In this document: positions 1 to 39,564 of the stretch, piece by piece
How the letters are laid out: every line of letters starts with the position of its first letter
Position numbering within the stretch: the stretch's first letter is position 1
Source of the DNA: a virus
Lineage: Duplodnaviria > Caudoviricetes
DNA length: 39,564 nucleotides
Strand: one strand, 5' to 3'
Virus record (IMG/VR): IMGVR_UViG_3300032212_000058
Location: 1 to 39,564 of that record
Made by a program: the position numbers and the translations under genes
Notes under the pieces: model-generated
Seen by the model: the letters and a program-made list of their open reading frames with translations, nothing else
The model's database searches: none
Told to the model about the DNA's origin: nothing

Positions 1-113
1 TCCTGGAAGTTGTGATTAATCTCTATTACGTCGGCTCGGATTATTATTGCCAGCAAACGCGATCCTGACTGTTAAGTTAGCAGCAGAAACTGAAATCAAA
101 CTGAAAACTGGAG

Positions 114-119
114 TGATGC
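114..119 (+). repeat. Left copy of 6-bp target-site duplication (TGATGC)
   Basis: The identical hexamer lies immediately outside both termini. Confidence 0.9.
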
Positions 120-228
120 TGAGACCCACCGTGATAACTAGATAGATATTACTGAGATAAGTGGGATGAAAACAAATAAAACGGGATGTTGTGGGATGGT
201 CAGAATAAAAGAGAGTTGCAGAGGATAA
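120..228 (+). repeat. Left end (attL) with putative transposase-binding GATAA motifs
   Basis: TGAG-N9-GATAA (GATAA at 133-137), with further GATAA at 156-160 and 224-228. Mirrors the right end. Confidence 0.75.
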
Positions 229-246
229 AAGCCAAAAAAGCCAAAA

Positions 247-603
247 TTATGTCGGGTCGCTGGTGAACATGTCGGGCTGACGGCGAGCCAAGTCTGATGA
301 GCGAACCGCTTTGATTATCTGATAGGCCCACTGAATAGAGACATTATATTCTGCTGACAATTGTTCTAGGTGTTCAGTAGTCCCATTCCAGCGATTATAG
401 AATTCAAGGTCACGCTCGGTCAGGTCGATGCCCTGGCCTTTCGGGAAGTAGATCAGCTGACCACCCCAGTCTTTGCGCATCATATCAACCAGGGCGCGGG
501 CCAACCGAGCGGCCGCTTCACGATCAAGACCGACCTGCTCAACCGCCAGCGCAGTAGCCTTGTCAGTCAGATCGCGAAGAAGTTCAGGACTGCGGTTTTT
601 CAT
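247..603 (-). CDS. mor: Mor/C-family transcription activator
   Basis: WGGQLIYFPKG motif plus C-terminal HTH (LSAEYNVSIQWAYQII). ATG at 603 overlaps the gemA stop. Confidence 0.88.
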   Translation of the reverse strand: MKNRSPELLRDLTDKATALAVEQVGLDREAAARLARALVDMMRKDWGGQLIYFPKGQGIDLTERDLEFYNRWNGTTEHLEQLSAEYNVSIQWAYQIIKAVRSSDLARRQPDMFTSDPT

Positions 604-1055
604 CGCCAAACCACTCCGCAACGCTTAGCCCATTGCTTGAGAGACTCAACCACTTTGATCGCGACCGGCTTGGGCAGGAATTTCGGATCTTCCCAGCCAG
701 CTTGTTGAGGGTGGAAACGTCGAGTATTTGAGCGCAGCCAGGTGCGTAACGCAGTCGGATCAGACGACTTCACAACGCCAGCATCGACCATAGCAGTCCA
801 TATCCTTGGTATCAACGCAACCAGGTCTTCTGATGCCATCTGAGGCGATTTAGCCTTATTCTTTCTAGGTTTAGGCTTCCAGCCTTTTGAGATAAAATGA
901 GCCAACACACGGCCACGTCCTGCTGCTGACAGGTCTTTCGAACTCCCAGAGCCAACCTTTCCTACTTCACGGATCACCTGGCGATAGGTATCCTCGTCCA
1001 GACCAAGGTCTTTACATGCAATGTGGATTTTAGCGAGTTCTGTTTGCCGAGTCAT
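600..1055 (-). CDS. gemA: GemA / Mu gp16 (DUF1018) family protein
   Basis: LAKIHIA..LGLDEDTYR...G..SSKDL N-terminus and VVESLKQW C-terminus; adjacent to mor. Confidence 0.88.
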   Translation of the reverse strand: MTRQTELAKIHIACKDLGLDEDTYRQVIREVGKVGSGSSKDLSAAGRGRVLAHFISKGWKPKPRKNKAKSPQMASEDLVALIPRIWTAMVDAGVVKSSDPTALRTWLRSNTRRFHPQQAGWEDPKFLPKPVAIKVVESLKQWAKRCGVVWR

Positions 1056-2026
1056 AAAGCCCCCTCCACCAAACTCTCAAGTGGACTTTTCACGCTTGCA
1101 GCACCATTTGCAGCGACATGAGTATAAATTTGTGTAGTCGATATATTGGCATGACCAAGTAGTTTTTGGATTGTCCTGATATCAATGCCACTTTCTAATA
1201 GATGAGTGGCGAATGAATGACGGAGGATATGAGCGCCAACACGCTTAGTGATATTTGAAGTTCTGGCGGCTGTTTTGAGGGCTTTGCTGACTGCAGTTTC
1301 GTGAAGATGGTGTCGGCGCATAACTCCAGTGCGTGGGCACGCGCCAATAGTGGTTGACTGAAATAAAAACTGCCACCCTGGTTCTTTTGCGGCATTCGGA
1401 AATTTACGCTCAATTGCATTTGGTAGATATACCTCACCAAATCCATTATCAATGTCATGCTGATGTGTAGTCAGAGCAATATCGCGCTGCAACCGCATCT
1501 TACTCTCTAGTGATTCAGGCAACATCACTGCGCGATCTTTATCACCCTTTCCATGCCTAATAGTAATGATGTGTCGATCAAAATCGACATCCTGAATACG
1601 CAACGACAGAGCTTCGTTCAAACGCAGGCCTGAACCATATAATAGAGATGCTATTAGCTGTGTCATTCCAGACATTTTCTTCAAAAGTTCTGTGACTTCG
1701 TGCTGTGATAGAACTGTGGGCAACCGTTTTGGGGCAGTTGCAGGTCTGAATTGACCTATATCACCAACATCGATATTGAGTACTTGGCGATAAAAGAATA
1801 CCAAGGCATTCAAAGCCTGGTGCTGTGTAGACTTTGATACATGACGATCAACGGCTAGATGAGAAAGAAAGTCGCGCAACTTATCTGAATGACTTCCTTT
1901 GTCGTGACCCACACACCAACGACCATACCGACTAATCCAGTGCGTATAGGATTTTTCTGTCTTATATGACAGATGCCTGAATCGAGCAACATGCCTTGCT
2001 CGTAAAATCGCATCTTCGAGTCTCAT
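1052..2026 (-). CDS. intI: Integron integrase (tyrosine recombinase with IntI-specific insertion)
   Basis: N-terminal RFRHLSYKTEKSYTHWI and STQHQALNALVFFY. Catalytic motifs GSGLRLNE, GKGDKDR, HILRHSFATH, LLGH, TTQIYTH. Integron-specific patch GFGEVYLPNAIERKFPNAAKEPGWQFLF...RRHH. Confidence 0.95.
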   Translation of the reverse strand: MRLEDAILRARHVARFRHLSYKTEKSYTHWISRYGRWCVGHDKGSHSDKLRDFLSHLAVDRHVSKSTQHQALNALVFFYRQVLNIDVGDIGQFRPATAPKRLPTVLSQHEVTELLKKMSGMTQLIASLLYGSGLRLNEALSLRIQDVDFDRHIITIRHGKGDKDRAVMLPESLESKMRLQRDIALTTHQHDIDNGFGEVYLPNAIERKFPNAAKEPGWQFLFQSTTIGACPRTGVMRRHHLHETAVSKALKTAARTSNITKRVGAHILRHSFATHLLESGIDIRTIQKLLGHANISTTQIYTHVAANGAASVKSPLESLVEGAL

Positions 2027-2062
2027 CTATAGTAGCCTCGTTCCGATTAATATCTGTTAGGC
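2027..2062 (+). other. Putative compact attI site (crossover G|TT at 2056/2057, core GTTAGGC)
   Basis: A GTTRRRY core lies 30 bp from the intI start, at the canonical position, and is the exact complement of the GCCTAAC of the following attC. Also contains the intI RBS (GAGG on - strand). Confidence 0.65.
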
Positions 2063-2251
2063 ACCAATACGGACGCCCTGTTTTTTCAACTCTTCGATTT
2101 TCGCGTCACGCTCTTCCTTTGTATCAAAGAACAAAGGGCCGTTATTATCTCCGGCATTCATCCATTCACCTTCGAATTTAACTTTGATCCCGAAAACCTC
2201 TTTCATTTGTTTGGTATTAAACCAGGTTGATGGCTTTATGAATTTACTCAT
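2057..2251 (-). CDS. Cassette-encoded hypothetical protein (64 aa, MSKFIKPSTWF...)
   Basis: ATG at 2251 preceded by a GGAG RBS; the TAA stop lies within the core site. Confidence 0.75.
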   Translation of the reverse strand: MSKFIKPSTWFNTKQMKEVFGIKVKFEGEWMNAGDNNGPLFFDTKEERDAKIEELKKQGVRIGA

Positions 2252-2351
2252 AATCGTGGCTCCGTTCGTGCCTAACAAAATTTTTCAATCCGACTCATTC
2301 CGCGCCGGGCGTTCTTTTCCTGCACCTGAGTGGCGCGGCTTAAAAATGACG
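2057..2351 (+). mobile_element. Integron gene cassette (295 bp) with inverted ORF
   Basis: Bounded by G|TTAGGC and the attC G|TTAGCC. The circular form would have perfectly complementary GCCTAAC/GTTAGGC R boxes. Confidence 0.8.
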
Positions 2352-2357
2352 TTAGCC
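2270..2357 (+). other. attC recombination site (88 bp)
   Basis: R'' GCCTAAC (2270-2276) and R' GTTAGCC (2351-2357). L'' TTTTT[C]AATCCG pairs with L' CGGCTTAAAAA (one mismatch), with extrahelical C at 2286. TTCAAnCCGAC...GCGCGGCTTAA resembles classical attC arms. Confidence 0.85.
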
Positions 2358-2714
2358 ACAAAACTTCGGACCAAACCACTTCACAGAAATATACAAAGCA
2401 CTACGCTTCCATCGTGATACTCCCAGCACACCCATCGCTTCGTAGAATATTTTGTGGACTTCAACGCTTGATCTATCTTTGACCACACAAAGATAATCGT
2501 GCACCACCGCGGCTTTGCCGTATTTTCCCCACGGTGGTAACAACAACCAAAACGCTCTTGGGACGCTGGCAAAATCTGTTCTAAACCCAACAGGAACCGC
2601 GACCACATCATTGCTCGGATAGTCCCCGACGTGATAATGAAACGTTTGCATCAACCGCCATTCACGGCCATTGTTCAGTGGAGTAAGAATTAATTCGTCT
2701 GTGAATGTACTCAT
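2352..2714 (-). CDS. DUF1353-family phage protein
   Basis: VPVGFRTDFASVP...YGKAAVVHDYL...F.EAM..LGV motif. Confidence 0.8.
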   Translation of the reverse strand: MSTFTDELILTPLNNGREWRLMQTFHYHVGDYPSNDVVAVPVGFRTDFASVPRAFWLLLPPWGKYGKAAVVHDYLCVVKDRSSVEVHKIFYEAMGVLGVSRWKRSALYISVKWFGPKFCG

Positions 2715-2716
2715 AA

Positions 2717-2944
2717 TTACTTTCCATCTCTTTTATAAACTGTTATCAAGCACTTGTTTTTGACCACAGCAGTGAACCTGTTTTGGATGGTATAGACACC
2801 ATCGCCAAGTTCTTCTATCGCAGTGGAAATCCGTTCTGACAGCATTTCCTGTTTAATCATCTCAACGTCCAGGCCTCGACAACGTTCAAGGTAACGAACC
2901 AGCGCATGATCTGTGATTTTTAGAGATGTCTTAGTATCAGACAT
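2717..2944 (-). CDS. Hypothetical phage protein (ITDHALVRYLER motif)
   Basis: Tightly packed ORF in the early operon. Confidence 0.7.
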   Translation of the reverse strand: MSDTKTSLKITDHALVRYLERCRGLDVEMIKQEMLSERISTAIEELGDGVYTIQNRFTAVVKNKCLITVYKRDGK

Positions 2945-2972
2945 CAATCTTCACCCAGATCGGATCTGGTTC

Positions 2973-3668
2973 TCATGACAGTAGCTGCTCCAGTTTGTTA
3001 GTTGATTGCGACATATTGCCAGCCATAGACTTAACCAAAGCCACTTGGCGCTGGATCTGATCCTGAACTGATTTAGGCAGCAAGCGAGGGCCAAACTGCT
3101 GCTGTAGCGCAGCTATCTGGGCCGCATACTGTTCAGGATCATCCAGGATCTCCTGCAGCGATTTTGTCACTGCCGCCATCTTCGCTTCTGGGCTTAATAT
3201 CAAGTCTTCAACGGGCGTTTCTTTTACACGTTTAACACTGATATTTTTTCGAATCTCGCTATTGCCATCCTGTAGATCCAGCGCAAGCTGTTGCACTGCA
3301 TCCACCAGGCTGCATTTGCTTAGGCGAGCAGCTTTCTGGAGAGAGAAAAGCCCCCGAGAAACCAGTTCTTGATAAACTTCTTTTATTTCTGATTCATCAG
3401 CAATAATCCAATATCCACGGCTGCTACTGCTCATCACTGGAATGTCGTACACAGCGATCAAAACATTGATCAGGTCGCGCATCTTACGACTCAGCGTAGG
3501 AACGTCATCAATGATCTTTCCCTCACTATCACGGCGCAGCGCTTCACCAGACCATTGCTCATAGAGATCCCACATGTGAATGGCTTTGTGTTTACCTGGG
3601 TGCTTGCGTAAAATATCCAGCAAGCGCCTCAGATCCTTATTTAGTAATTCCTCATTATGTTTTTCCAT
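2973..3668 (-). CDS. Hypothetical protein, probable N-terminal winged HTH
   Basis: RKMRDLINVL...IPVMSSSSRGYWI resembles a wHTH wing; GGAG RBS upstream of MEKH. Confidence 0.65.
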   Translation of the reverse strand: MEKHNEELLNKDLRRLLDILRKHPGKHKAIHMWDLYEQWSGEALRRDSEGKIIDDVPTLSRKMRDLINVLIAVYDIPVMSSSSRGYWIIADESEIKEVYQELVSRGLFSLQKAARLSKCSLVDAVQQLALDLQDGNSEIRKNISVKRVKETPVEDLILSPEAKMAAVTKSLQEILDDPEQYAAQIAALQQQFGPRLLPKSVQDQIQRQVALVKSMAGNMSQSTNKLEQLLS

Positions 3669-4191
3669 TATCGCCTCCGGGTCTGAAACCAATTTCTTTC
3701 ATATGCCGATCAAATAACTCCTGACCGGATGGTTCATCTGGCGATGGCTTTGGCTGGGTCTTTTGTCCAGTCCGTAATTGTTGTTCTCGTTTCTGTTCGG
3801 CTTTTCCCTGATTTTTACTCGCGATTCCCGCGATGATCTCCAACAAATAACCATGCCCCTTCAATGGCAGAAGCAAGGTGCTTCGATTATTGTTGACCTG
3901 ATCCAGCGCCTCACGCCAATATTCGATTGGCGCTGGCCAGGTAACCCCTTTACGTGTGATCTCAGCAGTGCTGATCATCTCACTCAGCTCTTCCAGGATA
4001 GATGCCAGCTTATCCATGCTGATAGCTCGTTTACCTGGCGTAAACAGTCCCAAATAACCGATGATCCGATCGGCCAACGATGGCGCAATTTGGAGTGCTG
4101 ATAAAAGCGCCTGCCGCGCTCTGGCGTCATTCAACGCCAGAGGCAGCGGGAATTTGGCACCGCAATCAGGGCATACGCCAGGCAGGCTCAT
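3655..4191 (-). CDS. Conserved Mu-like phage early protein with N-terminal CxxC
   Basis: CPDCGA, YLGLFTP and LPLKGHGYLLEI motifs typical of transposable-phage early genes. Confidence 0.75.
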   Translation of the reverse strand: MSLPGVCPDCGAKFPLPLALNDARARQALLSALQIAPSLADRIIGYLGLFTPGKRAISMDKLASILEELSEMISTAEITRKGVTWPAPIEYWREALDQVNNNRSTLLLPLKGHGYLLEIIAGIASKNQGKAEQKREQQLRTGQKTQPKPSPDEPSGQELFDRHMKEIGFRPGGDNGKT

Positions 4192-4385
4192 TTAAAGACA
4201 ATCCGTTTGATTGTTGTTGACTCTTCATACCAGTGACGTGGCAAAACCCTTTCTGGCCGTTTATTGTTGGTGCCAGACGACATATCAAGGTCATCAGCAG
4301 TATTCTCAAGGGTGTGAGCCATTAGCTCGCCAACGGTCAGCAGGCGATTCAGGTGGTGTCGATCTATGTAAACCTTGTTAGCCAT
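4188..4385 (-). CDS. Hypothetical protein
   Basis: AAGGAG RBS; ATGA coupling to the next gene. Confidence 0.7.
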   Translation of the reverse strand: MANKVYIDRHHLNRLLTVGELMAHTLENTADDLDMSSGTNNKRPERVLPRHWYEESTTIKRIVFK

Positions 4386-4394
4386 AATGTCTCC

Positions 4395-4682
4395 TTATGA
4401 CGCCATCAAGGCGGCAGTATCAGCACCCCATTTAACATCGCAGCCTTCGAAATGGGTTGCCCTAACCTCGACACGCTTGCCACCAACACTGGATGAATAA
4501 TTCAAACCACTACCAATGCGATTGAGAGAATCATGTGGTTGCACAATAATGGTCGGCGATCGTCCACAAACAACAACCGCCAATACAGTCACACCCATCG
4601 CAGCTAAGCGTTCAGTTGCCTGATCTGCCGTGCGCATGCGATCCAAAACAATCTTGTTTTGAGTTGAATGATTTTGCATCAC
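4395..4682 (-). CDS. Hypothetical phage protein
   Basis: Overlaps the ATPase stop and ends ...FEGCDVKWG. Confidence 0.7.
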   Translation of the reverse strand: MMQNHSTQNKIVLDRMRTADQATERLAAMGVTVLAVVVCGRSPTIIVQPHDSLNRIGSGLNYSSSVGGKRVEVRATHFEGCDVKWGADTAALMAS

Positions 4683-5950
4683 ACACTCTCCAATATTTCT
4701 GCACTGACTTTAGGCGCACCGAACGATGCCGCCATGTTCATAGCCTTTGTCACCGTGATATTGACGACCAATGGATACAGCATGCTGATAGGTTGGCTGT
4801 GGCCACGTTTTTGCACCATCAAACGACGACGAATAGCATCAAAGGCATCCGGCTCAAAAATATCGTTCAGATGTTTGCTCATACGCTTAAGCTTTAATGT
4901 TAAATAGGCTTCCAGGTTGCCATTAAGAGGCTCAAGCTCAGCCACTTCGCAACGACGAATCACCTCACGCGCCTCCCAGTTCTGTCGCTCATCTAGTGAT
5001 GATTTTAATTCAGGCTGTCCAATAAGAATGATTGATAACAACTTGCGGAAGCCGTCCTCCAGCTCCCAAAAACGCTTTAGATATTTCAGCGTTTGCACAG
5101 ACAAATCATGCGCCTCTTCAATCATCAAAACATGAGCCGCCCCATCACGGGATGCATTGGTCAACAGGCGCAGAATCTGACGAGACTTGGCCTCCTGTGA
5201 GCGCTTGGGGGACTCTTTTGATATGTCACAAATGATTGCATCGCATATCGCGCCCGCCGTCAGTCGTCCCTTGTCGATGATTTGTGGTTGGATGATGACA
5301 ATGTCGGCATTTTCTTTTTGTACGCGATCGATCAGGTCACGACGCAACGTGGTCTTGCCCGCGCCTGACTCACCAATCACCGCCAGAAAGCCACCATGCT
5401 TGGCAGTCTGATACATGGCTTCTCTAATGTAACGTTGATCAGAATCCAAAAACACATCGTCAGCATTTTGAACGTCATCAGTGAATGGGTCACGAAACAA
5501 ACCAAAGTGTTTTTTGGCGGCAGGTGTTAGCATTTCAGTCTCCGGTATAGTAGTTTCTCGTACAGGTTCAGGGGTGGATGGATTGGTATGACCGGCGCGT
5601 TCGTAATTTTTCATTACTCCGTCTTCCAGCTCATTCCATAGATTGCTTAATTCAAATTTTGTAAGGCCTCTTTTTTTTAAAAACGCCTCAGTTTGTTTTT
5701 TGATTGTCGCTGGCTTGGTGCTGCGTGGCCACGTACCGTAATTCAACAACAGAGAGGCGGCAGGTTCACTCAGGCCGTTGCCCTTTCCGCGGCCTCCTTC
5801 TTGAACAATGGCTGATGCCCATTCGGATTGGGTAATGCTGTTATCTACAAGCACCATCTTGAGACGGATAGGCATATAACGGGCTTCCTTATTTTTATTG
5901 ATGGCAATTTGTGGCACTCTTTTTTCTGACATGATCATGGCGGTGGACAT
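4679..5950 (-). CDS. Transposition AAA+ ATPase (MuB-equivalent, ExeA-like)
   Basis: Walker A GESGAGKT and Walker B VLMIEEAH, LIGQPEL motif; directly downstream of the transposase. Confidence 0.92.
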   Translation of the reverse strand: MSTAMIMSEKRVPQIAINKNKEARYMPIRLKMVLVDNSITQSEWASAIVQEGGRGKGNGLSEPAASLLLNYGTWPRSTKPATIKKQTEAFLKKRGLTKFELSNLWNELEDGVMKNYERAGHTNPSTPEPVRETTIPETEMLTPAAKKHFGLFRDPFTDDVQNADDVFLDSDQRYIREAMYQTAKHGGFLAVIGESGAGKTTLRRDLIDRVQKENADIVIIQPQIIDKGRLTAGAICDAIICDISKESPKRSQEAKSRQILRLLTNASRDGAAHVLMIEEAHDLSVQTLKYLKRFWELEDGFRKLLSIILIGQPELKSSLDERQNWEAREVIRRCEVAELEPLNGNLEAYLTLKLKRMSKHLNDIFEPDAFDAIRRRLMVQKRGHSQPISMLYPLVVNITVTKAMNMAASFGAPKVSAEILESV

Positions 5951-5963
5951 AAATTTTCTCCTG

Positions 5964-7733
5964 TTATTTCACTACGCTTAATCCAATAGATTTAGATCCT
6001 ATGGTTGTGGGTTGAGGGCTGGTGATCTGCATCACCAACGTGTTGAACGCTTCATTGGGCACACCGTCTGGGTACAACTTCTGAACCAGGGCGTAATAAT
6101 TAATTCCTTCGGGGGGGTGGCCTAATTCAACCACCAGTCGCTTGCATGCCTCAGTGATAGTCATAGGTTTCACTTCAACAGCGGCATGATCCGGCACATC
6201 CATTTCGGTGCCTTTGCGTTGCATATAAACAGTGCTGGTTTCATCTTTCATGTAGCTGATAGGGTCCACTTCACCATTGAAGGCTGGGCGTTTTTCATTG
6301 CGCGCTTTATCAACTTCCAATTGCGTCTCAGCACCATAGGCATCCTTCGCCATCTGCTTGCGGTTTTGGTCGGCATCGGTGTCGGGTGTAGTCTTATAAC
6401 TTTCACCGTACACCGGCGCATCTAACAGAAATCCCGCCACGTCTCGGCCCAGTGGCTCGCATTCGTAGTGGCGCTCGGTGCCATCCGCGTCATGCATAAC
6501 TACATAGATGCTCGGCGCTTTATAGGGATTGACACAGACATCCACGTATTCACCGACGCGAATATCGGGCACATGGGCCACGCTGTATTGCGCTGGGTCA
6601 AAACCTTTAACCGTGAATTGCACCACCAGGCTGCCACGCACCTGGCGCGACTCAGGCCGCGTGCGCAATAGCAGCTCGCATAATTCCCTTGGTGGACAGA
6701 TGCGCAGCTGATCCGCACGCACCGATTGCCACAGGCCATAACGGGTATGGCCGTGGCGTGAATGGTTGAACGTGCCGTTGAAATGGCGCATCCATATATG
6801 CGCCTGCTCGTTGAGCTGTTCGACAGACTGAATGTTCATCATGAACAGCCGTCCCTCGAATTTGCACTCCACAATATTGTGGCCGTTTTCCACCTGGCCC
6901 TTGCCGCGCGGATTGCCGGGCGTATGGGCAATGTGCTTGCAATCCAGGCGGTCAAGCAGATTTTTTATTAATGCAGACTGGTTGGCGCTGCCCGCATCCC
7001 AAACCATGATGAACGGCACCCCGTGCAATGGGTCTTGCTCATGGCTGCGCTGATGGAAGGCATCCATCAAAAAACTAAACAGAATCTCCTGCGTTTCACC
7101 CGAGCCCATGTAGTAATGCACATAGAGCGCACCGGTATAGTGATCAGTGATCAGATAGCGCAACACTCGCTGCTTGCTGATCTTGGCAACGTTCTCAGGC
7201 TTGTTCTTATAAAACCGCTTCTCATCCATCACCCCCAGGCCGCCTTTATCTAAATAGAATAGAACGCACACCGACACATCGAACTGCCAGACGTGATTGG
7301 GGTGCAGGCTGCGCATCTCCGTGTGAGGTGATGGTTTAGTAATCTGGTCGGGATGTAACCCACGCTGACGCATAATGCGCAGTGCGGTGCTGGGCGAAAC
7401 AGTAGTACTGATCATGTTATTGGCCCGGGCAATTTGCATTGCATCATCCACGCCCAACAGACGCTTGCCGTTCTGCCGGTACGATTCAACCATCAATGTT
7501 GCGATGGTCCTGGCATCCTTATCACTCAAACGGCTGTCGCCTTTGTCGGCGCGAATCTTTTTACCGGAGCAATACCCGGCATTGAGTAACTGCCGGTAAA
7601 CACCCTGCCTGGTCGTACTCAAAAACGTGGCTGCGCCATCGATCAACACGCCTTTTTCGCCATGCCCGGCCGCCTCCAGCCGGGCGACCAGATCGCGCAG
7701 GTAATCGAGCGTTCCTATTTCGGCAGCATGCAT
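5964..7733 (-). CDS. DDE transposase (MuA-equivalent, integrase-core type)
   Basis: HPNHVWQFDVS, VWDAGSAN and PRGKGQVE give the D-D-E triad; paired with the ATPase. Confidence 0.92.
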   Translation of the reverse strand: MHAAEIGTLDYLRDLVARLEAAGHGEKGVLIDGAATFLSTTRQGVYRQLLNAGYCSGKKIRADKGDSRLSDKDARTIATLMVESYRQNGKRLLGVDDAMQIARANNMISTTVSPSTALRIMRQRGLHPDQITKPSPHTEMRSLHPNHVWQFDVSVCVLFYLDKGGLGVMDEKRFYKNKPENVAKISKQRVLRYLITDHYTGALYVHYYMGSGETQEILFSFLMDAFHQRSHEQDPLHGVPFIMVWDAGSANQSALIKNLLDRLDCKHIAHTPGNPRGKGQVENGHNIVECKFEGRLFMMNIQSVEQLNEQAHIWMRHFNGTFNHSRHGHTRYGLWQSVRADQLRICPPRELCELLLRTRPESRQVRGSLVVQFTVKGFDPAQYSVAHVPDIRVGEYVDVCVNPYKAPSIYVVMHDADGTERHYECEPLGRDVAGFLLDAPVYGESYKTTPDTDADQNRKQMAKDAYGAETQLEVDKARNEKRPAFNGEVDPISYMKDETSTVYMQRKGTEMDVPDHAAVEVKPMTITEACKRLVVELGHPPEGINYYALVQKLYPDGVPNEAFNTLVMQITSPQPTTIGSKSIGLSVVK

Positions 7734-7750
7734 GACAGGTCCATTCCTAT

Positions 7751-8683
7751 TTAGGCTTCTTCCCAATCCAATTCGTCCAGGCTGGTGCCTGTCGAGCTAG
7801 CAGCGGCCTCACGTGCCTCTTCCATCCAGGCATCGTCCTCGGGTTCATGGGCAACATCGCTCAGCGCATACTTGGCACGCAGATCATCCAGCGCCGTCAG
7901 CACTCGGTTGACCGACTGATTGCAGGCGTTTTTCAGATGAGTCGGGGCGTCTTGCCAGGTGAGGGTTTCGTGAATCACCACTTCCAACGCAAGCAGCTCG
8001 CCGATGCTATGCAGGGTTTTGCGCTCCAACCGTTGCGACAGATCACCGATGCGATCATCCAGCGGGGCGTTGTCGAGTTTGTGCAGGGCTTTATCTAGCT
8101 CGTTGATTTTATTGTCTTTATTTGCTAGTAACGCCTCGTGAGTCTCGCGTTCCTGACTCGCGTCATCACGGGCTGTGCGCAGGGCCTTCCGCAGTTCGTC
8201 GCGTGTCATGCGGTCGATTTCGTCCAGCGTAAGCCCAGCCAAGGTGCCTCCATTGGCCAGAGCTTCGAGATCATCATCCTCTTCGATCATGAGTTCGAGT
8301 AGTTTCGATTTGTCCAAATGCGACGCCAGCGTCGCATTTGACCCAGAAAACTTTACTGCCGCTTGCATCATTCGCTGAGCTGCTCTGGGATGAATGCCAA
8401 TCTGTTCTAATGCATGCGTGAACTCGCCATGCTGTTCGTGCTCCTTTAATACAATCAGCCGCTTACCTGCCTCCAACATAGCGTCGGCCGACTGCTGTAA
8501 ATAAAAGCGTGCCTCATTGATGAGGCGTTGCGGGTCATACGGCAGCCCATCACCATAGGTGGCGTCAATGGTGGCCAGGTGCTGGTGGTGTGCATCGGCG
8601 ACCTGGACATCTGCGGCGATAGTCTCGCCGTCGATGGTGGCGGTGGTGTCTTCTGCCGGTTTTTGTGTTGCTTTGCGAGCCAT
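7751..8683 (-). CDS. DUF3102-like phage protein
   Basis: EAGKRLIVLKEHEQHGEF...AQRMMQAA; upstream of the transposase as in B3-like phages. Confidence 0.75.
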   Translation of the reverse strand: MARKATQKPAEDTTATIDGETIAADVQVADAHHQHLATIDATYGDGLPYDPQRLINEARFYLQQSADAMLEAGKRLIVLKEHEQHGEFTHALEQIGIHPRAAQRMMQAAVKFSGSNATLASHLDKSKLLELMIEEDDDLEALANGGTLAGLTLDEIDRMTRDELRKALRTARDDASQERETHEALLANKDNKINELDKALHKLDNAPLDDRIGDLSQRLERKTLHSIGELLALEVVIHETLTWQDAPTHLKNACNQSVNRVLTALDDLRAKYALSDVAHEPEDDAWMEEAREAAASSTGTSLDELDWEEA

Positions 8684-8698
8684 GTGATTGATTCCTTA

Positions 8699-9007
8699 TT
8701 AATAGGGTGTGCGGTTGTAACGTTGGGTAACTTCGTCGACCTTGGCCTGGGCACGTTGCACGCCACTAAGCATGGCAACGCCGATTTGTGGCACCTTGGG
8801 CGACAGTCGCCAGCGGCCGCTGTCCTGTATCTGCTCAGCCAGCCCGGCCTCTTTCAGGTTGGCCAGATCGCGGGTGATGTTGCTGGGCATGGTGTTCAGC
8901 GCCTTGGCAATCTCACCCGGGGCCAGGCCGTTGACCTCATGCCCGGCCAGGCGCAGCAACACCTGCAAAACACGTTGCTGCGCACCATTGGTGTAACGTT
9001 CAGCCAT
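8699..9007 (-). CDS. IclR-type HTH DNA-binding protein
   Basis: GLAPGEIAKAL...ITRDLANLKEAGLAE...WRL; AGGAG RBS before ATG 9007. Confidence 0.8.
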   Translation of the reverse strand: MAERYTNGAQQRVLQVLLRLAGHEVNGLAPGEIAKALNTMPSNITRDLANLKEAGLAEQIQDSGRWRLSPKVPQIGVAMLSGVQRAQAKVDEVTQRYNRTPY

Positions 9008-9236
9008 TGATAAATGTCTCCTGATAGCGGTTGTCGAAATAGCCGTCCAACGGCAGTTCGTCATCGATTTGATCCAAACAAGGCAAGAGCCTGTCGGCCT
9101 CGGCCCAGCCCATTGCCCACCAGGCCGCTTCATCGCTGTTGACGGGATTGGGGTTGTCCAATAGCGTCTTGCCGTCCAGCCGCGCGTCGTAACCTTTCAG
9201 GTTTTGTTCGACATATGTTTCTTCTGTGGCGCTCAT
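9000..9236 (-). CDS. Small protein with Rmf-like motif
   Basis: GYDARLDG...NP...WWAMGWAEA. Confidence 0.6.
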   Translation of the reverse strand: MSATEETYVEQNLKGYDARLDGKTLLDNPNPVNSDEAAWWAMGWAEADRLLPCLDQIDDELPLDGYFDNRYQETFING

Positions 9237-9484
9237 GACTGAGTGCCTTTATTGGCATTAACAAAATCGGCCTCATGCTGAGCGCAGATATTCAGCAGAT
9301 CGCCCACGGTCATCCATTCCAGCGGCGTGCCAGTGTCGATGAGGCGGCACGCCAGACTGCGCTGGTATTGATAATTTCCTTTGGCGAAATCGCCAATTTT
9401 TTGCATAGCTTCTAATGTCGAAACGATGTTGTTGAGCGTGATAACAGGCACATCAAGCGGAATGCTGCTGGCGGTGGTGCTCAT
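9233..9484 (-). CDS. Hypothetical protein
   Basis: ATGA-coupled on both sides; AAGGAG RBS. Confidence 0.7.
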   Translation of the reverse strand: MSTTASSIPLDVPVITLNNIVSTLEAMQKIGDFAKGNYQYQRSLACRLIDTGTPLEWMTVGDLLNICAQHEADFVNANKGTQS

Positions 9485-9963
9485 AATTGATCTCCTTCTA
9501 GGTCTAGCTCAGGTTGGTTGGTTTTCTCCACGGTGCCGCGATGCCAGGCCAGAGACTCCATCACCCCAGTGATGGCAGCGATCGTCTCTTCCGCACTGGT
9601 GCGGCCTTCGTGAAACTTGATTAGGCTGGTGCTGGTTTCGTTCATCGCCAGCGACAGCTGAGTGATTTCCTGGTGAGTGGCCTTGCGGCCGGTGGGTACA
9701 TCTATCAGCAGTTTGTGACGGCGGTGAGCTTCATAATGAGTGATGAGGTCGATGCCGCAGGCGTTCTCAAAGGGATAGATAAGAATCCCTGGAATTCGCC
9801 CGGATTCAATCCACTTATAGATCATCCACTTGCTTTCGAGCCCCATCAGGTCGGCAATGTTGTCGATAGAGCGATTCAGGCGCTCTTTTGCATGACCTAC
9901 GCATAGCTCCATTGCGTGCCGGTAACTGATGGGGTGGACCTTCTTCCAACTTCTAGACGGCAT
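9481..9963 (-). CDS. Phage regulatory protein (HTH, CII-like)
   Basis: IADLMG...IYKWIESGRIP...FENACG; GGAGG RBS before ATG 9963. Confidence 0.7.
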   Translation of the reverse strand: MPSRSWKKVHPISYRHAMELCVGHAKERLNRSIDNIADLMGLESKWMIYKWIESGRIPGILIYPFENACGIDLITHYEAHRRHKLLIDVPTGRKATHQEITQLSLAMNETSTSLIKFHEGRTSAEETIAAITGVMESLAWHRGTVEKTNQPELDLEGDQL

Positions 9964-10085
9964 TGGAACGCCCCTCCGACTGCAAGCTGGTGACATTCCA
10001 AACAAAGCCGGATTTTGCTATTGTGCAAAGGTGTTGCAGAAACCTAAGCTGGAAGTACGTTAACAACCGCCAAAGGAGCCCTGTC

Positions 10086-10331
10086 ATGGCAATTGATCCG
10101 CACGATAAAGACCATAATGATCTCTGGTTGCAGCTAGCGCAGTTGCGCATTACGGTGACGACACAGGAGGCCATGATCAACATTCTCAGCGTGTTTCTGA
10201 TTGATCAGGGGCTTGATAAGCAACGTCTGATTGAATCGATTGAGACAATCGCGGGCAACGCTGACAGAGAGGGCAAGCCCCCTGTTGCCGAGCTAATGAG
10301 GGAATGGGTGACGTGTCTTGAAACTCTTTGA
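10086..10331 (+). CDS. Hypothetical protein antisense to the early operon
   Basis: AAAGGAG RBS before ATG 10086; 81 aa, helical-looking. Confidence 0.55.
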   Translation: MAIDPHDKDHNDLWLQLAQLRITVTTQEAMINILSVFLIDQGLDKQRLIESIETIAGNADREGKPPVAELMREWVTCLETL

Positions 10332-10464
10332 GGGCTCGATAGATATCGGCTCTATCAACCGTCATTTGGCCACTAATATGCTTATAGGCTTTCTGCGCCG
10401 TCCAGTTGTTACGAGAGGCTAGCTCATAAAATAGATTCGTTACTGATTGGTTATTGTTGTTCAT
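10186..10464 (-). CDS. Hypothetical protein
   Basis: AAGGAG RBS right after the ner stop; its 3' half overlaps the opposite-strand ORF. Confidence 0.5.
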   Translation of the reverse strand: MNNNNQSVTNLFYELASRNNWTAQKAYKHISGQMTVDRADIYRALKEFQDTSPIPSLARQQGACPLCQRCPRLSQSIQSDVAYQAPDQSETR

Positions 10465-10476
10465 GCGGCGGTCTCC

Positions 10477-10692
10477 TTAGGCGGCGGTTTTTGACTGGCG
10501 GTACCATTTTGGCCAGATCCGCTCAAGCGGCAGGCCGGTAACCTGAGAGATATAACGCTCGATCCGTTTGGAACGACCGTTACCAAAAATGACGAGGTGC
10601 ACAGCAGTACTGGAGACATTGAAACGTTTAGCGATCGCCGTTTGCGAGACGGACTTTTTGGCTAATGTAGCTTTTATGTCTATTGGGTCCAT
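10477..10692 (-). CDS. ner: Ner/Nlp-like (Cro-equivalent) regulator
   Basis: DIKATLAKK..SQTAIA...IS..TG...ERIWPKWY; first early gene, divergent from the repressor. Confidence 0.8.
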   Translation of the reverse strand: MDPIDIKATLAKKSVSQTAIAKRFNVSSTAVHLVIFGNGRSKRIERYISQVTGLPLERIWPKWYRQSKTAA

Positions 10693-10791
10693 GATTGGCC
10701 TTTTTTTAGGTTTGCTGTGCTTAAAAAACAAAATTGAATTGTTAATTTAAAATTGATTGTGGTGCATGAATATGCACCTGTCAAGGATTCT
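10693..10791. promoter_or_regulatory. Divergent immunity switch region with operator-like inverted repeat GGTGCAT-gaat-ATGCACC (10761-10778)
   Basis: AT-rich spacer between ner and the repressor, containing a 7-bp-arm palindrome. Confidence 0.65.
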
Positions 10792-11196
10792 ATGGAAAAA
10801 AGTGCGCAGATAAACACCTTTGGTCCTAGGCTTCGGGAGGAGCGCGATCGTTTGCGTCTAAATCAGACTGACTTTGGAGCTGCCGGCGGTATTAAAAAAC
10901 GAGCCCAAATCAATTATGAAAAAGGTGAGGGAGCGCCTACTCCAGACTATTGGGTAGGGATCACCAAAATAGGTGCTGATATCCAATACATTTTGACGGG
11001 GGTCAGATCGTGCAATCTAAATCATGTCGCTGAAGAGGCGGCTGGATATCAATCCCGCGGGGGTGGGAGCGTATCGCAGGAAGAGAAAGGTATCATTCAG
11101 ATGTACCGGGAACTCAGGCCTGCGGACCGCACCCATGCAAGGGCGGTTATTGATGCGCTTGCATGCAAAAACTTGAAAAAGGATGAGACGGGTTAG
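10792..11196 (+). CDS. XRE-family phage repressor (cI-like)
   Basis: RLREERDRLRLNQTDFG...AQINYEKG...GADIQYILTG. Confidence 0.88.
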   Translation: MEKSAQINTFGPRLREERDRLRLNQTDFGAAGGIKKRAQINYEKGEGAPTPDYWVGITKIGADIQYILTGVRSCNLNHVAEEAAGYQSRGGGSVSQEEKGIIQMYRELRPADRTHARAVIDALACKNLKKDETG

Positions 11197-11289
11197 CCTG
11201 TACCAAATGCGCCAGCGCTGGCACATTAGGATGAGCTTAAAGCGGCCAACGTTGGCCGTTATGGATCAACAAATAATAACGGGGGTTAA

Positions 11290-11625
11290 ATGAAAAAGAT
11301 CGCAATGTTGTTGCTAGCGTCTATGTTGACGGGCTGCGTAATGTTAAACGGCGTACCAACCTACGTCCCAATTCATGACGACTTCATTACATTGGTGGAG
11401 GCTGATGTTGATATCGGTGGGCAAACACTTTTTAAAGGGCAAAAGCTAGACCATTACAATATTGACGGTGCGGATGCATATTGTTCACGACTAGTGTCGT
11501 CAAATCTAAATTTATATCGTTGCTTTTTAGTCGATGGAGATCAGCTTACGACCGGCTTGCATCCCATGACGAGTGAGTGGCGACCGTTGTCACGTAATGT
11601 TCCGATCATAAAGCAGACAAACTAA
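11290..11625 (+). CDS. Lipoprotein (moron)
   Basis: Signal peptide with lipobox MKKIAMLLLASMLTG-C. Confidence 0.8.
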   Translation: MKKIAMLLLASMLTGCVMLNGVPTYVPIHDDFITLVEADVDIGGQTLFKGQKLDHYNIDGADAYCSRLVSSNLNLYRCFLVDGDQLTTGLHPMTSEWRPLSRNVPIIKQTN

Positions 11626-11642
11626 CCACAATTTCCGCCAAC

Positions 11643-11792
11643 ATGAGAATCGAGAATACATTTGTAGCATCAATTCTTTGTGGTTTCCGTGGCCATCACT
11701 GGCGCTTTGTCCGTATCAGTATTGAAGGGGATAAGGTTTTTAAATGTCGTCGGTGTGGACAAGATAAAGTGGCACCATTTTTCCAGCATTAA
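11643..11792 (+). CDS. 49-aa putative zinc-binding peptide (DUF1660-like)
   Basis: Hand-translated: MRIENTFVASILCGFRGHHWRFVRISIEGDKVFKCRRCGQDKVAPFFQH. C-x4-H plus CxxC; weak RBS. Confidence 0.5.
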   Translation: MRIENTFVASILCGFRGHHWRFVRISIEGDKVFKCRRCGQDKVAPFFQH

Positions 11793-11840
11793 TTATATTG
11801 TAATTTTTTTCATTGAGGTATCCGTTATTTAGGGGGTTGT

Positions 11841-12791
11841 GTGGGCACTACTATTAAGAGAACTATAAATCTAAAAGCTGTTTATTTTAATTCCGGTAAG
11901 AGAAAAAATTTTAAGGCTCCAATAATCCAAGATGTATTGGAAAAATTCTGGACAAATTCATCGTCTGTCGCAGATACACTCCAACCTAGAGGTGGTGACG
12001 ATAACGTACGGCGGTGCTTTATTAATAAAGGGAAATCGTATGAGCAAGGATTTGGTTTTCAGTTTTGCTCATATTTGCCTGGTGAGTTTCCACCGTCATC
12101 AAGCTTGGATTTAAGTAAAAAAGCTGTGGATGTTGATGCTATTCCAATAGTGGATGAAGAAGGAAATCATCGGCAGATAATAAGCGTTGTGCATGTACTT
12201 GCTTTTGGTCACGCTTTAATTGTTGAAAGTGTCAAAGGTAGTGGAGGTATAGATGTATTGGAGCGATATCTTACCCGCATTGTCAAGCAGATATTAGATA
12301 CCCCAAATCATCCGGCTGTTCATTTGGTTGACCCTGCTCCTAAAGGGCTTCACCAATTAATTTCTCACGGAGGGGGTGTTGTGGGTGTTGATCTATTGCT
12401 GGCAGAGTCTAATGTCATAAAAGGCAGTAAGTATGCAAGCTCTTTGACTACTCTAAGAGATCAATTACCTGGAACAGATAAACTTTTTGTAAAATGGCAA
12501 AGCAGTACAATTTTAAATGTACAAGAGGTAGAGCAAGCATTTTCCGAAGCAGAACAGAATGATGCTCTTGATCGGGTCTCTGTATATTTAAGAAATGGTG
12601 ATACGGTTAGTTTGTCCAAGCATAGGATTAGGGCTCGTCCTGACGTTCAATCTGTCAATGGAAAAAACCCAGCCAGCAACGAGCTAATGAAAGAAATGCG
12701 GAATTTTATTATTGAATTGAAGTCACCCGATGAGGACGATGGCTTAACAATTTTGACGGAAGACGGTAGGCTAGCGAATGTCAATATATAG
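11841..12791 (+). CDS. Hypothetical soluble protein, AT-rich moron (candidate defence component)
   Basis: 316-aa ORF in an AT-rich segment, paired with a membrane protein. Confidence 0.8.
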   Translation: MGTTIKRTINLKAVYFNSGKRKNFKAPIIQDVLEKFWTNSSSVADTLQPRGGDDNVRRCFINKGKSYEQGFGFQFCSYLPGEFPPSSSLDLSKKAVDVDAIPIVDEEGNHRQIISVVHVLAFGHALIVESVKGSGGIDVLERYLTRIVKQILDTPNHPAVHLVDPAPKGLHQLISHGGGVVGVDLLLAESNVIKGSKYASSLTTLRDQLPGTDKLFVKWQSSTILNVQEVEQAFSEAEQNDALDRVSVYLRNGDTVSLSKHRIRARPDVQSVNGKNPASNELMKEMRNFIIELKSPDEDDGLTILTEDGRLANVNI

Positions 12792-12807
12792 GCCCATTAT
12801 TTAATTT

Positions 12808-13407
12808 ATGGCTATCAGAGATTATTTCCCGGATGAGTGGCTAGCCGCATTTGAAGCCTCTTCTAATCTTAAGAAAACGGCCAAAAAAACACCTCATGCA
12901 GTTTTTAAGCTGTTTATTGGGGTGTTGTTTCCTTTTCTTGGAGGATCAATAGCCGCTTTCTTTTTACAACTAAGAGTGAGTGAGAATTTTGTTGTTGGTG
13001 CGATTACAACGATAGGAATATTGCTTGGATTTTCTATGAGTTTAATGCTTTTCACTGGTAGAGGTTCAGGGGCTGAGTCATTGAACTATGATGAAGCAAA
13101 AGTTTATAGGGATAAAATAATATATTTATTATGGTCTCAAAGCCTAACCTTGATTAGTTATACAATGACACTTGCGCTTGGAATTATTTTGCTTTTGATT
13201 GGGGTTGATAAAGTTAGCCTCGCGGAAACAATAGCCCTATCAATGTTTATTGGTGCTTTAATCTTGTGTTTCGTTCGAACGGCAATGCTTCCATATCAAT
13301 TGATCGACATGCATACATTTAATCTTAAAATGCTTGTTGAAACTAAACAAAAACAACTAAAAAAAGAACTTGAGAAGCAAAAACGGGATCTGTCCCTTGA
13401 CGATTAG
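12808..13407 (+). CDS. Four-TM membrane protein, AT-rich moron
   Basis: Four hydrophobic stretches and a charged C-terminal tail. Confidence 0.8.
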   Translation: MAIRDYFPDEWLAAFEASSNLKKTAKKTPHAVFKLFIGVLFPFLGGSIAAFFLQLRVSENFVVGAITTIGILLGFSMSLMLFTGRGSGAESLNYDEAKVYRDKIIYLLWSQSLTLISYTMTLALGIILLLIGVDKVSLAETIALSMFIGALILCFVRTAMLPYQLIDMHTFNLKMLVETKQKQLKKELEKQKRDLSLDD

Positions 13408-13409
13408 CT

Positions 13410-13455
13410 TTTTTAAATCACTTTAATATTATTTGGCCTCTCTGCCCCCTAGTCT
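13410..13455 (+). promoter_or_regulatory. Putative activator-dependent late promoter 1 (lysis/packaging)
   Basis: TTTTTAAATCACTTTAA, then 23 nt, then -10-like TAGTCT; same architecture as 24614. Confidence 0.7.
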
Positions 13456-13462
13456 GGAGGGC

Positions 13463-13849
13463 ATGACTTCAACACTTCAGCTCAGTACTCATTTCCGGCG
13501 ACATGAATTTGCATGCCCTTGTGGTTGTGGTTTCAACACCATCGACGCCGAACTACTTTATGTTCTGGAATCTATTCGGGATCATTTCCAAACCCCTGTA
13601 ATCATCAACAGTGGTGCGCGGTGCATGCGGCATAATGTAAGCGTTGGCGGTGCGGCGCTTTCAAAACATACGCTTGGCCAGGCAGCAGACATTAGAGTCG
13701 GTGGCGCTGAACCCGACAAGGTGTTCGCGTGGCTGGATAAAACCTTCCCTGACTGTTACGGCATTGGCCGTTATGACACCTGGACGCATATTGATGTGCG
13801 CCCAAACAGATCACGTTGGGATAAACGAGAGGTGCGTCATGAGCTTTGA
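13463..13849 (+). CDS. Endolysin, peptidase M15 family
   Basis: EFACPCGCG, INSGARC..HN..VGGA..SKH..GQAADI, THIDVR; GGAGG RBS. Confidence 0.9.
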   Translation: MTSTLQLSTHFRRHEFACPCGCGFNTIDAELLYVLESIRDHFQTPVIINSGARCMRHNVSVGGAALSKHTLGQAADIRVGGAEPDKVFAWLDKTFPDCYGIGRYDTWTHIDVRPNRSRWDKREVRHEL

Positions 13850-14369
13850 CTGGAAAAAACTGGTACGTAAAGTGGCGCCCACGATCGGTGCGGCACTCGG
13901 CACTCCTGCCTCTGGTATGGCGATCAAGTTTCTTGCAGATAAATTCCTGGGCAATCCAGATGCAACTGAGATTGAGTTGGCTGGCGCCATTCAAAACTCA
14001 ACACCCGAACAGATACTGGCACTGAAACAGCTGGATCAGGACTTTGCCATCAAGATGAAAGAGTTGGATATCGATGTCTTCCGGCTTGAAACCGCCGATC
14101 GCCAGAATGCTCGCGAATTATTCAAGGTCAACATCTGGCCACAGGTCATTCTCTCAGGCCTGTTCGTGGTGGGTTATTTCTCCATTATGGGGTTGCTGGT
14201 GTGGATGCATGACACTCATTTTGATGATCGTGTGTTCGGCATTCTCAACACAGTCATCGGTGTGCTTACCGCTGCTATCCCAATGATTCTGCAATTTTGG
14301 TTTGGCTCCAGCACGGGATCAAAAGAGAAAGACCAGATAAAGGCACAGGAGTCTGCAAAGCGTGATTGA
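13839..14369 (+). CDS. Putative holin / lysis membrane protein
   Basis: VAPTIGAALG..., DRQNAR, two TM helices, FWFGSS motif; follows the endolysin. Confidence 0.7.
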   Translation: MSFDWKKLVRKVAPTIGAALGTPASGMAIKFLADKFLGNPDATEIELAGAIQNSTPEQILALKQLDQDFAIKMKELDIDVFRLETADRQNARELFKVNIWPQVILSGLFVVGYFSIMGLLVWMHDTHFDDRVFGILNTVIGVLTAAIPMILQFWFGSSTGSKEKDQIKAQESAKRD

Positions 14370-14718
14370 TGGAATTGATTGGAAGGTTGTGTCTGCGCTG
14401 GTCGGTGTTGTCATGGCCTGGAGTGTGGTGCTGTTTTGGGCGGTGAAGTGGTTGCTGGACGGGCATACAACGCACCTTGATGAAAAGTTTACCGCGCTGC
14501 AAAACGCAGCCAACAAAGAAGCCGAGCAGCTGCAACGGGTTGAAAAAGACTTGCTCAAGATGCAAGCAGAGCTACCTGAAAAATACGTGCGGCGTGAAGA
14601 CTGGATTCGATTCTCAGCAGTAATTGATGCCAAGCAGGACACCCTGAGCGAAAAGATTAGCCGTGTAGACATGACATTACAGCGTGTCGATGAGCGAATG
14701 AGACTGGAGAGTAAATAA
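14362..14718 (+). CDS. Membrane-anchored coiled-coil protein (Mu gp25-like position)
   Basis: N-terminal TM helix and LPEKYVRRED motif. Confidence 0.7.
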   Translation: MIDGIDWKVVSALVGVVMAWSVVLFWAVKWLLDGHTTHLDEKFTALQNAANKEAEQLQRVEKDLLKMQAELPEKYVRREDWIRFSAVIDAKQDTLSEKISRVDMTLQRVDERMRLESK

Positions 14719-15026
14719 TGGATCACGAACGTCTGAATCATGCCCGTTCCAAAATGATCCGTTATCGGATTCTGCGCATCCTGGATGTCGGCCGTCCATT
14801 GCCTGTCGGTGAGGGGCTTATCCAGGAGGTACTGGTCGATGCAGATCTTGAGGCAACGCAAACCGATGTGCGCAAGGCGATGCAATATTTAGCTGACAAG
14901 CGCTTTGTTGAAATCAATAAGCCACGTGGCATGCCGTACTGGGAAGGCCGCTTGCTTCCTGCCGGTGTTGACTACATCGAAAACCCCGAGCACGACGAGC
15001 CCGGCATTGCACGGCCACGGGTATAA
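14718..15026 (+). CDS. Mu gp26-like winged-helix protein
   Basis: R..ILRIL, YLADK, G.D, PGIARP; precedes the small terminase. Confidence 0.75.
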   Translation: MDHERLNHARSKMIRYRILRILDVGRPLPVGEGLIQEVLVDADLEATQTDVRKAMQYLADKRFVEINKPRGMPYWEGRLLPAGVDYIENPEHDEPGIARPRV

Positions 15027-15028
15027 AT

Positions 15029-15577
15029 ATGCCGCCCCGTTCATTCGTTCTCGACCTGCCGGAAGACCTGCGCAAAGACCTCAATGGTCTGCTCGTGTCT
15101 AAAGGCTTTGCCGATTATTCAGGTCTCGAAGCCTGGCTCAATCAAGAGCTGCAGGTGCGCGGCCTTGAGATACGGGTCTCGCGTTCGGCTATCCACCGCC
15201 ACGGTCAACAGTTCGAAGAAAAACTCGAGACGATGCGTATGGCCACCGAGCAGGCGAAGGCCATCGCCGAGGGCGCGAGTGATGACGAAGGCGCGATGAA
15301 CGAAGCGCTGATCCGTTTGGTGCAGACCAAAATGTTTGAAGCGTTGATGGATGTTGGATCCAAGGACGATCTGAGCAAGATCGGCGTTGCGATCGCACGC
15401 CTAAGCCGGGCATCTGTCACGCAGAAAAAATGGGCTGAGGAAGTTAAAACCAAACTGGAGGCGAAGAAACAAGCGGCAGCAGCGAAGGTGGATGCCATCA
15501 GCAAAACGCGCGGCCTGACCGCCGACGTGGCCGCGCAAATTCGTGCCGAAATTCTGGGGATTAATGTCGATGGATAA
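15029..15577 (+). CDS. Terminase small subunit (DUF3486 / Mu gp27-like)
   Basis: MPPRS...LP..LR, SRSAIHRHG, IRAEILG. Confidence 0.85.
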   Translation: MPPRSFVLDLPEDLRKDLNGLLVSKGFADYSGLEAWLNQELQVRGLEIRVSRSAIHRHGQQFEEKLETMRMATEQAKAIAEGASDDEGAMNEALIRLVQTKMFEALMDVGSKDDLSKIGVAIARLSRASVTQKKWAEEVKTKLEAKKQAAAAKVDAISKTRGLTADVAAQIRAEILGINVDG

Positions 15578-17147
15578 GGCCCAGAAAAAAGAGTGCCTTG
15601 ATCTTGTTGATGAGATCCAGTCTGAACGCATGACCAAAAATCTGCTGCCCGCCGATGTGCCGGCAGTGCTGCTGCCCTATCAGATCAAATGGCAACAGGA
15701 CAAATCACCGGTGCGCGTGTGCGAGAAGGGTCGCCGGATCGGTTGGTCATGGGGCGTGGCCTCTGAGGCGGTGCTCGAAGCCGCCGAGGAAAATGGCATG
15801 GATCAGTTTTATGTCGGTTACAACCTGCCAATGGCTGCCGAGTTTATCGGCGACTGCGCCTTCTTCGCCCGCGCCTTCAGTATTGCTGCGAGCGAAATAG
15901 ATGTCTCACTAGAACACGCAATCATCGAAAACGAGCGCCGTGACATCGTCAAGTTCAGTATCAAGCTGGCCAGCGGTCAGAAAATCGAAGCGCTATCCAG
16001 TAACCCGCATAACTTCCGTGGTCGTCAGGGCCACGCTCGTATCGACGAGGCGGCATTCCATAATGATCTGGGTGAGCTGCTCAAGGCTGCGCTGGCATTT
16101 CTGATTTGGGGTGGACGTGTCGATGTCATCTCCACGCACAATGGTGACAGCAATCCATTCAATCAGCTGATCCGTGAGATACAAGCACACAAGATCGATT
16201 ATTCGCTGCACCGCGTCACCTTTGACGACGCATTGACAGAGGGGTTTTTTAACCGCATCTGCCTGATCAAGGGCGATGAGTGGTCGGCAGAAAAACAAGA
16301 GGCCTTCCGCGACGACATTATCAGTAAGTACGGTGATGGTGCCGATGAAGAGCTGTTCTGTATTCCTCGCGCCGGTAGCGGCACCTACCTGCCGCGTGTG
16401 TTGATTGAACGTTGCCAGGTGGATGGCATTCCGCAGCTCTATCTCGCCAGGCCTGATGAGTTTGTGCTGGACAATAATCGCCTGCATGAAACGCAGCAAT
16501 GGATTACCGACAATCTCACACCCATCATCGACAACCTGGACAACAGCCGCCGTCATGTTTACGGCCAGGATTTTGGCCGGTCAGGTGATCTGTCGGTGAT
16601 CTGGGTGCTGCAGCGCGAGAGCGTCAGCAAATGGTCAGTCGCGTTTACCGTTGAAATGCGCAACCTGCCATTCGATGTGCAGGCTCTGATTCGTGATGCC
16701 GTGCTGGATGGCCTGCCCCATTTCCATCATGCCAAATTCGATGCCCGCGGTAATGGACAATCCCACGCCGAAGCGGCGATGCAGAAATATGGCCCTCAAC
16801 GTGTCGATTGTGTGATGGCAACGCCTGCCTGGTATTCAGTCGCCTTCCCCAAATATAAAGCCGCGTATGAAGATGGCTCCATCGCCGTGCCCAGAAATGA
16901 AGATGTGATTACCGATCACCGTCGCGTGGTGCTTGAAAAAGGCCGCCCGAAGATGGATGACGGCCGCGACAAAGGCAGCGACGGTCTGGCGCGCCACGGT
17001 GATAGCGCGATCGCCGGTCTGAATGCCTGGATGGCAACAATAGAAGAAGGCGAACCGGCAGCGGGTGAAACAGTTGATGCAAATAATGATGATGTTTTTG
17101 CACCTGAGTCCGCGCGTGGTCGACGTCGGGTGGGGATGTTTCGGTGA
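15570..17147 (+). CDS. terL: Terminase large subunit (Mu gp28-like)
   Basis: LLPYQ, EKGRRIGWSW, IDEAAFH, ISTHNG; nuclease motifs GQDFGRSGD and HGDSAIA. Confidence 0.93.
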   Translation: MDKAQKKECLDLVDEIQSERMTKNLLPADVPAVLLPYQIKWQQDKSPVRVCEKGRRIGWSWGVASEAVLEAAEENGMDQFYVGYNLPMAAEFIGDCAFFARAFSIAASEIDVSLEHAIIENERRDIVKFSIKLASGQKIEALSSNPHNFRGRQGHARIDEAAFHNDLGELLKAALAFLIWGGRVDVISTHNGDSNPFNQLIREIQAHKIDYSLHRVTFDDALTEGFFNRICLIKGDEWSAEKQEAFRDDIISKYGDGADEELFCIPRAGSGTYLPRVLIERCQVDGIPQLYLARPDEFVLDNNRLHETQQWITDNLTPIIDNLDNSRRHVYGQDFGRSGDLSVIWVLQRESVSKWSVAFTVEMRNLPFDVQALIRDAVLDGLPHFHHAKFDARGNGQSHAEAAMQKYGPQRVDCVMATPAWYSVAFPKYKAAYEDGSIAVPRNEDVITDHRRVVLEKGRPKMDDGRDKGSDGLARHGDSAIAGLNAWMATIEEGEPAAGETVDANNDDVFAPESARGRRRVGMFR

Positions 17148-17461
17148 ACGAGCTGTGGCGCCCACGCCGGTGTAATTGTCGAATATGGGCGCTCGTCATG
17201 TTGCTTAGATTCGGCGGACGGTTGGCAAAGCGGCAATCATTTGCGGGGCGGTGGAAACATGTTTTTTGGTCACCAGACGGTGAAACGCTCTACGAATATG
17301 CGCCACTTGAATATGATTTTGAACGACGTGTTCCGCCAATTTTATTTCGTGGTCACGTACGTGAGGTTGTGAGTGAGGTTATTGAGCAGACCGTGATTGT
17401 TAACGGGCAACAGATTGTTAATAGGATGAATTTATCTCAGCGATTAAAGCGGCAGTTGTGA
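17144..17461 (+). CDS. Hypothetical protein
   Basis: GTGA overlap with the terL stop. Confidence 0.55.
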   Translation: MNELWRPRRCNCRIWALVMLLRFGGRLAKRQSFAGRWKHVFWSPDGETLYEYAPLEYDFERRVPPILFRGHVREVVSEVIEQTVIVNGQQIVNRMNLSQRLKRQL

Positions 17462-17483
17462 ACAATTAAAGGGGTGTTATTAC

Positions 17484-17933
17484 ATGGGCATAATAATTAG
17501 CGGCAAATCCGCAGAGCAAATCGCATACGATAAAGTTGTTGGCGCAGCCAAACAATTGAAAATAAATCTGATGGACATGGAGGATCATTTAAAAACTACG
17601 TTTGTCAATTATGATTACGTGCGAGATGTTTATCAGACGTTGGAGCGAGCAACAAATCAATTATCTGTTTTAGTGCTGACGCCGGGCATTGATCAATATG
17701 CCCGTGATGCTGAAAAAAACCAGTCATATGATGTTGTTGCTGAAATCACATCGCTGCAAACTATTATAAATACTGCTCTGGTCGGTATTAATGATCAGGC
17801 GCCCGCGACAGTAGATCTGATGCCTCCATCACAATGGAATGGTGGCAGCACAATGGTAGCTAACGTACTGACTGAAACTCAAACAGCTAATTTGCGCAAT
17901 GTTCTGAATCTAGTAATTGCTGAGATTGGCTGA
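17484..17933 (+). CDS. Hypothetical protein
   Basis: AAGGGG RBS; coupled to the next ORF. Confidence 0.7.
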   Translation: MGIIISGKSAEQIAYDKVVGAAKQLKINLMDMEDHLKTTFVNYDYVRDVYQTLERATNQLSVLVLTPGIDQYARDAEKNQSYDVVAEITSLQTIINTALVGINDQAPATVDLMPPSQWNGGSTMVANVLTETQTANLRNVLNLVIAEIG

Positions 17934-19792
17934 TGGCAATCAGCTTTGTAGGTCAGCGTGGTACAACGTGGTTAAATTCAACAGGGGCTTTATCTCGTAC
18001 CCTGACATCACTTGGTGCAACAGCTAATAATCTACTCATTGCGTCACTGTTGAAGAGGGCTAGTGGTGGTTCCCCTAGCGTTTCAACTGGTTGGACATTG
18101 GCAGGAGAGGCTGCCGGGGCAGGAGCAACTCATACCGTTTGGTATAGGATTGCAACTGGTGATTCTAGTGACAATATAACGGTTACATGGGGCGACCCGG
18201 GTGAACCACAATTGACTGTTTGGGAGTATACGGGCAATGCAACCATTGACACACTAGATAGTTTGATTGCTACTAAATATACATATGGCACTACAAATAA
18301 ACCAGGAAGTTTAACCCCGAATTCATCTGCGGGAGCTATGATTAGTGTCTTGGGCAATCCAGATGCGTTGCAGTGGAGATCTAACGGCCCATTCATCGAT
18401 GTGGGAACACGCAATGATAAAGTCGGCGGCAGTTTATATGATCCACTACAATCGATTGTCTTAATTCCTTATGCCTCTACGGCGGCCATTGACCCAACTT
18501 GGTCAACAACAGACACTGGTGGTGCGGCGCTTGGGGTGCAGGTGTGTTTTAAAGAGCCTAGTGGTAGCAGTTCACCAGTTAATCAATTTATTACCGTTCA
18601 AATAGAGGCTCTGGCAAACACCGTTCATAATGCACAAGCTCATAACGAATCACTAACGCATATTGCAATTTCATTCAAAACTAACATTGAGTCATTAACT
18701 GATATCCAACAAACATTCCAAAATCACATAGAGACACTGGCTGGCATTTACAAAACGACTCAACAGCACATTGAAGCGAGCGCGGCACTAAGCAGTCAGT
18801 ATCAAATAGCTGTTGAGACGCTGACAAATATTCAGAAGGAGCTATTGCAGCAAACTGAAGTATTGGCAACGATCGACAGCCAGAACCAGGTCGATATCGA
18901 GTCACTTGGGAATGTTAGCAGGCTGGTTCAGCAGCTGTTTGAAGTCAGTGCAGCGATAAGCAGTCAGAGCCAAGTGGACATTGAAGTACTGAACAATATC
19001 CAGACAGAGTTGCCCCAGCATCTTGAGGCTTTGACAGGAGTAACCAGCCAGGATCAGATGGCCATCGAGGCACTGGCTAATCTCGTTAACCAATATCTGA
19101 TTAAGATCGAGTCACTGGGGACTGGAATCAACACCCAGCTGCCATTCCCGCTCGAGTGCCTGGCTGCTTTGTCTAAGCAAAACGTTTTGCAGTTTGAGAC
19201 ACAAAAGCGCGTCAATACCCTAAGCAACGCTGGCATTGAAAACCTGACGGGCATTCGTGCCGACCGAGTTGGTCATATTGAGTCGCTGACTGGTGTTTCA
19301 AATGACGCTGTCATTAACTTTGAATCGCTGGGCCTGACAGCTATAAATGCAGATGCGGTGATCTACTTCGAGTCTGGCAATTCTATTGCTTCTGGCTTAC
19401 CCATCCAGGTCGAGGCGCTGGCCGCCGTGGATGGCGAGTTGATTGTGGCTATCGAGGCGTTGCAATACGTGCAGGTCGATCACGGTGGCCATATCGAAGC
19501 GGTAGCACAGATCAGTCTCGATATAGAAGCAGCTATCGAAGCGCTGCAACCTGTTGCCAACACATTTACTCTATCTATTGAGTCGTTGCGTGCGGTTTCC
19601 GGTAGCGCCACGCTTTCTGTCGAGGCCTTGCAGGCAATCGCCCTGGCTGTTGATGTGCCGTTCGAAGTACTGCAGCGGGCCGGTGTCAACGTGATTGTCG
19701 ATGTAGTCACCAAGCAAGCTTATTTTTCTATCCGTCTGGATCGCCAGGCAACGTTTGGTCAGGTCGTCACCCGGCCTGTGATATTCCACTAG
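17933..19792 (+). CDS. Putative virion fibre/adhesin: beta-rich N-domain plus ~25 14-aa repeats
   Basis: [IV]E[SAT]L recurs every ~14 aa from about 18600 to 19690. Confidence 0.7.
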   Translation: MAISFVGQRGTTWLNSTGALSRTLTSLGATANNLLIASLLKRASGGSPSVSTGWTLAGEAAGAGATHTVWYRIATGDSSDNITVTWGDPGEPQLTVWEYTGNATIDTLDSLIATKYTYGTTNKPGSLTPNSSAGAMISVLGNPDALQWRSNGPFIDVGTRNDKVGGSLYDPLQSIVLIPYASTAAIDPTWSTTDTGGAALGVQVCFKEPSGSSSPVNQFITVQIEALANTVHNAQAHNESLTHIAISFKTNIESLTDIQQTFQNHIETLAGIYKTTQQHIEASAALSSQYQIAVETLTNIQKELLQQTEVLATIDSQNQVDIESLGNVSRLVQQLFEVSAAISSQSQVDIEVLNNIQTELPQHLEALTGVTSQDQMAIEALANLVNQYLIKIESLGTGINTQLPFPLECLAALSKQNVLQFETQKRVNTLSNAGIENLTGIRADRVGHIESLTGVSNDAVINFESLGLTAINADAVIYFESGNSIASGLPIQVEALAAVDGELIVAIEALQYVQVDHGGHIEAVAQISLDIEAAIEALQPVANTFTLSIESLRAVSGSATLSVEALQAIALAVDVPFEVLQRAGVNVIVDVVTKQAYFSIRLDRQATFGQVVTRPVIFH

Positions 19793-19801
19793 GAGGTTGT
19801 T

Positions 19802-20530
19802 ATGTTAGCAACAGATATAGTCCCGTATCTCTCGGCAAGCATGCCGGAAGATGATGTCAGCACTTCGGGCGGTGCGATCGATTTAACGGGTAGCCCTACA
19901 TTCACTGCTATGGCGGCCAACGATACGTTGGAAGCACTTAGCGACAACGCTGCCGACACCATGAACTTGACCATTGTCGGGCGTGATGCTGGCAAGGCGT
20001 TAGACTCTGAAACACTGGCGCTGAACGGCACTACTGTAGTGCCGTTCACTACCACTCTTGAGCGCTTCATGAAAGCAGTGCTGGCATCGGCCGCGGCTGG
20101 CACAGTTACGATCCGCCGTTCTGGTGGCGGTGCCACGGTGGCAACGATTGTCGCTGGCCAAACCAAGGTGCGGCGTTTTTTCTATGATTCGTCATCTGAG
20201 AGTGGCGCCACTACCCGCTTTGAAAAAGTGTTTTTAAAGAACACCAACGGCACCGACACGCTCAATAGTGCCGAGGTCAATCTCAGTGCTGACCCGGCCT
20301 CCACCATTCGCATCGGTGTCGCTGCTGCGAAAGACGATACGGGCTCTGTTGCCAACCGTAAGACACCACCCGGCGTGACCTTTGTTGATGACGGTGTCTC
20401 GCAGTCGGTGCCAGGTGGCACCTTGGCGGCGGGTGAAGCGATTGGCGTATGGGCTGAAATGGCGCGTGGTGCAGATGCAGCGGCCATCAAGGATTCATTC
20501 ACTATGCAAATGACAGGCACATCAGGTTAA
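19802..20530 (+). CDS. Putative virion structural protein (Ala/Thr/Gly-rich, beta)
   Basis: AGGAGG RBS; composition and LAAGEAIGVW motif. Confidence 0.65.
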   Translation: MLATDIVPYLSASMPEDDVSTSGGAIDLTGSPTFTAMAANDTLEALSDNAADTMNLTIVGRDAGKALDSETLALNGTTVVPFTTTLERFMKAVLASAAAGTVTIRRSGGGATVATIVAGQTKVRRFFYDSSSESGATTRFEKVFLKNTNGTDTLNSAEVNLSADPASTIRIGVAAAKDDTGSVANRKTPPGVTFVDDGVSQSVPGGTLAAGEAIGVWAEMARGADAAAIKDSFTMQMTGTSG

Positions 20531-20540
20531 GGAGATCACC

Positions 20541-20858
20541 ATGCAAACATGTTTGGGGCCACGGCTATTCGTGGCAGATAAACGAGAGCAGCTCACCATC
20601 AAATTGGATGAGCTGAAACAGCGAATGGATGATGCGGGTGAAAATGTACGCCACCCATTTAAAAAGAAGATCGAACAGGTTGAAGCGGAACTTGCTGAGC
20701 TGAACGATCTTGCGGATGACCACAATCTTGGTCGTGTTGGTTGCGGGCATGATCTATCCCCACAGTTTGATGCCATCCCGGCAGATGGTGAGGACTATGA
20801 GTACTTGTGCCCGAAATGCGGTAATCGCGGCAGCATGATGAAAGCGGTGATGGAGTAA
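20541..20858 (+). CDS. Hypothetical protein with coiled coil and Zn-ribbon (CPKCG)
   Basis: AAGGAG RBS; C, CGH and CPKCG. Confidence 0.7.
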   Translation: MQTCLGPRLFVADKREQLTIKLDELKQRMDDAGENVRHPFKKKIEQVEAELAELNDLADDHNLGRVGCGHDLSPQFDAIPADGEDYEYLCPKCGNRGSMMKAVME

Positions 20859-20864
20859 GCGCAG

Positions 20865-21170
20865 ATGCGTTATGACTTTGTGCAGGACGATACTGGCAGC
20901 AGCCTGAGGATTGAATGTCTTGATGCTGCCAATGCTCCTATCGATATCACCGGCGGAACAGTCACGCTCAAGTGGCGCGATAAAGCTCGGCAACTGATTA
21001 CGCATGACATGAGCATGATCGATGCCGTCAACGGCATTGCTGAATACCAGTTTGCGGTTGGAGAGTTGTTTGCGCCGTCGATGGATATCACTGTGCGCAT
21101 CGTCGACTCCCAGGGCCAGGTGTTGCATAGCCGTGAGTCCATCAAATTGTCGGTTAGGTATCCAATTTGA
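20865..21170 (+). CDS. BppU N-terminal-like Ig-fold protein
   Basis: VQDDTG..L.I......PIDITG.TV......DAVNGIAEY. Confidence 0.65.
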   Translation: MRYDFVQDDTGSSLRIECLDAANAPIDITGGTVTLKWRDKARQLITHDMSMIDAVNGIAEYQFAVGELFAPSMDITVRIVDSQGQVLHSRESIKLSVRYPI

Positions 21171-21279
21171 ATAACGCCCGTAGAGACGCTGTAAGCGTCG
21201 CAGCGCCCTGGGTCGCCGTCATCGGTCGTATCCAGGGTGAAGCTAGGTTTATAAAGACTTTATAAAGCGAGATAGAGCA

Positions 21280-22776
21280 ATGTTTGGATGGCTGGGTCGA
21301 ATGTTTGGTGGTGAAAGCGATGAAATTTTGTTTCAGGTGCCGTCTGCGCCGGAAACCGCTGCTGATGAGCAGGTGGATGTGCAGGAATCTTTCAAGGAGG
21401 CCTATGGCGCCACCGTCGATGCCGATGATGACCAGTGGCGCAAACTGACTGGCGACAAGAACCGTGACTTGGCACCGATGACTCAATACCGCATGCAGGA
21501 TCTGTCTGTGTATCTGTGGGAATCAAATCTGCTGGCTAATCGCCTGGTGGAATTGCCGCTGGCCTATTTGTTGGCTGAGGGTGTGCGCCTGAGTGCTGAT
21601 GATGAGATTGTCCAGGAGTGGCTGAATGAGTTCTGGAACGATCCTATTAATAACATGGCGCTGAAGCTGATCCAAAAGGCTCGTGAGCTAAGCCTGTTTG
21701 GTGAGCAGTGTTGGCCGACATTCGTGAATGAGTTTAATGGCCACGTCCGCCTTGGTTATCTGGACCCATCCCTGATTGAAACCATCGTCACCGATCCTGA
21801 CAATGGCGAACAGGTAATCGGGGTGGTCACCACCAAAGACAAAAGAGGCCATGCCCGTCGCTACAGGGTGATTGTTAATGGTTCTGAAGAGCAGCTATTC
21901 ACCAAGCGCACCCAGGGGATCCGTGAGAGCTTCGATGATGGTGAGTGCTTTTATTTTGCCATTAATAAACTCAGCAACGGCAAGCGCGGGCGCTCTGACC
22001 TGTTGCCGCAGATTGACTGGCTTGATGCCTATGAGAACTTTATGTTCGGCGAGATTGACCGCGCCCAGTTCATGCGTGCTTTCATGTGGGTGCTGACCAT
22101 GACCGGCGCGACGCCGGATGAGGTCAAAGAGAAAGCCCGCACCGTGACACCACCAAAACCCAACTCTGTGCGAGTGAGTAACGACGCTGAACAATGGGAT
22201 ACGGTATCCCCCGATCTGCAGACCGGTGACAGTGATACCGCTGCGCGTCTGTTCCGCAATCATATTTTGTCTGGTGCAACGATCCCTGAGCACTGGTTCG
22301 GTGGCGGTGGTGATGTCAACCGGGCCACGGCCGCCGAAATGGGTGACCCAACATTTAAAGTGATGGCGATGCGCCAGACGTTTTTGGGCTATGTATTAGA
22401 GAGCGTGGCCAAGTACGTCATTCGCCAAAAAGAGTTGGCCCACAATCGCCGAGAGCCTGACATGAATGATGAAATCTATCAGGTCAATATTGAGTGGCCT
22501 GAGATGGTCTCGAGTGACATTAGTAAATATGCCGCTGCCCTGCAGCAGGTGACACAGTCAGCCGCACAGCTGGTGATGAATCACCTGGTCACCAAAGAGC
22601 GTGCAGTGATGATGATTGAAAAGATCACCGCACGCCTGGGGGTGGAGTTCGATACCGCGAAGGAATTGGAGGACGCACTGAAAGAAGCGGCCAATGATGC
22701 GGAGAAGGATGTCTTCAAAGATCCACCGGAGAAAAAAGAAGCGCAAAATGATGATGCGCTGGAAGATGCGGCGTAA
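21280..22776 (+). CDS. Portal protein
   Basis: ~500 aa, immediately upstream of a MuF-like gene; ELSLFGE, GRSDL, IPEHWFG motifs. Confidence 0.85.
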   Translation: MFGWLGRMFGGESDEILFQVPSAPETAADEQVDVQESFKEAYGATVDADDDQWRKLTGDKNRDLAPMTQYRMQDLSVYLWESNLLANRLVELPLAYLLAEGVRLSADDEIVQEWLNEFWNDPINNMALKLIQKARELSLFGEQCWPTFVNEFNGHVRLGYLDPSLIETIVTDPDNGEQVIGVVTTKDKRGHARRYRVIVNGSEEQLFTKRTQGIRESFDDGECFYFAINKLSNGKRGRSDLLPQIDWLDAYENFMFGEIDRAQFMRAFMWVLTMTGATPDEVKEKARTVTPPKPNSVRVSNDAEQWDTVSPDLQTGDSDTAARLFRNHILSGATIPEHWFGGGGDVNRATAAEMGDPTFKVMAMRQTFLGYVLESVAKYVIRQKELAHNRREPDMNDEIYQVNIEWPEMVSSDISKYAAALQQVTQSAAQLVMNHLVTKERAVMMIEKITARLGVEFDTAKELEDALKEAANDAEKDVFKDPPEKKEAQNDDALEDAA

Positions 22777-22782
22777 CAGCCG

Positions 22783-24192
22783 GTGACCAATAAGGAACGC
22801 AACAAACGCTTCCGCAAGGAGCGAACCAAGCGTCTGAAGGTTCGCTCTGCCATCCAGCGCGATACCTATGCTGAGCTGACTCGGTTATTAAAGCTGGCCG
22901 AGGAAGATATTCAGGGCACGCTGAAACACTCCCCTAGTGAATGGCAGGCCTGGTATCTGCCCCAGGTGCAGCAATCAATCAAACGCACCATGTCTACCTT
23001 CATCAATACCGGTTCGGCCACTATTAATAGTGCAGCAACCAACCTCTGGCAGGCAGGTATTAATCTAATAGATAAGCCGATCGCCGCTGGTGGCGTGCAG
23101 ATTGCCGGGTTGTTGACGGATATTGATCCCAAGCAACTGGTGGCCATGCGCACCTTCATGACTGGCCGGATCCAGGATATAGGTGAAACCGTTGCTAACA
23201 GGATCAACAGCAACCTTGGTCTGGTGGCGATGGGTGCGCAAACCACCGGCGATGCCATTGCACAGATTGCAAATGTGTTTGAGGTGGGCGGTCGGTCACG
23301 GGCGCAGACCATTGTCCGCACCGAATTGGGTAGAGCCTATTCAACTGCGGCCCAACAACGCATGACCCAGGCACAGCAGCATCTGCCGGGCTTGAAAAAG
23401 CAGTGGCGCAGATCCGGCAAGATACATTCGCGTCTGGCCCATGATGCGGCCGATGGTCAAATCCAGCCAGTTGATGAACCATTTATTATTGGTGGTGCCA
23501 GGCTGATGTATCCACGCGATCCACAAGCATCAGTTAAAGACACGATTAACTGTGGCTGCGAATCACTGCCCTACATGGAACACTGGGAGATGACGACACC
23601 AGGCAAGAAGCCGTTCACTGCTGAAGAGATTGCTCTGGATCCCAACAAGCGCAAGCTGGCCGATGCTGCAAAATCAAAACCGATTGAGCTGCAGACACCC
23701 AGGGTGCGAAAGACAGTACGTGACATTGAAAATCGGTTTGCCGGGCAGGCAATCGAGCGGGCGGCAGTGATTGATAAACAAGGCAAGGTGTTGTTTGAGG
23801 TGGATGGCAATGCCGATCGCGTAAAGCTGTCACCAGACCAGTTAAAGCAACTCAAGGGCAATGTGGTCACGCATAACCATCCGGGTGTGGGTTCTTTCTC
23901 TGAGGGCGATATTGCAATGGCCGCCGTCTACCAGGTGGCCGAAATGCGGGTGGTGGACGATATTTATAGCTACTCCATACAGCCGCCGACAATCGGGTGG
24001 AATAAACGCTTATGGCAGACGGCAATCCTGCCCGCTATGCAGGCAATTGAGGCTGAGGTGACGGGCGAATATTTTGATGCGATGATTGCAGGTAAGATGA
24101 GCCAGGCGGCCTATGAAGAGAATTATCAGCACGAAGTCTGGCGCCGTGTGAGCAAGCTGATTGATATGAAATACCGGCGGCGGAAACGATGA
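22783..24192 (+). CDS. MuF-like minor head protein with C-terminal JAB/MPN-like domain
   Basis: RAQTIVRTE, R..H...DGQ, INCGC (MuF); then E...THNHP...FS..D. Confidence 0.85.
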   Translation: MTNKERNKRFRKERTKRLKVRSAIQRDTYAELTRLLKLAEEDIQGTLKHSPSEWQAWYLPQVQQSIKRTMSTFINTGSATINSAATNLWQAGINLIDKPIAAGGVQIAGLLTDIDPKQLVAMRTFMTGRIQDIGETVANRINSNLGLVAMGAQTTGDAIAQIANVFEVGGRSRAQTIVRTELGRAYSTAAQQRMTQAQQHLPGLKKQWRRSGKIHSRLAHDAADGQIQPVDEPFIIGGARLMYPRDPQASVKDTINCGCESLPYMEHWEMTTPGKKPFTAEEIALDPNKRKLADAAKSKPIELQTPRVRKTVRDIENRFAGQAIERAAVIDKQGKVLFEVDGNADRVKLSPDQLKQLKGNVVTHNHPGVGSFSEGDIAMAAVYQVAEMRVVDDIYSYSIQPPTIGWNKRLWQTAILPAMQAIEAEVTGEYFDAMIAGKMSQAAYEENYQHEVWRRVSKLIDMKYRRRKR

Positions 24193-24386
24193 TCAGCAAT
24201 GGTAATATCTATTTCAAGCATCTGCCTGTTAAGAAGGTGATTAAACTGCTGCAGGCGTTGCCGGACGACACGGTGGTGCATCCAAATGAGATTGGCAATC
24301 TGGCTATATATAAGAAAGATGGTGATAGTTTTGAGATGCTGAGCATTGTCGATTTTTCGGATGATGGTGAGATAAAGCGTATCTAA
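24189..24386 (+). CDS. Small hypothetical protein (candidate immunity protein)
   Basis: ATGA-coupled to muF. Confidence 0.6.
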
Positions 24387-24388
24387 AC

Positions 24389-24613
24389 ATGACAAAAGAA
24401 TACTACGACAACGATGCTAATTTTGTTCTCGATGGTGATCGGGAAAAATCTGTGTATAGTGATGTTTGTTCCAGGTGCAAACATTTAAAGTCTGCCATGC
24501 GTCACCGCTGCAAGGCGTTTCCTGAGCGCATTCCGGATGAAATCTGGAGCGGTAAAAACGATCACACCTCCCCTGTGCCTGGCGATAACGGCACGCAATT
24601 CAAAGCCCGATAA
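24389..24613 (+). CDS. Small Cys-rich protein (CxxC...CKAFP.RIP...H..P.PGD)
   Basis: Conserved-looking motif, directly after the muF module. Confidence 0.7.
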
Positions 24614-24659
24614 TTTTTAAATCAGTTTAAAAGAAAGTCCCGCGTCTGGCGGGTATCGT
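24614..24659 (+). promoter_or_regulatory. Putative activator-dependent late promoter 2 (head/tail)
   Basis: TTTTTAAATCAGTTTAA, then 23 nt, then TATCGT. Confidence 0.7.
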
Positions 24660-24705
24660 CTTCCGTGTATTGCATATTTATTCATGCCCACGCGGAGACA
24701 AAACG

Positions 24706-24942
24706 ATGCCAGACCAGAGCCCCACCACCAACAAAACTAAAGAGCCGGTTGCGCTAACCAAAGAACAGGCGGCAAAGCTTGTTAAGCGCGAAGTGCCGGT
24801 CATCGATGAAAAGACCAAAAAGCCGTCCGGAAAAACCAAGCCGGTGGCCGTAAAGGCGGATGAGGTTTTTGATTTCAAAGAATACGACGACCATGTGGTT
24901 GTTGTGACTGTCGACGGTAAAAAGCTGCGCGGCGATAAGTAG
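24706..24942 (+). CDS. Small hypothetical head-region protein
   Basis: GGAG RBS before ATG 24706. Confidence 0.7.
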   Translation: MPDQSPTTNKTKEPVALTKEQAAKLVKREVPVIDEKTKKPSGKTKPVAVKADEVFDFKEYDDHVVVVTVDGKKLRGDK

Positions 24943-24944
24943 TC

Positions 24945-27242
24945 ATGCAGCTAATACCTGAAAGCGGTCTTGTCGGCACAGTGGCCTTGCGCGAAGCGCG
25001 GGCCACTGAGCTGGGTGCTGTGGTCGGCCTGGTTGAAAAAGCGCTGGCCGATGTGATCTTTCCTGGTCGACGTGAGGCTTATGTGAATGTTGCGGCGATG
25101 TATCCAGATCGCGCAGTTGTTCGTCGTGACGGCCGTCTTTATGCCTACCCCTACACCCTGGCTGATAACAATGTTGTTGAGTTGGGTCAGCCGACTGAAG
25201 TGGTTCAGGAGCATTTGCCTGTGACCTTGCGTGAGGCGCAAGGGGATTTTCTGGAGGCACAGAGTGAGCAGGGCTTGAAGTGGCGCATCCGCGTCATTCG
25301 AGCCGGTCTTTCAGGTAATCGCAATTTTTATCCTGACGTGGTGTTGCGCGAAGCTGCGGCCCTTTTTAATGGTGCCCGCGTGTTCGAGAAGTCGGATGAG
25401 GAGCACATCAAAGGCAAAGGCAAGTCCTTTAAACAGTTGGTTGGTCAGTTGAGCAATGCTGTCTTTGTCGAAGGTAAGTCTACCGATAGCGGTGAGATTC
25501 AGGCTGACCTGGACGTGCTGTCTTCTTCCGGTGATGCCCCTGCCAAGATGCTGGAAGCCTTTCAGCGTGGTATGGCCGGTCTGTTCGGTTTTTCCATTGA
25601 TGCCGACGGCAGCGCCAAGCGCGATAAAGGTCGTCGCGTCGCAACCAAGATTTCAAGAGTTAATTCCGTGGATTTGATCATTGAGCCTGGCGCTGGTGGC
25701 CAGCTGATCAATCTCATCGAAGCCATCAACCCCGAGGAGCAACACGATATGGCACTACGTGAACGAATGATCGAGGCCGTCAAAAAGGCCCACAAAGGAA
25801 GCCTGCCCGAGGGGCTGGATACTGAAAATGATGAAGCGCTGGAAGTCGCATACCGCGAAGCGCTGACGAATAACCCCGAGAGCGACGACACTGCAGGCAA
25901 ACCGGCGGCGGGTGCACCTGCCGTCGGCGATGTTGATCAGAAGATTCGCATGGTCGAAGCTCGCGCCGATATGAAAGTGGCAATTGCCGGTTCTGGCCTG
26001 CCTGATGTTAGTCAGTACCGCCTGCGCAACCAATTTAATACGTTGGAAAATTTCACCGAGGCACAGGTAGCAGAGGCCATTACCGCTGAGCGTGACTACC
26101 TGGCTAATTTTACCGAGTCTGGTCGCGTTTCCAATTTGGATGGTGGGCGTATTGAGGCTGGTGAGGATCGCTCTGAAAAAGTGACTGACATGCTGGATGC
26201 TTTCTTTGATCGAAGTCACAAAGACCATCGTAGTGTTCAATCGTTTAAAGAGTGTTATGTAGAGATCACCGGTGACAGTCGTGTGACAGGTGATTTGCGG
26301 AACTGTAATGCTGTGCGCATGCGTGAGGCGCTGGGTGGTGAAGCTGCTTTCCGCGAGGCAATCAGTTCCGGCACCTTTTCTAATGTGTTGGGTGATGCCA
26401 TTACTCGCGCCATGATTGCCGATTATCGGGTGGAAAGTAACTACGATGTTTATAAGGCACTAATTGGCTCGCCAGTTCCGGTCAATGACTTCCGCACCCA
26501 GGAACGTACTCGCTTTGGTGGTTATGGCGACCTGCCAGCAGTGGCGGAAAATGGCTCTTATGACCCGCTGTCATCACCGACTGATGAAAAGGCTACCTAC
26601 GCAGTAGGTAAAAAAGGCGGCACAGAAACTATCTCGCTTGAGACGATCAAGGATGATGATGTTGGCCTAGTTCGCCGGATACCGACCAAGCTGTCACGTG
26701 CGGCTAAGCGTACCCTGTCGAAGTTTGTGCTCGATTTTATTCGCCTCAACCCAACCATTTACGATGCCGCTGCATTGTTTCATGCCTCGCATAACAACCT
26801 GGGGGCAGCAGCCCTGAGCGGCGCAGCTGTCTCAGCTGGTCGCTTGGCGATGAAGAATCAGACCGAGCTGGATTCCGGTGACAAACTGAGTATCGGCCCA
26901 CGCTATTTGTGGGTGCCGGATGACCTGGAAGAGGCTGCGGTGGATATGTTCCGTCGCAATACCGAAAACGACAAGACCTTTGTCCAGTCGCTGACTCTGG
27001 AAGTGATGCCGGTGTGGTACTGGACGGATGCCAATGACTGGGCGCTGACTGCTGATCCATTTGATGTGCCGTTCATTGAGCTGGGCTTCCTGGATGGTAA
27101 TGAAGAGCCTGAGTTGTTTGTGCAGGACAATCCGTCACAAGGCTCGTTGTTCACCAACGATCAGATCAAGTACAAGATTCGCCACATCTATGGCGGAAAC
27201 GCGCTTGACTTCCGCCCTGCTTACAAGTCGGTCGTAGTTTAA
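24945..27242 (+). CDS. Fused prohead protease-scaffold-major capsid protein (Mu gpT-like C-terminus)
   Basis: Protease-like GLSGNRNFYP, GFSID and SVDLIIEPGAGG. Capsid-like ISLETIKDDD, LFHASHNN and YKIRHIYG. Confidence 0.85.
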   Translation: MQLIPESGLVGTVALREARATELGAVVGLVEKALADVIFPGRREAYVNVAAMYPDRAVVRRDGRLYAYPYTLADNNVVELGQPTEVVQEHLPVTLREAQGDFLEAQSEQGLKWRIRVIRAGLSGNRNFYPDVVLREAAALFNGARVFEKSDEEHIKGKGKSFKQLVGQLSNAVFVEGKSTDSGEIQADLDVLSSSGDAPAKMLEAFQRGMAGLFGFSIDADGSAKRDKGRRVATKISRVNSVDLIIEPGAGGQLINLIEAINPEEQHDMALRERMIEAVKKAHKGSLPEGLDTENDEALEVAYREALTNNPESDDTAGKPAAGAPAVGDVDQKIRMVEARADMKVAIAGSGLPDVSQYRLRNQFNTLENFTEAQVAEAITAERDYLANFTESGRVSNLDGGRIEAGEDRSEKVTDMLDAFFDRSHKDHRSVQSFKECYVEITGDSRVTGDLRNCNAVRMREALGGEAAFREAISSGTFSNVLGDAITRAMIADYRVESNYDVYKALIGSPVPVNDFRTQERTRFGGYGDLPAVAENGSYDPLSSPTDEKATYAVGKKGGTETISLETIKDDDVGLVRRIPTKLSRAAKRTLSKFVLDFIRLNPTIYDAAALFHASHNNLGAAALSGAAVSAGRLAMKNQTELDSGDKLSIGPRYLWVPDDLEEAAVDMFRRNTENDKTFVQSLTLEVMPVWYWTDANDWALTADPFDVPFIELGFLDGNEEPELFVQDNPSQGSLFTNDQIKYKIRHIYGGNALDFRPAYKSVVV

Positions 27243-27266
27243 GAACACCTGGCGGTGGTAGCTCTT

Positions 27267-27295
27267 GAGTTGGGTGAGTGACATTTACCCAGCTC
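27267..27295 (+). terminator. Stem-loop after the capsid gene (attenuator or mRNA stabiliser)
   Basis: GAGTTGGGTGAG/TTTACCCAGCTC pair with G-U wobbles; no U-tract. Confidence 0.4.
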
Positions 27296-27446
27296 TGCAG
27301 AACAGGGCAAAAACTAGTGAGTGGAGATGCACTGAAGCTTGCTTTTTTCAAAAGGGACAATGATGAAGACGTTAATTCTGAAATTGAGTTTGGCGCTGAT
27401 GCTGCTTGTCAGCGGGCCAACTTGGGCAACAGTGGGAGATGATGCG

Positions 27447-28121
27447 GTGGCTTTAATCGATTATCAAAATCTGGTGGACAATCTGGTGCAGGATGACGCA
27501 GGCAAATTGGACGTCGACGATCGTGACACGGCTATTGCTTTGGCGGTTATTCGCTACAGCAAGGACCGACCTGATTCTGTCGTTGAAGATGTGGCGTCTA
27601 CAGGCGGTCACTATATCGTCTTGCCGACAGGTTGGGCTGATGACAGTTCAATGGTTCAGTCGCTGGAATATCCGATCGGTAATGTGCCACCTGCCTATGT
27701 GAATGGCAGTTGGGTATATCGAGCCCCGGGTGATGTGGTGCAGATTGGCATCCCGCTGGCGTTGTCTGCGGGAGAGCAGGTGCGAGTGATGCACACCAAA
27801 CCCCATCTGCTGGATGGCGTGAACGATACAATCCCGGACCGAGATCGAGAGGCGATCGCCAGTTATGCAGCGGCGATTTTGTATGACCAATTAGCAGCCT
27901 TCTACTCTGGCGATTCTGACTCAACCATTCAGGCCGATGGTGTAGACCACGGTGATAAGTCAAGCCGCTTTGCGGCACGTGCAAACAAGTTGCGTAAACG
28001 CTATTTCGATGAATTGGGCATTGATCCCAAACGATTGGTGGCGCACAGCGTGACGGTGGATCTGGATATGGCTAATTCACGTGGCCGTGATCGCCTGACT
28101 CACTCTGGACGTTTTCGTTAA
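27447..28121 (+). CDS. Putative head-tail adaptor
   Basis: Position after the capsid gene. GTG start with GGAG RBS; alternative ATG at 27360. Confidence 0.65.
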   Translation: MALIDYQNLVDNLVQDDAGKLDVDDRDTAIALAVIRYSKDRPDSVVEDVASTGGHYIVLPTGWADDSSMVQSLEYPIGNVPPAYVNGSWVYRAPGDVVQIGIPLALSAGEQVRVMHTKPHLLDGVNDTIPDRDREAIASYAAAILYDQLAAFYSGDSDSTIQADGVDHGDKSSRFAARANKLRKRYFDELGIDPKRLVAHSVTVDLDMANSRGRDRLTHSGRFR

Positions 28122-28621
28122 TGGATATCAGCCTCTCAGTTGAAGGCCTTGCTGAACTCCAGGCGCTATGGCGCAGCGCACCGGATGTGGTGCAGGACGA
28201 GTTAATCAGCGGCGCCTGGGAGGCTGAACTTTTACTGGAGCGTGAAATTAAAGAAGCGACTCCGGTAGGTGCGACCGGTGCATTATCTCAATCGATTGGG
28301 GCGCATACCCCGCAGGTCTTTGGCAACAAGGTGATCGGCGCGGTTGGCACCAGCCTGGCGCATGCAGTGCCAGTTGAATTAGGGACCAAACCACATATGC
28401 CGCCTATTGAACCGCTGGTGGATTGGGTTAAGGCAAAACTTGATTTGCATGGCCGGGAGGCCTACGGCGTAGCCAAGATGATTCAGTACAAGATTGCCGC
28501 TCGTGGAACTAAAGGTGCTCGCATGTTTAATCGTACCTTTGCAGCACAGCGTGGCCAGGTGAATCGAATATATCAGCGAGCCCACGGCCGCGTGATTGAA
28601 CGACTGGGAACACTGCACTGA
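28121..28621 (+). CDS. HK97 gp10-like neck / tail-completion protein
   Basis: TPVGATGALSQSI, VELGTKPH, GTKGARMF. Confidence 0.8.
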   Translation: MDISLSVEGLAELQALWRSAPDVVQDELISGAWEAELLLEREIKEATPVGATGALSQSIGAHTPQVFGNKVIGAVGTSLAHAVPVELGTKPHMPPIEPLVDWVKAKLDLHGREAYGVAKMIQYKIAARGTKGARMFNRTFAAQRGQVNRIYQRAHGRVIERLGTLH

Positions 28622-29079
28622 TGGCAGGCACGACTGATCAAATCCGCGCCAAGATTCAAGAAAAGATGTTGCGCATTGAGAACGTTGGCCAGGTGCATGC
28701 CTATGAACGCTATGCCAAGAGCAACAACAAGCTGTTGGAGTTTTACCAGCACCAAAATAATTTGCGTGGTTGGCATATTCGCCGGATACAGCAGCAACGT
28801 GTTAGCCCTGAGATTGGTCGGTGGACTGTTACCACCCGTTGGAATATTCGTGGTTTTTTATCGCTGAACGATGACAGCCAAACCGAACAGGCAATGGACA
28901 ACCTGGTGGATTTGATTGTGGCTGAGTTTCAGCCTGATGAAGATTTAGAAGGCCTGGTTGATTGCACCACGGTGGGTAATGAAAGCGGCATTCAACTGGA
29001 AGACAGTGGCCCCTATATGTTTGCAAATGTGCTTTGCCACGGTGTGCGCCTGGCGTTGGTCACGCGGCATTACGAATGA
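28621..29079 (+). CDS. Putative tail terminator
   Basis: Size and synteny; VHAYERY and FANVLCH motifs. Confidence 0.65.
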   Translation: MAGTTDQIRAKIQEKMLRIENVGQVHAYERYAKSNNKLLEFYQHQNNLRGWHIRRIQQQRVSPEIGRWTVTTRWNIRGFLSLNDDSQTEQAMDNLVDLIVAEFQPDEDLEGLVDCTTVGNESGIQLEDSGPYMFANVLCHGVRLALVTRHYE

Positions 29080-29255
29080 ACGAGAGTGAGCAACACGAGC
29101 ATCAGCTCAACAGCTTAGCTAAGCACTTTGTTGAGCGCGGCAATTCTGCTCATGGCATGTGGCAACGGATGTGCAACAAGAATGGCCAGGTCTGGGAGCA
29201 GGATATGAAGCGCCGGATTAAAGAACAGCAACTGAGAGGAAACGGCAATGGCTAG
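29076..29255 (+). CDS. Small hypothetical protein
   Basis: ATGA-coupled to the previous gene. Confidence 0.5.
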   Translation: MNESEQHEHQLNSLAKHFVERGNSAHGMWQRMCNKNGQVWEQDMKRRIKEQQLRGNGNG

Positions 29256-29427
29256 TGGTGGTAGTTACATCATCGACAAAGATGGCAAAACACGGCAGGT
29301 CGGTGGCACAGCCGATCACCCCGATGGCAATTGCGCCCGTGATGCTGAGGGCAAACCACGTACGCCACGAGCCGTGGATGTGAACAAGGCCAAAACTAAG
29401 AGCCAAGGCAAGAGCGGAGATAAATAA
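29248..29427 (+). CDS. Small hypothetical protein (59 aa, MASGGSYIIDKDGK...)
   Basis: Hand-translated; GAGG RBS; TAATG overlap with the tail tube gene. Confidence 0.65.
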   Translation: MASGGSYIIDKDGKTRQVGGTADHPDGNCARDAEGKPRTPRAVDVNKAKTKSQGKSGDK

Positions 29428-30353
29428 TGTTTAAGTTTCGCAAACGAGTAATTGCTGCCGACGCAGAAGGCACCTATGGCGCAGACGCTACGCCAACTGC
29501 GGCGCTGAATGCCATGCAGGTGAGCAACTTTGAATTGACGTCAATGGAACTGGAAACGGTCGAGCGTGATTATGTAGGTCTGGGTCTGGGTTCGCGCTTG
29601 AAACAAATCGTCGACACCAAAGTAATGGCCTCGTTTGAGGTTGACCTGGCGGCATCCGGCACTGTTGGTGTGGCACCGGCCTGGGGGCCGTTGATGCGTG
29701 GCTGTGGTATGGCTCAAGCGGTCAATGTTGGTGTTGATGTGCGCTTTACCGAGGTCGACGAAAACGAAGAGTCGATCACTATCTATGTCTGGCTAGGGCC
29801 AAACCTGCATCCTATCACTGGCCTGCGTGGCAGCTGGGGCTACAAGGTCAATGCCAAACAGCCAACGATGATAACGATGAGCTTTGAAGGCCTATTTGGT
29901 GCGCCGGTCAATGCAACACATCCAACCGCTGACTTTAGCGCTTGGAAGCGTGCCCTGGTAGCAAACACCAGTAACACCACCTTGTCTATTCATGGCAACA
30001 ACCATGTCTTTGCCGAGTTGAGTTATGACCACGCCAATCAGATCACCAAGCCTGCCCTGGTCGGCCGCGAAGAGATCCAGATTAACGATCGCACGCCGAG
30101 CGGCTCGGTGAAGATCGAGGCACCCGATGTCGCAACGCTGGATTATTACAGCATCATCGCTGCTGAAACGCTTGGCTTAGTGCAAGTGGTGCACGGCACC
30201 ACGGCTGGCCAGATCGTGACCATTCAACATCCGCAAACCCAGCTGTTGAGCCCGGGCGAAAGTGAGCTTGAAGGTATCGCTATGCTGGATATGGGGCTGA
30301 ACCCCATCCCATCCGTTGCAGGTAATGATTCAACCGAAATTATTTTGACTTAA
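29427..30353 (+). CDS. Major tail tube protein (non-contractile tail)
   Basis: E.TYG.D N-terminus and PAWGPLMRGCG; precedes chaperones and tape measure; no sheath gene. Confidence 0.8.
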   Translation: MFKFRKRVIAADAEGTYGADATPTAALNAMQVSNFELTSMELETVERDYVGLGLGSRLKQIVDTKVMASFEVDLAASGTVGVAPAWGPLMRGCGMAQAVNVGVDVRFTEVDENEESITIYVWLGPNLHPITGLRGSWGYKVNAKQPTMITMSFEGLFGAPVNATHPTADFSAWKRALVANTSNTTLSIHGNNHVFAELSYDHANQITKPALVGREEIQINDRTPSGSVKIEAPDVATLDYYSIIAAETLGLVQVVHGTTAGQIVTIQHPQTQLLSPGESELEGIAMLDMGLNPIPSVAGNDSTEIILT

Positions 30354-30378
30354 ACCAACCACAGCCAGAGGAACTGCA

Positions 30379-30696
30379 ATGTTTACATTTTTGGAAGACG
30401 AAAGTGATTTGACCTTTAAGAGCAAGGTGACAGTAAACCATCCGGCGCATGGTAAGCAGCAGCTCACTGCTGAGTTCGCGGTGGTCGAGCAAAATGAGTT
30501 GGAAGAGCTGAGCAAAGATGATGCCGCATTGTTGAGTCGGGTGTTTGTTGGGGTTGAGGGTGTGCGCGATGTTGACAAACAAACGATTGAATTTAACGAT
30601 CAGTTGAAGTGCGCAATGATTCGCCGGCCATATGTGCGCACTGCATTGTCAGTGCAATACATGAAGGACATTCAGGGGTTTAGACAGGGAAACTAA
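30379..30696 (+). CDS. Tail assembly chaperone
   Basis: Lies between tube and tape measure genes; ends in slippery GGGAAAC-TAA. Confidence 0.8.
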   Translation: MFTFLEDESDLTFKSKVTVNHPAHGKQQLTAEFAVVEQNELEELSKDDAALLSRVFVGVEGVRDVDKQTIEFNDQLKCAMIRRPYVRTALSVQYMKDIQGFRQGN

Positions 30697-31061
30697 TTGC
30701 CGCTGCGAGGCACTGGGTAAGGTGCTGTCAGGTCAATAGCGGCGGCGAGAAACAAGTTGAGGATGACCTGCAGAAATGGGGGGCATCAATCGAGCAAATC
30801 GAGACTTGGGGCGGTGATGAGTTTGATCATGAACCGGAATTGTTCGAGGTCTTCCCCCAGTGCCGTGATGCGGTGTTGTTGTTTTGCCGATTACAGACAT
30901 CCTGGCGGCTAGGCCCATCCGGGCATGTGTTGGGGTTGGATTATTGCCAGGTCAAAGTGAAAATGCAGTCCATACAGCGCTGGCCGGATGATTTGCTTTT
31001 GCAGGATTTGGAATTGATGGAATTGTCTGCACTCGAAGCGTGGGACCCGCAAAATGAATGA
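30687..31061 (+). CDS. -1 frameshift extension of the tail chaperone (DUF1799-like)
   Basis: The -1 frame is open from GGG at 30687 into the 30840-31061 ORF (TSWR...GLDY...ME..AL). Confidence 0.8.
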   Translation, partial: GKLIAAARHWVRCCQVNSGGEKQVEDDLQKWGASIEQIETWGGDEFDHEPELFEVFPQCRDAVLLFCRLQTSWRLGPSGHVLGLDYCQVKVKMQSIQRWPDDLLLQDLELMELSALEAWDPQNE

Positions 31062-33432
31062 TCTTGTTTTATCGGTACGATTAACGGCCGACGGAAAAGG
31101 GCTGGTTGAGGTTGTTGGCGAAGGCGCTGACAGCTTTAATAAGTTCGACAAGTCTGTTGATCGATCATCTACGACGGCACGCAAAGCGGCAAAATCCAAT
31201 GATCAGTTGGGTAAGAGTGCAGGCAAACTCAATGGCATGTATAAAAAACTTGCTGGCACTCTGTTGACAGTAGGTGCTGGCTATCTTGGTCTGCAAAAGG
31301 GCCGTGAATTGATCAAGGCTTTTGAGGCACAGGAGCAGTCAGCCGCGGCACTGGATCAATCTATCCTTTCAATGGGGCGTACTACCGAAGGTTTATCAAA
31401 ACAGTTGCAGGATCTGGCCAGCCAGATCCAGGCAGATGGCATTATCGGTGATGAGGCCATCATCAAAGGGCAGTCCTTCCTCACTACCTACGGTGCCATT
31501 ACCGACAAGTTGTTGCCGCGTACTACACGCCTGATGGCCGATCTGGCAGCGAAGATGGGCGGTGATACGGTGAGTGCTGCCAATCTGCTTGGCAAAGCCT
31601 CGATGGGCATGACTGGTGAGTTGTCACGCATTGGTATCACCCTGTCGGAAACAGCCAAGTCCACCAAAGATTTTGAATTGATTCTGTCTGAGATTGAGCA
31701 ACAGGCTGGCGGTATGAACGCTGCTCTTTCGCAGACAGCAACAGGTGGTATCAAGCAGTATGAAAATGCCTGGGGCGATGTAGAAGAGCAACTCGGACAG
31801 ATTCTGGCTATCGCTATTAGCCCCTATCTGCGAGACATGAGTGATGACCTGGCAATTAGTGAGGAGCGAGTACAAGCCCTTGGAGAGATGCTGCATGATG
31901 GCATTGCAATCGGTACCGGCGCAGTGGCCGGACTATCGACAGCGATCGCGGTGAAGATGGTTGTCAGCATGGCTGCTTGGACCACAGCAACAATTAGACA
32001 GGCGCATGCCACAGCGGGACTCACTTCCGCGCTGGGCGCGCAAACTCGGCAAGTTACAGCAGCAACAGCAGCCCAAGCACTCTATACCGCAGGCGCATCG
32101 AGAATGATGGGTGTTGTGCGGCTGTTAGGTGGTCCGGCTGGTTTTGTCTTGACGGCGGCTTCGGCAATTGGTGTCTGGGCGTTGGCCTCACGGGAAGCTG
32201 CAAATGATACGAGCTTTCTGAATGACGAGACAGAAAAGCTAGCGGGCACGATGGACAAGGCTGCACAGTCCAAAGTGGTAAATCAGATTGCTGCCGTTAC
32301 GGAAGAAATTAATCGTCGCCGAGTGGCTATTGAGGGTTATCGCAAAGGTTTGGCGGGTGCCGGTGTTGAGGCTGGTGGTGAGAGACAGTCTGCCCTGTTG
32401 AATAAGCTGGTTAAACAAGAACAAGAAAATATCAAAGGACTGAATGATCAGCTTGTGATGCTGCAACGCACCCGCCGTGAAGAAATTCAGCATCAGATCA
32501 TCATGTCGGAAAAGGCCGAGACTTATGGTCAACGCATGTTTGAACTGGCGCGGCTGGCATACCCTGAAGCCACTCAGTCCGCTGAGGAATACGGTGAAGC
32601 TCAAGCAGCCGTTGCCCGTAAATGGCTGGCCAGCCAGGAAAGTGCTGAAGCCTACGGGGCGCGGATGGCCAAATTGGCGCGTGAACTATACCCAGAGGCA
32701 ACGGAAACCGCTGAGGCCTATGGAAATCGGATGTTTGATTTGGCCCGCCTGGCATATCCAGAGGCGACCGAATCTGCTGAAGAATACGGCCATAGGATGG
32801 CTGCAGTTGCCCAACAACAACTGGCTTTCATTGAAGCGTCAAAACAAAACGCCTTGGAATGGTCAGATGCATGGACGTCTGCGGGGAATAGGTTTGCTGC
32901 AGGAATAGGAGATTCTACAGCGTCCGCAATACTCGAACAAAAGAACTTTGGCGACGCTATGAATGCTGTGGCGAGAGGTGCCGTTCACTCTGTCATTAGC
33001 GGATTGGTTGAGATAGGTGTGAAAAAAGTCGCAATGTCTTTATTGAGCAAAACACTGATGGCCCAAGAAACAGCGGCGAGTTCGGCAGCTGCAGCAGCGA
33101 CAGCTGCGGCATGGGGGCCAGCTGCAGCAGCTACGTCGGTTGCGTCATTCGGTTCAGCTGCTGCGATTGGTGGAGCGGCCCTGTTGGCAGCCTTTGCAAT
33201 TTCAAAAACATTATTTGGTGGAAGTGAAAGTGGCGGTGGATCCACTGCTGCACCACCAGCGTCAGCAGCTAACCAGCCGTCTTATGTTCCTTCTTTATCT
33301 GCTAACCAAAACTTTCGCCCCATGCAGCAAGTCACCAACTATTACATCTACGGCAACGTGGTCGAACATGAGTCGATGGCGCGTGATATGCGAGCGGCTA
33401 ATCAGCAACTTGAAGAACGGGATCTGCTCTGA
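31054..33432 (+). CDS. Tape measure protein
   Basis: 792 aa, Ala-rich and helical, follows the chaperones. Confidence 0.9.
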   Translation: MNDLVLSVRLTADGKGLVEVVGEGADSFNKFDKSVDRSSTTARKAAKSNDQLGKSAGKLNGMYKKLAGTLLTVGAGYLGLQKGRELIKAFEAQEQSAAALDQSILSMGRTTEGLSKQLQDLASQIQADGIIGDEAIIKGQSFLTTYGAITDKLLPRTTRLMADLAAKMGGDTVSAANLLGKASMGMTGELSRIGITLSETAKSTKDFELILSEIEQQAGGMNAALSQTATGGIKQYENAWGDVEEQLGQILAIAISPYLRDMSDDLAISEERVQALGEMLHDGIAIGTGAVAGLSTAIAVKMVVSMAAWTTATIRQAHATAGLTSALGAQTRQVTAATAAQALYTAGASRMMGVVRLLGGPAGFVLTAASAIGVWALASREAANDTSFLNDETEKLAGTMDKAAQSKVVNQIAAVTEEINRRRVAIEGYRKGLAGAGVEAGGERQSALLNKLVKQEQENIKGLNDQLVMLQRTRREEIQHQIIMSEKAETYGQRMFELARLAYPEATQSAEEYGEAQAAVARKWLASQESAEAYGARMAKLARELYPEATETAEAYGNRMFDLARLAYPEATESAEEYGHRMAAVAQQQLAFIEASKQNALEWSDAWTSAGNRFAAGIGDSTASAILEQKNFGDAMNAVARGAVHSVISGLVEIGVKKVAMSLLSKTLMAQETAASSAAAAATAAAWGPAAAATSVASFGSAAAIGGAALLAAFAISKTLFGGSESGGGSTAAPPASAANQPSYVPSLSANQNFRPMQQVTNYYIYGNVVEHESMARDMRAANQQLEERDLL

Positions 33433-34199
33433 TGTCAGCACCAGCGGAGCTGCTCTGCGACAATCGTTTTGCAGATGGTGCAATTACAGCCACCACCACG
33501 GCGGCGGGATATGACGCGGCCAATATAGCCAGTCTGCGCACGGCTGAGCAATGGCTGTCCGCTGATACAACAACTCAATACCTGACGGTTGATTGCGGCG
33601 CGGTTAAATCTGCCGATGGTTTTGGTTTGATCAGCAATCTGCACCTGGTCGGCGCTTCGGTTGCTGTTGAATGTTCTGCCGATAATTTTGCTGCAGATAC
33701 TACGATCGCTTATCCAGCCACAGCTGTAACTCAATCGGTGATGTTTCCCTCGTTCGCTAATCAGGATAAGCAGCAGTGGCGCTTGGCCATCACCGGCCTG
33801 ACAGCGCCGGGGCAGATATTGAAAGCCTCTATTGGTCAACGGTTTGTCTTTGATGGTCCTATTGAGGGTGAGTTCTCTCCTGCAGTTGAGCATGTCATGC
33901 CCGCGAATGGCCTGCCGGACAAAGGCCAAGTGTTGGAGCTGCTGGCTGCGTACACCAGGTTGTCTGCTCGAGCGCGCTTTAGTCTGGTGGATGATGTTTG
34001 GTATCGAGAAACTTTCTTGCCTGTTTGGGATAGTTGGTTGATCAAATTCAAGCCGTTTTTCTGGGCACCTAATCGCACGTTGCGCCCTGATGATGCGTAT
34101 TGGATGTGGGTTGACCCCGCCGTAGTGTTGGATGCGGCTTACCACCCCAGAACGTGGAAGCGCAGGTTTGAACTGCCGTTGCAGGGGGTGAAGCTGTGA
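33432..34199 (+). CDS. Tail tip / distal tail-like protein
   Basis: Follows the tape measure gene; paralogous to the N-terminus of the next gene. Confidence 0.7.
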   Translation: MSAPAELLCDNRFADGAITATTTAAGYDAANIASLRTAEQWLSADTTTQYLTVDCGAVKSADGFGLISNLHLVGASVAVECSADNFAADTTIAYPATAVTQSVMFPSFANQDKQQWRLAITGLTAPGQILKASIGQRFVFDGPIEGEFSPAVEHVMPANGLPDKGQVLELLAAYTRLSARARFSLVDDVWYRETFLPVWDSWLIKFKPFFWAPNRTLRPDDAYWMWVDPAVVLDAAYHPRTWKRRFELPLQGVKL

Positions 34200-35692
34200 A
34201 CCCTATGTTGCTAGCTGACAACCGCTTTGCCGATGGTGTGGTGACAGCCACGTCCACGGCAGCTGGCTATTCACCGATGCATATCATCGATGGGCAGCTT
34301 TTTACTTGTTATAAATCAGCCGGCGGTGGCACTCAGTATTTGACGGTTGATAGTGATGGTGCCAAGCCCGCTAATGCAATCGGCCTGGGTGGCTATAACC
34401 TGCATGAACTGGGTGCGTCGGTATCTGTTGAATGTTCTGATGATAATTTTTTTACAGATATAACTGTCGCCAGCGAACCAGTCGCGGTTGAGCAGTCAAT
34501 CTTCTTTGCTATGTTCCCCCAACTAACCAAACGATATTGGCGCCTGGCGATCACAGGATTCAGCGGTCAGTGTTACATCGCTATGGCTGTTATTGGCGTG
34601 GTGTTGGAATTTGAACAACCACTGATCGGCGACTACACGCCGCGAGTGATCGATCCAACAGCAGATATCAATATATCTGGTGAAGGCCATGAGCTGGGTG
34701 TGGTGACAGGTTTAATTGAACAGCGTTCACGTTGGACATTTGAGAAGGTCCGGGACAGTTGGTTCGCAGATAATCTTAAGCCGGTTTGGGATAGCTATCT
34801 GAAGCGCGGACTGCTGGCGTTTTTTATTCCAACCTATTCTGTTCATCCTGACGATGTTTATTTGTTTTTTCTCGATGCGCCGAGTGGTTTTTCTGCACCG
34901 ATTATGCGTGGTGGACGTAGGCGGCTGGGGTTGGATTTGCGGGGTGTTTACATACCTGATGAAGTTAGTGTCAGTTTAAGCCTGAGTTATTGCGCGATGG
35001 TATTGGCAGATAATCCGACGCACTACTGGAAGATGGATGAGACATCCGGCGCGACTCTGATTGATGAAATTGCGGCGAACAACGGGACATCGAATGGTGA
35101 GCCGATGGCGAGCCACTTAGGAAAACCTCCGGCGGTGCCATGCTCTGTCGGAAGTGTTGAATTCGGACCGTTGGAAGTGGGTTTCGCTAATGAGCTAACG
35201 GGTACTTCTGGATCAATGGAGCAGTGGGTATACATTCCGACCGGATTTGCAGCAACTCAATACCTCATCTACCAAAAAACCGCCTTTACCGGATTAAATG
35301 AGTCGGGAAAACTGCTTTTTGTAGCTATAAACAGCAGCAGGAAAGTGCGGGTTAGCGCTGGAGCCTACAATTCTGAAATAGGCAATTTTGACTTTAGGAC
35401 GTTGTTGACCGACGACGCATTAGCCGAGGAAACTTGGCATCACATCGTTATTACTAGCGACGGAACTAATTGGAATATCATAGTTGATGGCGTTGAACAG
35501 TCTGCCACGCTGTCCGGCGGGGGGGGCGTTACACCGAGTGATGGGACGTGGTTTGGATATAGCACTCCCGCAATAGAGACATCATTTGGTTCGTCTTCAT
35601 CAAGTGCAATATACGTGGACCAGTTGTCTGTTTACCCTACCGTGATAACACTTGCTCGGGCGCTCGAGAAATATATGGCGGGTGTTGCATGA
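34196..35692 (+). CDS. Tail protein: distal-tail-like domain plus C-terminal LamG/ConA-like domain
   Basis: VLADNPTHYWKMDETSG, SMEQWV, WHHIVIT, IIVDG, VDQLSVY. Confidence 0.8.
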   Translation: MNPMLLADNRFADGVVTATSTAAGYSPMHIIDGQLFTCYKSAGGGTQYLTVDSDGAKPANAIGLGGYNLHELGASVSVECSDDNFFTDITVASEPVAVEQSIFFAMFPQLTKRYWRLAITGFSGQCYIAMAVIGVVLEFEQPLIGDYTPRVIDPTADINISGEGHELGVVTGLIEQRSRWTFEKVRDSWFADNLKPVWDSYLKRGLLAFFIPTYSVHPDDVYLFFLDAPSGFSAPIMRGGRRRLGLDLRGVYIPDEVSVSLSLSYCAMVLADNPTHYWKMDETSGATLIDEIAANNGTSNGEPMASHLGKPPAVPCSVGSVEFGPLEVGFANELTGTSGSMEQWVYIPTGFAATQYLIYQKTAFTGLNESGKLLFVAINSSRKVRVSAGAYNSEIGNFDFRTLLTDDALAEETWHHIVITSDGTNWNIIVDGVEQSATLSGGGGVTPSDGTWFGYSTPAIETSFGSSSSSAIYVDQLSVYPTVITLARALEKYMAGVA

Positions 35693-37500
35693 CCGCCTAC
35701 GACGACCAAAAAAACGCCCTAAGCCGCTCACCAAACCAGCTGGTAATAGTCAAGGCTGAGGCCTGCACTCAAACCTGTGGCACAGCCCCGTGCCTTCACG
35801 TTGGCGTACCGTGCCGCAACACTTGGGCAACTTGTAAATATTATGAGGCATTCACCGAAGGTGTGCGTGAGGATAAATATTGTCTGAACAAATCTCCTGC
35901 ACCTCTGCCTGGTGAAATCATTCGGCCTTACGTCAAAGACATTTCACCCTTGCCACAAGAGATCCTGCTGACTGAATCGCTGTTGGTAGATTTTAAGGTA
36001 ACTATCACTTTTCTGGATGAACCGGACGGTGACTATGGTGTTGATCCGTATCGAGTGTCGCCCACGTTACGCCAGGCACCCTCTGGCACTGAAGAGGTGG
36101 CCACCGGTGGCACCTATTGGTCTAAGTGGCGGGCTGTCAATCAGCACATTAAGAATCGCAGGGTTGAGGTGTATGAAGGCTTTATCGCGCCTGGTTTTAG
36201 CCAGGCTGATTACACGCTGCGATTTCATGGTGTGCTGGAGAGTTTGTCGGTTGGTAGTGACGGACTGGTAACAATGAAAATTGGCGGCTTGCTAAAACTG
36301 ACTGATGTTGAGTATCCAGCAAAAACTGATGGCCGTTTGAGTGCCGCGGGATTGTCTGCAACCGAGACAGGTAGTTTTGAGCTTGAGCCCTGGACAGGGA
36401 TAGATCGCGTGGCATCACCGCCGGTGTCGCAATATGATCTGACAGGAGGTGATCTGTTTATCAATGGTGAGTGTGTTGGCTATGACTCAGGCACTCTCGA
36501 TCTGGAGACTGGTATCACAATCTTTAGCACCTTGACTCGAGGCAAATATAACAACATTGGATTTGATCAGGCCAAGTTGCATGATAGTGATGAAGAGGTT
36601 CAGCAGGCTGTTTATATGCAGGGAAATCCGCCTGATCTGGCGCACGCGCTTTTTAATGTGGCGGGTATTGATGACACTGAGATTGATATTGCAATGCTGC
36701 AGGCAAATCGCGATCTCTGGTTTTCAGGCTGGACGTTTGCTGCTCTGTTGCACAAACCAACCAAAATCAAAAAGCTGATAAAGGAACTGCGCGAGGAATC
36801 GTTCTCATATATTTGGCAGGGAGCTGATCAGAAAATCAAATTCAAACGTCTGGCCCCTAACGCACCTGGTGATGCGTATCGGAAGATCACGAATGCCGCT
36901 AACATCGTTTACAACACCACATCGTTAGGTGATACCCAGGCCAATCGCTATACACGTGCGGTGGTTTATTACGACCTGTTAGCGGGTGAGGATCCCGATG
37001 ATGAAGATAACTTTCGGTATTCGGTGGGAGTAGCGAACAGAGAAGCGGAGATCCGTCATAAGGAAATATCAGACAGAAAGCCAGTCTTTTCTCGTTGGAT
37101 GAAAAAGGTATTTGGCGGGGAAATTCTGGCTCGTGCACTAGCATCACGGACCGTCCGACAATACAAGGATGGTGCGGGGCAAATTACCTTTGGTTTGGAA
37201 TTGAAGGACAGTGATATAGAGCTGGGTGAAATTGTTGAGCTGTATTCGCCTATTAATGTCGATGCTAATGGCAACCCGCTGATGATGCGCGTGGCTGTAA
37301 CTAAATTATCAGGAATTAATCAGGGACGTTTGATGGCGACTGGTTTCGATGCCCGGCTGCTTGGGCGTTTTATATTTATTGCGCCTGCAGGACTGCCTGA
37401 TTATGACTTGGCGACCGAGGCCCAGCGTGAGTATTGGTACATCTCTGGCGGTACGCCATCAAGCCCTGGCAATGGCGATGAGCCGTACATGATTTCATAG
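35689..37500 (+). CDS. Tail hub / central tail tip protein
   Basis: Cys-rich N-terminus (C..TCG..PC...C.NTWATC); synteny. Confidence 0.7.
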   Translation: MTAYDDQKNALSRSPNQLVIVKAEACTQTCGTAPCLHVGVPCRNTWATCKYYEAFTEGVREDKYCLNKSPAPLPGEIIRPYVKDISPLPQEILLTESLLVDFKVTITFLDEPDGDYGVDPYRVSPTLRQAPSGTEEVATGGTYWSKWRAVNQHIKNRRVEVYEGFIAPGFSQADYTLRFHGVLESLSVGSDGLVTMKIGGLLKLTDVEYPAKTDGRLSAAGLSATETGSFELEPWTGIDRVASPPVSQYDLTGGDLFINGECVGYDSGTLDLETGITIFSTLTRGKYNNIGFDQAKLHDSDEEVQQAVYMQGNPPDLAHALFNVAGIDDTEIDIAMLQANRDLWFSGWTFAALLHKPTKIKKLIKELREESFSYIWQGADQKIKFKRLAPNAPGDAYRKITNAANIVYNTTSLGDTQANRYTRAVVYYDLLAGEDPDDEDNFRYSVGVANREAEIRHKEISDRKPVFSRWMKKVFGGEILARALASRTVRQYKDGAGQITFGLELKDSDIELGEIVELYSPINVDANGNPLMMRVAVTKLSGINQGRLMATGFDARLLGRFIFIAPAGLPDYDLATEAQREYWYISGGTPSSPGNGDEPYMIS

Positions 37501-37508
37501 GAGACAAT

Positions 37509-38375
37509 ATGCCATTTAGCACAGGAAATATTATTGACCCAAGCCAGATTGATACGGGTAGCTCTGGCGACGAAATACTTATGTCGCAATTGGTGGCTCG
37601 TGATGAGGAAGTTCTATCACGTATGTTGGAGTTTGGCGGGCCGTCATCGGTAATAGCGGGTAGTGTAGTTCCGTTTGAGGGTGATGTCACAATCAGCGCA
37701 AATCAAAATTTGTCCGGTCTGCACTACTACAATAGTTTGACAATCAACAGCGATATAACTGTGACGGCGAATGAGCAGTTGGTGGTCGTGTGTAATATTT
37801 TGTTTGACATGACCGGGGCTACGTTAACGGCCAATGGGCAGGGTGCTCCCGGGGGAGGTCCTAGTGAAAACGGTTCAGACGGCTATGCTGGAGGTGGTGG
37901 TGGCGGTAGTGGTGGAACTCAGTCAGACGGTTTTGCAGGAGGTTCGTGTATTGGTGCGCCTGGTGGGAGTGCTGGTATTCCGTCTTTTCAGGACGGCGGT
38001 GCAGGTTCCAGTCCAAACGCAATAGGCAAAATAGCAGCGTTACTCTCGTTGGTTGGTAATAGTTCGTGGGGTGGTGCCGGTGGTGCCGGGGCGATAGTGG
38101 GTGCTGGCGCTGGGATTGGCGGTAATGGCGGTGGCGACATTATCGTGATTTCGCCAAAAATAATTTGCACGTCTGGCGTGGTGTCTGCCGATGGCTTTGA
38201 TGGTCAATTGGGCACAGCTGCAGGTGGTGGTGGTGGTGGGCGTATTTTATTTAAAACCAAAAAATATTCGCCAGCATTGTTAATGACTGTTAATGGCGGC
38301 CTCGGTGGTATTGATACTAATTCTAGTGGTGGTGATGGCGCTATGGGTATCAAACATATTGAAATATATGGATAG
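37509..38375 (+). CDS. Glycine-rich tail fibre / receptor-binding protein
   Basis: Repeated GGGGG / GG.GG segments; last tail gene. Confidence 0.7.
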   Translation: MPFSTGNIIDPSQIDTGSSGDEILMSQLVARDEEVLSRMLEFGGPSSVIAGSVVPFEGDVTISANQNLSGLHYYNSLTINSDITVTANEQLVVVCNILFDMTGATLTANGQGAPGGGPSENGSDGYAGGGGGGSGGTQSDGFAGGSCIGAPGGSAGIPSFQDGGAGSSPNAIGKIAALLSLVGNSSWGGAGGAGAIVGAGAGIGGNGGGDIIVISPKIICTSGVVSADGFDGQLGTAAGGGGGGRILFKTKKYSPALLMTVNGGLGGIDTNSSGGDGAMGIKHIEIYG

Positions 38376-38384
38376 ATAATGAAA

Positions 38385-38490
38385 AGGGCTGCTGGGCAGC
38401 GGCGGCAACCGCTACCCAACCCCTAACCCACAGGAATATAGCCTGTGAGCTAAGCAAGGCCCGCCGATCGGCATGGTGGAGCCTAGCATA
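38385..38490 (+). ncRNA. Structured leader upstream of the methylase (D12-methyl RNA motif candidate)
   Basis: Hairpins at 38393-38418 (TGGGcAGCGG/CCGCTaCCCA) and 38429-38447 (CACAGG/CCTGTG). Confidence 0.5.
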
Positions 38491-38530
38491 ATACAAAAAC
38501 GTTTTGCAGTAGTTAAAAACGAGGCTCACA

Positions 38531-39352
38531 ATGGCAAAACCAATAATCCCGTGGATGGGTGGCAAGAGCAGGCTGATGGAGCCTGTTCTGGATAAATTTC
38601 CAACCCATAGTTGTTACGTTGAAGGATTCGCTGGGGCAGCGGCAGTGTTCTTCCGCAAGCCACCTTCAGAGGTCGAGGTGATCAACGACTTCAATGGTGA
38701 GCTAAGCAATCTTTACCGTGTTGTGCAGAATCACCTTGAGGAGTTTGTCCGGCAGTTCAAGTGGGCTATCAGCTCACGCCAGGTCTTCGACTGGGAGAAA
38801 GCCAAGATTCCAGACACTTTAACTGATATCCAGCGTGCAGCCAGATTCTACTATCTGCAAAAGCAAGCCTTTGGTGGACGTTGTGATGGCCAAACCTACG
38901 GCACAGCAACAACCACACAGCCGAGGCTGAATATTCTCCGCATTGAAGAAGATCTGACAGAGGCCTGGACCAGACTGCAGGGTGTCTATGTTGAGAACCT
39001 GCCCTGGGAGAAGGTGGTGGAGCGTTACGATCGTGAGCACACTTTCTGTTACTTGGATCCACCTTACTGGGAAACAGCTGGCTACGGCGTTGAGTTTGGC
39101 TTTGAACACTATGAGCGAATGGCTGACTTGGCCAAGTCGATTGATGGATCAATGTTGATTAGCATTAATGATCATCCAGACATCAGAAAGGTCTTTGATG
39201 GGCTTCATATGGAACAGCTGTCGATTAAGTACACTGTTGGAGGTGGAGAGAACGCCAGCGACGCTAAGGAGCTGCTGATCTGGAATGATAACTGCCAAGC
39301 AAAGCGAGGATCAGCCAGAACGCTCGACATGTTCGGCGGCAGTAGATTTTAG
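38531..39352 (+). CDS. D12-class N6-adenine DNA methyltransferase
   Basis: PWMGGKS, YVEGFAGAA, EVIND, YLDPPY; occupies the mom position at the right end. Confidence 0.92.
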   Translation: MAKPIIPWMGGKSRLMEPVLDKFPTHSCYVEGFAGAAAVFFRKPPSEVEVINDFNGELSNLYRVVQNHLEEFVRQFKWAISSRQVFDWEKAKIPDTLTDIQRAARFYYLQKQAFGGRCDGQTYGTATTTQPRLNILRIEEDLTEAWTRLQGVYVENLPWEKVVERYDREHTFCYLDPPYWETAGYGVEFGFEHYERMADLAKSIDGSMLISINDHPDIRKVFDGLHMEQLSIKYTVGGGENASDAKELLIWNDNCQAKRGSARTLDMFGGSRF

Positions 39353-39388
39353 AATGTGCAATTATGTTTTGTGAGACGAAAGACTAGA

Positions 39389-39437
39389 AAAAGAGAGTTA
39401 TCTTGCAAATACCGGCGAATTATCGCGCGCGGCCTCA
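39389..39437 (-). repeat. Right end (attR) with putative transposase-binding GATAA motifs
   Basis: Reverse complement reads TGAGGCCGCGCGCGATAA...GATAA, with the same spacing to the first GATAA as the left end TGAGACCCACCGTGATAA. Confidence 0.8.
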
Positions 39438-39443
39438 TGATGC
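39438..39443 (+). repeat. Right copy of 6-bp target-site duplication (TGATGC)
   Basis: Directly follows the terminal CA. Confidence 0.9.
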
Positions 39444-39564
39444 ATTAAATTGAAAAAATAAAGTATAAATTAGTGCATATACTAGGATAGTTGATTTGTT
39501 TTGTTTGCTGAGGCTTGAAATGCCGATCTTGCGGCCCTATTTCTTTCTGCAACAGAAAGTGTGG

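Follow-up and report, generated by a model that had tools for sequence, protein, structure and literature searches.

Integrons are held to be bacterial devices with a fixed logic, in which promoterless genes are read from Pc and the newest gene is the most strongly expressed. What, then, would an integron do inside the early operon of a transposable phage? A phage lineage that used the same chemistry with flipped genes, read together with intI from an early promoter, would represent a second expression logic, and accessory early genes (methylases, anti-restriction genes) that could be swapped as units would supply a concrete mechanism for phage mosaicism. The question is raised by one whole virus record of 39,564 bp (IMGVR_UViG_3300032212_000058:1-39564; hereafter the window), in which a sequence-only reading had described a complete minimal integron built into the early operon of a transposable prophage. 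We found its parts in place: an integron integrase (IntI), an attI site and a cassette with its attC site.

The integron lies in the early operon of a B3-type prophage

120..39437, B3-type transposable prophage, 39,318 bp, with TG...CA ends and the 6-bp duplication TGATGC
247..606, minus strand, mor-family late-gene activator (PF08765, phrog_532)
600..1055, minus strand, gemA (PF06252)
2352..2714, minus strand, DUF1353 gene, upstream in the operon (PF07087)
4679..5950, minus strand, transposition ATPase B (phrog_296, E 2e-64)
5964..7766, minus strand, DDE transposase A (phrog_310, E 9e-95)
10756..10784, minus strand, predicted early promoter TTGACA-17-CACAAT (consensus match 10/12)

The prophage begins with TGAGACC at 120 and closes with GGCCTCA ending at 39437, and TGATGC stands on either side of it (114–119 and 39438–39443), bearing out the earlier claim that its ends are marked by a target-site duplication. 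These ends came from read data, a repeat search having returned none: a short contig from the source run passes directly from window 15–119 into the sequence starting at 39444 and thereby represents the empty host site, and a second contig of that run, 13.7 kb long, covers 90–4500 without a difference. Since that one run may be the source of the DNA, its contigs are not independent of the window. The empty-site contig has a depth of 104 and the prophage a depth of 14, depth here not being copy number.

The window carries the attributes of a B3-type phage, namely a DDE transposase with its ATPase, gemA, mor, TG...CA ends, a 6-bp duplication and a length of 39.3 kb (36–39 kb for the type). The duplication is the mark of phage B3 and B3-type phages in the accessible part of PMC8705779, and together with the transposase match it agrees with the earlier statement that the phage integrates through a DDE transposase. 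Terminase, portal, head and tail genes are also present, and a one-cassette, 1.3-kb integron in an apparently complete prophage with defined ends makes a small test system.

Behind the predicted promoter, 19 minus-strand ORFs follow one another from 10731 to 247, never more than 100 bp apart, and the integron lies inside this run. The intI stop and the gemA start share 4 nt (ATGA). At 44% GC, intI and the cassette fall below both the prophage (50%) and the transposase (53%). Because the module is thus lower in GC than the phage core (50–53%) and has its nearest relatives in non-Mu phages, it was probably added recently to this Mu-like genome. We found no close Mu-like relative with an empty site; the three relatives at 55% transposase identity were fragments without gemA.

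IntI is an integron integrase

1052..2026, minus strand, intI, integron integrase, 324 aa (TIGR02249, 387 bits; PDB 2a3v, E 4e-74)
2024..2062, plus strand, attI; motif GCC..AATATCTG|TT, conserved in 15 aligned loci that diverge after G|TT
2057..2351, plus strand, gene cassette, 295 bp; R'' complements the attI core at 4/4 variable positions
2057..2251, minus strand, cassette ORF, 64 aa, inverted, read from the sequence; same strand as intI and the early operon
2270..2357, plus strand, attC, 88 nt, canonical orientation (covariance model, 30 bits, E 4.5e-5)

In the profile search, IntI scored 387 bits against TIGR02249, for which the cut-off is 265, and the XerC and XerD models gave 161 and 159 bits, each under its own cut-off. 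IntI carries R135, K160, H266, R269, H292 and Y301, which we take to be the catalytic residues and which are invariant in 40 homologues. The closest solved structure is IntI4 (PDB 2a3v, E 4e-74), aligned over residues 7–318, and the alignment takes in a stretch that the Xer chains do not cover, the integron-specific insertion. The first reading had called this an intact IntI with that insertion, and had named assignment to XerC/D as the outcome that would tell against it; the profiles and the structure both side with IntI. The protein is 46% identical to IntI1 and distant from it in the tree, and so this is not a class 1 mobile integron.

attI, the cassette and attC have the usual geometry

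The attI core GTTAGGC occupies 2056–2062, beside intI and at the start of the array, where a GTTRRRY core belongs; its G lies 30 bases upstream of the intI ATG, as first read. The crossover would fall between 2056 and 2057, and the ribosome-binding site of intI, on the minus strand, is likely to lie inside attI as well. Two further attI elements were considered and set aside: a hairpin (GCC..GGC) conserved in several loci, which is absent from the subgroup of the window, and a DR1-like site 29–30 bp before the core (32 bp in attI1), which is a weak analogy to attI1 only.

The 295-bp cassette was likewise recovered as described, with R'' GCCTAAC (2270–2276) an exact complement of the attI core and R' GTTAGCC at 2351–2357. 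Between them lie L'' and L', with an extrahelical C at 2286, and the bottom strand, which is the minus strand and hence the sense of the early mRNA, folds into a hairpin at −14.5 kcal/mol with the R and L arms paired. The check by covariance model that had been proposed came out in favour of the site: it is the sole match with E < 1 in the 39.6-kb window, for a model trained on 44 attC sites from 15 other arrays with forward genes and only roughly calibrated. The R''-L'' spacer is 6 nt, against 5 in all 44 training sites; because the same spacer occurs in L010, L012, L019 and L262, four loci of the IntI clade described below, an assembly error is unlikely. Our attC heuristic misses the site when restricted to a 5-nt spacer, and was therefore widened and its result checked by the independent, host-trained model. 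No further attC was found in 2358–6000. A weak attC-like inverted repeat in a tail-fibre gene (36855–36984; CGCTAAC/GTTAGCG, E 1.9, heuristic score 17.85) is probably due to chance.

With the attC top strand on plus and intI on minus, the layout is not the inverted-integrase one. The intI, attI and attC elements keep their usual mutual geometry, that of the integron platform in the accessible part of PMC11551772, and the cassette gene alone is flipped, a direction that had gone unnoticed in the earlier note. Its ORF has a GGAG at 2263–2260, 8 nt ahead of the ATG and beside R'', and its stop TAA corresponds, on the plus strand, to the TTA just beyond the attI crossover. A consensus scan of 1052–2056 found no plus-strand promoter-like site that could serve as Pc for a gene that lies, in any case, on the opposite strand, and neither a cassette promoter nor a LexA-like box was found. 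The cassette protein had no homologue, retrieving only itself among 5.8 billion proteins; its atlas matches were all below 0.9 and none was usable. The DUF1353 gene next upstream has its stop TAA within the R' core of attC and has no attC of its own; the idea of a usual cassette gene found no support, none of eight relatives lying near an attC.

IntI belongs to a phage-associated clade

Searches of IMG/VR with single sequences gave one weak locus for IntI and none for GemA, whereas a search with an alignment of 40 homologues returned 553 confirmed stretches, of which the best 80 were kept. To these we added 80 genome and 80 metagenome loci, from scans covering 1/64 of each collection, a coverage at which chromosomal members of the clade could be missed, and the 7 best plus 20 more loci from one gammaproteobacterial order, in which 109 of 380 genomes had an IntI match. 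The FastTree tree held 248 sequences; 3 of the 21 same-order host IntI were left out for in-frame stops.

Window IntI falls in a 70-tip clade (FastTree support 0.976) made up of the window, 14 IMG/VR loci, the 6 genome loci that ranked best, and 49 proteins lacking genomic context; some of these proteins may duplicate genes of the clade loci. No ordinary host integron lies inside it, and all 18 same-order host IntI in the tree lie outside. The nearest bacterial group, weakly supported (0.73), is the sedentary chromosomal integrons of Gammaproteobacteria. The closest named proteins come, by their source labels, from gammaproteobacterial symbiont assemblies, which hints at the host group. The 20 other members with known surroundings are, without exception, phages or loci that resemble prophages, in most cases lambdoid and not Mu-like; by our tests, the window and L012 are the two Mu-like members among the 21.

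Phage early genes lie upstream of the integron in the clade loci. Downstream, a phage integrase or recombinase is found in L004, L005, L006, L008, L010, L011, L044 and L261–L265 and, on the opposite strand, in L007 and L266; a terminase in L013, L014 and L019; an endolysin and a terminase in L012; and other phage genes in L009 and L023. For L261, which has only 547 bases upstream, the prophage context rests on the downstream integrase. Recognisable genes in or just before the arrays belong to DNA methyltransferase, exonuclease and Lar-like families. By a crude test, CTG-N10-CAG (LexA-like) occurs upstream of intI in none of the 21 clade loci, compared with 8 of 21 same-order host loci; this, and its position inside prophage ends, set the window apart from sedentary chromosomal integrons. 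The intI genes of L261 and L262 differ with dN 0.039 and dS 0.59. Those of the window and L262 differ with pN 0.19 and pS 0.78, which points to purifying selection in the clade.

Viral integrons extend beyond this clade. The IntI of dozens of other viral contigs (within L015–L083, IMG/VR) belong to at least two further clades, and the cassettes there face either way; L061, a second Mu-like phage, has an IntI of another clade after gemA. Phage integrons thus seem to have arisen more than once. In L003 (Virus Rctr41k, KX853513), an IntI-like gene at 4680–5678, annotated xerD and 42% identical, is basal in the tree; the heuristic found no attC in its flanks.

Cassette genes of the clade are inverted

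We classified the direction of cassette genes with a symmetric classifier, applied identically to all groups. In the clade, 24 genes were inverted, 0 forward and 2 ambiguous (26 genes, 10 of 21 loci informative). In contrast, bacterial and metagenome arrays pooled gave 53 forward and 3 inverted of 71. This total comprises same-order hosts (6 forward, 0 inverted and 2 ambiguous of 8; 5/21 loci), other genomes (26 forward, 2 inverted and 6 other of 34; 9/46 loci) and metagenomes (21 forward, 1 inverted and 7 other of 29; 10/73 loci). Viral loci outside the clade were mixed, with 19 forward, 18 inverted and 21 ambiguous (27/66 loci), and some phage integrons may therefore carry host-type cassettes. 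An earlier count over 51 clade segments had found 47 inverted, 0 forward, 3 ambiguous and 1 without a gene; it used a longer reverse-strand stretch, and the symmetric count is therefore preferred for comparison with the controls.

The position of stop codons relative to attC followed the same division. Of 29 clade attC sites, 17 had a bottom-strand ORF of at least 50 aa that stopped in the R' core, versus 9 of 97 host sites, and a top-strand ORF had its stop in R'' at 4/29 and 33/97, respectively. Two separate pools of cassettes, one forward (hosts) and one inverted (phages), would also have a bearing on how cassettes are made, a question still open.

Related loci vary exactly at the attI junction

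Fifteen aligned loci share the attI motif GCC..AAT(A/C)(T/C)CTG|TT, with two variants, 30–69 bp upstream of intI. The suggestion that relatives be compared at this junction proved apt, in that they differ exactly after G|TT. The attI of the window is nearly identical in L004, L261, L262 and L269; in L261 and L262 the DNA differs after GTTA, and L262 has seven attC sites. In L265, intI is truncated at its N-terminus and there is no attI motif. In 37 of 51 model-defined segments (19 loci), R'' fits the preceding core at 4/4 positions; among first cassettes, 14 of 19 fit the attI core. Core matches and junction variation together form the footprint that IntI-mediated insertion would be expected to leave, the junction variation being indirect support for recombination.

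No whole cassette was common to different fetched loci, or to any of them and a host array, apart from duplicates of the same record; the partial matches span 106–266 bp. Around an attC, L012:7676-7767 (Mu-like) and L019:7749-7840 (non-Mu) share about 106 bp at 90% identity, and the right arm of this common attC resembles that of the window. L261 has a 12-bp perfect inverted repeat that starts at the GTT core and ends in a matching R''-like heptamer 28 bp further on. Neither the empty attI junction (TATCTG|TTAGCCAC) nor the 295-bp circle appeared as a joint in the source-run contigs, an outcome that cannot show absence because contigs drop rare forms.

The clade attI also occurs away from intI. 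IMG/VR was scanned twice for the motif, with 2 matches in one scan and 15 in the other; of the 15, 7 had an adjacent IntI (2 of them new) and 8 had none, including 2 inside long ORFs that are probably chance. L269 has an attI close to that of the window, three attC sites and inverted genes, and no IntI was found in its 44-kb record (91% complete); nor was there an IntI match in the five intI-less records tested (24–51% complete). L296 likewise has this attI motif and three attC sites without an adjacent intI, and its longest cassette ORFs are forward. In the L293 group (three identical loci), an ATG stands at the position of intI and opens MKL, as in L008 IntI, before unrelated sequence follows. 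One IMG/VR contig (L300 and L295/L008) contains two near-identical attI sites, each with an inverted array, one of them beside intI.

A probable phage-run exchange point and its alternatives

According to the accessible parts of bioRxiv 2022.09.11.507474 and PMC4792948, the partners that IntI recombines are attI and the folded bottom strand of attC, and it is this that fixes the orientation of a cassette relative to Pc. The window holds a complete integron at the end of the early operon of a transposable phage, and we consider it probable that the phage runs it as a point of exchange for small accessory genes of phages. An early transcript starting from 10784 would read through the transposase, the accessory genes, attC, the cassette gene, attI, intI, gemA and mor. 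The early promoter would then stand in for both Pc and Pint, with no SOS box, and cassette genes and IntI would be made only upon infection or induction. Recombination could take place during replication of the phage DNA, when single strands are on offer: IntI would join the folded bottom strand of an incoming attC circle to attI, placing each new cassette just before intI. Because the TTA would travel along, every cassette gene would keep its stop codon and the operon would stay readable. The main source of cassettes would be other phages and prophages of the same inverted design; ordinary promoterless host cassettes would be antisense here, and the usable pool is thus likely to be phage-derived.

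The sequence-only reading had instead cast the integron as a platform for sampling host integron cassettes, which replicative transposition would then disperse. Integrons are indeed frequent where the host probably belongs (one order had IntI matches in 109 of 380 genomes), the attC of the window is of ordinary bacterial type, and IntI1 recognises phage attC sites (PMC9892861), so cross-talk is chemically possible. The direction of the genes speaks against it: forward cassettes number 0/26 in the symmetric count and 0/51 among the clade segments, where the arrays of bacteria and metagenomes had 53 forward and 3 inverted, and intI/attI has no plus-strand promoter-like site from which such a cassette could be read. 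As for dispersal, 2 of 21 context-known clade members are Mu-like, and the same module sits mostly in lambdoid and other non-transposable temperate phages, so that transposition appears incidental and not the spreader. We regard capture from host chromosomal integrons with spread by transposition as quite unlikely.

We also judge it unlikely that the integron is a frozen relic, a piece of a bacterial integron picked up in one illegitimate recombination and dead in this phage. Its single cassette, non-canonical spacer and low-GC block would suit such a history, as would the lack of a circle in the source-run contigs, and the published phage integrons are captured fragments of this kind (PMC9892861). 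However, intI is intact and overlaps gemA by 4 nt, its phage-associated clade appears to be under purifying selection, and attI has been kept across unrelated phages with different cassettes behind it. An Xer-like or phage integrase with another job (dimer resolution, integration), flanked by sites that arose by chance, would explain why generic Phage_integrase families also match IntI, but is very hard to credit: TIGR02249 is above its cut-off while the Xer models are far below theirs, the phage already has a DDE transposase and a target duplication, and the attC model match comes with an exact core match.

Beyond the exchange point itself, and with slightly more doubt than belief, we suggest that temperate phages run an integron economy of their own, in which an IntI lineage and its attI move between lambdoid and transposable phages, trade a pool of inverted cassettes expressible from phage early operons alone, and serve in trans those phages that lost intI and retained attI. 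If true, variation in the early regions of phages, the semi-essential early region of Mu-like phages among them, would have a site-specific mechanism behind it.

Relation to known integrons

Integrons are not confined to chromosomes, plasmids and transposons: that typical distribution, on which the first reading relied, has to be widened to temperate phages, whose integrons are already published. A survey of 10,705 phage genomes by Qi et al. 2023 (PMC9892861) yielded 17 CALINs, 1 In0 and 3 complete integrons. The In0 and the complete integrons lie in Vibrio anguillarum phages (MK672802, MK672805), P1 (MH445380) and the Shewanella prophage M16-3 (MZ568829), the complete ones being fragments of host chromosomal or class 1 integrons. 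As in the window, intI with attI and attC cassettes (intI alone in MK672805) lies inside a temperate phage record. In contrast to the window, their IntI are host-like (39–46% identical to window IntI, the three placed in the tree lying outside the clade), none of the phages is described as transposable, and the main text has neither inverted cassette genes nor a phage-resident IntI clade. The layout in the window is thus a real integron, different from the captured host or class 1 fragments published in phages. The phage CALINs of the same survey resemble the clade in that their attC arrays, too, lie among accessory genes of phages and in some cases include DNA methyltransferases. They lack intI, and the clade attI that is likewise found without intI (L269, L296, L300) may link them with this clade.

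Sedentary chromosomal integrons (Vibrio IntI4/VchIntIA, PDB 2a3v; Shewanella, Marinobacter and Pseudoalteromonas, L002, L100, L112 and L125) share the enzyme family, the attC structure and the divergent intI/attC geometry. Their genes, however, are forward and read from Pc, and their attI lies mostly more than 100 bp from intI, whereas in the window attI is 30 bp from the start codon, the genes are inverted and the unit lies within a phage operon. The accessible part of PMC13323075, citing Neron 2022, knows two integron layouts, regular and inverted-integrase. In the latter, as here, intI and the cassette genes point one way, but it is intI that is flipped relative to attC; in the window, intI and attC keep the regular arrangement, the genes run counter to their attC and the array lies upstream of intI. 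With B3-type phages and their SEE region, the window shares a 39-kb genome, TG...CA ends, a 6-bp duplication and variable small early genes, and no integron is described in the accessible part of PMC8705779. Our literature search, in which subscription papers were thinly covered, did not turn up any account of an IntI clade resident in phages, of phage cassettes in inverted orientation or of a Mu-like phage carrying an integron, and the accessible part of PMC13366799 likewise reports none found.

Other genes of the prophage

Several genes elsewhere in the prophage have relatives of interest. The gene at 2717–2947 has a 40%-identical relative at L266:12393-12611 whose last codon is the TAA of an attC R' core in the array of L266, and a relative of 3655–4191 lies upstream of attI in L303; genes upstream of the attC of the window may once have passed through the cassette pool. 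A low-depth contig about 86% identical to 3257–3614 represents a related phage in the source run. At the right end of the prophage, 38531–39352 encodes a DNA methyltransferase; Mu has mom at the corresponding position.

What the first reader, a model, noticed from the sequence alone, without database searches (positions are those of the whole stretch)
2027..2357. Cassette ORF is inverted so the phage early transcript replaces Pc
Seen: the extrahelical C (2286) orients attC on the + strand, divergent from intI as in canonical integrons. The cassette ORF, however, is on the - strand with its own GGAG RBS, co-directional with intI and the whole early operon. Only 29 bp separate the intI start from the crossover G, leaving no room for a dedicated Pint, and no CTG-N10-CAG LexA box is visible there. 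Inference: cassette and integrase are expressed together on prophage induction rather than by Pc and SOS control, which would select for antisense-oriented cassettes.
Basis: partly seen in the sequence, partly recalled or inferred. Interest (0 to 1): 0.85.

Follow-up and report, generated by a model that had tools for sequence, protein, structure and literature searches.

The report
Phage integron with backward gene cassette
This transposable prophage carries its own integron (a gene-capture system best known from bacteria) whose captured gene faces the opposite way to the bacterial textbook layout, as in most related phage integrons, so the phage's own early transcript likely reads both the captured gene and the integrase.

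Summary
Observation confirmed. A B3/Mu-like prophage carries an integron integrase (TIGR02249, 387 bits), a 29-bp attI and one attC. The attC top strand is + (profile 23.9 vs 3.2 bits). The 64-aa cassette gene (133 relatives) lies on the - strand, in line with intI, gemA, mor and the early operon. This is a family trait: 27 of 33 viral intI loci have mostly inverted cassettes, against 0 of 15 comparison loci. Near-identical phage pairs differ by whole cassettes inserted at the attI triplet, which confirms polarity and activity in relatives. A homologue of this cassette, gene plus attC, sits inverted in another phage. Inverted integrons have short attI-intI gaps (median 45 vs 145 nt) and no upstream LexA box (0 of 28 vs 4 of 12), in at least two IntI lineages. 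Read-through from the phage operon is the best explanation but is inferred; no RNA data exist. In some relatives the operon is late, not early. An unconserved LexA-like palindrome lies inside intI. My library searches found no paper on this; this scan noted it before in at least seven other genomes.

The parts
1052..2026 (-). intI, integron integrase, 324 aa; its stop overlaps the gemA start (ATGA)
   Evidence: TIGR02249 387 bits, cutoff 265; best PDB match 2A3V E 4e-74 including the integron-specific insertion, Foldseek TM 0.81; R135 K160 H266 R269 H292 Y301 present
2027..2058 (+). attI left half and crossover G|TT (G 2056); only 29 bp to the intI start, holding intI's GAGG ribosome site
   Evidence: motif AAC-AGA(T/G)ATT(A/C/G)A before intI in 10 viral loci of the clade; same 29-bp spacing in L002; relatives gain cassettes at this triplet
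2057..2351 (+). the single cassette (295 bp), top strand +
   Evidence: GTTAGGC at 2056-2062 is 7/7 complementary to R''; homologous gene+attC unit in L285
2057..2251 (-). cassette gene, 64 aa, antisense to its attC; small beta-sheet plus helix protein of no named family; GGAG at 2260-2263
   Evidence: 133 relatives; AlphaFold2 pLDDT 89.5; no Pfam, PHROG or NCBIfam hit; only weak fold matches
2270..2357 (+). attC: R'' 2270-2276, extrahelical C 2286 (G on the bottom strand), R' 2351-2357
   Evidence: detector and polarity profile, folding
2352..2714 (-). DUF1353 gene; its stop codon is the complement of the TTA in the distal R' (the right half of the empty attI); no attC beyond it
   Evidence: PF07087; 0 of 8 viral relatives near an attC
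247..1055 (-). gemA (600-1055) and mor-family activator (247-621), the genes downstream of intI
   Evidence: PF06252, PF08765
2717..10692 (-). early operon upstream: semi-essential-region ORFs, MuB-like ATPase 4679-5950, transposase 5964-7766, Ner-like gene 10477-10692
   Evidence: gaps between the ORFs from 247 to 9133 are -38 to 30 nt, except the 100-nt gap that holds the attC
10756..10784 (-). candidate early promoter (TTGACA-17-CACAAT, 10 of 12), divergent from a repressor-like HTH gene at 10792-11196
   Evidence: consensus scan (13 sites found vs 13.7 expected by chance, so its position, not its score, carries the weight); HTH_3 E 0.0015, below cutoff
1957..1972 (.). LexA-like palindrome CTGT-N8-ACAG inside intI codons 19-24; likely chance
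   Evidence: absent at this place in 68 of 68 viral relatives
120..39437 (.). the prophage, TG...CA ends, flanked by a 6-bp duplication TGATGC (114-119, 39438-39443)
   Evidence: an empty-site contig joins 119 to the right flank

Best explanation
This is a complete integron at the end of a B3/Mu-like prophage's early operon, with its cassette gene antisense to attC, and the phage early transcript likely reads the cassette gene, intI, gemA and mor in one run, in place of the bacterial Pc and Pint promoters. Shown: the parts, the attC polarity, the inversion, the 29-bp attI-intI gap, and that relatives insert cassettes at attI in the normal attC orientation. Inferred: recombination chemistry is unchanged (bottom strand of attC, crossover at G|TT), and only the strand that carries the gene has flipped. 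Transcription arrives from the far end of the array, so only genes antisense to attC would be expressed. Cassettes with a terminator or a sense-strand gene would likely be selected against, because intI, gemA and mor lie downstream. Integrase would then be made when the repressor is lifted and the phage replicates, which is also when single-stranded attC forms, so SOS control by LexA would be unnecessary. Every cassette would be expressed, with no silent reserve, which fits the short arrays. The cargo is a phage gene pool: small unknown proteins and DNA-modification genes that likely counter host defences.
For: Polarity profile 23.9 vs 3.2 bits. Cassette strand calls: viral 47 inverted, 8 canonical, 11 unclear of 66; comparison loci 4, 23, 16 of 43 (Fisher p 6e-10, rows not independent). 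By locus: 27 of 33 viral vs 0 of 15 inverted. 21 of 71 inverted-frame ORFs hit PHROGs vs 0 of 88 opposite-strand ORFs. L059 is L054 plus a 523-bp attC+ORF unit at the attI triplet, flanks 100% identical; L019 carries a 339-bp unit at attI that L018 lacks. Crossover-to-intI distance 28-81 nt in 18 inverted loci vs 98-246 nt in 8 canonical loci, placed by eye. Upstream LexA box in 0 of 28 inverted vs 4 of 12 canonical loci. One phage has a second attI copy on the opposite strand, without adjacent intI, again with attC antisense to the local genes (L271). The homologous cassette sits inverted in an array of a complete phage with no IntI match (L285). At least two IntI lineages (3 changes, p-AU 0.027). 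In the window, gaps are tight, intI overlaps gemA, and no + strand consensus promoter points at the cassette.
Against: No transcript data. The candidate early promoter is about 8.5 kb away, and three weak terminator-like sites lie on the - strand in between (19 found vs 12.4 expected). Weak promoter-like sites inside the cassette point at intI (8 of 12 at 2278; an extended -10 near 2221). LexA-like palindromes at 1957-1972 and 2966-2981. In L046, and probably L032, the operon is late or middle. The contigs of the source run show no joint at the cassette. The LexA test covers only the beta/gamma-proteobacterial motif, and most hosts are unknown. The strand caller was right on only 25 of 29 annotated genes.
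Confidence: 0.7

Rival explanations
1. Same inverted anatomy, but the cassette and intI are read from a local internal promoter (in the cassette, in DUF1353 or near 2950-2980), possibly active in the lysogen or under LexA, not from the distant early promoter.
For: CTGG-N8-ACAG at 2966-2981, at a 25-nt gap three genes upstream of the cassette; CTGT-N8-ACAG at 1957-1972; weak - strand promoter-like sites in the cassette. From memory, not confirmed by my search: Mu's gemA-mor pair was reported to have its own promoter active in lysogens. Vibrio cassettes can carry antisense promoters (10.1101/2023.11.21.568050, passages).
Against: No site passes the standard scan on - between 1666 and 10784. The intragenic box is unconserved. 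Nine CTG-N10-CAG in the window vs 11.5 expected. Cassettes turn over in relatives while the constant part has no room for a promoter.
Confidence: 0.2
2. The integron here is a fixed relic. The cassette is now an ordinary operon gene, and its orientation only reflects the co-orientation of all phage genes with their operon, without ongoing cassette traffic.
For: One cassette only; a 6-nt R''-side spacer; the hairpin is no more stable than shuffles; no excision joint in the source run's contigs.
Against: All six catalytic residues intact; 7/7 R''/R' match; the 6-nt spacer is kept in the homologous cassette of another phage; natural cassette gains in relatives.
Confidence: 0.08
3. The attC has the opposite polarity, or a normal cassette was inserted backwards by top-strand recombination, so the gene is in fact sense to its attC.
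For: On the - strand the layout mimics a normal cassette: core heptamer, ribosome site, ATG, stop inside TAAC. Top-strand insertion occurs at low frequency (PMC5027507, passages).
Against: Profile 23.9 vs 3.2 bits. A backward insertion would flip the L boxes with the gene and put the extrahelical base next to DUF1353, but it is at 2286. Natural insertions break at the predicted triplets. The attC lay opposite to intI in all 66 viral sites, and the trained profile agreed with that strand in 65 of 66.
Confidence: 0.02

Closest known systems
Canonical integrons (class 1; V. cholerae chromosomal integron, VchIntIA, PDB 2A3V)
   Same: IntI family, fold and catalytic residues; attI at the 5' end of intI; attC divergent from intI with extrahelical bases; insertion at G|TT.
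   Different: Cassette gene antisense to attC and co-directional with intI; no room for Pint; no LexA box upstream; no Pc seen; platform embedded in a phage operon with genes downstream of intI. In class 1, Pc lies in intI1 facing PintI1 and LexA controls intI1 (PMC8876359, passages).
Phage-borne integrons and CALINs of Qi et al. 2023 (PMC9892861; parts 1-3 of 7 and passages read)
   Same: Integron parts in phage genomes; DNA methyltransferase cargo.
   Different: Their 3 complete integrons and 1 In0 were Vibrio-type, class 1 or Shewanella-type, close to host integrons. In the text I read, no systematic inversion of ORFs against attC is described. The Vibrio example I re-read (L243) is mostly canonical. 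Their supplements were not read.
Inverted-integrase integrons of Treponema (Cury et al. 2016, PMC4889954, passages)
   Same: intI co-directional with cassette genes (gene direction from my own knowledge).
   Different: [quoted passage not shown] Here intI-attI-attC geometry is normal and the genes are flipped inside the cassettes.
Occasional inverted or own-promoter cassettes in Vibrio superintegrons
   Same: Single ORFs or promoters antisense to attC occur (2 + strand non-transposase ORFs in the L243 array annotation; antisense promoters).
   Different: There they are exceptions; in these phages inversion is the rule.

Membership tests
Complete integron | Integron integrase with the IntI-specific insertion and catalytic residues | tested here: met
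   TIGR02249 387 > 265; aligns to 2A3V over residues 7-318; RKHRHY present
Complete integron | attC with R''/L''/L'/R' boxes and extrahelical bases | tested here: met
   R''-side spacer is 6 nt, within the five to six given in PMC5027507
Complete integron | attI next to the 5' end of intI, used as insertion point | tested here: met
   conserved motif in the clade; insertion at the equivalent triplet shown in relatives of another phage IntI clade, not in this phage
Complete integron | IntI-catalysed recombination of these sites | not testable with these tools
   needs an attC x attI assay; no joint in the source contigs
Canonical (Pc-driven, SOS-controlled) integron | Cassette ORF on the attC top strand | tested here: not met
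   ORF on -, attC top strand +
Canonical (Pc-driven, SOS-controlled) integron | Pint with LexA box between attI and intI | tested here: not met
   29 bp only, no CTG-N10-CAG there; other LexA motifs not tested
Canonical (Pc-driven, SOS-controlled) integron | Pc in intI or attI pointing into the array | tested here: inconclusive
   none at 9 of 12; only weak sites at 1614-1616 and 1770; consensus scans are weak evidence
Inverted-integrase (Treponema-type) integron | intI in the same orientation as attC | tested here: not met
   intI on -, attC on +
B3/Mu-like transposable phage | TnpA, TnpB, GemA, Mor; two divergent arms; TG...CA ends with target duplication | tested here: met
   layout as described in PMC8705779 (passages)

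The most novel reading that the evidence does not exclude
Temperate phages have, at least twice, turned the integron into their own gene-capture device with a mirror-image cassette pool made from phage genes. Cassettes are cut exactly from ribosome site to stop codon on the attC bottom strand and traded between phages, including phages without IntI. The recombinogenic bottom strand is the non-template strand of the phage transcript, so transcription itself could expose attC and time shuffling to the lytic cycle. The mirror symmetry (stop codon TAA inside the core site in both worlds) would point to integrase-driven cassette genesis at TAAC stop codons, a long-open question.
Probability: 0.35. 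Interest if true: 0.9.

Novelty: new variant of a known kind. Interest (0 to 1): 0.74.

Why it matters
Integrons are seen as bacterial devices whose attC asymmetry exists to place genes sense to Pc. Here the same asymmetry is kept while the genes are written on the other strand, across many phages and more than one integrase lineage. Phages would thus run their own cassette pool (DNA-modification and small unknown genes), a counterpart to the anti-phage cassettes of bacterial integrons. Such cassettes would be silent or antisense if captured by a bacterial integron, and bacterial cassettes would be silent in the phage, which would keep the two pools apart. A second, mirror-image pool gives a natural control for how cassettes are made. 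The compact attI-RBS-intI module can be tested directly in standard E. coli assays.

Tried and rejected
Rfam holds no attC model that matched. Single-protein scans of viral contigs with IntI and the cassette ORF gave 1 and 0 loci; the word-indexed protein search found only the ORF itself, whereas the exhaustive search found 133 relatives. No match of the cassette protein in GenBank phages, in PHROGs for its family (at most 1 of 62 members per family), or in the other 284 loci held. Fold searches gave only weak matches (best BFVD E 0.006; best Z 6.6), so no function is assigned. No RNA holder listed; the one DNA run may be the source and its contigs show no cassette joint. A stop-position statistic alone was confounded by shadow ORFs in GC-rich loci and was replaced by a codon model with a PHROG control. 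The idea that DUF1353 is a former cassette found no support: no attC or complementary heptamer beyond it, 0 of 8 relatives near attC; left open. A conserved intragenic LexA box was rejected. An alignment of 40 attC sites was made but no covariance model was built; the profile test was used instead. My detector requires AA/TT in the L boxes and misses variant sites (L263, and the homologous site in L285), so counts are lower bounds. In one search I gave 71 of the 77 cassette ORFs. The distance test used 18 of 28 inverted and 8 of 12 canonical loci; L043 (about 88-124 nt) was among those left out. No complex prediction was run, as no binding is claimed.

Full report
Setting. The window is one contig holding a B3/Mu-like transposable prophage from 120 to 39437. 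It has TG...CA ends and a 6-bp duplication TGATGC, and a contig of the source run joins the two flanks as an empty site, at depth 103.7 against 13.9 for the prophage. The left arm is on the - strand: a Ner-like gene (10477-10692), transposase, MuB-like ATPase, small ORFs, DUF1353, the cassette gene, intI, gemA and a mor-family activator. A repressor-like gene starts at 10792 on +, and a sigma-70-like site (10 of 12) at 10784-10756 points into the left arm. The closest named IntI relatives come from gammaproteobacterial symbionts (endosymbiont of Escarpia spicata 75%, Ca. Thiodiazotropha 73%). The host is not identified.

The observation. intI (1052-2026) passes TIGR02249 (387 bits, cutoff 265), aligns to VchIntIA 2A3V (E 4e-74; TM 0.81) and keeps all six catalytic residues. 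[quoted passage not shown] A profile trained on 40 attC sites from metagenome, genome and annotated loci, oriented by their sense ORFs and correct in 40 of 40 leave-locus-out tests, gives 23.9 bits on + and 3.2 on -. The - strand is the more stable fold, though not more than shuffles. The cassette runs 2057-2351, and its first heptamer is 7/7 complementary to R''. Its gene (2057-2251, -, 64 aa) has a GGAG 8 nt before the ATG, 133 relatives and a confident small fold (pLDDT 89.5), but no known function. 29 bp separate the crossover from the intI start, and no CTG-N10-CAG lies there.

It is a family trait. An alignment of 56 IntI relatives found 351 stretches in viral contigs, of which 80 were kept, plus 80 metagenome and 80 genome loci as comparison (each a sample of one part in 64). 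In all groups the attC sites upstream of intI are divergent from it. Strand calls by a codon model (25 of 29 right on annotated genes) gave, for viral loci, 47 inverted, 8 canonical and 11 unclear of 66 cassette intervals. For the comparison loci, which include one annotated Vibrio phage record with a captured host array, they gave 4, 23 and 16 of 43. By locus, 27 of 33 viral loci are mostly inverted, 2 canonical and 4 unclear; the 15 comparison loci are 0, 10 and 5. As a control, 21 of 71 inverted-frame ORFs hit PHROGs (three Mom-like DNA modification proteins, a methyltransferase, two PAPS-reductase-like proteins, the rest unknown), against 0 of 88 opposite-strand ORFs. 53 of 61 flanking proteins hit PHROGs, among them terminases, portals, tails, an endolysin and many phage-type integrases. 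On an IntI tree the inverted loci need 3 changes, and one clade is rejected at p-AU 0.027 (40 rows, quick LG+G4 tree, the duplicate L059 left out). The window falls in a 13-row all-viral clade. Convergence is therefore likely but rests on a modest test.

Polarity and activity from natural variants. L054 and L059 are 100% identical on both sides, and L059 has an extra 523-bp unit, attC body distal and ORFs in the intI direction, joined exactly at the attI triplet. L019 has a 339-bp unit at attI that L018 lacks, and L022 and L023 diverge from the same triplet. These breakpoints are what normal bottom-strand insertion gives, and they exclude reversed polarity. The only viral locus I could fetch for the cassette protein's family (L285, 57% identical) is an inverted cassette in an array with 8 attC-like hits at a loose threshold. 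Its attC aligns with the window's, including the 6-nt spacer, in a complete phage with no IntI match. So gene and attC travel together between phages. One phage holds a second copy of its attI about 9 kb away on the other strand, with two attC sites and no adjacent intI, again antisense to the local genes (L271).

Regulatory interval. The attI motif before intI is conserved in the window's clade, with the same 29-bp spacing in L002. Crossover-to-start distances, placed by eye, were 28-81 nt (median 45) in 18 inverted loci and 98-246 nt (median 145) in 8 canonical ones. A gamma/beta-type LexA box lay upstream in 0 of 28 inverted and 4 of 12 canonical loci; hosts with other LexA motifs are not covered.

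How it most likely works. Recombination is standard; the gene strand is flipped because transcription arrives from the far end of the array. In this phage the ORFs from 247 to 9133 are packed with gaps of -38 to 30 nt apart from the attC gap, intI overlaps gemA, and gemA overlaps mor. Read-through across the cassette would supply intI and the Mor-family activator, and would select against sense-strand genes and terminators. Integrase would appear on derepression, when replication provides single-stranded attC. All of this paragraph is inference. Against it: there are no RNA data, the promoter is about 8.5 kb away with weak terminator-like sites between, weak promoter-like sites lie in the cassette, and I recall, unconfirmed, that Mu's gemA-mor pair has its own promoter. 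'Early' is specific to this and similar loci: in L046 the integron lies between terminase and portal, and in L032 just before terminase. The DUF1353 stop codon forms the distal core. Whether it is a former cassette that lost its attC, or the site where the platform landed, is open.

Known systems and novelty. It is a member of the integron family by IntI, attI and attC, but fails the canonical features of sense cassettes and a Pint/LexA interval. It is not the Treponema type, where intI has the orientation of attC (PMC4889954, passages). Phage integrons are published (PMC9892861; parts 1-3 of 7 and passages read; supplements not read), but as host-like integrons and CALINs, with no systematic inversion in the text I saw. 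Seven searches of the library (listings only) showed no paper on it; subscription papers are not covered. This scan's own notes report the same layout in at least seven other genomes. I looked at them after seeing the pattern, and they are not independent evidence. Verdict: real, a new variant of a known kind, interest 0.74; mechanism 0.7.

Noticed in passing
window 114-119 and 39438-39443: 6-bp target duplication TGATGC with TG...CA ends; the empty host site is about seven times deeper than the prophage in the source run, so only part of the host population carries this insertion.
   Followed up: yes
L271 (same contig as L008/L259): Second near-identical attI on the opposite strand about 9 kb from intI, with two attC sites and no adjacent integrase: one IntI may serve two arrays.
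   Followed up: partly
L263 and L275, around 3504 of the oriented loci: attI motif without intI behind it; L263 has an attC-like hairpin with L boxes lacking the usual AA/TT, which my detector missed.
   Followed up: partly
L046:19-8882: Integron between terminase large subunit and portal genes, with an inverted DNA methyltransferase cassette, so in a late operon.
   Followed up: partly
L013, L023, L075, L037, L046, L032, L009: Mom-like DNA modification, PAPS-reductase-like and methyltransferase genes recur as cassette or array-edge cargo, suggesting counter-defence use.
   Followed up: partly
L285:898-4252: Long inverted array in a complete 38.7-kb phage with no IntI match; two attC sites (1775-1862, 3232-3319) are nearly identical.
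   Followed up: partly
window 13596-13611: Second strict CTGT-N8-ACAG in the late arm, just before ORF 13644-14369.
   Followed up: no
window 3257-3614 and 5478-5923: The source run holds a related phage, about 85% alike in these stretches.
   Followed up: no
window 9000-9236 (-): ORF with a weak ribosome modulation factor hit (PF04957, E 0.0013, below cutoff) in the early operon.
   Followed up: no
L244 (Virus Rctr41k, KX853513) 4680-5678: GenBank phage with an IntI-like gene annotated xerD inside a co-directional operon; no attC detected near it.
   Followed up: no
many viral loci, e.g. L003, L004, L008, L021, L034, L037: intI lies just upstream of the phage's own integrase gene, at the end of the leftward early operon.
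   Followed up: partly
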